A DNA stretch of 38,264 nt from a virus. Every line of letters begins with the position of its first letter. Positions within the stretch are counted from its first letter, which is position 1. The stretch is from IMG/VR virus record IMGVR_UViG_3300045988_016904; one strand, written 5' to 3'. A model generated the notes under the pieces. It was given only the letters and a program-made list of their open reading frames with translations, ran no database searches and was not told the DNA's origin. Shown here one piece after another: positions 1-38,264 of the stretch. Position numbers and translations under genes: made by a program.

Positions 1-99
1 CGAAAAACACGATACCGAGGGCTTGAAAAGCAGCAAGCCAAATTCAATATCATGTTTGCACTGGCAAATCTGATTCTTGCTGACAGACCCTGTCTGGCA
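1..99. repeat. 99-bp terminal direct repeat, identical to 38166..38264 (circular-assembly overlap)
   Basis: Base-by-base identity of the window start with the window end. The repeat lies inside one continuous transposase reading frame. Confidence 0.95.
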
Positions 100-105
100 G
101 CTTGA
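1..105 (+). CDS. IS5-family transposase, C-terminal end (continues 37293..38264 across the circular junction; stop TGA at 103..105)
   Basis: Frame 1 reads RKTRYRGLEKQQAKFNIMFALANLILADRPCLAA*. It is in frame with the ORF that starts at 37293. Confidence 0.9.
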   Translation, partial: RKTRYRGLEKQQAKFNIMFALANLILADRPCLAA

Positions 106-187
106 GTAAGTGCGCCTTTGCGGGCAAAAATTCAGAGGTTATCCACAGTTTTTACTTGGCACCTATTGTATAATGCGGATTTTGGTA

Positions 188-203
188 TTTATGCGGTGTT
201 GCC
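188..203. repeat. IS right terminal inverted repeat (IRR)
   Basis: 13 of 16 positions match the reverse complement of 37237..37252. Confidence 0.8.
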
Positions 204-299
204 TTAGGAATGAGTAGGAGTACAATTTCCAGCCGATATTACCGAGGGCTTCCCATTGAAAAAGTGCTTGCGAAGGAGAATTTGAGATGCCACGCTTAA
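204..299 (+). pseudogene. 3' fragment of the IS-disrupted phage gene (..LGMSRSTISSRYYRGLPIEKVLAKENLRCHA*)
   Basis: Removing the IS and one TTAG copy joins 36888..37236 in frame to 208..299. The resulting tail resembles the usual HTH-like C-terminus of this phage protein family. Confidence 0.8.
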
Positions 300-583
300 T
301 TGATGCAGAGGAATTGGAACTCCAATTTGATGTTTCCGACGAAGATATTATAGCAAAGGAGATAATCCGGAATGCCCCCACCGTGGATGCCGTCCCCGTG
401 GTAAGGTGCCGGGACTGCATTGAATTTGAGGAAATAGGCAAGTACCTAACCAACAAAGGAGGAACGCCATTTGGGTATTGCTATCATTGGCAATATGAGC
501 AGGGCATGTCCCCTAACGAGGTAGACGGCAATGCTTTTTGCAGTTATGGGGAGCGAAAGGTGGATGAAAATGGAAGAACTTAA
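287..583 (+). CDS. hypothetical phage protein (Cys-containing; VPVVRCRDC motif)
   Basis: 98-aa ORF whose start overlaps the stop of the disrupted gene. Its motif style is shared with the ORF at 35931..36227. Confidence 0.6.
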   Translation: MPRLIDAEELELQFDVSDEDIIAKEIIRNAPTVDAVPVVRCRDCIEFEEIGKYLTNKGGTPFGYCYHWQYEQGMSPNEVDGNAFCSYGERKVDENGRT

Positions 584-710
584 CGGCTACACACCACCTG
601 CCAGCTTGAATTTAAGCGACTTCCAGGATGCTATCGGAGATGCCGTAGTACAGGCGATTATAAAAATTGGTATCCGGGTGAATCGGGAAGAACTTCTGAA
701 TGGTGGTTAA
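570..710 (+). CDS. small hypothetical protein (46 aa)
   Basis: ATG is preceded by AAGGTGG at 6-nt spacing and overlaps the previous stop. Below the ORF-track size cutoff. Confidence 0.3.
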   Translation: MEELNGYTPPASLNLSDFQDAIGDAVVQAIIKIGIRVNREELLNGG

Positions 711-826
711 CGCCTTGAAAGAAGCGGAGAAAAAGCGGATTGCTGAAAAAAAGGGGAGGCAAACTACATTGCCGATATCGTAAGAATTAGCAGTAGGAAA
801 AATAAGGAATTGGAGGTACATGAATA

Positions 827-1228
827 ATGGCAGAACAGGATTTCAAATTTGATGATGCGTTGCTCGTGAAGACTGCACGCGAGATGCTTGCAAAAAAATT
901 GACCGAAACAGTGAAAGAGGTCGCCAAGTCCGGGGAATGGGAGATAACCACCATCGAGCAGGAAGAATCTGACCCGGAAAAGATTCTCCGGAGGATGTTT
1001 GCAAAATACGCCTACGGCAACGTCCCGGAGTGGTTCGCCTCTGCGGTATCTGCGGCGTCCTATGTGCTGTCTGCGGACAAGGGAAAGGGGATTGAGTGTA
1101 TTTCCGTCTTGCACACGGCAACGGAACGGGCACCGGCTGAAATTCGGATGACGGCGCAGACAAAACTGCTTATGATATGCCAAGAAACCGGGATGCTCGG
1201 CGGGATTGTGAGATTTCCTGTTCTCTAG
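827..1228 (+). CDS. hypothetical protein
   Basis: 133-aa ORF with GGAGG upstream. No motif recognised. Confidence 0.55.
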   Translation: MAEQDFKFDDALLVKTAREMLAKKLTETVKEVAKSGEWEITTIEQEESDPEKILRRMFAKYAYGNVPEWFASAVSAASYVLSADKGKGIECISVLHTATERAPAEIRMTAQTKLLMICQETGMLGGIVRFPVL

Positions 1229-1236
1229 GGGGCAAT

Positions 1237-1419
1237 ATGGAATACAAGGACGGCAGGAAGTATTGCGTCGGGTGCCGGTATTTCTTCGGATATTACGAAG
1301 GCAGCCGGTGCTGCAATTACATATTCGTCCATGGTGAAAAGCGGCCTTGCCCGCCTGGGAAGGATTGCACCGAAAGGAGGGCGAAAACGAAAAACAGGAG
1401 ACGGAATTTAATATTATAG
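1237..1419 (+). CDS. small Cys-rich (zinc-finger-like) hypothetical protein
   Basis: Internal ATG of ORF 1177..1419 with a G-rich RBS. Contains CxxC...CC...C...C spacing. Confidence 0.45.
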   Translation: MEYKDGRKYCVGCRYFFGYYEGSRCCNYIFVHGEKRPCPPGKDCTERRAKTKNRRRNLIL

Positions 1420-1424
1420 CTTTA

Positions 1425-1490
1425 TCTCTGTATAGTATATATTAAATATAATCTTATATCTTGTGTGTATTGTGTATATCTATACAGGGA
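1425..1490. promoter_or_regulatory. AT-rich region with imperfect inverted repeat (TCTCTGTATAGTATATA / GTATATCTATACAGGGA) upstream of the RinA-like gene
   Basis: Arms at 1425..1441 and 1474..1490. A TATAAT box sits at 1447..1452 between them. Confidence 0.4.
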
Positions 1491-1518
1491 TTTAATAAGA
1501 TATGCAAGGAGGAACAAT

Positions 1519-1983
1519 GTGAGCAAGCCGAGATACAGATGGTGGGGATATATCAAGAATGTCATCCGGGCGTATCCGGGGCTGAAAGCGGAATATGCGG
1601 ACTTGCACGAGCCGCCCATAACTGCCAGTATATCGGGTATGCCCGGGGGAGGGAACATATCAAATACTACTGCGCAGGCAGCGCTGCGGGAATTGCCAAA
1701 GGCTGAACAAGAAGAACTCAATGCCGTAACTAGCGCAATCAAGTTTACGTCTCAGCTGAAAACGGGAACGGATAGGCTGAAACTGATTGATCTGGTATTT
1801 TGGAAGAAAAGCCACACACTCAGCGGCGCGGCGGTGAAATTGAGCATCAGCTATGATACTGCGATAGATTATCATGGGGACTTTATCTTGCTAACTGCGT
1901 ATTTTCTGAAAAGAATTGATGCGGATGGGCTTAAGAATTATCAAAAGATTGCCTTAAAAAGCCAAAAAGGTGTGCTAAGATAG
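1519..1983 (+). CDS. RinA/ArpU-like phage late transcriptional activator (putative)
   Basis: GTG start 6 nt after AGGAGG. Has a YPGLK..E motif and a C-terminal HTH-like segment (LKLIDLVFWKKSHTLSGAAVKLSISYDTA). Sits immediately upstream of the terminase genes. Confidence 0.6.
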   Translation: MSKPRYRWWGYIKNVIRAYPGLKAEYADLHEPPITASISGMPGGGNISNTTAQAALRELPKAEQEELNAVTSAIKFTSQLKTGTDRLKLIDLVFWKKSHTLSGAAVKLSISYDTAIDYHGDFILLTAYFLKRIDADGLKNYQKIALKSQKGVLR

Positions 1984-1999
1984 TACCATGAAGAAAATG

Positions 2000-2035
2000 A
2001 AAAGAGGCTTGGGATTGTTCCTGAGCCTCTTTTTG
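2000..2035 (+). terminator. intrinsic terminator after the RinA-like gene
   Basis: AAAAGAGGCT (2000..2009) pairs with AGCCTCTTTT (2024..2033), followed by a T-run. Confidence 0.75.
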
Positions 2036-2038
2036 CAT

Positions 2039-2262
2039 GGCGCGGTAGATAACGAGTTGGGCGCTCTCTCCCCAACAGAAGGCCGTTTGAATCGGCCTCG
2101 CGCCATATATATCGCCGATGGCCTCCCGCCGGCGACGAAACCCGGAAACGGGCAAAGCGGTTCCCCGGCACCGTAAGCCGGAGGGATGCGGGGAAGTAGC
2201 AAGGCCGGAGAGCAGCCTTGTGATAAGAGGAAAGAATGCCGGTTCAACTCCGGCCTTTCCCG
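2039..2262 (+). ncRNA. candidate structured RNA (~225 nt) with two tRNA-like acceptor/T-arm modules
   Basis: Module 1 (2039..2105): 7-bp acceptor-like stem, 5-bp T-like stem with loop TTTGAAT, and hairpin 2056..2076. Central domain: GAAA-capped hairpin 2141..2152 nested in helices 2122-2126/2180-2184 and 2128-2132/2165-2169. Module 2 (2190..2262): 7-9 bp acceptor-like stem and T-arm GCCGG-TTCAACT-CCGGC. No credible ORF. Confidence 0.5.
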
Positions 2263-2295
2263 CTATTTTTACTATTTTGCATGAGAGGTGGTGCT

Positions 2296-2715
2296 ATGGC
2301 TGCAAGGATTACAGATCGGAAGAAAAAAAGAATAATTGCCGACTGGATAGAAATGCAGTCGTACAGCGCCGTTGCAAAAAAGCATGGCGTAACTCACCAG
2401 ACTGTGAAAAGGATTGTCAGCGCTTCACCGGATATCGCCCAAAAAGTGCAGCAAAAAAAAGAAGAGAATACCGCCGACATGATGGCGTACATGGAATCAC
2501 AAAAAGCGGCGATGCAAGAAGCAATCACCTTGCATCTGAAAGCGCTCACTGACCCCGAAAAGATTTCAGCCGCAACGTTAAGCCAGATTGCAACATCTTT
2601 CGGGATTATCGTTGATAAGGCCACAAGAAACACGGCAAGCGGTAATGATAGCCTCAATAAGCTGGATGGGCTAATTAAGGAGTTCAGAGATGCTATTAAG
2701 CCCGAAACAGATTGA
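2296..2715 (+). CDS. terS: terminase small subunit (HTH-containing)
   Basis: ATG with RBS. N-terminal HTH (SYSAVAKKHGVTHQTVKRIV). Overlaps the terL start. Confidence 0.7.
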   Translation: MAARITDRKKKRIIADWIEMQSYSAVAKKHGVTHQTVKRIVSASPDIAQKVQQKKEENTADMMAYMESQKAAMQEAITLHLKALTDPEKISAATLSQIATSFGIIVDKATRNTASGNDSLNKLDGLIKEFRDAIKPETD

Positions 2716-3859
2716 ATTTGCAAGGTATGGGAATCACAGATGGAATTTCAAGGGCGGCGCGACCCGAAGCGGAAAAACATATCTTGATTTCAAATGGATT
2801 ATTCCCATGCGGATTCGAGAACGAGCCGGGAAAGATGGGCTTTCCGTTATTTTGGGCGTTACAAAATCCACAATAGAGCGAAATGTGCTAGAGCCTATGC
2901 GGAATCTGTACGGTGATAAACTTGTTGGGGCGATTTCCAGCGATAATACAGCATGGATTTTTGGCGAGAAGTGTTATTGCCTTGGCGCGGAAAAAGTGTC
3001 TCAGGTATCGAAGATTCGCGGCGCGTCTATCAAGTATTGCTACGGCGACGAGGTCGCGGACTGGTCGGAGGAAGTTTTTGCCCTCCTGAAAAGCCGGCTT
3101 GATAAGGAGTATTCCTGCTTCGATGGCACATACAATCCACAGTATCCCAACCACTGGCTAAAGAGATTCCTTGATAGTGATGCCGATATTTTCAGCCAAG
3201 AATACACAATAGACGATAATCCATTTTTACCCCCCACTTTTGTTGAAAATCTGAAAAAAGAATATGCCGGAACGGTGTTCTACGATAGGTACATTCTGGG
3301 GAAATGGACGCTGGCAGAGGGGCTTGTATATGATTTTTCCGAAGCGAATATCACGGATGACGTGCCGGAATTCGCGGATTATTACATAAGCATCGACTAC
3401 GGCACCCTGAATCCGTTTTCATGCGGATTGTGGGCTGTGAATGGTAATAAGGCGGAAAGAATCAAGGAGTATTACTACGATGGAAGAGCCAACTATAAGC
3501 AGCTCACAGACGAGGAATATTGCGACTCTGTGGAGGAACTGACGGACGGCTACGAAATCAAGAGGGCGATTATTGACCCTTCGGCAGCTTCTTTTATTAC
3601 CGCCCTGAAACGCCGTGGATTCCGCGTCCAGCAGGCAGACAACGCCGTTCTTGATGGCATTCGGCGCACAGCGGTATATCTCAAGAACGGGAATATAAAA
3701 ATTCACCGGTGCTGCACGGATGCCATTCGCGAGTTCGGGCTATACCGGTGGGACGATAAGAAAACGGAGGACGCGGTAGTGAAAGATAACGACCACGCTA
3801 TGGATGATATACGGTATTTCTGTAATTCCGTGATGCGAAAGAAAGTGAAGGAATCGTAA
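2690..3859 (+). CDS. terL: terminase large subunit (PBSX / Terminase_3-like)
   Basis: Walker A motif GGATRSGKT. C-terminal nuclease-like region. Sits upstream of the portal gene. Confidence 0.9.
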   Translation: MLLSPKQIEFARYGNHRWNFKGGATRSGKTYLDFKWIIPMRIRERAGKDGLSVILGVTKSTIERNVLEPMRNLYGDKLVGAISSDNTAWIFGEKCYCLGAEKVSQVSKIRGASIKYCYGDEVADWSEEVFALLKSRLDKEYSCFDGTYNPQYPNHWLKRFLDSDADIFSQEYTIDDNPFLPPTFVENLKKEYAGTVFYDRYILGKWTLAEGLVYDFSEANITDDVPEFADYYISIDYGTLNPFSCGLWAVNGNKAERIKEYYYDGRANYKQLTDEEYCDSVEELTDGYEIKRAIIDPSAASFITALKRRGFRVQQADNAVLDGIRRTAVYLKNGNIKIHRCCTDAIREFGLYRWDDKKTEDAVVKDNDHAMDDIRYFCNSVMRKKVKES

Positions 3860-5253
3860 TGGGTATCATTTCAGCTATAAAAGGGCTTGTATCTGTGATT
3901 TCTGATACGAGGGTAAAGGAAGATTTCAAGATAGAGCCTATTTCCTCCGAGCAAATGAACGCTTGGATTTATGAATGTGCCGATATCTATCAGGGAAACC
4001 CAAGCTGGATTGATGTAGAAGACGGCATAGATACCGTGAACTTCGCAAAGTCCGTGTGCGCCGAAATCGCGCGGCTGACAATGCAGGGTACGAGCATCAA
4101 GTTAAGCGGGTCTGCCCGCGCCGACTGGTTGCAATGGCAGGTTGACCGGGTGTATTCGCTGCTGCAATCTTGGGTGGAGTACGGCAGCGCATACGGTACA
4201 ATCATGCTAAAGCCAAACGGGGATACAATCGATATCTACACGCCGAACAAATTTGATATTACCCACGTGACGAACGCCGAAATTGACGGCGCAGTTTTCT
4301 ACAATCAGCAGAGAGCCGGGGATAAGTGGTTCACCCGGCTGGAATATCACCGGTTCGAGAGCGGCGTATACAGAATCACGAATAAATGCTATGTAAGCCC
4401 ATCGGAGAATGATACCGGAAAGCCTGTTGACATTTCCGAAACGCCGTGGGCGGCGCTGGCGGAAGAAGCTACCGTGGCGAATATTGAAAAGCCCCTGTTC
4501 GCGCCATTCCGGATGCCGCAAGCAAACAATATCGTAATCAGTTCCCCGTATGGTCTGCCTGCATTCTCTGAGGCCGTGCAGGAGCTGCGGGACTTGGATA
4601 TTGCATATTCCAGAAATTCAGCCGAAATCTTTGATAGCAAGCGCACTGTGATGGTGGATAAAGATCGGATGCTTGATCTCAAGGAAAGGGCGAAAACGGA
4701 GAACGCGCTCGGGCGTGTGAGGATGCCGAATTATATCAATCTCGTGGACGGAGATACCACCACACAGAGCGATATTTACCACGAAATCAACCCCACATTG
4801 AACACCGATGCGCGACTTACGGGGCTGAACGCCCTGCTTAGCCAGATCGGCTATAAGGCAGGATTCTCAAACGGCTATTTCGTTTTCAATCAGTCCGGTG
4901 GCATTCAGACGGCGACGCAAGTAGAAGCAGACCAGCAGCGCACAATCCAGACGATTAAGGCCGTTCGGGATAGCCTAGAGCATTGCTTGGATTGTCTTAT
5001 TTACGCGTTGAATGCGTTCGCTGACTTGTACGGCCTTGCACCGGCTGGCGCGTATGAAGTGGCCTATGACTTCGGGGATATCACATATTCGGCCAACGAG
5101 GAAAAGGCCAGATGGTACGGATATGTTCAGGCGGGGAAAGTCCCATTCTGGTATTATCTGGTTCGTTTCGAGGGATTCACAGAGCAGGAAGCAAAGGCGC
5201 TGGAAAATGCGGCTCAGCCGAAAACGCCGATGCTATTTGGAGGGGAGGAATAG
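3859..5253 (+). CDS. portal protein (SPP1 gp6-like)
   Basis: 464 aa, immediately after terL with a TAATG overlap. Composition is typical of portal proteins. Confidence 0.85.
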   Translation: MGIISAIKGLVSVISDTRVKEDFKIEPISSEQMNAWIYECADIYQGNPSWIDVEDGIDTVNFAKSVCAEIARLTMQGTSIKLSGSARADWLQWQVDRVYSLLQSWVEYGSAYGTIMLKPNGDTIDIYTPNKFDITHVTNAEIDGAVFYNQQRAGDKWFTRLEYHRFESGVYRITNKCYVSPSENDTGKPVDISETPWAALAEEATVANIEKPLFAPFRMPQANNIVISSPYGLPAFSEAVQELRDLDIAYSRNSAEIFDSKRTVMVDKDRMLDLKERAKTENALGRVRMPNYINLVDGDTTTQSDIYHEINPTLNTDARLTGLNALLSQIGYKAGFSNGYFVFNQSGGIQTATQVEADQQRTIQTIKAVRDSLEHCLDCLIYALNAFADLYGLAPAGAYEVAYDFGDITYSANEEKARWYGYVQAGKVPFWYYLVRFEGFTEQEAKALENAAQPKTPMLFGGEE

Positions 5254-5256
5254 CAT

Positions 5257-6474
5257 TTGCTTACCCCCTCTTACCTACTCCACGCCGTTGAACCGGCGGA
5301 GGATATCGCGGAAGAACTTCACCAGAATATCATGAATCGGATTATAGAGCGCATTCTAATTCGGTTCGGGCGGGGTGATAATTATATTCTTACTCCGCTG
5401 GATAAATACCAAATTGAAACGCTTCAACAGCTGGGCTATCTCTTGGGCGACATCCAAAAAGAGATTGCAAAAGCTACCGGGAAAATGCAAACGGAAATCG
5501 CGGCAGCTATGGAGGATGCCGGAGTAAAGGCGCTGGGATACGATGACGCGATATACCGAGAAGCTGGGCTAAATCCAACGCCGCTTGTGCAATCGCCGTA
5601 TCTCCAAAAGCTTATGCAAGATACATATGAGCAGACGCTTGGAGAGTGGAAGAACTTCACGGCCACAACCGCCGATGCGGTGCAGGAGACATTTACACGG
5701 CTGTGTGATGAAGCGTATATGAGAGCCATGTCCGGGGCAATTTCGCCCGTGCAGGCCGTCAGGGAGGCCGTGGAGCGGCTTGTTTCCGATGGGGTATATA
5801 TCAAGTATACCAAAATCGGGAGCGACGGAACAGAGCGCGTACACAAGGACACAATAGAGGTTGCCACGGCGCGGGCGGTACGCACCGGCATTTCTCAAGG
5901 TTCGGCTAGAATACAGCTTGCGAGAATGGACGAAATGGGCGTAAATCTTGTAATCGTTTCTTCCCATCTGGGAGCAAGGCCGACGCACGAGGTGTGGCAG
6001 GGGAAAATCTATAGCCGAGTACCTAGCACAGAATACCCCGATTTCGTTTCTTCCACCCAATACGGCACGGTAACGGGGCTGTGCGGGGCAAATTGCCGCC
6101 ACAATTTTTCAGTGTGGTTCCCCGGGCAAGGCAACCCGTTTGAGGATTACGACAGCGAGGAAAACAAAAAGCAGTACGAGAAAGAGCAGAAGCAACGCGC
6201 CATGGAGCGGAGAATCAGGGATACAAAACGGAAAGTTTTGGGACTGAGGACGGCCATGGACAAGGCGCTATCCGAGGAGGAACGGGCTGGCTTTGAAAAG
6301 GAGTACCGCAAGAAATCCGCTTTATTGCAGCAGCAGAATGAAGCATACAACGCTTATTGCAAGGAAACCGGGCAGAAAAAAAGAGCGGACAGAATCGCGA
6401 TAGCCCTATGGAATCGCAGTGAAGCCGCAAAAGCGACCGCTGCGGCTAGGAAGTACAACGCGGAGAAGGAATAA
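5257..6474 (+). CDS. minor head / head morphogenesis protein (SPP1 gp7 / Mu F-like)
   Basis: Sits after the portal gene. Has a GANCRHNF motif and a charged C-terminal tail. TTG start. Confidence 0.7.
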   Translation: MLTPSYLLHAVEPAEDIAEELHQNIMNRIIERILIRFGRGDNYILTPLDKYQIETLQQLGYLLGDIQKEIAKATGKMQTEIAAAMEDAGVKALGYDDAIYREAGLNPTPLVQSPYLQKLMQDTYEQTLGEWKNFTATTADAVQETFTRLCDEAYMRAMSGAISPVQAVREAVERLVSDGVYIKYTKIGSDGTERVHKDTIEVATARAVRTGISQGSARIQLARMDEMGVNLVIVSSHLGARPTHEVWQGKIYSRVPSTEYPDFVSSTQYGTVTGLCGANCRHNFSVWFPGQGNPFEDYDSEENKKQYEKEQKQRAMERRIRDTKRKVLGLRTAMDKALSEEERAGFEKEYRKKSALLQQQNEAYNAYCKETGQKKRADRIAIALWNRSEAAKATAAARKYNAEKE

Positions 6475-6482
6475 TTGAATAA

Positions 6483-6520
6483 ATTGCCAGAGCTGATTTG
6501 TTTCAACTCTGGCAATTTTT
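6483..6520 (+). terminator. intrinsic terminator inside the head-gene block
   Basis: ATTGCCAGAG (6483..6492) pairs with CTCTGGCAAT (6507..6516), followed by TTTTT. Confidence 0.75.
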
Positions 6521-6528
6521 ATACACAT

Positions 6529-6600
6529 GCAGGCGGAAGCTGGGAGGGTCAGCTCCATTATTTCAATATGGGTTCGCGGGTTCAAACCCCGCCGCCTGCG
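6529..6600 (+). tRNA. tRNA-like element, possible tRNA-Glu(UUC), no encoded CCA
   Basis: Perfect 7-bp acceptor stem 6529-6535/6593-6599. D arm 6538-6541/6551-6554 with a GG-containing loop. Anticodon arm 6555-6559/6567-6571 has one U-U pair and loop ATTTCAA. T arm 6576-6580/6588-6592 has loop TTCAAAC. Atypical points: G at position 8 and no position-26 nucleotide. Confidence 0.5.
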
Positions 6601-6686
6601 TCATTTCTACCCCGCCGGAGGTTTATCCCGGCTCAATCCATTACCGCCGACGGGCGGTTGATAAATACGGTACAGGAGGATTTTTT

Positions 6687-7259
6687 ATGAAGAATATTGT
6701 TGAAATCTGCAAGGATTTCGGAATTGAAATTCCCGCAGACAAGCTCGCCGAATTCAACAAGGCAGTGGCAGAAAGCTATAAAACCGTTGCCGAATTCGAG
6801 AAAAAGGTAACCCGTCTCACCGAGGATTTGAACACCGAGAAGAAGGCCAAAGAAGCCGCCGAGACCACGCTCAAGGGATTCGAGGGGAAAGACTTTGACG
6901 CTATCGTGAAGGAGCGGGACGCGTGGAAACTCAAGCACGAACAGGCAGAGGCCACCTACAAGAAGGAGCGGGAAGACCGGGAATTCAACGAGCTTCTGGC
7001 CGGTGTGATTTCCGAAGCCAAAGGCAAGAACGCTAAGGCTATTACTGCGCTTCTGGATGTTGATGCTCTGCGCAATAGCAAGAATCAGAAAGAGGATATG
7101 AAAGCCGCATTGGATGCACTGCGCACCGATAGCGGATACCTCTTTGAAGATAACGGCGGCGCGGCGCGCTTCGATAATCCCGGAAATGGCGGAGGCGGCC
7201 AGCAAACAGACCTCAGCAAAATGAGTATGGCGGACTATATCGCCGCAAGAAAGAAGTAA
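6687..7259 (+). CDS. scaffolding protein (GP20-like)
   Basis: ATG after AGGAGG. Charged coiled-coil composition. Sits immediately before the major capsid gene. Confidence 0.75.
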   Translation: MKNIVEICKDFGIEIPADKLAEFNKAVAESYKTVAEFEKKVTRLTEDLNTEKKAKEAAETTLKGFEGKDFDAIVKERDAWKLKHEQAEATYKKEREDREFNELLAGVISEAKGKNAKAITALLDVDALRNSKNQKEDMKAALDALRTDSGYLFEDNGGAARFDNPGNGGGGQQTDLSKMSMADYIAARKK

Positions 7260-7274
7260 AGGAGTTTTTTATTT

Positions 7275-8165
7275 ATGGCAAATACGATTCTTACCCCCGA
7301 CATTATCGCCCGTGAAGCCCTTATGGTGCTGCGGAACAACGCAGTTATGGCAAATCTGGTACACCGCGACTATTCCAGCGAGTTTGTCACCGGTGTGGGC
7401 GATACCATCACCATTCGCAAGCCCGCAACCTTTACGGCAAAGGAGTTTGCCGGAACTATTTCGGTGCAGGATGCTACCGAAAACAGCGTTACCGTGAAAA
7501 TGGATAAGTTCCTTGATGTATCTTTCGCAGTCACCGCAAAGGAGCTGACGATGGATATTGCGAGCTTCTCCACGCAGTTCATTGTTCCCGCTATGCAGGC
7601 GTTCGCCGATAAGGTTGACGGTTATCTGCTTGGCCTTGCATCCGGTATCACCAACAAGGTGACGGCGACCACCGATATCAAGAACGACGTGATTGACGCG
7701 CGGGCATACCTCACCAAGTCTGCAACCCCGCTGACCGAGCGCCGGTTTGTGTACAACACCGATACCGAAACGAAGCTGCTGAAAACCGACCTGTTCATCA
7801 GCGCCGAGAAGGTGGGCGATGCGGGTACTGCGCTGCGTGAAGCGTCTCTTGGCCGGAAGTTCGGCATGGACTTCTACGTTGACCAGAACGCGGACACTGC
7901 GGGCGTTCTGGGACTGGCTTTCCACAAAAACGCTTTCGCATTCGTTACCCGGCCTCTGGCTCTGCCGCAGGGCGCGGCAAATGCAGCGATTGTGAACTAC
8001 GACGGTTTCGGCCTCCGCGTGGTGCAGGACTACAACATCACCACCAAAACCGATACCATTTCCATTGATATGATTTGCGGCGTGAAGACCCTGAACAAGG
8101 ATATGGCCGCGATCATTGCGGCGGCTGCCTCCAACCCCGGCGGCGGCACAAGTCAGGGGGGTTAA
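7275..8165 (+). CDS. major capsid protein
   Basis: 296 aa. N-terminal motif ILTPDIIAREALMVLRNNAVMANLVHRDYS is typical of a siphovirus coat family. Position also fits. Confidence 0.85.
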   Translation: MANTILTPDIIAREALMVLRNNAVMANLVHRDYSSEFVTGVGDTITIRKPATFTAKEFAGTISVQDATENSVTVKMDKFLDVSFAVTAKELTMDIASFSTQFIVPAMQAFADKVDGYLLGLASGITNKVTATTDIKNDVIDARAYLTKSATPLTERRFVYNTDTETKLLKTDLFISAEKVGDAGTALREASLGRKFGMDFYVDQNADTAGVLGLAFHKNAFAFVTRPLALPQGAANAAIVNYDGFGLRVVQDYNITTKTDTISIDMICGVKTLNKDMAAIIAAAASNPGGGTSQGG

Positions 8166-8179
8166 CCGGCTATAGCTCA

Positions 8180-8341
8180 ATGGCAAGCTATACGCAGGAG
8201 AGCCTTGAAAAACTGACAATACCGGAGATCAAGGCTCTTTCTGCGAAGCTGGGCTATAGCATCACAAAGGCCAAGAAAGCAGATATCACAGCAGAATTTT
8301 TGGAGCAGCAGGAGGCGGCGGCCAATGTATATCACGTTTGA
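8180..8341 (+). CDS. small HeH/SAP-like (Rho N-terminal-like) domain protein
   Basis: LTIPEIKALSAKLGYSITKAKKADI motif. Uses an internal ATG of ORF 8075..8341. Confidence 0.55.
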   Translation: MASYTQESLEKLTIPEIKALSAKLGYSITKAKKADITAEFLEQQEAAANVYHV

Positions 8342-8816
8342 GGATTATATACGGTGGTACTCCCCGATTGATGAAAACATCTATGAGCGGCTGGCAATAG
8401 AGGCTTGCCGTACAATGGATAAATATACAACGGGCATTGATAGCGTGCGGAAGCTGAAAACGGCGTTCCCCGTGGACGAGGATTCAGCCTATGCCGTGAA
8501 ATTTACCGCTGCTCAGCTGGTGAATACGCTGTACCAAATCTATGAGGCGGAACAGGCCGCCAACATGAGCAGAGGGTACATTGAAACCGAAAACGGATTG
8601 CAGCGGAAAATCATTTCCCGCGTGGAAGCCGGTAACGAGGCGATATCTTACATGGAGGGGCAGGGCAACACAACGGCAATAGATGTTGCTGTGAAGGATA
8701 CCGCCGCTAAGCGGAAAATGCTTTTCGATATCGTTCGCGACGGCCTGTCCGGCGTGGAGGACGCAAACGGCGTGAATCTTCTGTACATGGGCGTATACCC
8801 CGGAGGCTGCTTATGA
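8325..8816 (+). CDS. head-tail connector/adaptor protein (putative)
   Basis: Call is from position after the capsid gene and from size. Start overlaps the upstream gene. Confidence 0.55.
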   Translation: MYITFEDYIRWYSPIDENIYERLAIEACRTMDKYTTGIDSVRKLKTAFPVDEDSAYAVKFTAAQLVNTLYQIYEAEQAANMSRGYIETENGLQRKIISRVEAGNEAISYMEGQGNTTAIDVAVKDTAAKRKMLFDIVRDGLSGVEDANGVNLLYMGVYPGGCL

Positions 8817-9184
8817 ATACGGTTGCAAGAAAAATTTCGGTGCTTGGCACAGACTACATCATTCGGTTCGTGGAGCATGGGCAGGATGAATACATGGATA
8901 AAAACGGCTTTGCCGGATACTGCGACGCTGCGGCGCATGAAATCATTATTCTTCTGCTGAAAACTCACGACGAGTGGAAGGATGAACCGGAAGCGGCCAT
9001 TGATTTCAATCAGAAATGCACTCTTCGGCATGAGATTACACATGCCTTTCTTAATGAAAGCGGTTTGCAGTGGAATTCTCTTACCACAGATCAGGCATGG
9101 GCAAAGAACGAAGAAATGGTTGATTGGTTCGCCATTCAATCGCCAAAAATCTTCCGGCTGTTTCAAGAAATCGAGGCGCTGTGA
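8813..9184 (+). CDS. small HExxH (SprT/zincin-like) protein in the connector module
   Basis: TLRHEITHAF motif preceded by GYCDAAAHEIIIL. Confidence 0.55.
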   Translation: MNTVARKISVLGTDYIIRFVEHGQDEYMDKNGFAGYCDAAAHEIIILLLKTHDEWKDEPEAAIDFNQKCTLRHEITHAFLNESGLQWNSLTTDQAWAKNEEMVDWFAIQSPKIFRLFQEIEAL

Positions 9185-9624
9185 TGTACAAAAACACCGT
9201 TACCGTATTCAATCGCAAGCCCGGAGACCGTGGGAAAGGTGCTACGTGGTACCCCACCATCATTGAGAATTGCAATCTTAATGTAGATCGTGCCGCAATC
9301 CTTGCCAAGTATGGCGCGGAATCGAAAGATAGCGCATACGTAGGAATTCATTACCAGAAAAAAGATGGTGTAATCGATATCGCAGGGAAACGCCTGTTGG
9401 AGCCTAAAGAATGGGATGGAAACGAAGATTCCATTACGTTCAGCCCCACAGGCGATTTTTTCTGGAATGGTGAATGGGATGGCGGCATTGTGGCGGATTC
9501 CGACGAACGTTGGACGGATGAAGGATTCTACGCCTACATGAACCGCACGAAGGATAACGTATTCACAATTTCGTCTGTCTCCCGGCACTCCGTTATTCCG
9601 CTGGTTGAGGTATGGGGGAAATAA
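9184..9624 (+). CDS. head-tail joining / head closure protein (putative)
   Basis: TGATG-type overlap with the upstream gene. Call is positional. Confidence 0.5.
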   Translation: MYKNTVTVFNRKPGDRGKGATWYPTIIENCNLNVDRAAILAKYGAESKDSAYVGIHYQKKDGVIDIAGKRLLEPKEWDGNEDSITFSPTGDFFWNGEWDGGIVADSDERWTDEGFYAYMNRTKDNVFTISSVSRHSVIPLVEVWGK

Positions 9625-9625
9625 T

Positions 9626-10069
9626 ATGGCGCAGAAAATACACCACTTCAAGGGCTTCTCCATCATCGTGGATGGCGTGGACATTAAGGTGGATATGAGC
9701 CGGTTGGAGGGCAATTTTAACCGTGCGCAGTTCGCCCTTGATAGCGCCATTATGACTTCTATGGTTCCCTTTATGCCAATGCTGACGGGGCAATTCATCA
9801 ACGAAACAAAGGCCGCGTCTGCTGCTATCGCCGGTTCTGGGCAGGTGGTGGCGGGCGTAGCTCCTACCGGGCAATTTCTGTATGAAGGAAACGTGATGGT
9901 TGGTGAAAAATCCCGCTCTGCATGGGCTAAAAAGGGTGAAAAGAAGGTATCCACAGGAAAGAGCCTGACCTATTCAAACGGCAGGACTAGTCAATGGTTT
10001 GACAAGGCCAAAAGTAAAGACTGTGACAAGTGGGTAGAGCTGGTGAAAAAGGAGGTCGGCACTGGATAA
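9626..10069 (+). CDS. HK97 gp10-like tail completion / minor capsid-type protein (putative)
   Basis: Call is from position and size only. Confidence 0.5.
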   Translation: MAQKIHHFKGFSIIVDGVDIKVDMSRLEGNFNRAQFALDSAIMTSMVPFMPMLTGQFINETKAASAAIAGSGQVVAGVAPTGQFLYEGNVMVGEKSRSAWAKKGEKKVSTGKSLTYSNGRTSQWFDKAKSKDCDKWVELVKKEVGTG

Positions 10070-10569
10070 TGGACACACCGAAACCGATAAGCGTTGACGG
10101 CGAAGGATTTGAAATCCTGAAAGATGCCGTTGTAAAGCTGCTAAACCAATACCCCGGTCTGAATGGGCGGGTCATTTCTCGAAGTGACTTGTCTGAGGAC
10201 GGGGGTATTTCTATGGAGCCGGAAAGCGGTACGCTGGTGTACTCCGAGAAATCCGATATTGTCGGCAACATCCGGCAGGAATGCCAGTTCCCATTTTACG
10301 TGGTGTACCGCACCGATGCTACCAGCGAGTACGTGAAAGCCGGGACAAACGACTTCCTTGATAAGCTGGGCGCTTGGGCGTGCCGCGAGCCGGTGACGAT
10401 AGGCGGCAAGCTGTACCAGCTGGAAGCATATCCACCCCTTACCGGAAGCCGGAAAATCACAAAGGCCGTGCGCTTCAACTCCTATGCGCTCGAACCAAAC
10501 GAAAACAAAACGCAGGATTGGCTAATCCCAATCACTGTGAACTACACACACGAATTTACAAGGCGGTAA
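10069..10569 (+). CDS. tail terminator-like protein (putative)
   Basis: TAATG overlap. Sits immediately upstream of the major tail protein gene. Confidence 0.45.
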   Translation: MDTPKPISVDGEGFEILKDAVVKLLNQYPGLNGRVISRSDLSEDGGISMEPESGTLVYSEKSDIVGNIRQECQFPFYVVYRTDATSEYVKAGTNDFLDKLGAWACREPVTIGGKLYQLEAYPPLTGSRKITKAVRFNSYALEPNENKTQDWLIPITVNYTHEFTRR

Positions 10570-10589
10570 ATCCGCAGAAAGGAAAAAAT

Positions 10590-11126
10590 ATGGCTGATAA
10601 TCTGAGCTTTAATGTTGCCGATGGCGTTACCATTGCGCGTGAAACGCTGATTGCGAATCTGAACGTTGGCACTTCTACTGCTCCCGAGTGGGCGCCCGTC
10701 GGTATCCGCGTTTACAGCGGGCAGGAGGACTTCGACTGGCAGCGCGAAACCAATCAGGATATCATCGGCAACGCCTATTCCAGCATGAAAAAGCCCATCA
10801 TTACCCAGAGCTTTGACGGATGGGAAATCTCTGGCGGCGACAAGGCCGCTATCCAGATCTGGAATCAGGGCGTGAGAGACCAGAACCCGCAGGCAATGTC
10901 CAACAATGATATGCTGATTGTACATAAGTACGTGTACAGCGACGGCACCACGAAGTTCTTTGCAGAGCGTTACAAGGCGTGCGCCGTGGAAATCAGCAGT
11001 CTGGGCGGCGATGGCGGCGGCAATCTCACCATGCCTATCAATGTCACCTACGGCGGCGAACGGACTATTGGTTCCGTTTCGGTTGCGGACGGAGCGTTTA
11101 CTTTTACGGCTGATGGTACGGTGTAA
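10590..11126 (+). CDS. major tail protein
   Basis: 178 aa, between the connector genes and the chaperone/tape-measure genes. Confidence 0.7.
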   Translation: MADNLSFNVADGVTIARETLIANLNVGTSTAPEWAPVGIRVYSGQEDFDWQRETNQDIIGNAYSSMKKPIITQSFDGWEISGGDKAAIQIWNQGVRDQNPQAMSNNDMLIVHKYVYSDGTTKFFAERYKACAVEISSLGGDGGGNLTMPINVTYGGERTIGSVSVADGAFTFTADGTV

Positions 11127-11692
11127 TGGCCGCGTATGATCTCCCCACCTCCCTGCTTGTCGGGGAGGTGGCTTACCCCATTAACTACGGGTGGAAAAAT
11201 GCTATTGCCGCACTAGCTGAGCTGAGCGACCCCGAAAAAGGGAGAGCGGAAAAAGTCACAAACATGGTGTGCCGCATATTCCCTCAGTGGGCGCGGATTC
11301 CGTCAGCGGATATCCCGGAAGCGATAGAAAAGGCACGGTGGTTTCTGGATTGCGGCAGAGAACCGGACGGGAAGATTCGGCCTAAACTGATGGACTGGGA
11401 GCAGGACGCGGATATCATCATTCCGGCGCTAAATCAGGTGTCCGGGCAGGAAATCCGACTGTCCCCGGATATCCACTGGTGGACGGTGTACGGATGGTTC
11501 ATGAGCATTGATAAAGGCTTGTTCTGCACGGTGCTGAGAATCCGGAACAAACTTTCCACAGGCGAAAAGCTGGATAAATCCGAGAAGAAATTCTACCGCG
11601 AGAACCGGAAGCTTGTGGAGCTGAAAAACAAGGATACCGACGCAGTGCGGCAGGCACGGGAAGAAATCAAAGGCTTGTTAGGTGGTGGCTAA
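11126..11692 (+). CDS. tail assembly chaperone (Gp15-like)
   Basis: Sits directly upstream of the tape measure gene. No -1 extension ORF was seen. Confidence 0.6.
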   Translation: MAAYDLPTSLLVGEVAYPINYGWKNAIAALAELSDPEKGRAEKVTNMVCRIFPQWARIPSADIPEAIEKARWFLDCGREPDGKIRPKLMDWEQDADIIIPALNQVSGQEIRLSPDIHWWTVYGWFMSIDKGLFCTVLRIRNKLSTGEKLDKSEKKFYRENRKLVELKNKDTDAVRQAREEIKGLLGGG

Positions 11693-14600
11693 ATGGCTGA
11701 CGGACAGATTTTAATTGATTCTAAGCTTGATACGAAAGGCGTACAAAAAGGCGCTGACGAGATACAGGGGCTTTTTATCAAGACGGCGGAAACAGCAGCA
11801 AAGGCCGCCAACAACATTGAAAAAGCGTTTAAGAATACAAATTACAAGGACGCGTTTGAGAAGCTGCCAGCAAGCTATCAATCCGCATATGCCAAAATCG
11901 AAACGATTCGTGCAAACGATTCCCTGAGTGAGAAGCAACGGGCAAAGCAGATTGCTCAGGTGTATGAGGAACTGGGCTACGATCAGGAATCCGCAATGGA
12001 ACGCGCATGGGATGCGATTCAGTCCGATGCGGAAACCGGCTCACACCATATCATTGAAAACCTCTATGAGATTCAGGATGCGGCAGAAAAAACCGGAGAG
12101 GAAACCGAAAAATCCGGGGAAAAGGCCAAAGGTGCCGGAGACGCCTTCAAGGATATGTTCAAGGCGCACTTATCCGCCGAAGCCCTTATCGGTACGCTGA
12201 AAGCCATTGCAAGAGAGCTTGTAGAGCTTGGCAAACAGGCCGTTGCAGCGGCGGCAGACGTGGCCGCCTCTAATGCCCAGTTTGAGCAGACTTTTTCTGG
12301 CGTTGAGAAGGAAGCCAGAAAATCCCTGAATTCCATTTCCAAGGAAACCGGCATTACCGCAACGCGAATGCAAGGCTCCTTTACAAAGATTTTTGCTTTT
12401 ACGAAATCGGCCGGCGGCGATACGGAATCCGCTATGGATATTGCGTCCCGTGCGCTTCGAGCGGCTGCGGATAGCGCGGCGTACTACGATAGATCGGTAG
12501 AGGAAACTACAGAATCTTTGCTATCTTTCCTAAAGGGCAACTACGCTAATGATGCCGCTCTGGGAATTGCCGCCACGGAAACCACGCGAAACACCGCCGC
12601 AAACAAGAAGTATGCGAAATCTTTCCAAGAGCTTTCCGAAGCGCAGAAAGTCGATGTACTGCTTTCCATGGTGGAGGCTGGCAACGAAGCATCCGGCGCA
12701 ATCGGGCAGGCGGCGCGAGAGGCTGAGCAGTGGACGAACGTTACCGGCGAGCTTTCCGAGGCGTGGAAGCAGTTCCTAGCAAAAATCGGCACTCCAATTC
12801 TGGAAGGGCTTACCCCCATTATTCAGGGAATCACTAGCGCATTGCAAAGAATGTCTGAAACGGCCGCCTCCGCAGATCTTGCGGGCGACATGAAGGACTT
12901 CACCGATGCGGTGGATGCGGCAAACACCGAATATGAGGAATCCGAGCAGCTGATAGAGCATAACGCAATCAAGGCGGATTTGCTCAAGCAGAGGCTCGAA
13001 GAACTCGCCCCGCAAGTATCAACGTCGGCGGATGCCGCGAGGGAGTATGCAACCGTCGTTAATTTATTGAACGATATATACCCTGAGTTAAATTTACAAA
13101 TTGACGAGCAAACCGGACTGATTACCGCAAATAGCGATGCGCTTTTGGACAATCTGGATGTAATGAAGCAGCGGGCGCTTGTTGCGGCCAAGGAAAAGCG
13201 GTATTCCGCTATTCTGGAAGCGCAGGCGAAAGCCATGCTAGACGTTCAAGAGGCACAGTACGCCCTTGATTCCGCAACATATGATTATAAATCCACCCAG
13301 ACGCAGTTACAAAATGCGCTTGGAGTGACCACCGAGAAATTAGATGAGTTGGCCAGCATATATGAGACGTCAGGGTGGAATCAAGTTGCGCTTAGTGAGG
13401 AAAACCGAGAACTTCTAGCAACATATTCTGAACTTAGACGGGAAATACCGGCACTAACTCAAGAAATTGAAGGCGGGAACAATGCCATTGCCGCGCAAGA
13501 AACGGAACTTACCGAGCTAAGAAAAGCATTTGGCGATACCTCAGAGGGCGCAGGCCAGCTAACGGACGCTGAAAAAGAAGCCACCGAAGCCACAAGCGAA
13601 CTTACCGAGGAACAAAAAGCACTTGCCGAAGAATTCCAGAATGCTAAAGAATCGGCGGCAGATTCTTTGAATTCCACAACGGGATTATTCGAGAAGATGG
13701 GCAGCGTCAGCGCCACCTCCATTGCAAGCATCACCCAAAATCTGAACAATAACGCCACGGCTATTTCCACATACCACGAAAACTTACAGAAAGCCGTGGA
13801 TATGGGATATGCGGAGGAAGCTATTCGGCAGTGGGCGGACGGTTCCAAGGAATCTATGGAGATTGTTGCTGGTGCTGTGAAAGGTACGCAGGCGGATGTT
13901 GAAAACTTTAATGCTGCGTGGAGCAATTACACTTCGCAGAAAGACGTTGCATCTAGCACAATGGCGAGTATCGAAACTGGAATTGTTAACGTTGGCAACT
14001 CCGCTTCTGATTCTGGCGCGAAGATTACCGGCGAATTCGTGAACCCCACCACCGAAGGAATGGAATCAGTCCAGAAAGCCACTGAGGACATGGCCACCAC
14101 TGGCGCGGAGACGTTGAAAAGCAAGTGGGAAGGTGTAGGAAAATGGTTTGAGACTAACGTTGAATCGCCGCTCAAAACATCGATAGAAAATATCGGTACT
14201 ACGGTATCCGATACTCTTACCGCTATGCAATCGGACATAGAAAATATCGGTACTACGTTATCCGATACTCTTACCACTATGCAATCGGACAGCGAAACGG
14301 CGTGGAAAAATATGTACACAGAGGTTGAAAAGTATATTAATCAGATGCAATCCAAGATTAACAGTTTGCAGGGGAAGACATTCACCGTTACCATCAAAAA
14401 CGGCGCAAGCCCACGATCCGCTGTATCTGGAAACCCCGCCGCAGTTTCCCCGCAAGCTCTGTTTAGTTCGGATGCGGCTATGGGCATTCCCTACCTTGCA
14501 TCTGGTGCGGTAATTCCTCCAAACGCTCCGTTTATGGCCGTTCTTGGCGATCAGCGGAACGGCACGAATTTGGAAGCCCCCGAGGATTTACTCCGAAAAA

Positions 14601-14749
14601 TCGTGCGTGAGGAAATCGGAGAAATCAACATCACCACGGAGGTGAACTTCGAGGGAACTCTTGCGCAGTTCGTCCGCGCGTTGTATCCGGAGATCAAATC
14701 AGAAGCGCAGCGGCGCGGGACAAGCCTTGCTAAAGAGGTGATTATGTGA
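11693..14749 (+). CDS. tape measure protein
   Basis: 1018 aa, Ala/Glu-rich helical composition, position fits. Confidence 0.9.
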   Translation: MADGQILIDSKLDTKGVQKGADEIQGLFIKTAETAAKAANNIEKAFKNTNYKDAFEKLPASYQSAYAKIETIRANDSLSEKQRAKQIAQVYEELGYDQESAMERAWDAIQSDAETGSHHIIENLYEIQDAAEKTGEETEKSGEKAKGAGDAFKDMFKAHLSAEALIGTLKAIARELVELGKQAVAAAADVAASNAQFEQTFSGVEKEARKSLNSISKETGITATRMQGSFTKIFAFTKSAGGDTESAMDIASRALRAAADSAAYYDRSVEETTESLLSFLKGNYANDAALGIAATETTRNTAANKKYAKSFQELSEAQKVDVLLSMVEAGNEASGAIGQAAREAEQWTNVTGELSEAWKQFLAKIGTPILEGLTPIIQGITSALQRMSETAASADLAGDMKDFTDAVDAANTEYEESEQLIEHNAIKADLLKQRLEELAPQVSTSADAAREYATVVNLLNDIYPELNLQIDEQTGLITANSDALLDNLDVMKQRALVAAKEKRYSAILEAQAKAMLDVQEAQYALDSATYDYKSTQTQLQNALGVTTEKLDELASIYETSGWNQVALSEENRELLATYSELRREIPALTQEIEGGNNAIAAQETELTELRKAFGDTSEGAGQLTDAEKEATEATSELTEEQKALAEEFQNAKESAADSLNSTTGLFEKMGSVSATSIASITQNLNNNATAISTYHENLQKAVDMGYAEEAIRQWADGSKESMEIVAGAVKGTQADVENFNAAWSNYTSQKDVASSTMASIETGIVNVGNSASDSGAKITGEFVNPTTEGMESVQKATEDMATTGAETLKSKWEGVGKWFETNVESPLKTSIENIGTTVSDTLTAMQSDIENIGTTLSDTLTTMQSDSETAWKNMYTEVEKYINQMQSKINSLQGKTFTVTIKNGASPRSAVSGNPAAVSPQALFSSDAAMGIPYLASGAVIPPNAPFMAVLGDQRNGTNLEAPEDLLRKIVREEIGEINITTEVNFEGTLAQFVRALYPEIKSEAQRRGTSLAKEVIM
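14183..14290 (+). repeat. 54-bp tandem duplication inside the tape measure gene (IENIGTTxSDTLTxMQSD x2)
   Basis: Units at 14183..14236 and 14237..14290 differ at 3 positions. Confidence 0.9.
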
Positions 14750-15129
14750 TTGTTCAATTTCTTCTCGATGGCGTGGAATACAATGTTTCCGTGCTATCGC
14801 TGAGCCGTTCTTTCTCCATAAAGGATGCCATTGCAGCAAGCACTACGCAGGATGGGAACATCTACCGCGACCCAATCGGCACGTACTACAATTACACAAT
14901 GGTGGTAGCTGATAAAGGCGATATGGCGGCGCTGGACGCTTTCTGGGAGGCGATAAGCCAACCGGTAGCGTCTCATGTATGCGTATTTCCCTACAACCAG
15001 CAGACGCTTACACAAAGGATGTACGTCACTGCTGGGACTCAGCCTATCCGGCGGCTGCACAGCAACGGCGTGGAGTGGGGAGAAATCAAGATCAACTTTA
15101 CGGCGCAAGCCCCGAAGGTACTTGTATGA
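14746..15129 (+). CDS. distal tail protein-like (putative)
   Basis: Sits after the tape measure gene and overlaps both neighbours. Confidence 0.5.
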   Translation: MIVQFLLDGVEYNVSVLSLSRSFSIKDAIAASTTQDGNIYRDPIGTYYNYTMVVADKGDMAALDAFWEAISQPVASHVCVFPYNQQTLTQRMYVTAGTQPIRRLHSNGVEWGEIKINFTAQAPKVLV

Positions 15130-16793
15130 GCTTAGAAATAAACTACATTGATGCGCCTGAGGGCGCGCAGGAAAAAATGATAGCGGAAAGCACCGGGGGA
15201 AATGCGTTTTCCTCCGATGCGCTCATAGCATCCGGCGGCAAAAGCAAGGCATACGCCACGTTAGAGCCGGGACTGTGGAGGCTGGACGGGACTAGAAAAC
15301 TGTTGCCGGATGACCCACACCCCGGCTGGTGGAGCGTGGCACGTTCCGGCGAGAATGGGCAATTTGAAAGCCCCCCTGTAATCACCATTACATTTCCGGT
15401 GCCGTACAGTTCTACGGGCTTTACATTCACATTTTCTCCCGCCACGGAACAGTGGTGCAGTGAGATTCATGTATCGTGGTATAACGGGCAAACGCTTATC
15501 GTGAATCAGGATTATTCCCCGGATAGCGCAAACTGGACTTTGCTGGAAACAGTGGAAAGCTTCGATAAAATCGTAATCACCCTGAAAAAAACAAACCACC
15601 CCGGCCAATTTGCCAAGATTCAAAGAATTGAAGTTGGCCGGACAATTTTACTTGGGGCGAATGAAATAAAGTCTGTGCGGCTTGTGAATGAAATCGACCC
15701 CTCCATCTGTGAACTCACGGTGGATACAATGTCGGTGAACATTTACGACCCGCAGAACAGGAGCTTTTTACCGCAGGAGAACCAGCGAGTGGAGCTGTAC
15801 AAGGATGGGAAACTGAGAGCTACCCAGTATATCAAATCCAGCACACGAAAAGCGGAATCCAATTACACCATTGAGGCACAGTCTGCAATCGGCTTGTTGG
15901 CGGATGAATTTCTTGGCGGGATGTATTACCAGCGGCCACTTTCCGAAATGGTGGCCGATATCCTGAGCAACTGGGAATTTGAAATTGCCCCGGAGTTTGC
16001 AACCTCTACCGTCACCGGGTATCTGCCTGTATGCTCCCAGAGAGAAGCGCTACAGCGTGTAGCGTTTTCTGTGGGAGCTCTTGTATCCACGCAGGATTCC
16101 ACAAAAATACGGCTGTTGCCCATCCCGTCCGCCGTTACGCAGAGGTTTCGGGAATCGGAAATCCTTCTTGGCGGCAACGTGCGAACCGCGCCGAGATATG
16201 CCCGGGTGGAAGTGATAGCCCACACATACACCCAGCAGGATGTAACGGAAACGCTGATGAACGAGGAAGAAGTAAACGGAGAGAATGTGCTTTTCACCTT
16301 TTCTGCTCCCCATTACGATTACGTGATTGAGGGCGGAGAAATCACTGGTTCCGACGTGAATTGGGTGAAGATAACGGCCAGCGGAACGGTAAAACTCACA
16401 GCGAAAACGTACCTGCACACTACTCGGACGTTCACGAAATTAAATCCGGAAGCGACGGCGAAGGAACGCGGCAATTATGCCTCCGTATCGGAATGCACCC
16501 TTATTCACAACGGCAATGCTCTAGAGGCCGCTGAACGCCTATATTCGGCCAAACAGCGGCGGCAGACAGCAACTCAAAAGGTGGTTATTTCGGGGCAGGA
16601 AGCGGGAGATATAGCCTCAAGCCTTACACCATGGGGCACAATTACGCGCGGCTTTATATCTTCCATGGATAGCACACTGACGCAAAACGGGCACACCGCG
16701 TCTATCCAGATTCAGGGTATTGAAGTAACGCTTGAATCGGTGTGGCCGTATTCCGGCGAGATTTATTCTGGTGGAATGGAGGTGCTCTATTGA
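15126..16793 (+). CDS. tail-associated baseplate / Tal-like protein
   Basis: 555 aa from an internal ATG with an ATGA overlap. Call is positional. Confidence 0.6.
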   Translation: MSLEINYIDAPEGAQEKMIAESTGGNAFSSDALIASGGKSKAYATLEPGLWRLDGTRKLLPDDPHPGWWSVARSGENGQFESPPVITITFPVPYSSTGFTFTFSPATEQWCSEIHVSWYNGQTLIVNQDYSPDSANWTLLETVESFDKIVITLKKTNHPGQFAKIQRIEVGRTILLGANEIKSVRLVNEIDPSICELTVDTMSVNIYDPQNRSFLPQENQRVELYKDGKLRATQYIKSSTRKAESNYTIEAQSAIGLLADEFLGGMYYQRPLSEMVADILSNWEFEIAPEFATSTVTGYLPVCSQREALQRVAFSVGALVSTQDSTKIRLLPIPSAVTQRFRESEILLGGNVRTAPRYARVEVIAHTYTQQDVTETLMNEEEVNGENVLFTFSAPHYDYVIEGGEITGSDVNWVKITASGTVKLTAKTYLHTTRTFTKLNPEATAKERGNYASVSECTLIHNGNALEAAERLYSAKQRRQTATQKVVISGQEAGDIASSLTPWGTITRGFISSMDSTLTQNGHTASIQIQGIEVTLESVWPYSGEIYSGGMEVLY

Positions 16794-17209
16794 TGGCGCT
16801 GGTAACAGATAGAACGGAATTGGATACTTTGCTGGGCAACGAAAAAGGACTGTACAGCTACACGGACTTGAACCGTGTGGAAACGGCAGTTTCGGAAATA
16901 GTGGAGCAATTCCCGTCTTTGGGCGTTTCCGAGCAGTTAACGGTAAAAACGGACTGGGGATTGCCGGGGGACTTCTCCGCCGCAGAATGGCCGGTAGTGT
17001 CCCAGATGGCGCGATATCTGGGTAACGTGGCAAAGATAAAGAGCATTTTTATTATTTCAAACGCCCTGCCGAATACGATGGATAACCTCACATGGCATGG
17101 AGCAAACAGCATTGAAAAAGTTTTGGAAATCGCGGTTTCCAGAATCGCGGGAATTAAGCAAACTTATCGTTACAGCGGTGAAATATACGCTGGGGAAGGA
17201 GCCTTATGA
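16793..17209 (+). CDS. tail-associated hypothetical protein
   Basis: TGATG-type overlap, within the tail tip module. Confidence 0.5.
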   Translation: MALVTDRTELDTLLGNEKGLYSYTDLNRVETAVSEIVEQFPSLGVSEQLTVKTDWGLPGDFSAAEWPVVSQMARYLGNVAKIKSIFIISNALPNTMDNLTWHGANSIEKVLEIAVSRIAGIKQTYRYSGEIYAGEGAL

Positions 17210-17688
17210 CGGATAGAGTACCGGGAATGCCGGGGCAGTACAAGCTTACAATGAATGGGCAGACGCTGAGCGTGACGATTGAGCGAGACGACCAACCGCT
17301 TGTGGAGGGCACGCCCTACAATAAAGCGTCTGTTCTGCCTGATAGCCTAGCAAATCAGTTGTGCCCCAACGTAATCAATCCCACCCCGGCGGATGCGCTC
17401 AGCGGATTGAGCAAAAAGAAATACGAGGTGACGTTGCTTGCATCCGGCTGGACTTCAAATTCCGGCGCGTACAAGCAGAAAATCCTCCTGAGTTCCATTC
17501 TGGGCGATAGCAACGAAAGCGTGAAAAGCTGGCCTATTTATTCCGGCAACGTGGACACCGACAGCGCTATACGGGATGCTTGCGCAGCGATTACATACGC
17601 GAAAACGGAGGCCGGAAGTGTAACGTTTGTGTGCTTGGATGAAGCCCCTGAGGTGGATATTCCTGTTATTGTGGAGGTGAGCAGGTAA
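17206..17688 (+). CDS. tail fibre-associated hypothetical protein
   Basis: Start overlaps the upstream gene. Call is positional. Confidence 0.5.
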   Translation: MTDRVPGMPGQYKLTMNGQTLSVTIERDDQPLVEGTPYNKASVLPDSLANQLCPNVINPTPADALSGLSKKKYEVTLLASGWTSNSGAYKQKILLSSILGDSNESVKSWPIYSGNVDTDSAIRDACAAITYAKTEAGSVTFVCLDEAPEVDIPVIVEVSR

Positions 17689-18635
17689 TGGGAGAAGTAG
17701 CACTTGAGGGATTTGGCAGCGGCGGCACAGGCGGCACCCTTACCGTCACAGCCCCGGCGAACGTCACTGTTACTGTTTCCAAGGACGGAAAGACGAAGAC
17801 CAAGAACTCCGGCACCAGCGGCGTGGTTGTCTTCAAGGGGCTTGCAAGCGGGACGTGGACACTTGCGATTACGGATGGGTCACAAACCTCATCTAAGCCT
17901 GTTGTCGTCACTGCCGATTATTCAACCGTGATTGCATTTTTCACGGCCACTATCAACATCACCTATCCTGCCGGTTCGACCTGCACTTGCTCTGACGGCA
18001 CAACGACTCTATCCGCCCCTGACACCAGTGGTACATGGGCTTGCATTGTGCCGAACGCCGGGACTTGGACTGCAGCCGCTACAGATGGGGTAGAAAACAC
18101 CAGTGAATCTGTATCTATAACTACAGATGGTCAAATCGCAGCCATTGAGCTGAGCTATTTGCTCTGGCTGTATAAAAGCGGAAACACCTATAATGCAGTA
18201 ACCGGAGGCTGGTCAGTAGCCGAGCATCCCTCAACTGGTGGAAGTTTTGACAGTGTGCTTACTCTAAACGACGATAGCATGCTATTATCGACGGAAGTAT
18301 TTGGTGGCAGCGTAGCATACGCAAATGCATTCACGAATAACTCGATTGATCTGACAGGAGTAAATACTCTGAAATTCAAAATAACGGGTATTGGTAATAC
18401 TGCATACTCGGACAAAGAGGGCAATACACATAAGTTCCGATTCAGTCTTGTGGTGGCAAATGAACGGCCTACCAAGCAAAACCCAACATTTGCCGCAGAT
18501 ATGAAGATCCTGGCAACCGGCGAGTATTCTGTTGACGTTTCAGCTGTAACCGCGGGATACGTTGGTATATGGATAACCACTGGAGGATACAACAAAACGA
18601 CGCTGACAATATCTGAGATATGGGGTGAAGAATGA
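17688..18635 (+). CDS. putative receptor-binding / tail fibre protein with duplicated beta-rich modules
   Basis: Internal repeat: SGTWTLAITDGSQTS versus AGTWTAAATDGVENTS. Thr/Gly/Ser-rich. Confidence 0.55.
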   Translation: MGEVALEGFGSGGTGGTLTVTAPANVTVTVSKDGKTKTKNSGTSGVVVFKGLASGTWTLAITDGSQTSSKPVVVTADYSTVIAFFTATINITYPAGSTCTCSDGTTTLSAPDTSGTWACIVPNAGTWTAAATDGVENTSESVSITTDGQIAAIELSYLLWLYKSGNTYNAVTGGWSVAEHPSTGGSFDSVLTLNDDSMLLSTEVFGGSVAYANAFTNNSIDLTGVNTLKFKITGIGNTAYSDKEGNTHKFRFSLVVANERPTKQNPTFAADMKILATGEYSVDVSAVTAGYVGIWITTGGYNKTTLTISEIWGEE

Positions 18636-18952
18636 TGATTTACATTGATTCTGACTTTAAGTGCTACGTCACCCCTGGCGAAGGCCTTACACCTATTGAA
18701 ACAGATGTCTTCGACGGTAAGTGCAATATTTATATTCAGGGCTATCGCTTCATCCCGGCGGGTAAGACGTGGACACGTGCTGATGGCGTGGTGTTCACCG
18801 GCGAGATGATTGCCCCATGGAAACCCTGGGATGAACTTGACGCCGTTCAGCGGGAATATGAGCGGGAGCAGTACAAAACGGTTTCTACTCAGAACGCTGA
18901 ATACGAAGAGGCGTTGACTGAAATTGAAACCGCTCTGGGGGTGAACGCATGA
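18632..18952 (+). CDS. hypothetical protein
   Basis: 106-aa ORF with a start overlapping the upstream gene. Confidence 0.5.
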   Translation: MMIYIDSDFKCYVTPGEGLTPIETDVFDGKCNIYIQGYRFIPAGKTWTRADGVVFTGEMIAPWKPWDELDAVQREYEREQYKTVSTQNAEYEEALTEIETALGVNA

Positions 18953-19074
18953 TGACCATCGAAGAGCGTAAAAACGCTATCCTTGCAAAAATCAGAGAGA
19001 TAAAAGCCAGCGGTGGTGAGGAACAGCTGAAAGAGCTGGATGAAGCTTATAAGAAAGGGGTTGACAGTCTGTGA
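18949..19074 (+). CDS. small hypothetical protein (41 aa, helical)
   Basis: ATGA overlap upstream, and its stop overlaps the next start. Below the ORF-track cutoff. Confidence 0.4.
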   Translation: MMTIEERKNAILAKIREIKASGGEEQLKELDEAYKKGVDSL

Positions 19075-19520
19075 CCCAGGAGGAAAGAAAAAGCATCATG
19101 TATGCTCAGGGGCGGGCGAACGCGCTTGCCTTGCAGGAGAAAGCCCCGGAGATGACAGGCACCGAACTGAACGCGGCGGATAGCGACATTCCAAGTTTCA
19201 AGGCCGCTGTCGCAAACAAAAACATGTTGGAGCGCAAGGCCGGGTTTGTGTGCCAAGCGTCTTCTGGCCGTGTGGTGCGGCTGGTGCAGCCCTATGACAG
19301 CACTATCTACACTAAGGAGCCAGAGGAACTTCCAGCGCAGTGGGGGTTTGCTTGGAGCACCGACCCAGCAAAAGCGTTGCCGTTCGTCGCTATGTCTACT
19401 AGCCCCTATAATAAGGGCGACTGCTGCACGGAAGGCGGTAAAGTGTACCGCTCCACGTTGGACAATAATGTATGGTCGCCGTCCGCATACCCACAGGGCT
19501 GGGAAGAGGTGAACGTATGA
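19071..19520 (+). CDS. hypothetical protein with a CBM5/12-like C-terminal motif
   Basis: YNKGDCCTEGGKVYRSTLDNNVWSPSAYPQGW resembles small carbohydrate-binding modules. Confidence 0.5.
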   Translation: MTQEERKSIMYAQGRANALALQEKAPEMTGTELNAADSDIPSFKAAVANKNMLERKAGFVCQASSGRVVRLVQPYDSTIYTKEPEELPAQWGFAWSTDPAKALPFVAMSTSPYNKGDCCTEGGKVYRSTLDNNVWSPSAYPQGWEEVNV

Positions 19521-20128
19521 CGGTAAAGCAAATTCAGTGCCTTCTGACCTATCTGGGCTATTCTCCCGGCACGATTGACGGAGCTGACGGCAAGAACACG
19601 CAAGCGGCTATCCGGGCGTTTCAGGCGAACTATGGGCTTACCGTGGACGGGATACCGGGTGCGGCTACCCAGAAAATGCTGATCGGCGCGATCGCCGGGA
19701 CGGCGGTAAAGGTGGAGAAGCCGGAGAACAGCGACGCGCCGAAAACCGGTACGTTCTGGGACGACATCAAGTACTTCACCCGGAAGGAATTCCGGTGCCC
19801 CTGCGGCCGCTGCGGTGGATTCCCGGTGGAGCCGCAAGAATCCATGGTGCGTGCTGTGGATGAAATCCGGCACCGGCTGGGCATCCCGATTTCCATTGTG
19901 GACGGCGGTGGTTCCGGCGTGCGGTGCGTGGCGCACAACGCGGAGGTTGGTGGTGTGTCCAATTCTCAGCATCTGTTTGGGCTTGCCGCTGATCTGCACA
20001 GTACCGCAAGTCCGGCGAAGATGAAAGCCGTAGCGGAGGAAGTTCTGGGGCACACTGGAGGAATTGGGCTGTACAGCTGGGGCATTCATGTGGATACCCG
20101 GCAAGGATACGCTCGATGGAAAGGCTGA
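19517..20128 (+). CDS. endolysin: PG_binding_1-like domain plus peptidase M15 domain
   Basis: N-terminal LGYSPGTIDGADGKNTQAAIRAFQ motif. C-terminal SQHLFGLAADL and GIHVD zinc-ligand motifs. Confidence 0.85.
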   Translation: MTVKQIQCLLTYLGYSPGTIDGADGKNTQAAIRAFQANYGLTVDGIPGAATQKMLIGAIAGTAVKVEKPENSDAPKTGTFWDDIKYFTRKEFRCPCGRCGGFPVEPQESMVRAVDEIRHRLGIPISIVDGGGSGVRCVAHNAEVGGVSNSQHLFGLAADLHSTASPAKMKAVAEEVLGHTGGIGLYSWGIHVDTRQGYARWKG

Positions 20129-20143
20129 GAAAGGAGTATGCCA

Positions 20144-20443
20144 ATGGAAGAAACGGAAATCGCTGGGCGGCTTTCTGCGGTAGAACAGCGGAGCAAATCC
20201 AACTCCCACCGTCTGGACGCGCTGGAACGGCACACGGAAGCGGTGAACACGCTGGCAACATCCGTCGCCGTCATGGCGGAGAAGGTGGAAGTTACCGGGG
20301 AGAAGGTTGACGGCCTCTGCACGGACGTGCAGGAGCTGAAATCCGAACCCGGCAAGCGGTGGAAGTCGGTTGTGGAAAGGGTCATATACATCGTCGTAGC
20401 CGCTGTTGTAGGGTTTATTCTTGCCCGGCTTGGGCTGGGCTGA
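20144..20443 (+). CDS. XhlA-like lysis-associated membrane protein
   Basis: RSKSNSHRLD motif, coiled coil, and C-terminal TM segment (VIYIVVAAVVGFILARLGL). Confidence 0.65.
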   Translation: MEETEIAGRLSAVEQRSKSNSHRLDALERHTEAVNTLATSVAVMAEKVEVTGEKVDGLCTDVQELKSEPGKRWKSVVERVIYIVVAAVVGFILARLGLG

Positions 20444-20463
20444 TTTTTAAGGAGGAAAACAAA

Positions 20464-20712
20464 ATGTACGAACTGAAAGACACCATCGAGGGCATGACAA
20501 GCGCTGACTATAAGGAGCGCTTTAAGGCCGAGTACCAGCAGGTAAAAATCCGGTACGACAAACTGGACGCAATGACCGTGAAGTACGAGGCTGGAACGTT
20601 GCCGTTCACCCCCAACTGCTCGCTCGACCTTCTGAAAGAGCAGAAGAAGCACATGGGGAATTACATCCGTTGCCTGAAAATCCGCGCTGAGATCGAGGGC
20701 ATTACGCTTTAA
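20464..20712 (+). CDS. hypothetical protein in the lysis cassette
   Basis: 82 aa. Preceded by the same 20-nt RBS cassette as the holin gene. Confidence 0.5.
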   Translation: MYELKDTIEGMTSADYKERFKAEYQQVKIRYDKLDAMTVKYEAGTLPFTPNCSLDLLKEQKKHMGNYIRCLKIRAEIEGITL

Positions 20713-20725
20713 GGAGGAAAACAAA

Positions 20726-20983
20726 ATGATTAACTGGATTGTACGTGTCAAAAACAAAAATTTCTGGCTGGCCGCAATTCCCGCGCTGCTTCTGCTGGTG
20801 CAGACGGTAGCCGCCCTGTTCGGCTTTACGCTGGACTTGGGCGAAATCGGCGACAAGCTTCTGGCCGTGGTGAACGCCGTGTTTGCTCTGCTGGTGATTC
20901 TGGGCGTGGTCAATGATCCTACCACTGCCGGTATCGCTGACAGCAAACAGGCAAGAACCTACAGTTCCCCAAAGGAGGACTGA
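20726..20983 (+). CDS. holin (phi LC3 / Phage_holin_1-like)
   Basis: 85 aa with two hydrophobic segments and a charged tail. MINWIVRVKNKNFW N-terminus. Confidence 0.7.
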   Translation: MINWIVRVKNKNFWLAAIPALLLLVQTVAALFGFTLDLGEIGDKLLAVVNAVFALLVILGVVNDPTTAGIADSKQARTYSSPKED

Positions 20984-20991
20984 TGTGATAA

Positions 20992-21228
20992 GTGGATAAA
21001 GTCCCGTGGAATCGGGTGATTCTGGATGAGTTCTGTTCTCTGGCGATTCTCACGCCGTTGGAGGAAAAGATCATCCGCACCCGAGCCGCCGGATGGAGCC
21101 AGACAAAACAGTGCCACAAGTTTTGTGTGTCCCAAGCCACTATCACAAGAACGATTAAAAAGTTGCGGATAGAATACGAATTGTGCAGAAAGTACAGTGA
21201 CAAGCTCCCTGAAAACCTGAAATTCTGA
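20992..21228 (+). CDS. small HTH protein (sigma region-4-like)
   Basis: GTG start. GWSQTKQCHKFCVSQATITRTIKKL is HTH-like. Confidence 0.5.
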   Translation: MDKVPWNRVILDEFCSLAILTPLEEKIIRTRAAGWSQTKQCHKFCVSQATITRTIKKLRIEYELCRKYSDKLPENLKF

Positions 21229-21236
21229 TTCTGCGT

Positions 21237-21273
21237 GACGATTTATTGACGATTTATTGACGAAATCCCGACG
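21237..21273. repeat. four GACG motifs phased at 11 bp (GACGATTTATT x2, GACGAAATCCC, GACG)
   Basis: GACG occurs at 21237, 21248, 21259 and 21270. The last two units overlap the terminator stem. Confidence 0.7.
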
Positions 21274-21306
21274 AGTAGATGATGATTCTACCGTCGGGAT
21301 TTTTGT
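21263..21306 (+). terminator. intrinsic terminator closing the lysis/HTH transcript
   Basis: AAATCCCGACG (21263..21273) pairs with CGTCGGGATTT (21292..21302), followed by TTTG. Confidence 0.75.
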
Positions 21307-21361
21307 TATTCTATAGGTAGAAGGTGGCCACCTCCTAATATTTTGAAGGAGGACTTCTAAT

Positions 21362-21982
21362 ATGGTTGAAGTCGAAAAGGAATATGCCTCCAAAGGCGTA
21401 GCCGGTGCCGGTCTTGGTACGGGTATTGCCGGTCTGGCGCTGGGCGTGATGAACGCTGCGGGCGGCCTGGGCGCTCTGGCTCTCGGCAACCGCAATTCTG
21501 CTCCCCCCGCTCCCGTAATGCCCGCCATGCCCTATGGCTACGGCTGGGGCGGGTGCAGCGAGAACATGCCCGTGAGCCGGTATGAACTGGATCGTGAGCA
21601 GCAGCTCGCCGCCAAGGATTCCGAAATCGCGCTGTTGAAGGCAAACGCCTACAACGACCAGAAATCCATTGAGCTGTACGCTTACATTGACGGACAGCTC
21701 AAGGACATTCGCAAGACCCTGTGCGATCAGGCCGTACACAATCAGCGCACCGAGGACAGCTTTGCGCTGGTTCGTCAGGACGTGGAATGCGTTCGGGCTG
21801 ATCTGTCCAAGGACATCAAGATCGAGGCAGAGCGGCGTTGCTGCGCTGACAATTCCATCGTGACCTACGCCAACGCGACCTTCTATCCGAAGCAGGTTGC
21901 CGACGTGACCACCGGAACCGGAACCACGGCACAGACGCTGTACAACCCCCTGCCCAAGTGCGGCGGGTGCTGCAACGGTTGA
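21362..21982 (+). CDS. moron protein A: Gly-zipper hydrophobic N-terminus, coiled coil, Cys-rich tail (unknown function)
   Basis: Contains GVAGAGLGTGIAGLALGVMNAAGGLGALALG and ends in KCGGCCNG. Strong RBS (GAAGGAGG). Confidence 0.6.
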   Translation: MVEVEKEYASKGVAGAGLGTGIAGLALGVMNAAGGLGALALGNRNSAPPAPVMPAMPYGYGWGGCSENMPVSRYELDREQQLAAKDSEIALLKANAYNDQKSIELYAYIDGQLKDIRKTLCDQAVHNQRTEDSFALVRQDVECVRADLSKDIKIEAERRCCADNSIVTYANATFYPKQVADVTTGTGTTAQTLYNPLPKCGGCCNG

Positions 21983-22035
21983 TTCCCGACAATTGGGGCG
22001 GCAGCCGCCGCCCCATACTTTCAAGGAGGTAATTT

Positions 22036-22386
22036 ATGATTCCTATGGAAAACGTGCAGGCAGGGCTTGCAAGATTCATTGACAGAAGCATTGCCCCAAG
22101 TCTTTCCGGCTGGGACAGAGTTCTGGTTGCCGGGGCAGGTGGCCTCTTGACGGCCAACATTCCGAATATTATCGCCCAGTATGCGGAGCACCCCATGTTT
22201 AAGGCGCTGGGCGTTTACGATATGGAGCATGGCACGGTGGACGTTGACGCCCTGTACAACGCCGCAAAGCCATACATGGGGACAGAGGCGCTGCCCGTAA
22301 AAATCCCCGGAATCGGGCTTACGCTCAAGCTGGGAAAGCAAGATATTGATACGCTGTATGCGTATATTCAGGAGGGTATCAGATGA
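22036..22386 (+). CDS. moron protein B, hypothetical
   Basis: 116-aa ORF with AAGGAGG RBS. Stop overlaps the next start. Confidence 0.55.
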   Translation: MIPMENVQAGLARFIDRSIAPSLSGWDRVLVAGAGGLLTANIPNIIAQYAEHPMFKALGVYDMEHGTVDVDALYNAAKPYMGTEALPVKIPGIGLTLKLGKQDIDTLYAYIQEGIR

Positions 22387-22691
22387 AAGAAATCAAACTG
22401 CTGATGGAGCATATTGAGGACGAGCTGGAAGACGCGCACACCTACGCAGAGCTGGCCGTGGAATACAAGCACGACGACCCGGAACTGGCAGACCTGTTTT
22501 ACAGGCTGAGCGGGGAGGAAATGAACCACATGAACGCCCTGCACAAGGCCGTTGTTTCCCACATCGAGGAATACCGCAAGCAAAAGGGTGAGCCGCCTGC
22601 GGCCATGATGGCCGTCTATGAGTATCTGCACAAGCGGGATATTGAGCGGGCGGAGAACGTCGGAGTGGTGCAGGGGATGTATAAAAAATAA
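22383..22691 (+). CDS. moron protein C: small helical protein with two ExxH motifs (ferritin-like, inferred)
   Basis: Contains EDAH and EMNH motifs in predicted helices. Confidence 0.5.
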   Translation: MKEIKLLMEHIEDELEDAHTYAELAVEYKHDDPELADLFYRLSGEEMNHMNALHKAVVSHIEEYRKQKGEPPAAMMAVYEYLHKRDIERAENVGVVQGMYKK

Positions 22692-22695
22692 AGAA

Positions 22696-22725
22696 ACACG
22701 CCCTACCAATCAAGGCAGGGCGTGT
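22696..22725. terminator. bidirectional terminator shared by the moron cassette and the integrase gene
   Basis: ACACGCCCT pairs with AGGGCGTGT. T-rich on the - strand side, CTTCTGGTTT on the + side. The integrase stop codon lies in the loop. Confidence 0.65.
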
Positions 22726-24371
22726 CTTCTGGTTTGGATGAAAACCATTCCCACAACGGTAATTGTGTTCGGATTTGCGTCCAATGGTGACCCAACGCGC
22801 CCTATATCCGAACACGGGGATACTGCCGGAGTAGGAACGCGGTATGTCTTTGATGGGATCTGCGTCAGCCGGTAGGCGGTCACAAATTTCAGGAATCCCG
22901 GCTCGTCATCGTAAACGGTGACGGAATTTACAAGCATTTCAATAAGCATGGCTTTCTGGGTTTCCAGCGGAACCGCATTTTCCCTTACCGCTTTCAGATA
23001 AACCACGACAGATTCCTTTGTGAGCGGAATCACGCCGCGTTCTTCATCGGATAGTTGTGTAGACAGTCCCTTTTTCTGGGCTTCTAATTCGGCAAGCCTT
23101 TCCACAATAGCGTCCGGCGCAACGGAAGCACATTCAAGTGCTTTCGTCAGATTGCGGATTTTATTTTCAATTTCAGAAATCTTTTTGCGTATGACCGGAA
23201 TCTGTGTATTCTTCTGAATGTCTTCCTCTGACTGCTGGGCGGCTACTTCTGCCACAAATTCGATAATTTCGTCTGTCAGTACGTCAAGAGCGTCCTGAGC
23301 CACCACATCTTCCAGCCAGTCCTTCGGGACTGGCTTTTTGTCGCATAAGCGGGCCTTCTTTCTATTGGCGCAGGAATAATAATTGTAAGTCTTCCCGCCT
23401 TTTCCTCTGCCGCACTCTCCCACCATGGGAGCGCCGCAGTGACCGCAGAAAATTTTCCCCGACAAAAGATACGGCACCTTCGCCTTACCTCTAGCTGGGG
23501 CTTGCTCGCTGGCTTTCAGTCTGGATTGTACAGCCCGCCAAAGCTCATCGGATATAATTCTGGGGACGGCGTTGTCTGTGCGAACATCGTCAAACTTGTA
23601 AACCCCGATATATTTTTCGTTCCGGAACACGTTCTTAAAACTGGACTTGTTGAATTTCGTTCCCCGCGTTGTCCGGTATCCGCGGGCGTTGAAATCGTCG
23701 CAGATCGCGGCCACGGTATCGCCGTCTGCATACCGGCGAAATGCTTCCTCCACCAAATGGGCAGTCATGGGGTCGATTTGCAGGCGCTTGTCTACGACAG
23801 TGTATCCTAGCGGTGTAGTGCCGCCTGTACTGTTCCCTTTTCTGGCTGTTTCGCTCATGCCGCGACGTACCTTCTGGGACAGCTCCAGAGAATAATACTC
23901 CGCCATACCTTCCAGCAGGGCTTCCAGAATCACACCCTCCGGGTTCTTGGAAATGCCCTCTTTCGCGGATTCCACGTTACAGCCGTTCTTACGGAGCCGC
24001 ATGCGGGCAATGGCGCTGTCTTCCCGGTTCCGGGCAAATCTGTCCAGTTTGTAAACCAAAACGGTTTTCCATGACGATCTGGCGCTGTCAGCAAGCATCT
24101 GCTGGAACGCTGGCCGCTTGTCCATGCTTGCGTGGGCGGAAATCGCCCGGTCAACATAAATGGCGGCAACCCGGTAGCTGTGGTGCTTGCAATAGGCTAT
24201 CAGCTCCCGGAGCTGCCCTTCGATGGACTGCTCTGTCTGCCGGTCGGAACTGTAGCGCATATACAGGCAGCAGACCGCCTCGCAGTCCGAGGAAAGAACG
24301 GAGGGGTTATCTGCAAACTGCTGTCTTTCCTCCGGCGTAAGAGCCGATAGATCAATTGGTATTGTTTGCAT
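22710..24371 (-). CDS. int: large serine recombinase (integrase)
   Basis: Resolvase-type N-terminus with YMRYSSDRQ (catalytic Ser). Recombinase domain, zinc ribbon (CGHCG...C..C) and coiled coil. Confidence 0.9.
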   Translation of the reverse strand: MQTIPIDLSALTPEERQQFADNPSVLSSDCEAVCCLYMRYSSDRQTEQSIEGQLRELIAYCKHHSYRVAAIYVDRAISAHASMDKRPAFQQMLADSARSSWKTVLVYKLDRFARNREDSAIARMRLRKNGCNVESAKEGISKNPEGVILEALLEGMAEYYSLELSQKVRRGMSETARKGNSTGGTTPLGYTVVDKRLQIDPMTAHLVEEAFRRYADGDTVAAICDDFNARGYRTTRGTKFNKSSFKNVFRNEKYIGVYKFDDVRTDNAVPRIISDELWRAVQSRLKASEQAPARGKAKVPYLLSGKIFCGHCGAPMVGECGRGKGGKTYNYYSCANRKKARLCDKKPVPKDWLEDVVAQDALDVLTDEIIEFVAEVAAQQSEEDIQKNTQIPVIRKKISEIENKIRNLTKALECASVAPDAIVERLAELEAQKKGLSTQLSDEERGVIPLTKESVVVYLKAVRENAVPLETQKAMLIEMLVNSVTVYDDEPGFLKFVTAYRLTQIPSKTYRVPTPAVSPCSDIGRVGSPLDANPNTITVVGMVFIQTRRHALP

Positions 24372-24981
24372 CGTGTTTACTCCTTTTTGCGTTTCGCTTT
24401 ATCACAGTTCGGACGATATACAGGCATGTTCCGATAATGGAAAAGGCCGCGACATAAACGATCGGCGAGGCGTGGCCGGACTGGAACAGGCCAAGATTCG
24501 GGTTTTGCATATCCAGAAAGACATATACCATAAGGAAGATGCCGAACAGAACCGCAAGCCCTGCGGCTCCATAAGTCACACGCTTCCAGTTATGCCGGAC
24601 GGCGGATATTTCTTTATCCATCATGTGGCTGCGCTCTTCCAACCGGGAGATGGCGTTATCTTTTTCCGAGATAAGTTCTTCCTTGTGTGAAATTTCGGTT
24701 TTCAGCCGTTCGATTTCCGCACTCTGGTCTTTCTTCGGCGGGGACAACTCCATCAGCTCATCCAGGGACAGATCAAGGTCAATGGCAATGGCGGTCACAT
24801 CATAGATACTTGGACCCGTCAGGTGGCCGGAGAAAAACTTTTTAACCATGGATTCACTTAGCCCTGTGCTGTCGATAATCTGCTGATTGGTTTTGTGCTG
24901 TTCCTCCTTTGCCCATTTCATCTTTGCGGGCAGATTATCACAAATCGTCGATATTTGTTGTATTATTTTCCGTTTTTCCAT
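24352..24981 (-). CDS. membrane-anchored XRE-like HTH protein (HTH + coiled coil + 2 TM)
   Basis: N-terminal HTH (TNQQIIDSTGLSESMVKKFFSG). TM segments VTYGAAGLAVLFGIFLMVYVFL and IVYVAAFSIIGTCLYIV. Overlaps the int start by 20 nt. Confidence 0.65.
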   Translation of the reverse strand: MEKRKIIQQISTICDNLPAKMKWAKEEQHKTNQQIIDSTGLSESMVKKFFSGHLTGPSIYDVTAIAIDLDLSLDELMELSPPKKDQSAEIERLKTEISHKEELISEKDNAISRLEERSHMMDKEISAVRHNWKRVTYGAAGLAVLFGIFLMVYVFLDMQNPNLGLFQSGHASPIVYVAAFSIIGTCLYIVRTVIKRNAKRSKHDANNTN

Positions 24982-25230
24982 TTTCTGCTCGCCCTTTCCG
25001 AAAAAATCCTACAAATTACGCTGAGAACGACTGAATTACTCGGATGCACCTTTACGTCACCACCGGCTGAACAGTATTATCATACTAGCCAAAGGTAAGG
25101 GACACACCATTCCGGCGGCAAAGCCCCGTCACCTTGTGGCACGGGTGGCGGGGCATATCTAAAGCGTTCCCCGCCGCTATGCGCATAGCGGCCACTCCCG
25201 GAATGCTCCGGGAGTGATGGACATTGAAAC

Positions 25231-25776
25231 TTATTTAGAGTTTACGGCATCATATATCACTGTATCATTGAAAATCGTCAAAAGCGCATTTTCGGGGTTC
25301 AGATCATTTTTAATATTGAGCAAAATGGAGGCATCTTGAACGCCGATTGTTTTTGCCATCTCCAATGCGGCGGAAGATAGCCCGGTTATATTTTCTACGA
25401 GCGTATTCCAAGATTCGATGCACTCGCTGTTACCAGAAACGGCCTCTGATACGCCATATGCGATACCAGTTTGCCAAATATCTATAACAATTGTAGATCC
25501 ATCACACGTGACGCTCACATTTTCAAAGCTATCTTTCAGCGTGGATTCGATTAGTACAGCCGCGGTTTCGGCGGAGACTGAGAACTCACCGGCTGTGCTT
25601 TCTTCTTGTGTGCCATCTGTTTCCGTGGGCGCTTCTGCCTCCGCTTCGGTGGGTGCTTCCGTGGCTACCGTTGTAGGCGTAGCCTCCGTGGTTTCTGGCT
25701 GCGTCTCAGCCGTGGACGCGCTGCACCCGGACAGCACAAAGCAAAGGCAAAGCAGAAAAGCGATTACTTTTTTCAT
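25231..25776 (-). CDS. lipoprotein (signal peptide + lipobox LSGC), candidate superinfection-exclusion moron
   Basis: MKKVIAFLLCLCFVLSGC followed by a Thr/Glu/Ala-rich linker. Has its own promoter. Confidence 0.75.
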   Translation of the reverse strand: MKKVIAFLLCLCFVLSGCSASTAETQPETTEATPTTVATEAPTEAEAEAPTETDGTQEESTAGEFSVSAETAAVLIESTLKDSFENVSVTCDGSTIVIDIWQTGIAYGVSEAVSGNSECIESWNTLVENITGLSSAALEMAKTIGVQDASILLNIKNDLNPENALLTIFNDTVIYDAVNSK

Positions 25777-25811
25777 AGTGGATACCTCTTTCCATAAAAT
25801 TCTACGATAAA

Positions 25812-25840
25812 ATAATACCACGTTCGGAAAATAATTTCAA
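25812..25840 (-). promoter_or_regulatory. sigma70-type promoter of the lipoprotein gene (TTGAAA-17-TATTAT)
   Basis: On the - strand: -35 at 25835..25840 and -10 at 25812..25817. Confidence 0.6.
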
Positions 25841-25965
25841 CGAATAGAAAAATTTTTTGTGCAATTTTTTAATTAGTCCAGTTTATTGGACAGATAGTAT
25901 GTTATAACTAGCGCATAAGCCGAACAGGCGTTCGATAATGATAAAAAGTAAAGGAGAGAAACAAC

Positions 25966-26097
25966 ATGCGGGAGGAAGCTTTGAAGATGTTTGAACAGCT
26001 TAGTGAAGAGGACAAGGAAAAGATCATCGCTCTTGCATCTGCTCTTTTACAAGATCAGACAGAGTTTCATAAAGACGTGCCTGTCTCTCCGGTGTGA
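25966..26097 (+). CDS. 43-aa ORF convergent with the repressor gene, overlapping its 3' end
   Basis: AAAGGAG RBS 8 nt upstream. The LKMFEQLSEEDKEKIIALASALLQ motif parallels the repressor tail FMKMYDMLTPERQARLYETLSDLV. Confidence 0.4.
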   Translation: MREEALKMFEQLSEEDKEKIIALASALLQDQTEFHKDVPVSPV

Positions 26098-26371
26098 GCA
26101 TGTCATACATCTTCATGAAAACCTCGGTTCCCTTGCTGGGAGCCGGGGCTTTTTCTGTTTCCGGGGCTTCCTCGGAGAAGTAGGAGACGGGTACACCGAA
26201 GTAGTCGGCTAACTGTGCGACATAGGTGTCACTCGGCTTGCGACCGGCTTTCCAGTTGGACACTGTTTGCTTTGGAATGCCTGCCTCGATGCCAGCTCTG
26301 GACGGCTTCAATCCTTTCTCTTTGCAAAGGTTTACAAAATTATTGTAAAAATTCACATAGTCAATCTTCAT
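26024..26371 (-). CDS. XRE-family (CI-like) repressor
   Basis: HTH segment LKPSRAGIEAGIPKQTVSNWKAGRKPS. Internal ATG with a GGAGG RBS. Confidence 0.8.
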   Translation of the reverse strand: MKIDYVNFYNNFVNLCKEKGLKPSRAGIEAGIPKQTVSNWKAGRKPSDTYVAQLADYFGVPVSYFSEEAPETEKAPAPSKGTEVFMKMYDMLTPERQARLYETLSDLVKEQMQER

Positions 26372-26399
26372 TTTTTGTACAGTCCTCCAAACATTGACT

Positions 26400-26439
26400 T
26401 TTGAGACTTTTGGTGTTGACATTTGGGACTTATGGGACT
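26400..26439. repeat. operator-like 9-mers TTTGAGACT / TTTGGGACT / TATGGGACT
   Basis: Copies at 26400..26408, 26422..26430 and 26431..26439. The latter two fill the promoter spacer. Confidence 0.55.
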
Positions 26440-26444
26440 ATACT
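26416..26444 (+). promoter_or_regulatory. consensus rightward early promoter (TTGACA-17-TATACT)
   Basis: -35 at 26416..26421 and -10 at 26439..26444. Confidence 0.7.
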
Positions 26445-26559
26445 AACGTCATGAACACCGATTCCAAAAAGGGTGCAGAAAATCACGGGGTATGAAATCC
26501 GAGTTTTCGGGAATTCAAACTCCGGCGAGTAGCGGATGGTTTATTGTTTCGGCAAATTC

Positions 26560-26588
26560 AGTATACCATGCGCTACTCAGATTTTCAA
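26560..26588 (-). promoter_or_regulatory. leftward promoter facing the rightward promoter (TTGAAA-17-TATACT)
   Basis: On the - strand: -35 at 26583..26588 and -10 at 26560..26565. Confidence 0.6.
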
Positions 26589-26630
26589 GTCTTTTGTGGA
26601 AAAAATGTTCAAAGAAATTGGCTTCGGCGG

Positions 26631-26670
26631 AAAGAAAAATTCACCCGTGGTTTGGTCACGAGTGAATTTT
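26631..26670 (-). terminator. intrinsic terminator for leftward transcription
   Basis: AAAATTCAC/GTGAATTTT plus inner CGTG/CACG stem. Followed on the - strand by TCTTT. Confidence 0.6.
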
Positions 26671-26822
26671 CCCCAAATTTATTTGCCGAAATGCGCTGCG
26701 TTGGAAGCCCGTATTCCTAAACGGCGAGAAACCCTAGATTCCCGCTTTACTTTCAACAGCAGACCAAACCTGCGTCCTTGACGCACCGTTTCACTTTGGC
26801 AGTTTCGGTTCTGCCCCTCGCC

Positions 26823-26882
26823 CTAACGCATCACGCCACCTTCGTGGTTCGGTACTGGCGGTAACAAAAGTTTGTTGGACAT
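26823..26882 (-). CDS. 19-codon ORF MSNKLLLPPVPNHEGGVMR (leader-peptide-like)
   Basis: GGAGG sits 6 nt upstream of the ATG. The ORF is ~37 nt downstream of the predicted start site of the TTGACT-17-TATAAT promoter. Confidence 0.35.
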   Translation of the reverse strand: MSNKLLLPPVPNHEGGVMR

Positions 26883-26925
26883 AAAGTACCTCCTCACTCT
26901 TTATTTGCCGCAACGGGCTATGGGC

Positions 26926-26954
26926 ATTATAGCGAACCTTTCCGCCGCAGTCAA
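26926..26954 (-). promoter_or_regulatory. near-consensus leftward promoter (TTGACT-17-TATAAT)
   Basis: On the - strand: -35 at 26949..26954 and -10 at 26926..26931. Confidence 0.65.
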
Positions 26955-26995
26955 CCAAACAAACATTTTTTTACTTAAGGAGGAGGGACAAATGG

Positions 26996-27289
26996 ATGGC
27001 AAAACTGAAACTTCCGCAGTCTTACGGGGAGCGGGAGAAGCTGGCAAAGTATATCCGGCAGACGCTGAACACCTACAATCTTCGGAACAACTGGCTGATT
27101 CAGCAGCTTCGGAACGAGGGCTTCATCATCTCCGCGACATCCCTGTGCGACGCGCTGGCAGTTCGGTGCATGACACCGAAGACGGACGAGTTTCTGGCCA
27201 GAGCGGAGCAGATTTGCAAGCTGTACGAGCAGAGCTACTTCGGTCAAACGCGATCCGGGAGCTTGGAAAACGGGTCAGAGCGTTCATGA
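26996..27289 (+). CDS. first early gene, putative small regulator (possibly frameshifted)
   Basis: AAGGAGGAGG RBS. The protein-like signal leaves this frame near 27245 and continues in the -1 frame. Confidence 0.55.
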   Translation: MAKLKLPQSYGEREKLAKYIRQTLNTYNLRNNWLIQQLRNEGFIISATSLCDALAVRCMTPKTDEFLARAEQICKLYEQSYFGQTRSGSLENGSERS

Positions 27290-27354
27290 AAGAGCAGCCG
27301 GACATCTACGAGCGGATTTACCGCGAGACATACGGCAGAGCGCCGAACTTTTGA
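27214..27354 (+). CDS. overlapping ORF or frameshifted C-terminal part of the first early gene
   Basis: The frame reads ..NAIRELGKRVRAFMKEQPDIYERIYRETYGRAPNF. A TTG start with GGAG 5 nt upstream is possible. Confidence 0.3.
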   Translation: MQAVRAELLRSNAIRELGKRVRAFMKEQPDIYERIYRETYGRAPNF

Positions 27355-27366
27355 AAGGAGTTATTT

Positions 27367-27975
27367 ATGGCGAAATACAAAGTTGGGGATAAGGTGCGGA
27401 TTGTGAGCACGCCCCGGTTGGCGCACTGGAACGTCGTTATGAACAAGTGGCTGGGGGAGACCATGACGATCATAAAATCCGGAATCAACAATAGCGGAGT
27501 TTACTATTGCATGGAGGAGGATCGCAACGATTTTCTTGGGCATTGGTGCTGGTACGAAAACATGATTTCCGGCCTTGCCGAGCCTGGGCGGGAACCCTGC
27601 ACCGTGGAACTCCGCTTTGACGGGATGATTACCACGGCCACGCTGAAACGGGGCGGGCGGGACGTGAAGACCGCAGAAGCCCGGTGCAATCCGAAGGATA
27701 CCTACAGCAGATCGGAGGGCGCAAGGGTCGCCGTTGAGCGGCTGTTTGAGAAGAAGCGCAAGGAGGACAAGCCAAAGGAGAGCAAGCCGAAGATGGGGGA
27801 CAAGTTCGTTGTCACGGTAAAGGGCGGTAGGTTTGGCCACGGTTTCGATATCGGTGACATTGTTGTGCTGATAAATATCCAGCAGGACGGATGTTTCCGC
27901 TTGGTTGACAAGAGCGGCTTCATACAAATACTTCATCCGAGTGAGGTTCGCCCCTACAAGGAGAAATCCAAATGA
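27367..27975 (+). CDS. hypothetical protein
   Basis: 202 aa with AAGGAG RBS. Repeated KVGD/KMGD-type beta-rich segments. Confidence 0.6.
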   Translation: MAKYKVGDKVRIVSTPRLAHWNVVMNKWLGETMTIIKSGINNSGVYYCMEEDRNDFLGHWCWYENMISGLAEPGREPCTVELRFDGMITTATLKRGGRDVKTAEARCNPKDTYSRSEGARVAVERLFEKKRKEDKPKESKPKMGDKFVVTVKGGRFGHGFDIGDIVVLINIQQDGCFRLVDKSGFIQILHPSEVRPYKEKSK

Positions 27976-28148
27976 TGCCGAATGAGGTTGCCCAGCTTCG
28001 CACCATGGCGGAGATGAACCGCCGGTTGCGCCGGGAAAATGAGCATTTGCGGGAATCCCTTTTGATGGAATCGAAGGAAAGCAAGGCGTTTGACGATGAG
28101 AACGTGGAGCTTTTCGACGTAGTCCACAAAAACCACGACAGGAGGTGA
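27972..28148 (+). CDS. small coiled-coil hypothetical protein (58 aa)
   Basis: ATGA overlap with the upstream gene. Below the ORF-track cutoff. Confidence 0.4.
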   Translation: MMPNEVAQLRTMAEMNRRLRRENEHLRESLLMESKESKAFDDENVELFDVVHKNHDRR

Positions 28149-28153
28149 ACGAT

Positions 28154-28387
28154 ATGGCAAGCAGAAATAAGCCCGTGGATGCCCGGTGGGAGCCGGTGCC
28201 GGAGAACCGGAAGCCGTTCAATATCAGGGAATGCGTTTTCCGTGTTCTCCCCTATGCGGGGCTGAATCTGGTGCTTTTCTGGTGGCAACAGGCTGATTTG
28301 CTGGCAGACAAGGCGGCAGTCCCCGCAATGTGGGTGTGCGCTATCCTGATGGGCGCCGGTATCGGCCGGTGCATCAGAGGGCGATAA
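28154..28387 (+). CDS. small membrane protein
   Basis: GGAGG 8 nt upstream. Hydrophobic segments LNLVLFWW and AMWVCAILMGAGIG. Confidence 0.5.
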   Translation: MASRNKPVDARWEPVPENRKPFNIRECVFRVLPYAGLNLVLFWWQQADLLADKAAVPAMWVCAILMGAGIGRCIRGR

Positions 28388-28479
28388 AAAGCCGCCCCCG
28401 ATGTTACAGCACCGGGGACGGCAAGCGATATAAAGAATCTCTACCACTTACAGTATATCAAATTGAGAAAGGAAAGTCA

Positions 28480-28695
28480 ATGGACGTTTTTGATAGCATG
28501 GAGCCGTGGCGGCAGGCTGAACAGTTGGCGGCGGATGCCGACTTTCGGGAAGCGGCACTCCCGAAGTGTGCCAGGTGCGGATGTCCCATCACAGACAGCA
28601 AACTGGTATATATCCCGGCGCATGATGAGTTCTACTGCCTGGATTGCATCGATTCCATGACGGAATTTAACGAGGAAGCGGAGGTGGAGGAATGA
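28480..28695 (+). CDS. small zinc-ribbon-like protein
   Basis: CARCGC...CLDC motif. Uses an internal ATG with an RBS. Confidence 0.5.
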   Translation: MDVFDSMEPWRQAEQLAADADFREAALPKCARCGCPITDSKLVYIPAHDEFYCLDCIDSMTEFNEEAEVEE

Positions 28696-29630
28696 TACGG
28701 AAAATTCCAACCGAGGCCATGAGCAAAGAGGAATGGACAGCGCTACGCTCTACCACCATTGGTGGTTCGGATGCCGCCGCCATTCTGGGTCTGAATCCCT
28801 ACAAGTCACCGTATGCCCTGTGGGCGGAGAAAACAGGGAAGGTCATCCCGGAGGATATTTCCCAGAAAGAGGCGGTACGCCTCGGCACGGACTTGGAGGG
28901 ATACGTAGCAAAGCGGTTCACCGAAGCTACCGGGAAAAAGGTACGCCGGGAGAACTACACCGTATTCCGGGACGATATGCCCTACGCCCACGCCAACTAC
29001 GACCGGCTGGTCATCGGTGAACGGGCAGGATTAGAGATCAAGACCACGAACGCGCTCCACTTGAGCAAATTCAAGAACGGTGAGTTCCCGGCTACTTACT
29101 ACGCGCAATGCTGCCATTACTTGCTTGTGTCCGGCCTTGACCGCTGGTATCTGGCGGTTCTGGTTCTGGGCATTGACTTCAAAGTGTTCGTCATCGAGCG
29201 GGACGAAGCAGAGCTGGAAGCCCTGAAAGAGGCGGAGGAAAGCTTCTGGGAGAACGTTCAGAGCGAAACGCCCCCGGCCATTGACGGCATGGATTCCACC
29301 ATTGACGCCCTGAACGCAGAGTTCCCAGCCAGCGATCCGGACACCGAAATGGATTTGACCGGCTGCGCCGTCGACCTGGCGATCATGGACGAATGCAGCC
29401 AGCAGATCAAGGCGCTGGAAGAAAAGAAAGCAGCCGCTCAGGCGCGTATCATGGAGACCATGGGAACCGCCGAGCGGGGCGGATACGGGAGCTACAGCGT
29501 CACGTGGAAAACGCAGAAACGCTCCACGTTCGATAGAAAGAAGTGGGAGAAAGACCATGGAGAAATCTCACAGAACTATTTCAAATCTTCGGAAAGCAGA
29601 ACTTTCCGGTTCAAAAAGGAGAATATTTAA
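28692..29630 (+). CDS. YqaJ-like recombination exonuclease (PD-(D/E)xK)
   Basis: GGSDAAAILGLNPYKSPYALW motif and a D...EIKT motif. Paired with RecT. Confidence 0.85.
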   Translation: MIRKIPTEAMSKEEWTALRSTTIGGSDAAAILGLNPYKSPYALWAEKTGKVIPEDISQKEAVRLGTDLEGYVAKRFTEATGKKVRRENYTVFRDDMPYAHANYDRLVIGERAGLEIKTTNALHLSKFKNGEFPATYYAQCCHYLLVSGLDRWYLAVLVLGIDFKVFVIERDEAELEALKEAEESFWENVQSETPPAIDGMDSTIDALNAEFPASDPDTEMDLTGCAVDLAIMDECSQQIKALEEKKAAAQARIMETMGTAERGGYGSYSVTWKTQKRSTFDRKKWEKDHGEISQNYFKSSESRTFRFKKENI

Positions 29631-30442
29631 TGGCAAACGTGATTCAGAATGCCACCGCTTCTACTCAGGCGGTAGCGAAAAAGAAAAACCCCAGCAGCAT
29701 TCAGGACTACATTGAGGTTATGAAGCCCGCCATTCAGGCGGCACTGCCCAGCGTGATGACCCCGGAGCGGTTCAGCCGCATTACCCTGTCTGCACTGAGC
29801 GCCAACCCGAAGCTCAAGGAATGCACCCCTCAGTCTTTCCTTGGCGCTATGATGACCGCCGCCCAGTTGGGCTTGGAGCCGAATACCCCTCTTGGGCAGG
29901 CTTACCTGATTCCCTTCCGCAATCACGGCCAGATGGAGTGCCAATTCCAGCTTGGCTATAAGGGGCTTATTGATCTGGCCTACCGTTCCGGTGAGGTTTC
30001 CATCATTCAGGCGCACGCCGTATACGAAAACGACGAGTTTGAGTATGCCCTTGGCCTTGACCCGAAGCTGCGGCACGTCCCCGCCAAGAGCAACCGCGGC
30101 AAGCCCATTGCCTACTACGCCATGTTCAAGACCAAGGACGGAGGCTACGGATTTCAGGTTATGAGCATCGAGGAAGTTACCGAGCACGCGAGAAAGTTCT
30201 CTAAGAGCTTCGGGAATGGCCCATGGCAGACCAATTTTGACGAGATGGCAAAGAAAACCGTTCTGAAAAAGGTGCTGAAATACGCCCCGCTGAAATCCGA
30301 CTTTGTGCGCGGTATGGCTCAGGACGGCACCACAAAGACGGATATTTCCTCCGACATGACAGATATCCCGGACATGACTGAGTACATCGACGTTGACCAG
30401 GACACCGGCGAGGTGATTTCTCAGGAGGCCGCAAATGCTTAA
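29630..30442 (+). CDS. recT: RecT single-strand annealing protein
   Basis: LGLEPNTPLGQAYLIPF and QLGYKGLIDLA motifs. Confidence 0.85.
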   Translation: MANVIQNATASTQAVAKKKNPSSIQDYIEVMKPAIQAALPSVMTPERFSRITLSALSANPKLKECTPQSFLGAMMTAAQLGLEPNTPLGQAYLIPFRNHGQMECQFQLGYKGLIDLAYRSGEVSIIQAHAVYENDEFEYALGLDPKLRHVPAKSNRGKPIAYYAMFKTKDGGYGFQVMSIEEVTEHARKFSKSFGNGPWQTNFDEMAKKTVLKKVLKYAPLKSDFVRGMAQDGTTKTDISSDMTDIPDMTEYIDVDQDTGEVISQEAANA

Positions 30443-30878
30443 CCAAATCAGCGTGCAGGGAAGAATCGTCCGAGACCCGGAGCTTCGCCGCACTGCTTCC
30501 GGAAAGGCTGTGACTAGCTTCACGCTGGCCTGTGACCGGGATTTCAAGAATCAGCAGACCGGCGAGAAGGAAGTTGACTTTATTGAATGTGTCGCATGGG
30601 GCGGCACCGCCGAAATGGTGGAGAAGTACTTCCATAAAGGCCAGATGGCCGTAGCGACCGGCAGATTACAGTTGCGGGACTGGACGGACAAGAACGGCCA
30701 GAAGCGCCGTCAGGCGGAGATTCTTGTAAACAACATCTATTTCTGCGGCAGCAAGGAAAGCGGCACTCAGGCCAGCTCTGGGGCTGACAACGGATACAGC
30801 ACACCGGCGTATCAGGCTCCCGCCCCTGCGGCGAACTTCGCGGAGCTGGATGGAGAGGACGAACAATTGCCGTTCTAG
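30435..30878 (+). CDS. ssb: single-stranded DNA-binding protein
   Basis: OB-fold N-terminus (GRIVRDPELR) and acidic tip DEQLPF. Confidence 0.9.
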   Translation: MLNQISVQGRIVRDPELRRTASGKAVTSFTLACDRDFKNQQTGEKEVDFIECVAWGGTAEMVEKYFHKGQMAVATGRLQLRDWTDKNGQKRRQAEILVNNIYFCGSKESGTQASSGADNGYSTPAYQAPAPAANFAELDGEDEQLPF

Positions 30879-30978
30879 GCCGGAAAAAGCAATCTTTCCC
30901 TAAAAAGATTGACAGTATAGTTTGCATTTTCCCTTGGCGGTGGGAGGTTAAACCGCCAACTCCAAAAGGAGGAGAATC

Positions 30979-31365
30979 GTGGCAAAAGAAGTTTTCAGAA
31001 TCGCCTACCCGAAGACCGGCGCGGAAAAGAAGAAGTGGGCGAAGGAGTACGGCATGAATGCGTACTACGCCGGGAAGCACTGGGCATTGCGGAAGAAAGA
31101 CGCTGAGTTATGGCACTGGCTTACATTGGCGGCCATGAACGCCCAGGGCATTCGCAGAACACCCTTTAAACTGCCTGTAGCCGTGACGTTCTACTGGAAT
31201 GACCGGCTGGATATCGACAACCATGCAATCATGGGAAAGATGATCGTGGATGCCATGAAAGGCCGTGTCATCGAGGACGATAACCGGCGCTGGCTGAAAA
31301 GCGTTTCCCACAATTTCCACGACGAGGATTACATACAGGTTGAAATACGGGAGGTAAGGCCGTGA
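30979..31365 (+). CDS. rusA: RusA-like Holliday junction resolvase
   Basis: DIDNHAIMGKMIVDAMKGRVIEDD motif. GTG start after GGAGGAG. Confidence 0.7.
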   Translation: MAKEVFRIAYPKTGAEKKKWAKEYGMNAYYAGKHWALRKKDAELWHWLTLAAMNAQGIRRTPFKLPVAVTFYWNDRLDIDNHAIMGKMIVDAMKGRVIEDDNRRWLKSVSHNFHDEDYIQVEIREVRP

Positions 31366-32054
31366 CACAGTGTGAGATGGAAGACGAAGCAAGAAGCCAA
31401 TTCACTTTTTACCGCTCATTTTTTGAAGCGGTTTTCAAGATAAAAAACAAGGCCGCAAGGGCAGAAGCCTATGACGCTATTTGCAAATACGCTCTGTTTA
31501 ACGATGCCCCGGACGTAGACAAAATGTCTGACGCCGCCGCCATTGCCTTTATGCTTATCAAGCCGAATCTGGACGCAAGCAGACGGAAAGCAAAGTCTGG
31601 GAAAAACGGCGGAACCAGTAAGCAAACCGCAAGTAAAGAGGAAGCAAACGGTAAGCAAAACGGAAGCAAACAAGAAGCAAACTGCAAGCAAGAAGAAGGC
31701 GAAAGCGAGAAAGAGAAGGAGAAAGAGAGAGAGAAAGAGAACGAATGTTATCCCCCTAACCCCCTTGCAGGGGGAAGCGAAAAGAAAAAGCGATTCACCC
31801 CGCCTACGGTGGAGCAGGTGTCGGAGTATTGCCAGGAAAAGGGGTACCGCATTGACCCGGAAGCCTTTGTAGCGTTCTATGCGTCGAAAGGCTGGATGGT
31901 TGGCAAAAGCCCCATGAAGGACTGGAAGTCCGCCGTTGTCACCTGGACGAAGAGCGAAAGGCAGAGAATAGGCAACGCAAATACCCGCAGCGGCTATACC
32001 AGCGGCGTTGACCGTTTGGCAGAAATGTACAGGGAGGAATTTGGGAATGGATAA
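31362..32054 (+). CDS. replisome organiser-like protein with internal low-complexity (iteron-bearing) region
   Basis: N-terminal FTFYRSFFEA-type domain. C-terminal FTPPTVEQVSEYCQEKGYRIDPEAFVAFYASKGWMVGKSPMKDWK module, common in phage replication proteins. Confidence 0.55.
   Translation: MTQCEMEDEARSQFTFYRSFFEAVFKIKNKAARAEAYDAICKYALFNDAPDVDKMSDAAAIAFMLIKPNLDASRRKAKSGKNGGTSKQTASKEEANGKQNGSKQEANCKQEEGESEKEKEKEREKENECYPPNPLAGGSEKKKRFTPPTVEQVSEYCQEKGYRIDPEAFVAFYASKGWMVGKSPMKDWKSAVVTWTKSERQRIGNANTRSGYTSGVDRLAEMYREEFGNG
31620..31692. repeat. iteron-like AAGCAAAC repeats with 11-bp phasing (putative origin)
   Basis: Copies start at 31620, 31642, 31653, 31664, 31675 and 31686. A GA-rich tract follows, to about 31745. 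Confidence 0.6.
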
Positions 32055-32607
32055 ACAGGAAGCGTACCAGATTCTCACGCTTTTACAGGCAAATTATCCC
32101 GATTCTTTTCGGGGGATGTCCAAAGAGGCGGCAAACGTGAAAGTCAATCTTTGGGCAGATATGTTCTCCGAGGAGCCATTTGAGGCCGTTGCCGCCGCTG
32201 CAAAAGCGTACATAGCGACGGATACCGGCGGCTTTATGCCCACCATCGGGAAGCTGAAAGATATGCTACATCGGATGCAGTCGCCCCAGCAGATGACCCA
32301 GATGGAGGCATGGGGGCTGGTTGCCGGTGCGCTGAGAAACAGCGTGTACGGCGCAGATGACGAGTTCCGTAAGCTGCCACCGGCGGTACAGCGGACGGTT
32401 GGAAGCCCCGCCCAGCTCAAGGAATGGGCGCTGATGGACGCAGAAACGGTGCAGTCAGTGGTTGCATCGAATTTCCAGAGATCGTTCCAAGTGTGCCAGA
32501 AGCGGGAGGACGATTACCAGAAGCTCCCCGGAGCGGTAAAGAGCTTTATCGCCGAACTGGCCGGGAAGATGGACTTTGAAATGCTACCGGAAGGCGGTGG
32601 AGTATGA
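32047..32607 (+). CDS. G39P-like helicase loader (putative)
   Basis: QILTLLQANYPDSF...VNLWADMFSEEPFEAV motif pattern. Sits after the organiser gene. Confidence 0.55.
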   Translation: MDKQEAYQILTLLQANYPDSFRGMSKEAANVKVNLWADMFSEEPFEAVAAAAKAYIATDTGGFMPTIGKLKDMLHRMQSPQQMTQMEAWGLVAGALRNSVYGADDEFRKLPPAVQRTVGSPAQLKEWALMDAETVQSVVASNFQRSFQVCQKREDDYQKLPGAVKSFIAELAGKMDFEMLPEGGGV

Positions 32608-32858
32608 AAAACGAAGTAGACAAGGAAAAGGAACGCCCTGGCCAGTACATCGATTCGGAAAGCCCATTTTGCAGGAACTGCACGCGGGACGATTGCCCCA
32701 CCAACGGGGACGGATGCAAGGCGTGGGAAGCATATTTCATCGATAACTGGAACAAAAACATCATGAAATCAATTGGAAACCACAAAAAACAACGCCAATT
32801 TTTCCGGTATGAGCACCCTGATTTGGTGAGAGAGGGGATTGTTATCGAGAATGAATGA
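32604..32858 (+). CDS. hypothetical Cys-containing protein
   Basis: 84-aa ORF with overlapping start and stop. Confidence 0.5.
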   Translation: MKNEVDKEKERPGQYIDSESPFCRNCTRDDCPTNGDGCKAWEAYFIDNWNKNIMKSIGNHKKQRQFFRYEHPDLVREGIVIENE

Positions 32859-33735
32859 CTTGGAGCAGATGGCAATCGATCGTCTGAAAGCCGCCTCTGA
32901 AATGTCGCTCATGGCGTATCAGCAGCCTTTGGTGATCTGCATTTCAGGCGGCAAAGATTCCGGGGTTATCACCGAGCTTGCGGTGCGCTCCGGTATCCCC
33001 TGCGAGTTCCAACACAACCACACCACGGCTGATGCCCCAGAAACGGTGCGGTTTGTCAGAAGTGAGTTCAAGCGGCTAGAGGGAAAAGGATACAAGTGCA
33101 CCGTGAACATGCCGGTTTACAAGGGGAAGCGGGTATCTATGTGGAGCTTAATTCCTCAAGTGCTCATACCGCCATCCCGGTGGATGCGGTACTGCTGTTC
33201 CGTCTTGAAAGAAACAGGTGGCGCAGGGCGGTTTATCTGCACCGGCGTTCGCTGGGCTGAATCTGTATCCAGGAAAAACAACCGTGGAATCTACGAAAAA
33301 CTGGGTGCAACCAAGGATAAAAATATCATTCTTGCCAACGACAATGACGAAAAGCGAATGCTTTTTGAAAACTGCCGCCTGAAAGCAAAACGAGTTGTAA
33401 ACCCGATTATCGACTGGACAGACAAGGATGTGTACGGCTTCTTAGAAGATGCGAAAGTCCCGATGAACCCGCTATACGCCGAGGGGCAATGCCGGGTTGG
33501 GTGTATCGGATGCCCCCTGGCTGGCAGAAAAGGCCGGGAAACCGAGTTCACCCGGTGGCCGAAGTACAAAAATCTCTATCTGCGTGCGTTCGATAGGATG
33601 CTGGAGGAACGCAGACGGCGGAACAAGGAACCGGCTTGGGCTACCGAAGATTGGACTACCGCAGAAGATGTGTTCCGCTGGTGGATGGAGTACGATGTGC
33701 TACCGGGGCAGACAAGTATGGAGGATTTTCAGTGA
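32851..33735 (+). CDS. PAPS reductase-family (PP-loop ATPase-like) protein with C-terminal Cys cluster
   Basis: SGGKDS PP-loop motif and CRVGCIGCP cluster. The start could instead be TTG at 32839. Confidence 0.75.
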   Translation: MNDLEQMAIDRLKAASEMSLMAYQQPLVICISGGKDSGVITELAVRSGIPCEFQHNHTTADAPETVRFVRSEFKRLEGKGYKCTVNMPVYKGKRVSMWSLIPQVLIPPSRWMRYCCSVLKETGGAGRFICTGVRWAESVSRKNNRGIYEKLGATKDKNIILANDNDEKRMLFENCRLKAKRVVNPIIDWTDKDVYGFLEDAKVPMNPLYAEGQCRVGCIGCPLAGRKGRETEFTRWPKYKNLYLRAFDRMLEERRRRNKEPAWATEDWTTAEDVFRWWMEYDVLPGQTSMEDFQ

Positions 33736-33854
33736 GCAAAGCGAAAATGTACGGCTGTTTCAAGCCGGAGCCGGTGAAGCGGAATTGCACCCCGCCCAGG
33801 TGGGGGAAAGTCCCTCGGTGGAATAAAGGAAGACAGAAAGGAAATGGGAAATGA
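33732..33854 (+). CDS. small basic ORF (40 aa)
   Basis: GTG overlaps the upstream stop, and its stop overlaps the next ATG. Confidence 0.3.
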   Translation: MSKAKMYGCFKPEPVKRNCTPPRWGKVPRWNKGRQKGNGK

Positions 33855-34222
33855 GCAACGTTGTAGAACAGCTTACGCCAAACCCCGTAACCCACGAGCA
33901 TGGAGAAAATGGGTGTTGCAAAAACCCAAGGGCATGGGAAATGGAAATGATGCACCAGGTATGGGCCGCCGGGCTCCATGATGCCGCCAATTGCTTTCAG
34001 GATGCGCTTGAAGCAAAGTGGAAGATTGAATCTCAGCAAAAGGCGAAGCCGAAAACAAACAGTGACAGAATCCGAGCTATGACGGACGAGGAATTAGCAA
34101 AAATCCTTAACGGCGGATTCCCTCAGGGAGGAGGATGCCCTCCGGGAGGAGCAAAGTGCAACGGGCGCTGCGGGCTCTGCTGGCTCGACTGGCTCCGCTC
34201 TCCGGTGGAGGCGACGGAATGA
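33851..34222 (+). CDS. hypothetical protein (C-terminal CxxxC..CWLDWL motif)
   Basis: 123-aa ORF with start and stop overlapping its neighbours. Confidence 0.55.
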   Translation: MSNVVEQLTPNPVTHEHGENGCCKNPRAWEMEMMHQVWAAGLHDAANCFQDALEAKWKIESQQKAKPKTNSDRIRAMTDEELAKILNGGFPQGGGCPPGGAKCNGRCGLCWLDWLRSPVEATE

Positions 34223-34869
34223 AAGTTCTGATAGCCTGCGAGGAATCGCAAACCGTGTGCAAGGCGTTCCGGGCGCGGGGGCATGAGGCATATTCCTGCG
34301 ATATCCAGGAGCCGTCCGGCGGGAAACCTGAATGGCACATTTTGGGTGACGCTCTGGAAGCCATCAAGGGCGGCACAATCGTCACCATGGACGGGCAGAC
34401 GCATGATGTTGGGAAGTGGGATTTGCTGATAGCACATCCGCCGTGTACATATTTGACGAACGCCGGGGCTGTAAGAATGCGGAGAAACGGCGAAATCGTC
34501 CCGGAACGATATCACTTGGCAATGGAAGCAAAAGCGTTTTTCATGGAATTTTATAACGCCGATATTCCCATGATTGCGGTGGAAAATCCAACGCCTATGA
34601 AAATTGTTGAATTGCCGCCATATACACAGGCAATACAGCCTTACGAGCATGGCCACCCCTACAGTAAGCGGACTTGCTTGTGGCTGAAAGGGTTGCCAAA
34701 ACTTTACCCGACGCAAATCGTTACCAATCACGAACCGTATGTAAATGGTGGATGCAAGGACGCTCACGGGAACTACCGCAGATTCCAGGGCAGAAAAGAA
34801 CGAGATCAGAAAACTCGTTCAAAGACCTTCCCCGGGATTGCAAAAGCTATGGCGGAACAGTGGGGGTAG
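34219..34869 (+). CDS. compact DNA (cytosine-5)-methyltransferase-like protein
   Basis: AHPPCTYL (motif IV-like), VENP (motif VI-like) and TFPGIAKAMAEQW (motif X-like). Only 216 aa, with an atypical N-terminus. Confidence 0.6.
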   Translation: MKVLIACEESQTVCKAFRARGHEAYSCDIQEPSGGKPEWHILGDALEAIKGGTIVTMDGQTHDVGKWDLLIAHPPCTYLTNAGAVRMRRNGEIVPERYHLAMEAKAFFMEFYNADIPMIAVENPTPMKIVELPPYTQAIQPYEHGHPYSKRTCLWLKGLPKLYPTQIVTNHEPYVNGGCKDAHGNYRRFQGRKERDQKTRSKTFPGIAKAMAEQWG

Positions 34870-34882
34870 AAACGAGGTAAAA

Positions 34883-35317
34883 ATGAACAAAGTACTGTTA
34901 AGCAGCGTAAAAATGGACTGGCGAACGCCGAAAGACTTCTTTCAGAAACTGGATCAGGAATTCCATTTTGGCTTAGATGCCGCCGCTACATCAGAGAACG
35001 CCAAGTGCAGATGTTTTTTCACCCCTGAAATGGATGGCCTTTCCCTACCTTGGAGCGGATACGGAGCCGTGTTCTGCAACCCACCATATGGCCGGGAGAT
35101 CGGGAAATGGGTGCAAAAAGCCTATTCCGAATATGTCCGCAGTGAGGTGACAATCGTCATGTTGATTCCGGCACGGACGGACACAAGCTATTTCCACGAT
35201 TACATATACGGGAAAGCGGAAATTCGGTTTCTGCGTGGGCGGTTAAAATTTGAAGATGAAAACGGAGCAGCAATGAACACAGCACCGTTTCCATCTATGG
35301 TAGTGATTTTTAGATAG
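34883..35317 (+). CDS. dam: phage N6-adenine DNA methyltransferase (Dam-like)
   Basis: DWRTPKDFF motif, FGLDAAAT and NPPY. Confidence 0.85.
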   Translation: MNKVLLSSVKMDWRTPKDFFQKLDQEFHFGLDAAATSENAKCRCFFTPEMDGLSLPWSGYGAVFCNPPYGREIGKWVQKAYSEYVRSEVTIVMLIPARTDTSYFHDYIYGKAEIRFLRGRLKFEDENGAAMNTAPFPSMVVIFR

Positions 35318-35356
35318 CAGATAAGCCCGGGGCAACCCGGGCGGGAAGGAGAAAAC

Positions 35357-35590
35357 ATGGATGAAATCAAATTGAAGCCATGCCCGTTTTGTGGGGGAAC
35401 AAAGATTTTTGTTGGAAGTGTTGCGGAAATTGAGCTTATGGACAAATACGATGAAAACTACGACTTATATAACAGCCAGTTTCAGGTTGTTTGTGACTCC
35501 ATTGCTGGAGGATGCGGGGCTTCAAGTGGCTGCTGTAAGAACAAAGCCGCGGCAATTGAGGCTTGGAACCGGAGGGCTGACAATGGCTAA
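35357..35590 (+). CDS. lar: Lar-family restriction alleviation protein
   Basis: LKPCPFCGG ... AAIEAWNRRA signature. Confidence 0.75.
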   Translation: MDEIKLKPCPFCGGTKIFVGSVAEIELMDKYDENYDLYNSQFQVVCDSIAGGCGASSGCCKNKAAAIEAWNRRADNG

Positions 35591-35631
35591 ATCGGTACTT
35601 ATCAGCATCCGCCCGGAGTGGAGGAACTATA

Positions 35632-35934
35632 ATGGCCTTACGTAAACTTGCTCTGATGCACCGGTTTTTCGGCGTTTTGGATGGGCATACGTGCCGGGAG
35701 TGTAGCAACTTCATAAAGGGCAAGTATCACGATAAAGTGCTTTGCAAATGCAAAGTATACGGGCTTACCCATAGTGAAGCGACGGACTGGGCGGGACGAT
35801 GGATGGCTTGTGGGGCATTCAATCGGGCAATAAGCCGCCAGCCCCTTGTGAGAGAAGTCGTCCCGGAACGGAAGCGGAAAGAGGCCGACAATACGCCCAT
35901 TGATGGGCAGATTAGTTTGGAGGAATTGAAATGA
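35632..35934 (+). CDS. hypothetical Cys-rich protein
   Basis: 100-aa ORF. No function recognised. Confidence 0.5.
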   Translation: MALRKLALMHRFFGVLDGHTCRECSNFIKGKYHDKVLCKCKVYGLTHSEATDWAGRWMACGAFNRAISRQPLVREVVPERKRKEADNTPIDGQISLEELK

Positions 35935-36227
35935 GTGATTACATTAGCCGGGAGGCGGCCATGGAAATCGTAAAGCGCACAAGCGGCGATTATGCGGCGG
36001 CTTTTTCCGAGATACGCAAACTTCCCGCCGCCGATGCGGAGCCGGTGCGGCATGGGGAATGGTTGCGAACCGACGATGATTGGAACAGTCTTGTAACAAT
36101 CCAATGCTCTGCCTGCGGCGGAGAGTGGTGCTTTGAGATTGACGAGGATGTGCAGCTGCTGGGGTACAACTACTGCCCGGGGTGTGGATGCAAAATGGAT
36201 TTGGAGGACGAAACAAATGACGATTGA
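35931..36227 (+). CDS. hypothetical protein (zinc-ribbon-like C-terminus)
   Basis: PAADAEPVRHGEW and CSACGG...CPGCG motifs. Confidence 0.55.
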   Translation: MSDYISREAAMEIVKRTSGDYAAAFSEIRKLPAADAEPVRHGEWLRTDDDWNSLVTIQCSACGGEWCFEIDEDVQLLGYNYCPGCGCKMDLEDETNDD

Positions 36228-36552
36228 CCGAGCAATTGAAATCCTTGACCCGGAACACCGGGAGTGCTATGACGGCATGGACGAGGTAAACGAAGCCTGC
36301 CGGATGGGCATGGAGGCGTTGGAGCGGACACGGTGGGTTCCGTGCAGTGAGAGGTTGCCAGATTTGAAACCCCAAAAAGCAGGAATAGGACTGGATTACA
36401 CTTACAGCGATGTTGTCTATGTTTGGACTACTGGGGGGAAGGCCATGACAGGCATCTGGGATGGCATCACTTGGATTGCTCCATTCCCTTTCTGGGATGC
36501 GTGGGAGGAGCGGATCACCCACTGGAAGCCTATCTATCCGCCGAAGGGGTGA
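36217..36552 (+). CDS. DUF551-like protein
   Basis: WVPCSERLP ... ITHWKPIYPP pattern. Confidence 0.55.
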   Translation: MTIDRAIEILDPEHRECYDGMDEVNEACRMGMEALERTRWVPCSERLPDLKPQKAGIGLDYTYSDVVYVWTTGGKAMTGIWDGITWIAPFPFWDAWEERITHWKPIYPPKG

Positions 36553-36558
36553 CGGAAA

Positions 36559-36744
36559 GTGACAGACTGCTTCAATTACCTATGCTTGTGCAGAGGGGGG
36601 AACGAGAGCAAGCCTCCCTACAAGTGCGAGTGCGTGGCTTGCCCCAACAGGGTTACAGGATCACATATTATCATGAGCAACCGAACGCTGGTGCAAGAAG
36701 AAATTAAATATCTTACGAAAAATGGAGGTATTGGGAATGAGTGA
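36559..36744 (+). CDS. small Cys-rich hypothetical protein
   Basis: 61-aa ORF with a GTG start. Confidence 0.4.
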   Translation: MTDCFNYLCLCRGGNESKPPYKCECVACPNRVTGSHIIMSNRTLVQEEIKYLTKNGGIGNE

Positions 36745-36901
36745 AAGGCAAGAACACCGTCAGCGCCTTAACGCTAGAATTGCTTACGCCGCCGCAATTG
36801 AGCGGTGGGCGAGGAATCAGCCGTCACGCATTCGGTTCTTTGCCGTCAGACGCTGGCTGAAAGAGATGCCGAGGAGGGAGGATTTTTATGCGGCTGATTG
36901 A
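36737..36901 (+). CDS. small basic hypothetical protein (54 aa)
   Basis: ATG overlaps the upstream stop. Below the ORF-track cutoff. Confidence 0.35.
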   Translation: MSERQEHRQRLNARIAYAAAIERWARNQPSRIRFFAVRRWLKEMPRREDFYAAD

Positions 36902-37236
36902 GGGGCGATCATTTTACAAAGAGCCGTGGTACGGTAGTTATCATTCGATGATGGACAGATGTTACAGGAAGAAAGCACATAATTACCCCCAGTATGGCGG
37001 ACGTGGTATTGCTGTTTGCGAAGAATGGCATGATATCGAATTGTTTGAGCAATGGGTAAAAGGCTCAAAATATAAGCCGGGGATGTCGTTGGAACGAATA
37101 AATGTCAACGCTGATTATTCTCCTGAAAATTGCACTTGGGCAACAGCAAAGGAACAAGCGAATAACCGGAGAAACACGGTGAGAATCAAGTACATGGGCG
37201 AAAACCGCACTGTAGGAGAGTGGGCAGAGGCTTTAG
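36888..37236 (+). pseudogene. 5' part of a phage gene (YGGRGI...SLERINVNADYSPENCTWAT family, HNH/AP2-like DNA-binding) interrupted by the IS
   Basis: The family signature is intact up to EWAEALG. The track ORF 36888..37280 then runs into IS sequence. Confidence 0.8.
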
Positions 37237-37252
37237 GGCAATACCGCACAGA
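37237..37252. repeat. IS left terminal inverted repeat (IRL)
   Basis: 13 of 16 positions match the reverse complement of 188..203. Confidence 0.8.
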
Positions 37253-37292
37253 AAAAGGTGCCAAATACCGCCGAGTGTGATATAATAAACTT

Positions 37293-38264
37293 ATGAATAA
37301 ACAGATGACAATTTCCGCATTCAGCGATGAACTGGCGCAGGTGCGGACGAAGAAGAAAGAATTTCTCAGTCAGATCGAGCGGATCGTCCCGTGGGGAGAA
37401 TGGCTTGCCATGATTCAGCCGTGCTATTACAAAGGAGAGCGCGGCAACAAACCCTATCCGCTGGAGATCATGCTCCGACTGTATCTGCTGCAAAACCTCT
37501 ATGACCTGAGTGACGAGGCAACAGTGGCAGAGGCAATCGACAGCCGCGCATTTTCGGAGTTCTGCAGCGTTGATTCCAGCAATCAGGTTCCGGACGGGGA
37601 TACTCTCGGCCGTTTTCGGAATCTGCTGATCCGGAACGGACTGCAGGAGAAGCTGTTTGCTCAGGTGGTAGCAGCGCTCATGGAGCGTGGCCTCATTCTG
37701 AAAAAGGGTACCATCGTAGATTCCACCATCATTTCTGCCCCATCTTCTACCAAGAATAAGGAGAAGAAACGAGACCCGGATGCCCATCAGGTCAAGAAGG
37801 GTAATACATGGCATTTTGGATATAAGGCACATATCGGCGTGGACAAGGACAGCGGACTGGTACACACAGTGAAAGCCACAGCGGCAAATGTACACGACGT
37901 TTCGGAAACATCGAAATTACTGACCGGAGAAGAAGAGGCTGTCTACGGCGACAGCGGCTATCTGGGAGCCGGTAAGAGAGAAGATGCTGTCGTCAGGAAC
38001 AAGTCGGGTCACAGAATCAAGTATAAAATCAACCGTCGTCCTTCACAGGTAAAGAAGCTGAGCAAAAGCGGACAGTACGCCGCCAAGAAAGCAGAGCACG
38101 CAAAGTCTTCTGTCCGAGCAAAAGTAGAGCACGTATTCGGTGTCGTTAAAAAGCAACTGCATTTCCGAAAAACACGATACCGAGGGCTTGAAAAGCAGCA
38201 AGCCAAATTCAATATCATGTTTGCACTGGCAAATCTGATTCTTGCTGACAGACCCTGTCTGGCA
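37293..38264 (+). CDS. IS5-family DDE transposase (open at the window end; full length 325 aa when circularised)
   Basis: Strong resemblance to E. coli IS5 transposase: RPYPLE-like KPYPLEIMLR, IVDSTIISAPSSTKNKEKKRDP, KKGNTWHFGYKAHIGVD, YGDSGY, VEHVFG, RYRGL. Confidence 0.9.
   Translation, partial: MNKQMTISAFSDELAQVRTKKKEFLSQIERIVPWGEWLAMIQPCYYKGERGNKPYPLEIMLRLYLLQNLYDLSDEATVAEAIDSRAFSEFCSVDSSNQVPDGDTLGRFRNLLIRNGLQEKLFAQVVAALMERGLILKKGTIVDSTIISAPSSTKNKEKKRDPDAHQVKKGNTWHFGYKAHIGVDKDSGLVHTVKATAANVHDVSETSKLLTGEEEAVYGDSGYLGAGKREDAVVRNKSGHRIKYKINRRPSQVKKLSKSGQYAAKKAEHAKSSVRAKVEHVFGVVKKQLHFRKTRYRGLEKQQAKFNIMFALANLILADRPCLA
38166..38264. repeat. 99-bp terminal direct repeat, identical to 1..99
   Basis: Exact identity. 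Consistent with a fixed-length assembler overlap on a circular contig. Confidence 0.95.

Follow-up and report, generated by a model that had tools for sequence, protein, structure and literature searches.

Phage tRNA genes are usually read as cargo for codon supply or counter-defence. Among tRNAs of reduced shape, the mitochondrial tRNAs that lack a D arm carry a short loop in its place, keep the acceptor, the anticodon stem and the T arm, and decode with a 7-nt loop. In the P22-like phages L and Sf6, tRNA genes (Asn GUU and others) begin 46 bp after the start of the late mRNA (PMC8022706). Irregular tRNAs and allo-tRNAs with non-canonical cloverleaves, which are sometimes polycistronic, have been reported from Clostridia and phages, and some irregular tRNAs were proposed by the authors to be regulatory non-coding RNAs (Mukai et al., PMC5389517). 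The allo-tRNAs have a 7-nt anticodon loop, a long D stem, a long variable arm, and 8/4 or 9/3 acceptor branches (PMC5389517). YrlA RNAs, which occur in bacteria and some phages, are non-coding and contain a tRNA-mimicking domain with a T arm and an acceptor-like stem; a loop closes the acceptor end, the ends of the RNA form a Ro-binding stem, and the genes adjoin rsr (PMC4201824).

In this study, the whole 38,264-nt stretch of the viral record IMGVR_UViG_3300045988_016904 (the window) was analysed, and the interval ahead of its terminase genes was compared with these systems. As in the late operon of the P22-like phages, genes of tRNA type would lie between the late promoter, which is predicted here, and the first late protein gene; their content is optional and variable, and tRNA-Asn(GUU) is a typical cargo. 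The host group is different, the regulator is a Gram-positive-type activator (phrog_248) and not a Q antiterminator, and the conserved element of this locus, which we call M1, is non-decoding. The predicted order is activator gene, -10 promoter, terminator-like hairpin, a gap of 3 nt, M1, an optional cassette, and terS. We believe, with a probability of roughly 85%, that this anatomy is correct and that M1 encodes a structured tRNA-like RNA and stands among tRNA genes. As judged from the sequence, the chances are about even that 1971-2295 as a whole is the leader at the 5' end of the late (packaging) operon of the phage, with a small cluster of tRNA-type genes in it. The features are as follows.

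1971..1981, + strand: TRTG-type extended -10 box, TGTG-C-TAAGAT (motif; predicted promoter)
1999..2035, + strand: intrinsic-terminator-like hairpin with a U5 tract (fold)
2039..2105, + strand: M1, a 67-nt tRNA-like RNA of a conserved family (covariation, covariance model, homologues)
2039-2044/2099-2104, + strand: acceptor stem of M1 (pairing)
2045, + strand: G2045 of M1, pairing with U2098 or C2053 (pairing)
2046/2052, + strand: 8-14 pair of M1, U2046-A2052 (covariation)
2056-2061/2071-2076, + strand: variable hairpin of M1, with the pyrimidine-rich loop 2062-2070
2077-2080, + strand: linker AGAA of M1
2081-2085/2093-2097, + strand: T arm of M1, loop UUUGAAU
2105, + strand: discriminator A2105 of M1; CCA not encoded
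2106..2272, + strand: 167-nt cassette of spacer and M2, optional (interval compared with related loci by BLAST)
2106..2189, + strand: structured spacer ("central domain"), the first part of the cassette (MFE fold)
2112-2135, 2141-2152 and 2157-2189, + strand: spacer hairpins, the first with a CCUCCC-containing loop and the second with a GNRA loop (MFE fold)
2190..2263, + strand: M2, low-scoring tRNA-Ile(GAU) gene or tRNA-derived element (ARAGORN; Rfam tRNA)
2283..2298, + strand: Shine-Dalgarno (SD) sequence GAGAGGUGG (2283-2291) and ATG (2296) of terS (translation)
2296-2715, + strand: terS (translation; helix-turn-helix domain matches)
2690-3859, + strand: terL (translation; Terminase_6N match)
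6529..6600, + strand: M3, third tRNA-like element, low-scoring tRNA-Glu(UUC) (Rfam tRNA; ARAGORN; fold)

The gene upstream of the interval gave a weak PHROGs match to "transcriptional activator" (phrog_248) and was without a match in a Pfam search. This activator gene is common to only 2 loci and the upstream gene is mosaic among relatives, so anchoring on it failed and the relatives were anchored on the terminator. A BLAST search of the interval against 50,697 cultured-phage records gave no match. Two mechanical ORFs cross the region, at 1988-2176 and 2118-2552. A protein-coding reading was rejected because these ORFs are broken among homologues by the presence or absence of the 167-nt cassette and by loop length changes of 1-2 nt, and the earlier view of the region as free of ORFs is acceptable. 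The start of the 1988-2176 frame resembles a signal peptide.

The box at 1971-1981 shares bases with the stop codon of the activator gene, and 17 nt separate it from the terminator hairpin downstream; the predicted transcript start is at about 1988. Only 4 instances of the pattern TRTGNTANNNT are present in the 38-kb window when both strands are counted. The motif was also found in an unrelated upstream sequence, TGTGCTATACT, equally 19 nt from the shared hairpin AAGAGGC, and as TGTGCTATTAT ahead of the terminator and M1 unit of locus L280; a TRTG-type box thus stands upstream of the terminator in three unrelated upstream sequences. We infer that 1971-1981 is a -35-independent late promoter of the TRTG-type extended -10 class. 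The hairpin that follows (1999-2034) has 16 bp and then U5, with a folding energy of -24.1 kcal/mol (z = -5.78; 0 of 200 shuffles as good), which confirms the terminator placed at 2000..2035 in a preliminary description of this DNA. That description regarded the hairpin simply as the terminator of the late activator. Because the TRTG box is 17 nt upstream of it, and such a box occurs in three unrelated sequences, the hairpin should instead lie inside the leader of the transcript that begins at about 1988. Terminator and M1 are conserved as one block of approximately 104 nt in relatives with different upstream genes, and analogous hairpins are present ahead of M1 in L280 and L301.

If the late promoter does stand ahead of the terminator, late transcription would need read-through or antitermination, a feature that counts against the proposed layout. 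With the TRTG box 17 nt before the terminator, the layout resembles the late promoter, terminator and tRNA genes of the P22-like phages. One proposal would be that M1 or the leader works as a put-like processive antitermination RNA for late-operon terminators such as 6481-6518. M1 does stand at the head of the predicted late transcript, the operon contains strong terminators, and the promoter-terminator arrangement calls for read-through control. However, M1 comes after the first terminator and not before it, elsewhere it is found within tRNA arrays and on chromosomes as a gene of its own, and it has no resemblance to known antitermination RNAs and no Rfam matches. Similarity in sequence or structure between M1 and the put-type RNAs was not found, the likeness being one of position only, and we regard this explanation as very unlikely.

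M1, read from its sequence, is a miniaturised cloverleaf, composed of an acceptor of 6-7 bp, an 8-14 pair that replaces the D arm, a hairpin of 5-6 bp, and a canonical T arm. It shares with the canonical tRNA (RF00005) an acceptor stem standing on a 5-bp T stem, the covarying 8-14 interaction, a T loop of the UUCRANY type (UUCRAAU), and the discriminator. Unlike the canonical tRNA, it is without a D stem, has an "anticodon" loop of 8-39 nt, and gives no Rfam match. With the Rfam tRNA model, no match to M1 was obtained at E <= 10, and ARAGORN gave no call in the default, -ps and mitochondrial modes; only under -ps80 was a "tRNA-???" with a 2-nt anticodon reported. The loops of the homologues (8-39 nt, variable in sequence) do not form the 7-nt decoding anticodon loop, and their length rules out codon reading. 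In the window, no tmRNA was found by ARAGORN and no tmRNA match by Rfam. With Rfam 15, no family of any kind overlapped M1 in the window, in the chromosomal members or in the divergent phage members (E <= 1). The stems of this module had been drawn exactly in the preliminary description; its statement that there is no D arm was not quite correct, as the 8-14 pair covaries and provides a minimal D-like element. M1 differs from the allo-tRNAs in that its D element is reduced, a variable arm is lacking and the loop cannot decode. With the D-arm-lacking mitochondrial tRNAs it has in common a replaced D arm, but the loop of M1 does not decode and the mitochondrial mode of ARAGORN was negative. The ends of M1 are not organised as in YrlA, and no rsr gene was noted at the M1 loci looked at.

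Homologues of M1 were found in more than 118 IMG/VR contigs, 10 GTDB genomes and 15 metagenome contigs; the carriers are phages of gut Clostridia and some host genomes. Covariation was computed on two alignments, A2 (the smaller) and A3, the latter fitted to the model. In 63 distinct homologues, 95.8% of the cells were paired and 12 of 19 pairs had compensatory two-sided changes, whereas slid controls were 29-52% paired and 0 of 500 shuffles reached the observed level, a count that is not a probability because the sequences share ancestry. Covariation is seen between positions 8 and 14 (C-G in 36, U-A in 15, A-U in 1). The acceptor occurs as GGCGCGG/UCGCGCC, GCCGGGG/UCCCGGC, GCUGGGG/UCCCAGC and UCCGGG/CCCGGA, and the hairpin as GUUGGG/CCCAAC, GUGGAG/CUCCAC, GAGGG/CCCUC and ACAGG/CCUGU. 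The T stem showed one variant (C-G to G-U), and the T-arm region is almost without variation over approximately 24 nt. All homologues were gathered by a pattern with a fixed T arm, so the conservation of the T arm is partly ascertainment; a scan with a free T stem added only one further member, and the covariation of the T arm therefore stays weak. The covariance model R1 gave 92.5 bits at M1 and no other credible match in the window. On these comparisons M1 is a real, selected RNA structure from a conserved family without an Rfam model. A description of the element was not found in the literature. HMP2_7457, a 67-bp, highly expressed Firmicutes candidate (PMC8040213), is set beside M1 by description only.

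This conservation bears on the proposal that M1 and M2 are decaying remnants of phage tRNAs without present function. The phage tRNA clusters change readily: genes are inserted or swapped, and truncated copies of tRNA-Gln occur. M2 is confined to one lineage and scores poorly. The 5' acceptor strand of M1 is lost in the L011/L105 lineage, and among close relatives M1 carries 3 wobble-compatible and 4 disruptive single changes with zero compensation. More distant relatives of terS are without M1. But the acceptor, the hairpin and the 8-14 pair show compensatory changes across deeply diverged members, and the loop composition of M1 is maintained, which makes decay quite improbable as an account of the whole. 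We give even less credit to a signal at the DNA level, such as a recombination linker, a pac-type packaging site or an attachment core. Mosaic junctions occur at both ends of the terminator and M1 block, its T-arm region is nearly invariant, and the 3' halves of tRNAs are classic integration targets. Nevertheless, the compensatory changes and a conserved G-U pair indicate selection at the RNA level on the plus strand, the element is kept whole and not as its 3' half alone, and the contig ends near terS are scattered in position. A 9-nt repeat, TTTTGCATG, is present on both sides of the segment from M1 to M2; its reading as a target-site duplication was rejected, as the repeat is missing in other M1 contexts.

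The positions of M1 are varied. It lies upstream of terS or of ParB/methylase genes, in the gap between portal and scaffold genes (L163), and after a Rep-like gene (L165). It was also found amid tRNA genes of the same strand, with tRNA-Gln approximately 230 nt upstream and tRNA-Asn 115 nt downstream, and in L278 a tRNA-Cys ends 3 nt ahead of it. In some relatives, a canonical tRNA-Gln is inserted before M1. Oscillospiraceae MAGs contain stand-alone chromosomal M1 genes with their own terminators; conserved synteny was looked for around the chromosomal copies and none was found. The relatives in host chromosomes are multi-copy and have a different loop. Some chromosomal variants have an 8-bp acceptor, and reading them as tRNA-Sec was rejected: they have no UCA loop, and ARAGORN and Rfam were negative. 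The spread of M1 over such varied genome positions argues for a gene product and not for a cis element specific to terS.

The interval itself is, by comparison of related sequences, a mosaic of three separable units, M1, the spacer and M2. Among 80 distinct related contigs, 31 were short (M1 alone), 20 were long (with the cassette), 5 had M1 in another arrangement, and 24 were without M1; the short relatives have 2 nt in place of 2106-2272. The preliminary description was right that both modules are tRNA-like. It joined them into one modular RNA of approximately 225 nt, in which they surround a central domain and touch through a 6-bp kissing contact (2063-2068 with 2208-2213). The complementarity GCUCUC/GAGAGC does exist, the three parts are adjacent on one strand, and the interval folds somewhat better than shuffles (z = -2.64). 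However, the minus strand folds equally well (z = -2.65), so the fold is not strand-specific. M1 is mostly without the second module in relatives, the cassette is optional, and its tRNA slot can be swapped for tRNA-Asn. Where the loop of M1 changes from CGCU to UUCA, M2 is unchanged; no co-variation of the two loops was found, and the contact is not supported. In the central domain, the GNRA hairpin at 2141-2152 stood, and one relative carries the compensatory change C2141U/G2152A. The nested helices 2128-2132/2165-2169 and 2122-2126/2180-2184 are complementary but are contradicted by natural variants: G2128A and an L163-type change break them and improve the hairpin 2112-2135. Variation in the spacer is otherwise sparse, and 2106-2189 is common to loci where a canonical tRNA-Asn comes next. 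The model of a single RNA is already largely refuted, and we leave it only a very small probability.

The loop of M1 is rich in pyrimidines, with 71% C+U against 44% in the remaining molecule, and CCUC, CUCC or CUCU occurs in 23 of the 28 distinct loops. The longest match to the 3' tail of 16S rRNA was 5.5 nt on average, compared with 4.40 +/- 0.20 nt in shuffles that preserve composition (n = 2000), and 0 of these reached the observed value. Individual loops contain CACCUCCU and CCUCCUUUC, and copies of the tail reach 9 nt, beyond the CCUCC core. The loop of the window's own M1, CGCUCUCUC, is the weakest mimic (3 nt), that of the phage member L191 is G/U-rich, and the chromosomal members have a different, extended hairpin. 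At the sequence level, the M1 loops have the C/U-rich composition and the complementarity to ribosome-binding sites of small RNAs that target SD sequences. In Firmicutes, RsaE/RoxS, RNAIII and LhrC pair with SD regions through C-rich or UCCC pyrimidine loops. These RNAs are unrelated to M1 in sequence and lack a tRNA-like scaffold, and the proposed likeness would be functional only.

Such a loop could also act in cis. M1 would then be an element of the late mRNA leader, serving as RNase P/Z "punctuation" or 5'-end protection, and its loop would pair with the SD sequence of the first gene. The distance from M1 to the ribosome-binding site of the following gene (terS, ParB/methylase) is 15-25 nt in many loci, and CU-rich loops are able to pair with GGAGG-type sites. 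M1 begins 5-6 nt after a -10 box in L286/L290/L296, L291 and L299, with no terminator following, so that M1 would be the 5' end of the mRNA. Covariation between the loop and the terS SD sequence was not found, both loop types occurring with both GAGAGG and GAGCGG, and cis pairing with the terS SD was rejected for this reason. In the window, M1 and terS are 190 nt apart, with a tRNA gene in between, and elsewhere M1 lies between tRNA genes, between portal and scaffold genes, or alone in chromosomes with its terminators. We consider a role in cis rather unlikely.

Phage tRNA genes sometimes serve as counter-defence tools, and M1 could be a decoy for a tRNA-targeting defence nuclease or for a protein whose ligand is the 16S 3' tail or the tRNA elbow. 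A tRNA-like shape with a non-decoding loop, loops that match the 16S 3' tail over as many as 9 nt, and the travelling of M1 with phage tRNA genes would all suit this role. Nevertheless, an associated nuclease or partner gene was not identified, the loop is too variable for a specific substrate of an anticodon nuclease, and the hosts have their own copies; we hold the decoy to be improbable.

Our best guess is that M1 is a stable RNA, processed by RNase P and RNase Z, whose loop would bind SD-like sequences. The acceptor/T-arm minihelix is recognised by RNase P, RNase Z and the CCA-adding enzyme. M1 would be freed from the leader in the manner of a CCA-less tRNA: RNase P would cut its 5' end, the -1 position being U in 29 of 37 contexts, RNase Z would cut after the discriminator, and CCA would then be added. 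In loci with a -10 box 5-6 nt upstream, M1 would begin the transcript instead. On the model of tRNA maturation, we lean towards processing of M1 by these enzymes, and the RNase P/Z processing suggested earlier fits as a conjecture. M1 would accumulate as a stable, tRNA-shaped small RNA, and its exposed CCUCC-type loop, a copy of the anti-SD tail, would pair with purine-rich ribosome-binding regions. It would in this way regulate translation in trans, with AAAGGAGG-type ribosome-binding sites as candidate targets. We advance this anti-SD mechanism only tentatively. That M1 represents an undescribed class of miniature regulatory RNAs of gut Clostridia and their phages, made by the tRNA machinery and showing an anti-SD copy, is a doubtful proposal for the present.

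If it is true, an M1 at the start of the late operon could compete with ribosomes for ribosome-binding sites and reprogramme translation. The most conserved member of the cluster cannot decode, yet its tRNA body is under clear structural selection, and most phage M1 loops resemble the mRNA-binding tail of the ribosome. Should M1 be produced and matured in the proposed way, it would offer a compact case of a virus re-using tRNA maturation for a regulator, and it would add a family with host-encoded relatives to the few bacterial tRNA mimics. In the gut viromes of humans and animals the family is abundant; tRNA finders and Rfam miss it, which indicates an annotation gap. The layout of TRTG box, terminator and tRNA-like element provides a testable model of late-operon control for these uncultured phages.

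The two other tRNA-like elements of the window have low scores. M2 was called tRNA-Ile(GAT) by ARAGORN and obtained 34.0 bits with the Rfam tRNA model (gathering score 29) under permissive filters only, the default scan having missed it. Its cloverleaf has 2 of 4 pairs in the D stem and 4 of 5 in the anticodon stem, with G32 and G14 and no encoded CCA; U33, G18-G19 and the T arm are canonical. The MFE fold contains an alternative 6-bp hairpin (2200-2220) and not the D stem and anticodon stem. The pairings drawn earlier for this module were correct, with their 6-bp hairpin corresponding to the alternative fold of what tRNA finders call a tRNA-Ile. The earlier statement that no known RNA family was recognised holds for M1, which remained without an Rfam match, but not for M2. 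Homologues of M2 were found in 21 IMG/VR contigs only, all of one lineage, and no divergent homologues were found. A canonical tRNA-Asn (71 bits) takes its place in relatives, and one lineage has an A1-C72 mismatch. M2 fits the suggestion of "degenerate tRNA genes", and it is quite possibly a decaying pseudogene or relic without present function, although we judge this somewhat less likely than not.

M3 obtained 33.5 bits with the Rfam tRNA model (gathering score 29, permissive scan) and was called by ARAGORN only at a lowered threshold. It stands 10 nt after the terminator 6481-6518, between the gene for minor capsid protein 2 and the next late gene, and bears out the recurrence of a terminator and a tRNA-like element that had been noted at 6483..6600. 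The intergenic region of M3 was found in only 4 related loci. M2 and M3 are thus two low-scoring tRNA genes of one phage that are missed under default Rfam filters. CCA is encoded in the canonical tRNA-Asn and tRNA-Gln of related phages, and in none of M1, M2 and M3.

The terS-upstream interval, with the neighbouring genes and the second tRNA-like site, was organized as follows.

1519-1983: putative transcriptional activator gene (weak match to PHROG family phrog_248, no match in Pfam)
1971-1981: predicted extended -10 box, a TRTGNTANNNT match 17 nt before the terminator hairpin
1999-2034: terminator, formed by a strong hairpin and a U5 tract (-24.1 kcal/mol, z = -5.8)
2039-2105: module 1 (M1), tRNA-like, 3' of the terminator hairpin
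2106-2189: spacer of three local hairpins
2190-2263: module 2 (M2)
2296-2715: terS, whose product matches helix-turn-helix domains
2690-3859: terL, matching Terminase_6N
6481-6600, plus strand: M3 region, with a terminator (6481-6518, -20.4 kcal/mol), a 10 nt gap and M3, a low-scoring tRNA-Glu(UUC) at 6529-6600

The preliminary description regarded the interval before terS as one RNA of about 225 nt with two tRNA-like modules, and all the stems it listed could be drawn in the sequence. The whole interval folded moderately better than its shuffles (z = -2.64 and -2.65 on the two strands); because this effect was modest and equal on both strands, thermodynamics alone was of little help. A 62-codon ORF at 1988-2176 (+) with a signal-peptide-like start (MKKMKRGLGLFLSLFL) was rejected, as it is the translated terminator hairpin plus M1 and its frame was not conserved.

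In near-identical relatives, M1 showed single changes only, three wobble-compatible and four disruptive. A wider scan of IMG/VR with a variable-loop and T-arm sequence pattern (AGAAGGCCGTTYRARTCGGCC) gave at least 118 stretches, many with different stems; the same pattern gave 10 in GTDB genomes, and a narrower one gave 15 in metagenome contigs. The M1 structure was borne out by covariation among 30 homologues, with 96.5% of cells paired, 8 double-changed pairs and 0 of 500 shuffles reaching this result. The covariance model built from this alignment matched the window at 2039-2105 only (92.5 bits) and aligned 69 matches from 66 sources, with E-values that are rough owing to a shortened calibration. 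After the junction was revised, 95.8% of cells in this alignment paired, against 29-52% in slid controls, and double changes were found in 12 of 19 pairs, among homologues that are related by descent and fitted to the model. The acceptor stem occurred as GGCGCGG/UCGCGCC, GCCGGGG/UCCCGGC, GCUGGGG/UCCCAGC, GGCGGGG/UCCCGCC and UCCGGG/CCCGGA, and the hairpin as GUUGGG/CCCAAC, GUGGAG/CUCCAC, GAGGG/CCCUC and ACAGG/CCUGU. Positions 8 and 14 also covaried (C-G 36, U-A 15, A-U 1), under the same numbers as the universal U8-A14 contact of tRNA, and G7 may pair with C15 (C7/G15 in one sequence) or with the invariant U66. Almost no variation was seen in the T arm, in part because the search pattern fixed it, and freeing the T stem in a further scan added one new member only (C51-G63 to G-U). 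M1 is a conserved structured RNA; that it is a relic is an alternative to be weighed against these double changes.

Relatives were collected through terL and terS (at least 80 IMG/VR contigs each), and their terS-upstream regions were compared over 80 distinct contigs. The terminator and M1 were followed by terS in 31 contigs (short class), and the arrangement of the window was found in 20 (long class). M1 was followed by a Rha-type gene in three; a canonical tRNA-Gln(CUG) (65 bits) lay between the terminator and M1 in one, and the central spacer was followed by a canonical tRNA-Asn(GUU) (71 bits) at the place of M2 in another. The remaining 24 lacked the terminator/M1 anchor, a few of them being truncated at contig ends. 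In the lineage of contigs L011 and L105, a deletion takes out the 5' acceptor strand of M1, and more distant terS relatives (85-91% identity) were entirely without M1. Homology to most relatives begins at the terminator, and the upstream activator gene is of another type in most. The short class has 2 nt in place of 2106-2272, an optional cassette of the spacer and M2.

These discrete architectures rule out an obligatory single RNA of 225 nt, and a loop-loop contact between its modules is no longer needed. Natural variation also gave the proposed kissing loop no support: long-class contigs carry M1 loop variants (CGCU to UUCA) with the M2 partner sequence unchanged. The central helix 2128-2132/2165-2169 is disrupted by G2128A, the majority allele, which converts a U-G pair to U-A within a local hairpin (2112-2135) that is lengthened to 8 bp in L163-type sequences. 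From the central domain, the GNRA hairpin 2141-2152 gained support from a compensatory C2141U/G2152A change in one relative. Alternatively, the M1 block, modular as the interval is, could be a DNA-level linker.

The site 5' of terS serves as a hot spot for cargo in general. Some relatives carry an inserted Rha-family regulatory gene there (Pfam Phage_pRha, E = 6e-32; contigs L013, 2815-3543, and L024, 810-1511), with M1 or the tRNA-Asn on one side and terS on the other. In four others (L051, L052, L138 and L139), a 15-nt unit (GCAGCCGCAGAACGT) is repeated five times in tandem some 100-190 nt before terS, at the position that the terminator and M1 have in the window. A 9-nt direct repeat (TTTTGCATG) at 2031-2039 and 2275-2283 brackets the whole M1-M2 block, and M1 alone in short-class relatives; its absence from other M1 contexts makes a target-site duplication improbable.

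The genomic setting of M1 varied: it preceded terS in some loci and ParB/methylase genes in others, and elsewhere it lay between the portal and scaffold genes or followed a Rep-like gene. True tRNA genes lay near it on the same strand: tRNA-Gln about 230 nt upstream, tRNA-Asn 115 nt downstream, tRNA-Gly preceding it in locus L160, and tRNA-Cys ending 3 nt before it in L278. Chromosomal relatives of about 86 nt were stand-alone genes in Oscillospiraceae, Faecousia and Eubacteriales MAGs (GTDB contigs L276, L279, L281, L282, L284 and L285), with an 8-bp acceptor stem, an extended hairpin and a conserved UUGGGAUA apical loop. All carry terminators of their own and neighbour yitT-like, transporter or aconitase-like genes with no common synteny, and none was detected by Rfam or ARAGORN. 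One MAG held at least three copies, two of them at contig ends, as is typical of repeats. M1 could alternatively be a cis leader or processing element; no covariation was found between the M1 loop and the terS Shine-Dalgarno variant. Given the varied loci and the stand-alone chromosomal genes, a small-RNA gene fits the distribution better than a terS-specific leader element.

Further unannotated tRNA-like elements lie directly 3' of M1 in L165, L197, L217, L252 and L160, including GCGGCA...GGTGG-TTCGAAT-CCACC-ATGCCGC and a minihelix in L160. L165 has a partial second M1 copy (2815-2880, 37.6 bits), its extra elements being on the minus strand downstream of 2959-3025. In these divergent loci, the region 3' of M1 looks like an array of irregular tRNA-like genes.

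The loop of the M1 "anticodon" hairpin ranged from 8 to 39 nt across homologues, which leaves M1 unable to decode. It is 71% C+U, compared with 44% for the remaining molecule, and 23 of 28 distinct loops contain CCUC, CUCC or CUCU. The 16S rRNA of Firmicutes ends in GGAUCACCUCCUUUCUA. The longest match of the loops to this tail averaged 5.5 nt, against 4.40 +/- 0.20 in composition-preserving shuffles, 0 of 2000 of which reached the observed value. Examples are CACCUCCU, CCUCCUUUC and UCACCUC; of all the loops, that of the window (CGCUCUCUC) mimics the tail least. The loop further suggests that M1 would bind purine-rich ribosome-binding regions in trans, although M1 could instead be a decoy for a factor that binds tRNA or the 16S tail. 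The base directly 5' of M1 was U in 29 of 37 distinct contexts. RNase P, RNase Z and the CCA-adding enzyme recognize the acceptor/T-arm minihelix, from which we infer that RNase P and RNase Z would excise M1, that CCA would then be added, and that M1 would be stable.

We rate M1 as a tRNA-like non-coding RNA. It resembles tRNAs, D-arm-less mitochondrial tRNAs, irregular tRNAs (PMC5389517) and tRNA-mimicking Y RNAs (PMC4201824), yet it fails the tests for each. Our literature searches found no description of M1; it may already stand under a serial number in large catalogues of structured-RNA candidates from gut microbiomes and phages. One such entry, HMP2_7457, is a Firmicutes candidate of 67 bp with high expression.

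In the whole window, the sole ARAGORN call was tRNA-Ile(GAT) at 2190-2263, that is, M2. Rfam with default filters reported only an unrelated FuFi-1 RNA (RF02986) at 26635-26840 (-), a full-length match (85.8 bits, gathering score 59.6) and a second, named structured RNA of the same phage. With permissive filters, M2 scored 34.0 bits on the tRNA model (gathering score 29), with mismatches at two D-stem pairs and one anticodon-stem pair, and no Rfam family overlapped M1. The earlier impression that no known RNA family is present therefore held for M1 and not for M2. The recurrence of a terminator and tRNA-like element at 6483-6600 was confirmed: M3 resembled M2 in its behaviour, scored 33.5 bits on the tRNA model, was called by ARAGORN at a lowered threshold only, and was missed by default ARAGORN and Rfam filters. 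Its intergenic region is present in only four related loci. By these detector results, the phage holds, besides M1, two tRNA genes with low scores; M1 itself is given a name by none of the tools. M2 occurred in just 21 IMG/VR contigs, all from the window's lineage, with no divergent homologues in the IMG/VR search, and its MFE fold is an alternative 6-bp hairpin. Two readings fit M2: a tRNA-Ile that is specific to this lineage and conforms poorly, or a copy in decay. A 3' CCA is not encoded by M1, M2 or M3 (2105, 2263 and 6600), in contrast to the canonical tRNA-Asn and tRNA-Gln of related phages (L024, 604-676; L031, 3251-3321).

TRTGNTANNNT, the Gram-positive extended -10 form, matched only four times on both strands of the 38-kb window, against 5.0 expected. 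Most relatives, with unrelated upstream sequence, carry TGTGCTATACT equally far from the hairpin's conserved core, and L280 has TGTGCTATTAT ahead of its own terminator and M1 unit. The order in L301 is -10-like box, hairpin, M1; in L286/L290/L296, L291 and L299, a -10 box precedes the 5' end of M1 by 5-6 nt with no hairpin in between. From these boxes, we read the layout as a predicted late promoter, a leader terminator, tRNA-type genes and late genes; alternatively, M1 in this position could be an antitermination RNA. The predicted order is that of the P22-like phages L and Sf6, in which tRNA genes, Asn GUU among them, begin 46 bp after the late mRNA start (PMC8022706). The locus layout, M2 and M3 are of known kinds. 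Among the four matches in the window, a near-consensus extended -10 box (TGTGATATAAT) also lies at 37276-37286 (+).

What the first reader, a model, noticed from the sequence alone, without database searches (positions are those of the whole stretch)
26372..26995. Unusually long (620 bp), ORF-poor, promoter-dense lysis-lysogeny switch with face-to-face consensus promoters
The gap between the XRE repressor start (26371, - strand) and the first early gene (26996, + strand) holds no convincing ORF of 60 codons or more. It does hold three near-consensus sigma70 promoters.

- The rightward promoter TTGACA-17-TATACT (26416..26444) has two 9-mers filling its spacer (TTTGGGACT, TATGGGACT). A third copy (TTTGAGACT) lies upstream at 26400. 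These look like operators.
- A leftward promoter TTGAAA-17-TATACT (26560..26588) fires toward the repressor gene. Its start is about 100 bp away, facing the rightward promoter.

This convergent arrangement allows transcriptional interference or antisense control, as described for coliphage 186 and P2. The more common arrangement is back-to-back divergent promoters.

Rightward transcripts would carry a leader of about 545 nt before the first RBS. A 13-bp interrupted hairpin (26527..26539 / 26566..26578) overlaps the leftward promoter.
Basis: partly seen in the sequence, partly recalled or inferred. Interest (0 to 1): 0.7.

Follow-up and report, generated by a model that had tools for sequence, protein, structure and literature searches.

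The report
Phage switch containing FuFi-1 RNA gene
The long gene-free gap in this temperate phage's lysis-lysogeny control region is long because a self-contained gene for FuFi-1, a known structured RNA of unknown function, has been inserted into an otherwise compact switch whose two main promoters face each other.

Summary

Rfam places a full-length FuFi-1 RNA (RF02986, 85.8 bits against a threshold of 59.6) on the minus strand at 26840..26635.

Near-identical phages have the same repressor, operators and facing promoters in a gap of only 271 bp. They lack exactly window 26616..26975. The FuFi-1 unit is therefore a 360-bp accessory cassette, and it explains the unusual length.

- The rightward promoter hexamers stay fixed.
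- The direct repeats in the spacer change with the repressor's HTH domain.
- A second phage family with unrelated sequence has the same face-to-face layout, as in P2 and 186.

In 59 of 64 loci elsewhere, FuFi-1 lies upstream of and co-directional with a CI-like gene, antisense to the early operon. In most loci it is the 3' domain of a larger RNA of about 385 nt.

Function remains inferred. My best guess is a repressor-independent antisense and convergent-transcription brake on early genes.

The parts
26024..26371 (-). CI-like XRE repressor gene (115 aa). [quoted passage not shown]
   Evidence: Pfam HTH_3 at 5e-7 plus PHROG repressor families. Relatives call the same 115-aa gene.
26400..26439 (.). 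Operator direct repeats: TTTGAGACT (26400-08), TTTGGGACT (26422-30) and TATGGGACT (26431-39).
   Evidence: The repeats are clustered beyond chance. In relatives their sequence changes with the repressor's N-terminal HTH type while their position is kept.
26416..26444 (+). Early (lytic) promoter TTGACA-17-TATACT, with a start near 26451.
   Evidence: it is the only plus-strand site in the gap. The hexamers keep their position across four immunity alleles (L021's -10 differs by one base) while the spacer varies.
26527..26578 (.). Inverted repeat or hairpin with 20-nt arms, centred on the start site of the repressor promoter.
   Evidence: I1. It forms in the predicted fold of the early leader. 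It is invariant in all relatives, so there is no covariation test.
26560..26588 (-). Repressor promoter TTGAAA-17-TGnTATACT, with a start near 26553. It faces the early promoter.
   Evidence: It is retained in relatives that lack the cassette. The L002 family has an analogous near-consensus sense promoter downstream of its FuFi-1 terminator.
26616..26975 (.). 360-bp FuFi-1 cassette, present here and replaced by 7 nt in near-identical phages.
   Evidence: Alignment A6 and the sequences. L153-L156 have neither the FuFi motif nor the bracketing repeat.
26618..26634 (.). Left arm of the 17-nt inverted repeat that brackets the FuFi-1 gene.
   Evidence: I2, 88% complementary. It pairs with 26938-26954 in the MFE and centroid folds of the early leader. 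Bracketing repeats recur with other sequences in other lineages.
26635..26840 (-). FuFi-1 RNA core (Rfam RF02986). This copy is a short-form variant with a roughly 40-nt insertion.
   Evidence: cmscan: 85.8 bits, gathering threshold 59.6, E 4.5e-17, model positions 1-175. Eleven related viral contigs carry identical or near-identical copies.
26635..26670 (-). Intrinsic terminator of the FuFi-1 RNA: a 14-bp stem, a 7-nt loop and a U run.
   Evidence: alignment and (I4).
26649..26657 (-). Terminator loop that pairs with the loop at 26762..26770 (kissing loop).
   Evidence: Complementary at 9 of 9 positions (I16). In the family alignment the same interaction is 97% paired, and 6 of 7 pairs show compensatory changes.
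26762..26770 (-). Hairpin loop that is the partner of the terminator loop.
26841..26919 (-). 5' leader of the FuFi-1 transcript, about 78 nt.
   Evidence: Inferred from the promoter position. A covariance model of the long-form 5' module does not match it.
26926..26954 (-). Promoter of the FuFi-1 RNA, TTGACT-17-TATAAT. Positions 26938-26954 also form the right arm of the bracketing repeat.
   Evidence: A sense promoter sits at a fixed distance from the motif (-271..-242) in most FuFi-1 loci elsewhere.
26996..27289 (+). First early gene (97 aa), a conserved hypothetical protein with a possible Cro-like HTH.
   Evidence: 29 homologue clusters. The AF2 model has pLDDT 82 and four helices. The best fold matches are POU-specific and XRE-like HTH domains, but they are weak, with E above 0.5.

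Best explanation
**Shown by sequence and comparison.** The gap holds two things.

1. A compact immunity switch of the P2/186 design. A CI-like XRE repressor is made from a leftward promoter (26588..26560). That promoter faces a rightward early promoter (26416..26444), whose spacer and upstream flank carry 9-bp direct-repeat operators.
2. A 360-bp accessory cassette (26616..26975) inserted between that switch and the first early gene. The cassette is a complete transcription unit: promoter 26954..26926, an RNA of about 287 nt whose 3' 206 nt are a FuFi-1 RNA, and an intrinsic terminator at 26670..26635. It is transcribed in the repressor direction.

**Inferred mechanism.** The only rightward promoter lies next to the repressor gene, so early transcription must cross the whole cassette in antisense.
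- RNA polymerases starting at the near-consensus FuFi-1 promoter would collide with early-operon polymerases.
- The abundant, stably folded FuFi-1 RNA is fully complementary to the early leader.
- Together these would form a repressor-independent brake on early genes in lysogens, released when strong early transcription runs over the FuFi-1 promoter.

The conserved tertiary fold suggests the RNA also binds a conserved partner. That partner is unknown.
For: - **Identity.** Rfam hit above threshold over the full model. The loop-loop pairing is intact at 9 of 9 positions.
- **Own promoter and terminator.**
- **Cassette status.** Four contigs, plus 11 similar places, are 91-99% identical in the flanks. 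They carry the same switch in a 271-bp gap without 26616..26975.
- **Operators and early promoter.** Hexamers fixed, spacer repeats co-vary with the HTH domain.
- **Face-to-face layout.** Conserved in the L002 family with different sequence.
- **Only one rightward promoter in the gap.**
- **Placement rule.** 59 of 64 FuFi-1 loci have a sense-strand HTH-XRE gene within 1.4 kb downstream. In 29 of them a small antisense Cro-like gene sits between the two.
- **Functional strand is the repressor-direction strand.**
  - Consensus fold -70.7 kcal/mol against -30.9 for the opposite strand.
  - G.U 196 against A.C 45.
  - 93.7% of cells paired against 41-46% in slid controls.
- **Promoter position.** A near-consensus sense promoter sits at a fixed position in most loci.
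Against: - No expression data exist. All promoters and start sites are predictions.
- Simple antisense action does not need the strongly conserved unpaired nucleotides and tertiary contacts.
- Phages without the cassette are common, so it is not required for the switch.
- The inverted repeat bracketing the cassette could sequester or excise the antisense segment of the early leader, which would weaken an antisense effect.
- The FuFi-1 promoter is identical in heteroimmune relatives, so it is not under repressor control. It is unclear how its activity would be tuned.
Confidence: 0.5

Rival explanations
1. FuFi-1 is a trans-acting or protein-binding structured RNA whose job is unrelated to the switch, such as host modulation or counter-defence. 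On this view the immunity region is only a tolerated insertion site for an expressed moron.
For: - It is a cassette with its own promoter and terminator, present or absent among near-identical phages.
- Its sequence is identical in heteroimmune phages.
- It has an elaborate conserved fold with long-range helices and a kissing loop.
- Weinberg et al. 2017 list it among motifs whose properties suggest a sophisticated biochemical function.
Against: Its position and orientation relative to the CI-like gene and the early operon hold in 59 of 64 loci, across three different local gene orders and several Clostridia families. A neutral insertion site would not give this.
Confidence: 0.25
2. FuFi-1 is the sensing leader of an establishment-type repressor transcript, in the position and direction of lambda P_RE or 186 pE. 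Its terminator would be conditionally read through into the CI-like gene, and antisense through cro where a cro gene is present.
For: - It always lies upstream of and co-directional with the CI-like gene.
- In L125, L130 and L142 no separate sense promoter scoring 10 of 12 or better lies between the terminator and the CI gene.
- It has a complex, aptamer-like fold.
Against: - The terminator hairpin is itself part of the conserved tertiary structure. Its loop pairs with another loop and the pairing covaries. No alternative anti-terminator pairing was seen.
- The window and L002 families have a near-consensus repressor promoter downstream of the terminator.
- The repressor is expressed from the same promoters in phages without the cassette.
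- The original authors judged a riboswitch role improbable.
Confidence: 0.15
3. The whole 620 bp is a gene-free, promoter-only switch, and its length serves interference or antisense control between the facing promoters.
For: The facing promoters and operators are real and conserved.
Against: The same facing promoters work from a 271-bp gap in near-identical phages. The extra 360 bp is a recognisable RNA gene.
Confidence: 0.05
4. The gap encodes one or more small proteins that were missed.
For: ORFs of 55-81 aa exist on both strands. A 19-codon ORF (26882..26823, minus strand) has a good RBS.
Against: - None of the gap ORFs tested matches Pfam or PHROGs.
- The 81-aa ORF lies antisense to an RNA with strong covariation.
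- Gene callers on relatives call nothing in the gap.
- The small ORFs are not conserved in other FuFi-1 loci.
Confidence: 0.03

Closest known systems
FuFi-1 RNA motif (Rfam RF02986; Weinberg et al. 2017, PMC5737381)
   Same: It matches the full model above the gathering score. It has the conserved GAACC.AAAC hairpin, the long-range stem, the 3' terminator, the loop-loop pairing and a setting upstream of an XRE gene.
   Different: - This copy scores lower than typical ones (85.8 against 105-144 bits in all but one of 18 copies).
- It has a roughly 40-nt insertion and a poorly paired P1.
- It lacks the roughly 200-nt 5' domain that accompanies FuFi-1 in most loci.
- The family's function is unknown, so membership does not supply a mechanism.
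P2 / W-phi (Pe-Pc) and 186 (pR-pL) developmental switches
   Same: - The lytic and lysogenic promoters are convergent, with overlapping transcripts.
[quoted passage not shown]
- The operators are direct repeats at the lytic promoter, and they differ between heteroimmune relatives (PMC1904263, PMC1904268, PMC2995052, PMC6593788).
   Different: - Homology of the proteins was not tested.
- The host is a Clostridia-type bacterium.
- The overlap of about 100 nt is inferred only.
- No FuFi-like RNA gene is known to me in the P2 or 186 switch regions.
Phage antisense and immunity RNAs: lambda OOP and the P_RE transcript, P22 sar, P1/P7 c4, P4 CI RNA (from my own knowledge)
   Same: An RNA made in the lysogenic direction is complementary to early lytic transcripts. 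The position downstream of cro, or in the early leader, and the direction towards cI resemble P_RE and pE.
   Different: Most of those RNAs are short, and none, to my knowledge, has a fold conserved across unrelated phages. FuFi-1 is 160-385 nt, with conserved junction nucleotides and tertiary contacts across many phage lineages. No target pairing other than the cis-antisense one was found.
Phage 'morons': independent promoter-gene-terminator units inserted between genes of some relatives (Hendrix concept, from my own knowledge)
   Same: It has its own promoter and terminator. It is present or absent among near-identical genomes. It is oriented for expression from the prophage.
   Different: The cargo is an RNA, not a protein. 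The insertion site is highly constrained. Inverted repeats bracket the unit.

Membership tests
FuFi-1 RNA (RF02986) | Covariance-model score at or above Rfam's gathering score over the whole model | tested here: met
   85.8 bits against 59.6, model positions 1-175, E 4.5e-17, minus strand 26840..26635.
FuFi-1 RNA (RF02986) | Conserved hairpin GC.GAAC..AAAC.GC followed by AAG | tested here: met
   GCAGAACCGAAACUGCCAAAG is present.
FuFi-1 RNA (RF02986) | Rho-independent terminator as the 3' element | tested here: met
   A 14-bp stem followed by UUUUU at 26670..26635.
FuFi-1 RNA (RF02986) | Pairing between the internal hairpin loop and the terminator loop | tested here: met
   Window: GGUUUGGUC and GACCAAACC pair at 9 of 9 positions (I16). 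Family: 97% paired, 6 of 7 pairs compensatory.
FuFi-1 RNA (RF02986) | Outer stem P1 closing the 5' hairpin | tested here: inconclusive
   cmscan marks several non-standard pairs in P1 of the window copy. Other 5' pairings are possible in the single-sequence fold.
FuFi-1 RNA (RF02986) | Genomic setting next to XRE-family genes in prophage-like DNA | tested here: met
   The window has an XRE gene about 260 nt downstream on the same strand. Elsewhere this holds in 59 of 64 loci.
Long-form FuFi RNA (about 385 nt, defined here) | 5' module H1-H3 and long-range helices joining the 5' domain to the FuFi-1 core | tested here: not met
   Model R1 finds 61 places in 78 FuFi loci. It finds nothing at 26841..26919; the best window hit is elsewhere, at E 0.28. 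The window copy is therefore a short form.
P2/186-type convergent-promoter switch | Lytic and lysogenic promoters face each other and their transcripts overlap | tested here: met
   Met at sequence level only: 26416..26444 (+) faces 26588..26560 (-). The layout is kept in cassette-less relatives and rebuilt from other sequence in the L002 family. Promoter activity is not testable here.
P2/186-type convergent-promoter switch | The repressor recognises direct repeats at the lytic promoter (P2 C type) | tested here: met
   Tested by covariation only. Two repeats 9 bp apart in the spacer, plus one upstream, change with the HTH domain in four alleles. Binding was not tested.
P2/186-type convergent-promoter switch | Sequence homology of the repressor and the first early protein to C/Cox or CI/Apl | not tested
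   The repressor shows only a generic HTH_3 match. The early protein has no family and only a weak HTH-like fold match.
Moron-type accessory cassette | Independent promoter and terminator, and present or absent among close relatives | tested here: met

The most novel reading that the evidence does not exclude
FuFi-1, in most phages the 3' domain of a roughly 385-nt RNA, is a dedicated RNA component of temperate-phage immunity regions in Clostridia. It would be a repressor-independent regulator set antisense into the early operon. Because heteroimmune relatives share it unchanged, it could also give cross-immunity that repressor specificity cannot. The inverted repeats that bracket the gene, and that only the early transcript carries, would then be part of the mechanism, for example as an RNase III or insulation stem.
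Probability: 0.3. Interest if true: 0.8.

Novelty: new member of a known kind. Interest (0 to 1): 0.55.

Why it matters
FuFi-1 is one of the orphan bacterial RNAs singled out in 2017 as likely to have a sophisticated function. The only paper in the held library that names it gives no function.

This window and its relatives give FuFi-1 a concrete biological address: beside the phage immunity repressor, always in the repressor direction, and always in the path of early lytic transcription.

They also provide a natural experiment. Near-identical phages exist with and without the 360-bp cassette, and cultured lysogens carry the long form (Bilifractor porci, Jingyaoa shaoxingensis). The function question therefore becomes directly testable.

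The work also shows that the Rfam model probably covers only the 3' half of the RNA in most loci. It adds a documented convergent-promoter, direct-repeat-operator switch outside the P2/186 group.

Tried and rejected
1. **GenBank phages.** blastn of the switch and of a long-form FuFi RNA found no match, so no cultured reference phage is available.
2. **'CTCC' before FuFi-1 as an RBS.** I considered it the RBS of a divergent gene. Rejected: it is one strand of a covarying helix that joins the 5' domain to the core.
3. **A conserved 12-codon ORF 'MTKLLTLPALLR' upstream of FuFi-1.** Rejected: the stop position varies, and the 'start codon' is the 3' arm of a covarying hairpin.
4. **The structured strand is the early strand (nut/put-like).** Rejected: the antisense consensus fold is much weaker (-30.9 against -70.7 kcal/mol), G.U outnumbers A.C on the sense strand, and the promoter and terminator are on the sense strand.
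5. **Window 26860..26911 is homologous to the long-form 5' module.** The covariance model built from other loci does not find it.
6. **Gap ORFs as proteins.** No family hits.
7. **A third copy of the 17-mer GACTTTTGAGACTTTTG at 26580-26596 as an operator.** Rejected: it lies in the block that is identical in heteroimmune phages.
8. **A PRM-like promoter back-to-back with the early promoter.** Only an 8 of 12 match exists (26467..26440). It is neither supported nor excluded.
9. **Literature on FuFi-1 or similar RNAs in Clostridia phage switches.** Nothing beyond the 2017 discovery paper. Its supplement is not held.
10. **Complementarity between FuFi-1's 3' single strand and the 5' end of the repressor mRNA** (I8). 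By eye it is not conserved in the L002 family, so I treat it as chance.

Full report
**What the window is.** The 38-kb window reads as a temperate phage.
- A leftward lysogeny operon runs from 22710 to 26371. It holds a serine integrase (22710..24371), an HTH+TM protein (24352..24981), a lipoprotein (25231..25776) and an XRE/CI-like repressor (26024..26371).
- Rightward early genes follow from 26996, including a RecE-like exonuclease and RecT.
- The finding concerns the 624-bp gap between the two blocks.

**Checking the observation.**
- The three promoter-like sites are 26416..26444 (+, 11 of 12), 26588..26560 (-, 10 of 12 with an extended -10) and 26954..26926 (-, 11 of 12).
- Six such sites occur in 1.7 kb, against 1.6 +/- 1.3 in shuffles.
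- The three 9-mers cluster at 26400-26439. The window has 5 matches against 0.8 expected.
- The hairpin has 20-nt arms, longer than described.
- None of the gap ORFs tested matches Pfam or PHROGs.
- Even at a relaxed threshold, the only rightward promoter-like site in the gap is the one next to the repressor gene. The early leader of about 545 nt therefore follows.

- Rfam places a full-length FuFi-1 RNA (RF02986) on the minus strand at 26840..26635. It scores 85.8 bits against a gathering score of 59.6, with E 4.5e-17.
- The hit ends in a 14-bp terminator hairpin and a U run.
- The terminator loop is complementary at 9 of 9 positions to an internal hairpin loop (I16).
- FuFi-1 was described by Weinberg et al. 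2017. They group it with highly conserved motifs that have 3' terminators, call it an improbable riboswitch, and found no self-cleavage or other function. It is the only paper in the held library that names it.

**The FuFi-1 unit is an insertion.**
- I looked up a close homologue of the first early protein. This returned four metagenome contigs, L153-L156, with 11 further similar places not shown. They are 91-99% identical to the window over about 8 kb.
- They carry the same repressor, 9-mers, rightward promoter, hairpin and leftward promoter. Their gap is only 271 bp.
- The alignment shows that window 26616..26975 (360 bp) is replaced by 7 nt.
- That segment runs from a 17-nt repeat arm (26618-34), through the terminator, the FuFi-1 core, the leader and the promoter, to the other arm (26938-54).
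- The unusual length is therefore explained by a self-contained accessory cassette. The underlying switch is compact and works without it.

**The switch model holds up.**
- Eleven viral contigs carry FuFi-1 copies identical or near-identical to the window's. To the right of about 26446 they are almost identical to the window.
- To the left they carry four different repressor alleles.
- The -35 and -10 hexamers of the rightward promoter keep their position. Only L021's -10 differs, by one base.
- Each allele has its own pair of direct repeats 9 bp apart in the spacer, plus a copy upstream.
- The repressors are domain-shuffled, with four HTH types and two C-terminal types. The repeats follow the HTH type. 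This is good comparative evidence that the 9-mers are operators and that the promoter is real.
- A second family (L002 and relatives), with unrelated sequence, has the same three-promoter layout:
  - a FuFi-1 promoter;
  - a near-consensus sense promoter 40-90 nt after the terminator;
  - an antisense early promoter next to the CI-like gene, with allele-specific spacers.
- Convergent Pe/Pc promoters and direct-repeat operators that differ between heteroimmune relatives are the documented P2/W-phi design (PMC1904263, PMC1904268, PMC2995052). Interference between facing promoters is documented for 186 (PMC6593788).

**Where FuFi-1 sits elsewhere.**
- Pattern scans gave 79 FuFi-1 candidates in viral contigs and in genomes of Lachnospiraceae, Oscillospiraceae, Acutalibacteraceae and one Gastranaerophilales.
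- Rfam confirmed the motif in all 17 loci tested.
- With FuFi-1 placed on the plus strand, 59 of 64 loci with enough flank have a sense-strand HTH-XRE gene within 1.4 kb downstream.
- In 30 loci that gene follows directly, as in the window. In 29 a small antisense Cro-like HTH gene lies between.
- In both layouts the RNA gene lies in the path of the early operon and antisense to it. It is either in the early leader or just after cro.

**FuFi-1 is usually part of a larger RNA.**
- In most loci a near-consensus sense promoter sits at a fixed position about 200 nt upstream of the Rfam 5' end. Conservation fills the interval.
- A 26-sequence alignment from the inferred start to the terminator gives a consensus fold across about 385 nt.
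- In that fold 93.7% of cells are paired, against 41-46% in slid controls. Compensatory changes occur in 68 of 89 pairs.
- Two long-range helices tie the 5' domain to the FuFi-1 core, and the kissing loop is 97% paired.
- The opposite strand folds far worse, -30.9 against -70.7 kcal/mol. G.U pairs outnumber A.C pairs 196 to 45. The RNA is therefore made in the repressor direction.
- A covariance model of the 5' module finds 61 places in 78 loci but nothing in the window. The window family, L128/L143 and L130 are short forms.

**Bracketing repeats (unexplained).**
- Inverted repeats that flank the whole RNA gene recur with unrelated sequences in several lineages. Among 55 distinct loci, 23 score well above shuffled controls.
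- Only the early-strand transcript would carry both arms.
- Within the window and L002 families there is one fully compensatory double change. There are also three single-arm transitions, and all three give G.U on the early strand.
- In the window the stem forms in both the MFE and the centroid fold of the early leader, which has a z-score of -4.4.
- This could be a processing or insulation stem, or a recombination boundary.

**Mechanism.**
- Shown: the parts, their order, their strands, and their conservation.
- Inferred: the RNA is made from its own strong promoter independently of the repressor, and early transcription must run head-on through the unit. The unit would then act as a brake on early genes by polymerase collision and by pairing with the early leader. 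It would in turn be silenced when early transcription is strong.
- The conserved tertiary fold is not explained by this and points to an unknown partner.
- The rivals are a trans-acting RNA unrelated to the switch and a conditional-terminator leader for establishment transcription of the repressor. Neither is excluded.

**First early gene.** The 97-aa product is conserved in 29 clusters, all unnamed. It is predicted with pLDDT 82 as four helices. Its best fold matches are POU-specific and XRE-like HTH domains, with TM 0.56-0.72 but E above 0.5. It may be the Cro/Cox analogue. This is a lead, not a result.

**Verdict.**
- The feature is a new, divergent member of a known orphan RNA family, sitting as an accessory cassette inside a new member of the known convergent-promoter class of phage switches.
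- Interest is moderate to high. The reason is the context rule, the larger RNA and the natural with-and-without pairs, which make the function of an orphan RNA testable. The switch length itself is not the reason.

Noticed in passing
L055, L136, L009 and about 60 other loci: the roughly 230 nt upstream of the Rfam FuFi-1 hit, same strand: FuFi-1 is the 3' domain of a covarying RNA of about 385 nt that starts at a fixed near-consensus promoter. The Rfam model covers only about 160-175 nt of it. The window family, L128/L143 and L130 are short forms without this 5' domain.
   Followed up: yes
window 26618-26634 and 26938-26954; also L002 family, L121, L125, L128, L150, L152: Inverted repeats of 16-29 nt bracket the whole FuFi RNA gene. 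They recur with unrelated sequences in several lineages. Only the early-strand transcript carries both arms. Their meaning is unknown.
   Followed up: partly
window 26024-26371 and homologues in L005, L018, L020, L021, L041, L043, L079: The repressors of this phage family are domain-shuffled: four N-terminal HTH types combined with two C-terminal types. The operator repeats follow the HTH type.
   Followed up: yes
L124 3351..3132 and 2619..2444 (minus strand): Two FuFi-1 copies lie on the same strand of one Lachnospiraceae contig, about 500 nt apart.
   Followed up: no
window 2190-2263 (+): A tRNA-Ile (anticodon GAT) gene sits just upstream of the structural gene block of the phage.
   Followed up: no
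window 25231-25776 (-) and 24352-24981 (-): A lipoprotein gene and an HTH protein with a C-terminal membrane segment lie between the repressor and the integrase. They are candidate prophage-expressed exclusion or regulatory genes. Relatives L153-L156 lack the lipoprotein gene.
   Followed up: partly
window 25966-26097 (+): A 43-codon ORF with a good RBS runs convergent with the 3' end of the repressor gene and overlaps it. It has no family match.
   Followed up: partly
window 26996-27289 (+) and 27286-27354 (+): The first early protein is a conserved hypothetical protein with a predicted four-helix, HTH-like fold, though the structural matches are weak. A 22-codon ORF follows it through an ATGA overlap.
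   Followed up: partly
window 26527-26578: The 20-nt-arm inverted repeat is centred on the inferred start site of the repressor promoter. It could be a DNA operator for the early HTH-like protein rather than an RNA hairpin. It is invariant in all relatives, so neither reading can be tested.
   Followed up: partly
L131 651-999 (+): A tmRNA gene lies about 3.5 kb from the FuFi-1 locus, which suggests a prophage integrated near ssrA.
   Followed up: no
L121 (Bilifractor porci) and L136 (Jingyaoa shaoxingensis NSJ-46): Cultured isolates carry long-form FuFi RNA loci next to CI/Cro-like genes. They are usable as experimental systems.
   Followed up: no

Follow-up and report, generated by a model that had tools for sequence, protein, structure and literature searches.

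The window, i.e. the entire analysed stretch of 38,264 nucleotides from the IMG/VR virus record IMGVR_UViG_3300045988_016904, carries a serine integrase, YqaJ and RecT, and possesses an immunity region in which a short leftward transcription unit is situated between a repressor gene and the first early gene. The features of this region, ordered by position, are the following:

26024..26422, minus strand: gene for a 132-aa XRE/CI-type repressor (Pfam HTH_3, E=7e-7; weak Phage_CI_repr match)
26416..26444, plus strand: rightward early promoter P_R, TTGACA-17-TATACT (11/12); shares positions with the start codon of the repressor gene and with GACTTTTG-type repeats
26445..26617, plus strand: conserved part of the early leader, by comparison common to phages without FuFi-1; holds an inverted repeat with 20-nt arms (26527..26578)
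26560..26588, minus strand: promoter-like site TTGAAA-17-TATACT (TG-extended, 10/12), facing P_R; sequence conserved in all relatives
26618..26975, minus strand: whole FuFi-1 cassette, ~358 bp, present in the window and absent from sister phages
26618..26634, plus strand: second inverted-repeat arm, TTGGCTTCGGCGGAAAG, found by repeat search directly after the terminator
26631..26670, minus strand: intrinsic terminator with 14-bp stem, loop ACCAAAC (26656..26650, 3' strand of PK2) and U-tract
26635..26840, minus strand: match to Rfam FuFi-1 (RF02986), covariance-model score above the gathering score
26671..26685, minus strand: conserved single-stranded tail CAAAUAAAUUUGGGG, in which UUUGG (26677..26673) is the 3' strand of PK1
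26686..26696, minus strand: 3' strands of P2 (GCGCAU, 26696..26691) and P0 (UUCGG, 26690..26686), assigned by pairing
26700..26757, minus strand: P4 (26757..26750 with 26707..26700), from the Rfam alignment; encloses a lineage-specific 42-nt insertion with two small hairpins (26749..26708)
26759..26773, minus strand: P3 hairpin, loop GUUUGGU (26769..26763, 5' strand of PK2)
26781..26786, minus strand: 5' strand of P2, GUGCGU, pairing 6/6 with 26696..26691 and covarying in alignment A1 (helix 11)
26798..26815, minus strand: signature hairpin GGCAG-AACCGAAA-CUGCC, loop CCGAA (26808..26804, 5' strand of PK1)
26823..26882, minus strand: 19-codon micro-ORF MSNKLLLPPVPNHEGGVMR*, an open reading frame with homologues
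26836..26847, minus strand: small hairpin CCAC-GAAG-GUGG, seen in the sequence at the place of the ~190-nt middle domain of long-form FuFi-1 RNAs
26848..26852, minus strand: 5' strand of P0, CCGAA, within ORF codons 11-12, pairing 5/5 with 26690..26686
26889..26893, minus strand: Shine-Dalgarno sequence GGAGG, six nt 5' of the ATG
26907..26919, minus strand: predicted transcription start (~26919) and 5'-terminal hairpin (GCC/GGC), from hairpin prediction in relatives
26926..26954, minus strand: sigma-A type promoter, TTGACT (26954..26949)-17-TATAAT (26931..26926), 11/12
26938..26954, minus strand: inverted-repeat arm at the promoter, TTGACTGCGGCGGAAAG, including the -35 box; 17 nt, 88% complementary to 26618..26634
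26996..27289, plus strand: 97-aa first early gene without Pfam match, its RBS ~20 nt beyond the cassette

A sequence-only reading of this DNA had proposed a self-contained leftward transcription unit, and all of its elements are in place: the near-consensus promoter (26954..26926, 11/12), the strong Shine-Dalgarno sequence (26893..26889), the ATG at 26882 and the 19-codon ORF behind it (26882..26823), and a strong terminator (26670..26631) whose perfect 14-bp stem (26670..26657 with 26649..26636) is followed by UUUUU. The predicted RNA, anticipated at ~290 nt, measures 289 nt (26919..26631), and it ends, as had been said, before the second leftward promoter-like site and the repressor gene. 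A weaker rightward site (TTGCCG-17-TATAGC, 26905..26933) does exist, but it reaches only 8/12, lacks the invariant last T and falls under the threshold of our promoter scan (9/12 over 3.5 kb; 11 sites found vs 3.3 expected). The ~150 nt of untranslated sequence behind the ORF were estimated correctly as to length (152 nt from stop codon to terminator), but they are not passive, as they constitute a conserved, pseudoknotted RNA core.

From its sequence, the unit is a ~289-nt structured small-RNA gene of the FuFi-1 family, residing in a temperate phage of gut Clostridia. The Rfam covariance model for FuFi-1 (RF02986) aligns at its full length (model positions 1-175) with the 3' 206 nt of the unit, at 85.8 bits (gathering score 59.6; E=4.5e-17). 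The window possesses the signature hairpin GCAGAACnnAAACUGC followed by AAAGUG (as GGCAGAACCGAAACUGCCAAAGUG at 26815..26792), P2/P3/P4, and the conserved tail GGUAAAcAAAUUUgG (as GGCAAAUAAAUUUGGGG) ahead of the 14-bp terminator stem and U-tract, and the Firmicutes/Fusobacteria hosts of the family likewise agree. It differs from the model in a poor P1 with three non-standard pairs, in the 42-nt insertion in P4, and in being a short-linker form whose ORF abuts the core. In a permissive scan, other Rfam families gave only chance-level matches in this region (P14, D12-methyl and others; E above 1), and a DNA similarity search in distant mode with positions 26000-27400 yielded no match among deposited phages. 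The FuFi-1 motif was described in 2017 by Weinberg et al. (NAR 45:10811; PMC5737381), who found no self-cleavage, assigned no function, judged a riboswitch function improbable, and listed it among motifs with features suggesting a sophisticated biochemical function. Since FuFi-1 is already catalogued (Rfam RF02986; PMC5737381), the earlier view that the unit has no described equivalent is wrong, and the window copy as a family member adds nothing new. No later paper naming FuFi-1 was found in the literature searched.

To study the family, we assembled 102 FuFi-1 loci, comprising 94 leaders, 67 distinct upstream regions, 57 distinct leaders and 54 distinct ORF sequences; all 22 of the relatives run through cmscan score as FuFi-1, and three pattern matches (L122, L125, L128) were discarded as they are not FuFi-1. 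Covariation in these relatives shows the predicted anatomy of the RNA, made up of P0, PK1, PK2, P2/P3/P4 and the terminator. Across the 88 pairs evaluated in alignment A1, 93.5% of positions are paired vs ~40% when the partner is slid; the covariation score is 0.512 vs 0.11 in the slid controls, and none of 500 shuffles reached the observed value. Compensatory changes occur in each of P0, PK1 and PK2, and the window keeps every helix, using its own bases.

The long-range helix P0, through which ORF codons 10-12 pair with the segment just 5' of the GUAAAC-AAAUUUGG tail, closes the whole RNA, and cognate and non-cognate pairings across lineages are separated at p=1.8e-11. It takes the place of the P1 stem around the signature hairpin, in which three of seven pairs are non-standard in the window and which is also poor in most of the short-linker members shown. 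PK1 joins the loop of the signature hairpin to the tail (helix 10 of A1); in the window all five pairs form, including one G.U (C-G, C-G, G.U, A-U, A-U), and relatives offer the loop/tail combinations CUAAA/UUUAG, CUCAA/UUGAG, CGGAA/UUUCG, CUUAA/UUAAG and CCCAA/UUGGG. PK2 is a kissing interaction in which the P3 loop is complementary to the terminator loop at 7/7 positions, six of these seven pairs covarying in A1 (helix 13). The multi-stem junction is intact in the window (P2 6/6, P3 4/4, P4 7/8 pairs) and its helices covary in relatives, which carry insertions of 0-115 nt at the P4 position; all 11 terminator pairs of A1 (helix 15) covary as well. The idea that a CCAAA sequence of the leader competes for the tail UUUGG was rejected because the leader does not change along with the tail (e.g., in L133 and L154).

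The Rfam model omits the ~45-230 nt that lie upstream of the core, i.e. the 5' hairpin, the RBS, the micro-ORF, P0 and the middle domain, which are conserved and covarying in our loci. Promoter, leader and terminator recur in 67/67 distinct upstream regions, and in 66 of these 67 a promoter scoring at least 8.5/12 sits 29-43 nt 5' of the start codon (73 nt in the outlier). A 5' hairpin is predicted at the equivalent place in 57/57 distinct leaders, with a stem sequence that varies by lineage, and an AAAGGAG-type Shine-Dalgarno sequence is kept in 94/94. Upstream of the Rfam model, promoter, 5' hairpin, RBS and a short ORF are conserved among ~100 related loci. The leader was detected in 94 of the 102 loci, with four of the eight misses being truncated contigs; since at least four distinct loci possess the core without leader or ORF, the leader is not essential.

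The location of the unit is very constant. FuFi-1 is transcribed against P_R, in the direction of the repressor gene, which is co-oriented and begins ~210 nt downstream, and it lies just upstream of the RBS of the first early gene. P_R keeps its position in relatives, while the operator-like spacers change with the repressor type, and the leftward site at 26560..26588 is, judged by its motifs, a candidate maintenance promoter of the repressor gene. In sister phages devoid of the cassette, P_R and the leader are conserved and lead directly to the RBS of the 97-aa gene, which upholds the view of the unit as antisense to the rightward early leader. In 57/67 loci, SD-aware ORF scanning detected a divergent ORF, preceded by an SD, whose start lies no more than 250 nt upstream of that of FuFi-1. 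Two gene orders occur downstream: a convergent Cro/C1-type HTH gene with an XRE/S24 repressor gene behind it, and an XRE gene that is co-oriented and follows directly. The original description of the motif is said to place FuFi-1 in prophages, adjoining XRE-type genes; this setting is found in the window and was re-measured in the relatives. Given this position in the immunity region, the interpretation as an antisense regulator or immunity RNA is a reasonable one.

Comparison with close relatives shows that the FuFi-1 gene is an optional ~360-bp cassette, bounded by inverted repeats, in the early lytic leader. In sister phages whose 97-aa gene is 96-98% identical, it is replaced by ~7 nt (TTTCATC) between conserved flanks, and 11 of 28 relatives of this gene lack exactly the repeat-bounded unit, its presence being independent of the repressor type. 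The repeat arms are perfect in sister phages, and equivalent repeats of other sequence bound the element in groups B and C; FuFi-1 loci of the arrangement with a cro-cI region (arrangement ii) have no such repeats, and operators shared between the FuFi-1 promoter and that region were not found above the level of control regions. In a second phage family, for which about 80 relatives were compared, the same site, here 32 nt 5' of the start codon of a cro-like gene, holds FuFi-1 in 33 loci, another small-RNA cassette of 169 bp in 33, and is empty in 11 (about 11 of the relatives compared); the alternative cassette carries the same repeat as FuFi-1 does there. That unrelated RNAs have promoter orientation and position in common argues that orientation and position carry function. 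An invertible promoter can be dismissed, as every copy inspected has one orientation relative to its flanks, and the repeats are not repressor operators, because the same repeat accompanies at least five repressor types.

We consider the most likely role of this optional small-RNA cassette to be that of a modular brake, a counter-transcript that holds back early lytic expression, with a probability of roughly 0.45. The constitutive FuFi-1 promoter would fire head-on into P_R transcription, and a stable, compact RNA would be made that is perfectly complementary to the early leader beside the RBS of the early gene; the two together would bias the phage towards lysogeny and silence the prophage tightly. 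A point against this role is that the terminator is not generally bidirectional, for group C and cassette 2 have no U-tract in the P_R direction when the reverse strand is viewed by eye.

Cis-antisense or convergent transcripts occur in other phage immunity regions, e.g., lambda OOP (PMC5869508), the P_RE anti-cro transcript, P22 sar and the interference of pR and pL in coliphage 186. FuFi-1 resembles them in being short, in running leftward between a promoter and a terminator of its own, and in being fully complementary, as read from the sequence, to the rightward early RNA in the neighborhood of the first early genes, with promoters that face each other. RNAs of the OOP/sar type are short, simple in structure and not known to be conserved in sequence between phage groups, whereas FuFi-1 is a pseudoknotted RNA of 290-390 nt that carries an RBS and is conserved across bacterial classes. 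The C4 immunity RNAs of Rfam (P1/P7 c4 and P4 CI) arise by processing of longer transcripts and target defined complementary sites; they too are structured phage-encoded immunity RNAs, but there is no match to them in sequence or structure, FuFi-1 being the only family reported by Rfam in this region of the window. The most likely purpose of the 5' hairpin and of ribosome loading on the micro-ORF would be to stabilize the RNA and/or to order its co-transcriptional folding, rather than to produce an active peptide. A functional analogy is provided by the 5' mRNA stabilizers of Bacillus, the aprE leader (5' stem-loop plus ribosome binding) and the cryIIIA STAB-SD, in which a hairpin at the extreme 5' end is likewise followed by a strong Shine-Dalgarno sequence near the 5' end of a Firmicute RNA; the FuFi-1 Shine-Dalgarno region differs in that base pairing inside the leader is predicted for it as well.

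A broader reading is possible, and we put it forward tentatively: FuFi-1 would be the 3' domain of a 290-390-nt RNA and not a free-standing 175-nt small-RNA motif, and with the 5' RBS and micro-ORF lying within the closing helices, ribosome loading and RNA folding would be mutually exclusive. The cassette would then be one of several interchangeable, promoter-carrying small-RNA cassettes bounded by inverted repeats that can be fitted into the leader of the early lytic transcript in Clostridia phages and form a modular, swappable layer of the lysis-lysogeny decision; in the early mRNA, the repeats would fold into a stem that insulates or is a substrate of RNase III.

Antisense pairing and interference alone do not require strong conservation of loops and junctions across Clostridia and Fusobacterium, so that a further activity has to be assumed for the core; it probably also binds a putative conserved partner. 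In a rival view, FuFi-1 is primarily a trans-acting RNA whose pseudoknotted fold binds a conserved partner of host or phage (a protein, the ribosome or a small ligand), its site in the switch region merely timing expression and its antisense character being incidental. The near-invariance of loops, junctions and tail from Clostridia to Fusobacterium (GCAGAACnnAAACUGC, AAAGUGA, AUAGAA, CUGCAA, GUAAACAAAUUUGG), the covariation of three tertiary contacts, and the sophisticated function suspected by Weinberg et al. (PMC5737381) all fit such a role, as does the occurrence of FuFi-1 irrespective of repressor type, by which any partner would be generic. We nevertheless regard this as somewhat doubtful in view of the strikingly constant position relative to the early operon, the ability of an unrelated small-RNA cassette to occupy the same site in the same orientation, and the lack of a co-occurring partner gene.

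The presence of a co-oriented XRE/CI-type gene downstream in both arrangements (directly in the window, and behind a convergent cro-like gene elsewhere) invites comparison with establishment-type leaders akin to lambda P_RE or 186 pE. The FuFi-1 promoter would feed the repressor gene, with the RNA as a conditional terminator; read-through, antisense through cro where this gene is present, would raise repressor synthesis to a level set by micro-ORF translation or a ligand. An RBS and ORF at the 5' end, and the pairing of ORF codons 10-12 beside the terminator, would suit this scheme. It is unlikely, however, as no conserved antiterminator pairing was seen in the consensus structure, the terminators are long, possess U-tracts and are integrated into the fold via PK2, and a conserved promoter-like site of its own precedes the repressor gene. 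In addition, sister phages without FuFi-1 retain the same repressor genes, and a riboswitch function was judged improbable by Weinberg et al. (PMC5737381).

The sequence-only reading had favored a regulatory leader peptide, and the corresponding rival, a dual-function RNA whose translated M-T-K-L-L-x-L-P product or ribosome stalling is the active principle, appears very unlikely. Homologous ORFs (consensus M-T-K-L-L-x-L-P-V/A-P/L) are found in 94/102 loci and are intact in 94/94 leaders; a Shine-Dalgarno sequence and start codon are always present, with TTG, ATG and GTG interchanging (35, 11 and 3 among the 54 distinct sequences), and two loci without a canonical start possess an in-frame upstream one. 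Moreover, changes at Leu(-2), Leu(0) and Pro(+1) are nearly all synonymous (Pro as CCT 34, CCC 9, CCG 5, CCA 4), and L113 and L172 keep K-x-L-x-L-P despite nucleotide changes. Yet the synonymous fraction in the ORF frame (41/178) is no higher than in the shifted frames (33/186 and 45/182), and a claim of selection on the peptide was dropped for this reason. Most of the conserved codons lie in a predicted helix, and the variable codons 6 and 9 are unpaired, although the helix over the Leu-Pro codons (helix 1) shows no covariation; residues beyond position 8 follow RNA covariation, the variability of codons 10-12 being explained by compensatory pairing with 3' segments of the RNA. When the conservation of ORF and RNA is compared, the structure covaries, and the ORF is present without demonstrable selection at the peptide level; the micro-ORF is mostly part of the RNA fold. 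Its length ranges from 11 to 36 codons (mostly 12), and leaderless FuFi-1 genes exist.

The PPVP stretch had been taken as an EF-P-dependent stalling context, an idea that fails because this stretch is confined to the near-identical lineage of the window (where one copy, L127, has PPLP); LPVP, LPAL or LPCS stands at this place in other lineages, the 50-odd other distinct peptides contain a single Pro or P-x-P, and no PPX motif is conserved. A classic attenuator is also improbable: no alternative antiterminator pairing was seen in the consensus structure, the terminator loop is locked in the 7-bp PK2, a conserved promoter-like site separates the terminator from the repressor gene, and the gene after FuFi-1 is convergent in many relatives. 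The predicted products, 12-19 mostly non-membrane residues, are unlike type I toxins or known signaling pro-peptides, and the C-terminal half of the window peptide is polar, not that of a hydrophobic membrane toxin of ~18 aa or more. A parallel is the prgQ/prgX system of Enterococcus pCF10 with its Qs and Anti-Q RNAs, in which the product of prgQ is a hydrophobic pro-peptide of 23 aa with the signal at its C-terminus, and control is exerted through antisense pairing and transcriptional interference. There, too, a short ORF lies 5' in a structured RNA of ~380 nt that ends at a terminator and is convergent with an XRE-type regulator gene; the C-terminal part of the FuFi-1 ORF, in contrast, follows the pairing of the RNA, and the neighboring genes examined included no peptide receptor gene.

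Least probable of all is a selfish, MITE-like element that spreads among phage genomes for itself and is neutral for the phage. In its favor are the terminal inverted repeats (13-17 nt), a single site that is occupied in some phages and empty in others, and different cargo between the same repeats. Against it, no clear target duplication was found at the cassette junctions, the repeat search in the window matched only the two arms of a single copy, the cassette never varies in its insertion site or orientation, strong purifying and compensatory selection acts on the cargo RNA, and the FuFi-1 loci of arrangement (ii) lack the repeats. Correia-type MITEs of Neisseria are multicopy and generate TA target duplications; the cassette resembles them as a short non-coding insertion in an mRNA leader with promoter elements and with terminal inverted repeats, which in the host transcript would pair into a long stem, and differs from them in its one copy at one site, without clear duplication, and in its highly structured RNA cargo.

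FuFi-1 is one of the orphan bacterial RNAs that were flagged in 2017 as likely to be sophisticated in function. The comparison with relatives furnishes handles on this RNA: the boundaries of the transcript, a conserved RBS and micro-ORF that are tied into its fold, the three tertiary contacts, and a constant position against early lytic transcription. Near-identical natural phages with FuFi-1, without it, or with an alternative cassette amount to a ready-made genetic experiment, and they concern temperate phages of the gut, whose switches are poorly understood.

The sole gathering-level Rfam match in the whole window is FuFi-1 (RF02986), on the minus strand at 26840..26635 (85.8 bits against a cutoff of 59.6; E=4.5e-17; model positions 1-175), and a permissive Rfam scan of the unit's region revealed no further credible family. 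Hence, what the sequence-only reading had described as a long 3' region with its own terminator is the core of an orphan RNA already catalogued, and its statement that no equivalent had been described is incorrect. Weinberg et al. 2017 (PMC5737381) described FuFi-1 as one of four motifs with a 3' terminator, whose features suggest a sophisticated function; these authors judged a riboswitch role improbable for all four motifs and found no self-cleavage of FuFi-1. The name occurs only in this report in the literature that we searched. The window copy possesses every tested feature of FuFi-1 except helix P1, and is thus a further member of an already known RNA family. Its promoter, GGAGG, 19-codon ORF and terminator are all present exactly as they had been read from the sequence:

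26954..26949 and 26931..26926, minus strand: promoter, TTGACT-17 nt-TATAAT, 11/12 consensus match
between promoter and GGAGG, minus strand: short 5' hairpin (sequence reading)
26893..26889, minus strand: GGAGG, six nt before the ATG (sequence reading)
26882 (ATG) to 26823, minus strand: micro-ORF MSNKLLLPPVPNHEGGVMR, with stop (sequence reading)
26852..26848 with 26690..26686, minus strand: helix P0, CCGAA with UUCGG (own bases)
26808..26804 with 26677..26673, minus strand: pseudoknot PK1, CCGAA with UUUGG (read from sequence)
26769..26763 with 26656..26650, minus strand: pseudoknot PK2, GUUUGGU with ACCAAAC (own bases)
26670..26657 with 26649..26636, minus strand: terminator, perfect 14-bp hairpin, then UUUUU (sequence reading)

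The stop codon is separated from the terminator by 152 nt, and the predicted length of the RNA is 289 nt. The promoter scan found 11 sites against 3.3 expected; the weak rightward site TTGCCG-17-TATAGC is present, matches the consensus in only 8/12 positions and lacks the invariant T.

Related loci (designated by L-numbers) come from viral contigs searched by pattern, from species-representative genomes scanned once, and from sequence-profile searches over the fetched loci. Together they comprise 102 loci with FuFi-1 cores; all 22 loci submitted to cmscan score as FuFi-1. The hosts named in the species-representative scan are Clostridia (Lachnospiraceae, Oscillospiraceae, Acutalibacteraceae, Blautia, Eubacterium), one Peptostreptococcaceae genome and one Fusobacterium. 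A profile made from nine leaders detects the same leader upstream of 94/102 cores, with four of the eight misses being contigs that are too short. Promoter and ORF are conserved in the related loci: a sigma-A promoter is present in 67/67 distinct upstream regions (usually TTGAcA/TTGAAA, 17 nt, TG-extended TAnAAT), its end lies 29-43 nt before the start codon in 66 of these, 57/57 distinct 5' ends are predicted to fold a terminal hairpin, and in all 94 leaders an AAAGGAG-type SD is followed by an in-frame start with an open ORF. Among 54 distinct sequences, this ORF starts with TTG (35), ATG (11) or GTG (3), and the consensus of its N-terminus reads M-T-K-L-L-x-L-P-(V/A/C)-(P/L/S). There are two forms: long-form ORFs mostly have 12 codons, with a middle domain of about 190 nt after them, whereas short-form ORFs, including that of the window, have 13-29 codons and reach the core. 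The leader is entirely absent from at least four distinct loci with a good core (L134, L139/L165, L182). These leaderless genes (L134:2700-2970, L139:1330-1570 (= L165) and L182:5067-5249) have no micro-ORF, and L134 and L139 show a promoter-like site just 5' of the core or of a middle-domain remnant.

For an alignment of 34 long-form transcripts (A1), RNAalifold predicts structure along the entire 365-390-nt RNA; compensatory changes occur in 58 of the 77 predicted pairs. With the two pseudoknots included, the 88 pairs are 93.5% paired, versus about 40% after sliding of the partner column, and the covariation score of 0.512 compares with about 0.11 in slid controls; none of 500 shuffles reached the observed value. 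Outside the Rfam model lie a leader stem-loop whose loop contains the start codon, the P0 helix, the helix Pa with the stop codon within it, and helices of the middle domain. In the leader stem, the partner of UGGUC is GACCA in codons 1-3, and compensatory versions of this pairing occur in L113, L172, L132, L157, L138 and L135; pairing of the SD with CUUUU (codons 4-5) is weak. P0 joins ORF codons 10-11/12 to bases just 5' of GUAAAC and occurs, in both forms, as CCCUU/AAGGG, CUCAA/UUGAG, CCUGA/UCAGG, CCAGA/UCUGG, CCCGG/CCGGG, CCCGAAAC/GUUUCGGG and CCCAAAAU/GUUUUGGG, cognate pairings exceeding non-cognate ones (p=1.8e-11). PK1 joins the tail to the loop of the signature hairpin (five kinds of compensatory variants), and PK2 joins the terminator loop to that of P3 through 7 bp, six of which covary. 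The window forms P2 (6/6 pairs), P3 (4/4) and P4 (7/8), while P1 is poor in the Rfam alignment; its P4 carries a 42-nt insertion at a place where other members have 0-115 nt. This extended architecture, and the cassette polymorphism described below, may be new.

Three further observations concern the RNA. L025 and L119, which belong to group C, are natural recombinants that combine the P3 loop GCGCUAU with the terminator loop ACAGCC of another type, breaking the 7-bp kissing interaction kept elsewhere. The long-form middle domain contains a conserved CUCC(UU), a perfect anti-SD (A1 columns 289-292 versus 49-52) that could pair with the leader AAGGAG in place of helix Pa; since neither segment varies, covariation gives no verdict on this pairing. 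In L182, a skipping-rope RNA (RF02924, 49.9 bits; 6029-6125, plus strand) lies about 800 nt from the FuFi-1 gene; both RNAs are among the four orphan motifs with terminators listed by Weinberg et al., and here they are neighbors.

The evidence for translation of the micro-ORF is divided. The constancy of SD, spacing and start, together with the alternation of three bacterial start codons, favors translation, as does variation at the Leu, Leu and Pro codons, which is almost only synonymous; the canonical start is lost in two loci, both of which have an in-frame upstream start. The ribosome-binding site is conserved, and translation is plausible. A functional micropeptide is a rival explanation. 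Yet synonymous differences are not in excess in the ORF frame (41/178, versus 33/186 and 45/182 in shifted frames), and the leaderless cores likewise count against selection on the peptide itself. Most of the conservation pattern is explained by the predicted RNA fold. Since the window maintains P0, PK1, PK2 and P2-P4 with its own bases, RNA pairing is what the variable C-terminal half of the "peptide" reflects. The proposal that PPVP provides an EF-P-dependent stalling context has to be abandoned, as this motif (PPLP in one copy) occurs only in the near-identical lineage of the window.

The window represents a temperate phage, in which a serine integrase, two HTH_3 proteins and FuFi-1 read leftward, and the gene for a 97-aa protein, a YqaJ exonuclease and RecT read rightward. 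A divergent, SD-preceded ORF starts less than 250 nt upstream of the FuFi-1 start in 57/67 loci. Downstream, either a co-oriented gene follows at 100-250 nt (as in the window), or a convergent small gene ends 2-30 nt past the terminator and is followed by a larger co-oriented gene. The small genes encode Cro/C1-type HTH_26 proteins in 11/18 cases (with HTH_3 or DUF739 matches among the others), and the larger ones XRE-type (HTH_3) proteins in 20/23, with Phage_CI_repr in seven and Peptidase_S24 in four. In every arrangement, FuFi-1 reads in opposition to the early lytic operon and in the direction of the repressor gene. One rival explanation is a conditional leader of the P_RE type that serves the repressor.

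Several features of the surrounding DNA deserve mention. The early leader (26445-26617, plus strand) is conserved across phages with different repressors. Within it, an inverted repeat with 20-nt arms (26527-26546 / 26559-26578) overlaps a leftward promoter-like site (26588..26560) that faces the early promoter P_R, as in coliphage 186/P2 switches. GACTTTTG-type direct repeats (26396-26434, plus strand, and 26580-26596) overlap the P_R -35/spacer and the repressor start codon and are likely operators; the P_R spacer repeats of relatives change with repressor type (e.g., TGAAC repeats). In the rightward transcript, the complement of the FuFi-1 SD, ACCUCCUC (26886-26895), is 90% complementary to the 97-aa gene's RBS, GAGGAGGGAC (26980-26989), and can pair with it; FuFi-1 RNA binding would compete with this pairing. 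A tRNA-Ile (GAT) gene (2190-2263, plus strand) lies just upstream of 389-aa and 464-aa ORFs that open a long rightward ORF block. The second HTH_3-like protein (209 aa; 24352-24981, minus strand) adjoins the serine integrase, has a hydrophobic C-terminal segment and may be a membrane-anchored regulator.

FuFi-1 is a cassette in this setting. Among 28 viral contigs with relatives of the 97-aa gene, 17 contain FuFi-1 and 11 lack it, including five at 97-98% identity. In these empty phages, P_R (TTGACA..TATACT, beside the repressor start) and the conserved leader reach the RBS directly, with the junction ...AAAAAATGTTCAAAGAA-TTTCATC-TAAGGAGGAGGG; this bears out 26416..26444 as the early promoter and hence the antisense relation, and the reading of a self-contained antisense unit holds. 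At the same point, the window carries about 358 bp (26618..26975). The ends of the insertion are a 17-nt inverted repeat (26618..26634 and 26938..26954), of which one arm holds the -35 box and the other lies directly 3' of the terminator; hence neither arm is part of FuFi-1 RNA, and both are part of the P_R transcript. The repeats are not repressor operators, since FuFi-1 presence is independent of repressor type. In a second family, relatives of the 64-aa Cro-like gene beside group C FuFi-1, the site 32 nt before the start codon holds FuFi-1 (33 loci), a different 169-bp cassette that shares the TTGACTGCGGC inverted repeat (33 loci), or neither cassette nor repeats (11 loci). The 169-bp cassette (repeat to repeat, L269:1800-1970; also L276-L283 and about 30 other loci) has a promoter (TTGACT-17-TATGGT), a terminator and an RNA of about 115 nt that folds into a single long hairpin (MFE -51 kcal/mol, z=-5.2), with no Rfam match at E<=0.01. 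A selfish MITE is another rival explanation for FuFi-1. An unrelated sRNA cassette at the same site and in the same orientation supports a positional function.

With its transcript anatomy established by homology, and its fold, position, orientation and cassette nature as described, the FuFi-1 cassette would act as a modular brake on early lytic expression. Its near-consensus promoter would fire head-on against transcription from P_R, and its RNA is perfectly complementary to the early leader next to the RBS of the first early gene. The ORF overlaps P0 and, in long forms, also Pa, so that a ribosome located there would hold up the closing of the fold. Bacillus 5' stabilizers combine a 5' hairpin with ribosome loading, a likeness shared by the FuFi-1 5' end. 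By analogy, FuFi-1 would work most like the cis-antisense or convergent transcripts known from phage switches (OOP, sar, P_RE, 186 pR/pL, prgQ/Anti-Q), but its RNA is far more elaborate and more conserved. A purely trans-acting RNA is a further rival explanation. Sequence conservation of loops and junctions from Clostridia to Fusobacterium exceeds the needs of antisense action, and the FuFi-1 RNA is therefore likely to have an additional conserved partner.

Follow-up and report, generated by a model that had tools for sequence, protein, structure and literature searches.

An IS5-family insertion sequence within an accessory gene of a temperate siphovirus-type phage, and its probable source in gut Oscillospiraceae

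Insertion sequences in phages and the present locus

Previous studies found that 92% of the surveyed phages were free of insertion sequences (IS) and about 8% carried one, with a mean of one copy per 346 kb (Leclercq, Gilbert & Cordaux 2012, PMC3429520), which agrees with the statement in the original prediction for this DNA that IS are uncommon in phage genomes. The same study expected that IS would persist in phages only where they do no harm and the genome stays inside the packaging limit of 105-106%, predicted that metagenomes would show many short-lived neutral IS insertions, and proposed a 'dynamic reservoir' that could not be measured (PMC3429520). Annotated cases include IS5 in phage P1 (AF234173), and IS5D and IS1 in the P1-like RCS47 (FO818745). 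Another kind of association was described for the 'IScream' phages of gut Clostridia, which have IS30 at both prophage ends and no dedicated integrase (PMC12823448).

Here we analyzed a window of 38,264 nt, meaning the whole stretch of viral DNA presented, which contains one IS. We are highly confident that an active IS5-family element transposed recently into a temperate siphovirus-type phage of gut Oscillospiraceae, hit an accessory gene, and is now carried by the phage as a passenger. Like the viable phages P1 and RCS47, the window presents an IS5-family passenger in a temperate phage genome; whereas those two are Enterobacteria phage-plasmids of about 94-115 kb, the window phage is a 38-kb, integrase-encoding siphovirus-type genome of gut Clostridia, known from metagenomes only. 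GenBank phages gave only distant (~70%) and partial matches to the IS, including the IS5 of P1 and RCS47, and a megablast search with 20 kb of the window phage returned zero matches among them. Like the IScream phages, this is a gut Clostridia phage associated with a bacterial IS, but unlike them it encodes a serine integrase and contains a single, internal IS5-family copy.

Compared with the survey, the window and two further phage contigs with the same IS (L164 and L167, described below) are instances of the predicted pattern and not exceptions. The event is ordinary in kind, since temperate phages with IS, though uncommon, are well known, and no concept is changed by it. Its interest is that of a textbook-clean, datable IS strike on a temperate phage at a tolerated site, and public data offer donor-type chromosomes, the empty sites and two sister insertions alongside it. 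Methods for detecting IS in phages from metagenomes could use it as a positive control, and it bears in a small way on the question of whether IS travel between gut Firmicutes in phages.

The element and its carrier genome

The first 99 nt of the window repeat the last 99 nt exactly (bases 1..99 = 38166..38264), and therefore we read the window as a circular assembly with 38,165 bp of unique sequence. The overlap lies inside the transposase gene; the point at which the circle was opened is arbitrary and happens to fall there. The IS runs from 37237 to 38264 and then from 100 to 203 across the junction, giving 1,132 bp. Its ends were fixed by ten identical or near-identical copies in differing contexts. 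The relevant features are as follows.

1..99, plus strand: assembly overlap, identical to 38166..38264
22710..24371: large serine integrase (phrog_95, E 1.9e-117)
37233..37236: left TTAG copy of the target-site duplication; empty sites of relatives hold a single TTAG
37237..37252, plus strand: left terminal inverted repeat, GGCAATACCGCACAGA; same end in all identical copies and in the 82-90% related Oscillospirales copies
37258..37286, plus strand: transposase promoter-like site, GTGCCA-17-TATAAT, in which a TG precedes the -10 (10/12 matches, a consensus match only)
37293..38264, plus strand: transposase ORF, residues 1-324; last codon and stop at 100..105 (325 aa in total)
100..203, plus strand: 3' end of the IS, with the transposase ORF end (100..105) and the non-coding right end
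188..203, minus strand: right terminal inverted repeat, reverse complement GGCAACACCGCATAAA; also in the identical copies
204..207: right TTAG copy of the target-site duplication

IS5-family elements produce a 4-bp target duplication, with YTAR preferred. In the window, the two 16-bp terminal repeats are imperfect, agreeing at 13 of 16 positions, and TTAG (YTAR) is present at both flanks. The transposase scored 334.5 bits against the NCBIfam model NF033581 'IS5 family transposase' (cut-off 140 bits), covering profile positions 1-284 of 285, and the Pfam models DDE_Tnp_1 and DUF772 matched it with 98.5 and 65.9 bits. InsH of E. coli IS5 (sequence taken from phage RCS47) was 44% identical to it over the full length (E 2e-92), and D143 (VDSTII), D220 (GDSGY), E279 and the series R275-x3-E279-x6-K286 aligned with InsH column for column, so that the predicted protein contains both the DDE triad and the R-x3-E-x6-K signature. 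Every testable defining feature of the IS5 group was found in the element. The original prediction had proposed an IS5-like transposase with DDE motifs and imperfect inverted repeats flanked by a TTAG duplication; these proposals stand, and its coordinates for the element, the repeats, the TTAG copies and the ORF were all correct on recomputation.

The element resembles E. coli IS5 in its single-ORF DDE transposase of 325-326 aa, its 16-bp terminal repeats starting with GG and its 4-bp YTAR-type duplication, and differs from it in length (1,132 bp versus about 1.2 kb), in the sequence of the repeats and in its host, which is a Firmicute (Oscillospiraceae). Because the protein identity to IS5 is only 44%, we regard it as a distinct, apparently unnamed IS. 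The best copies in representative genomes were 90% identical in Pseudoflavonifractor sp. MSJ-30 and 89% identical in Angelakisella massiliensis at the nucleotide level. If the promoter-like site at the left end were used, a transcript starting about 7 nt past the -10 would coincide with the ATG at 37293, and a leaderless transposase mRNA is therefore possible.

With regard to the carrier, the structural genes of the window include those for TerL, an SPP1-type portal, a minor head protein, a scaffold and a tape measure, and the other genes include those for the large serine integrase, a RecE-like exonuclease, a PAPS-reductase-like protein and a methyltransferase. Judged by this gene content, it is a complete-looking temperate siphovirus-type phage genome. 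Relatives in IMG/VR have the early and regulatory region in common with the window at 92-100%, and five of the relatives examined had no nucleotide match to about 3,900-17,500 of the window, so the phage group is mosaic.

The interrupted gene and its intact counterparts

The interrupted gene, its truncated product and the adjoining features are given below.

36888..37236, plus strand: 5' part of the interrupted 146-aa gene, 116 codons and 1 nt (PHROG 3377, E 3.7e-52)
208..299, plus strand: 3' part of the interrupted gene, which completes codon 117 and then holds the last 29 codons and the stop; encodes the predicted second helix of a C-terminal helix-turn-helix
36888..37280, plus strand: truncated fusion ORF, 130 aa, with 117 native residues and 13 from the left end of the IS
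199..226, plus strand: junction promoter-like site, with -35 TTGCCT in the IS end and -10 TACAAT in the phage flank (9/12 matches; chance alone predicts 1.2 sites of this kind in 700 bp)
287..583, plus strand: downstream 98-aa phage gene with its own ribosome-binding site (AAGGAG), overlapping the interrupted gene's 3' end; it also follows the intact gene in relatives

When the element and one TTAG were removed in silico, a 441-nt ORF of 146 aa was obtained, exactly as the original prediction had written it. That prediction named a lack of homologues for the reconstructed gene as a reason to doubt it; we examined this point and found the opposite, with many identical, uninterrupted homologues in public phage and prophage contigs. 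A scan of IMG/VR with the restored product gave 13 contigs with the gene uninterrupted at 99-100% identity; at the nucleotide level, seven of the 13 had 0 mismatches in 441 and the others 1-3, and a single TTAG was present at the insertion point in all. By exact-protein look-up the intact 146-aa product was found on 720 contigs, of which ten were fetched, and seven of these ten were identical over 441/441. Copies identical over 441/441, with a single TTAG each, thus numbered 14 (L010, L012-L015, L017 and L018 from IMG/VR, and L151, L153-L157 and L159 from ENA). Moreover, L012 from the IMG/VR scan and L155 from the exact-protein look-up matched the empty site perfectly over 600 + 441 + 600 = 1,641 nt, and continuous alignments of 1.9-2.8 kb at 98.4-99.6% spanned the empty site in six assemblies. 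As the empty-site contigs originate from many samples, their derivation from the window through assembly collapse is implausible.

Neither the gene halves nor the IS has a single substitution relative to other copies, and by this measure the insertion is very recent, in line with the earlier argument from the undecayed halves. The IS was absent from all 44 IMG/VR relatives found with the HNH-like gene, and a 30-mer across the IS-bearing junction had no match in the JGI metagenome contigs and IMG/VR records open to the search.

The 99-nt closure falls within a repeat-type element that is multi-copy in bacterial contigs, and we considered whether a chromosomal IS repeat had been threaded into an IS-free phage circle during assembly, which would make the closure inside the IS spurious. 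However, both junctions are internal to the contig, and exact IS ends abut phage sequences there that lie next to each other in relatives; a 4-bp duplication such as the TTAG is made by transposition only; and a de Bruijn assembler requires real 99-mers across each junction. The position of the break, in the middle of the IS and not at its borders, is that expected from an unbranched circular path. In addition, four contigs are recorded with the exact junction-spanning 130-aa fusion product (P0019), and the longest of them (40,629 bp) exceeds the window in length. We therefore rejected the chimera, whose probability we regard as close to negligible, because a repeat chimera cannot give exact IS ends, a 4-bp duplication and perfect restoration of the gene together.

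The PHROG 3377 label of the interrupted gene is 'HNH endonuclease'. The Pfam HNH models did not match its product at E <= 0.01, while a sub-threshold Pfam match to Sigma70_r4 was seen on its C-terminus. In a 19-member alignment the conserved His was absent, and an invariant Arg (R70) was present where the first His is expected, before the 'I/xD..Y.P.NC.W' block. A PDB sequence search found no relative of the product, and a PDB fold search with its AlphaFold (AF2) model (pLDDT 88.6) gave no significant match (best E 0.21). Lacking the catalytic His as well as any Pfam HNH match or PDB sequence or fold match, the gene does not merit a firm 'HNH nuclease' name, and we treat it as encoding an HNH-labelled DNA-binding-type accessory protein of unassigned activity. 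The AF2 model places the insertion point between helices 109-116 and 120-128, and the IS accordingly cuts the gene in the modelled turn of a C-terminal helix-turn-helix. For annotation, the 130-aa ORF should be read as a truncated fusion, the circular closure as lying inside a mobile element, and the 'HNH endonuclease' label as one without catalytic residues.

Relatives also differ in whether they have the gene at all. The complete relative G001, with direct terminal repeats (DTR), is without it and has 39 nt in place of 660; seven IMG/VR contigs (L046-L052) have a 303-nt in-frame deletion of it; and in L167 a different gene occupies its slot. The gene is probably dispensable in relatives and its loss tolerated, and for this reason we presumed that the insertion was tolerated too.

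Other copies of the element, its host and the state of the phage

The exact transposase sequence was present on 143 contigs by exact-protein look-up, and ten other copies of the element were fetched from public contigs bearing the transposase. Seven of the ten were identical over 1132/1132 and three had 1-3 mismatches (99.7-100%). Each was flanked by its own perfect 4-bp duplication: CTAA (three copies), CTAG, TTAA (two copies), TTAG, TAAG (one site on two contigs) and TAAA, so that two of the ten sites of the element's copies, TAAG and TAAA, depart from the YTAR preference of IS5. The contexts all differed except for one site common to L161 and L165, giving at least nine distinct sites, and empty-site alleles exist for three phage insertions and one chromosomal gene. 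The IS is, on indirect evidence of mobility, namely identical copies at many sites with their own duplications, currently active.

Bacterial contigs of 0.2-1.44 Mb carry several of the copies, two of them together on one 1.44-Mb contig. The cdaA gene beside one copy encodes a protein 100% identical, over the covered 95% of its length, to an Oscillospiraceae MAG protein (NCBI name) and 87% identical to that of Faecousia, and the intact phage gene is named from Oscillospiraceae MAG and Caudoviricetes records. Related IS with 82-90% nucleotide identity, the same ends and mostly YTAR duplications were found in Pseudoflavonifractor, in Angelakisella massiliensis (at least six copies), in Faecousia and in other gut Oscillospirales. 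Based on the identical copies, their own duplications, the Oscillospiraceae contigs and the related Oscillospirales copies, we regard the element as a live IS of gut Oscillospiraceae. Phage DNA was sought in five genomes with related IS copies and none was found, and a portal search of 401 sampled Oscillospirales genomes (the order of Angelakisella) gave matches of only 34-43% and no prophage of this type.

We propose that this single-ORF IS5-family element resides as multiple identical copies in the chromosomes of uncultured gut Oscillospiraceae, and that the phage most probably picked it up inside such a cell, the jump most likely taking place in the prophage state; the link to the host is at the family level only. 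The target of the IS would have been a TTAG within a small accessory gene that immediately precedes the late and packaging genes, and the interrupted gene would now end as the 130-aa fusion product. Given a dispensable gene, an IS that points in the direction of phage transcription and the lack of a terminator-like site on that strand, the phage is probably still functional, with the IS as its passenger.

Two of the ten fetched copies belong to phages of the window phage's group, in which they occupy different sites. In L167 the IS has a TTAA duplication and flanks 95-96% identical to the window, and lies 27 nt ahead of a 145-aa gene that is itself followed by terS and terL; in L164 it has a CTAA duplication and lies between a 131-aa gene and a resolvase-type recombinase gene. 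Empty-site counterparts of both insertions were found in relatives. Together with the window, this makes at least three entries of the same IS into this phage group, all of them rare variants. That the group acts as a working shuttle for the IS among gut Oscillospiraceae is unlikely on balance, and we keep this reading in view because there are three entry sites, one complete circle with its essential modules open, and identical copies across many metagenomes; if true, it would be a concrete case of the phage-borne IS 'dynamic reservoir' at metagenome scale.

An insertion that is real may still reside in a molecule that is no vehicle, such as a defective or cryptic prophage or a circle that is not packaged, in which the IS would mark decay. 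Decaying prophages typically accumulate IS, and the window (38.2 kb including the IS) is shorter than the complete relatives (40.9-51.0 kb), a size gap that says little because the head genes differ. Yet the genes for TerL, portal, head, scaffold, tape measure, integrase and recombination are all present and open, only one IS is in the genome, the interrupted gene is dispensable in complete DTR relatives, and assembly as a circle suggests excised or replicating DNA; we therefore judge a decayed or non-packaged molecule to be quite improbable. Co-option of the IS by the phage, either as mobilisation machinery or as a selected promoter donor for late genes, has a precedent in the use of IS30 by the IScream phages (PMC12823448), and both the recurrence of the identical IS within the phage group and the weak promoter-like site at the right junction could be read in its favor. 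Against it, the phage has one internal copy and not two flanking ones, encodes its own large serine integrase, and has close relatives in which this site is free of the IS; each of the three phage insertions is at a different place, and the junction promoter match is at chance level. We consider co-option very improbable, and the IScream-type form of it is rejected, being largely refuted by the anatomy of a single internal IS5-family copy together with the serine integrase at 22710..24371. A recent transposition of an active IS5-family element into a temperate phage that carries it as a passenger is the reading we prefer.

As for the genes that follow, the downstream 98-aa gene had no match in a PHROG search. 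The junction promoter-like site ahead of it, weak and at chance level, serves as a hypothesis only. The IS has the same orientation as phage transcription, a scan of its plus strand for terminator-like sites found none, and the downstream gene has its own ribosome-binding site; for these reasons, strong polarity on 287..583 would not be expected.

State of the HNH-labelled gene and mosaicism of the phage group

The phage gene interrupted by the insertion sequence (HNH-labelled gene) occupies a slot whose content differs among relatives.

window 36761..37236 + 208..391; relatives L010-L022, L046-L052, L150-L159 and G001:C1:3393-3433: polymorphic slot of the HNH-labelled gene

The gene was uninterrupted in many relatives, carried a 303-nt in-frame deletion in seven (L046-L052), was missing from the complete relative G001 (slot at G001:C1:3393-3433), and had its slot filled by a replacement in contig L167. 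Wherever found, it was at least 99.3% identical, and the flanking 600 nt on each side reached only 80-90%; judged from these alignments, the gene is a conserved island inside a mosaic region. Such a pattern would fit either homing-like transfer of the gene itself from phage to phage or strong selection acting on it. Across the phage group, mosaicism appears strong from sequence comparison: the early regions of complete relatives G002-G006 matched the window at 92-100%, and none of these five genomes had a nucleotide match to its head and tail module (~3900..17500).

Further copies of the insertion sequence

Two phages of this group, recovered from other samples, each carried an identical copy at a further site, and a copy with a few mismatches lay in a 1.44 Mb contig.

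L167:2445-3576: immediately upstream of the gene preceding terS/terL
L164:2445-3576: adjoining a resolvase-type recombinase gene
L162:2445-3576 (ENA ERZ24879769 contig_1234_polypolish): three mismatches, CTAA duplication

The L162 copy interrupts a chromosomal defence operon of the CBASS type, with a Prok-E2_B ORF on one side and a ThiF ORF on the other, and its in-silico removal gave a single open frame of 552 codons, a Cap2-like E2-E1 fusion, adjoining SMODS/DncV-like cyclase, JAB and Cap15-like genes. Copies with a TAAG duplication, which is not of the YTAR type, were found at one common site in two samples (L161 and L165; ENA ERZ28615479 and ERZ27280955), next to SSB and CxxCxxCC-domain genes, and the carrier there may be another mobile element.

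Related copies with 89% nucleotide identity to that of the window were found in Angelakisella massiliensis NZ_LT629945.1 (L058, L059, L060), where they form same-orientation pairs spaced only about 255 nt apart. The 4-bp flanks were unequal around many of these copies, which suggests rearrangements mediated by the element within this genome.

Predicted expression of the transposase

window 37281..37295: -10 element (TATAAT, ending at 37286) of the predicted transposase promoter, separated by 6 nt from the start codon ATG at 37293

No Shine-Dalgarno sequence was found upstream of this ATG, and the transposase mRNA may be leaderless.
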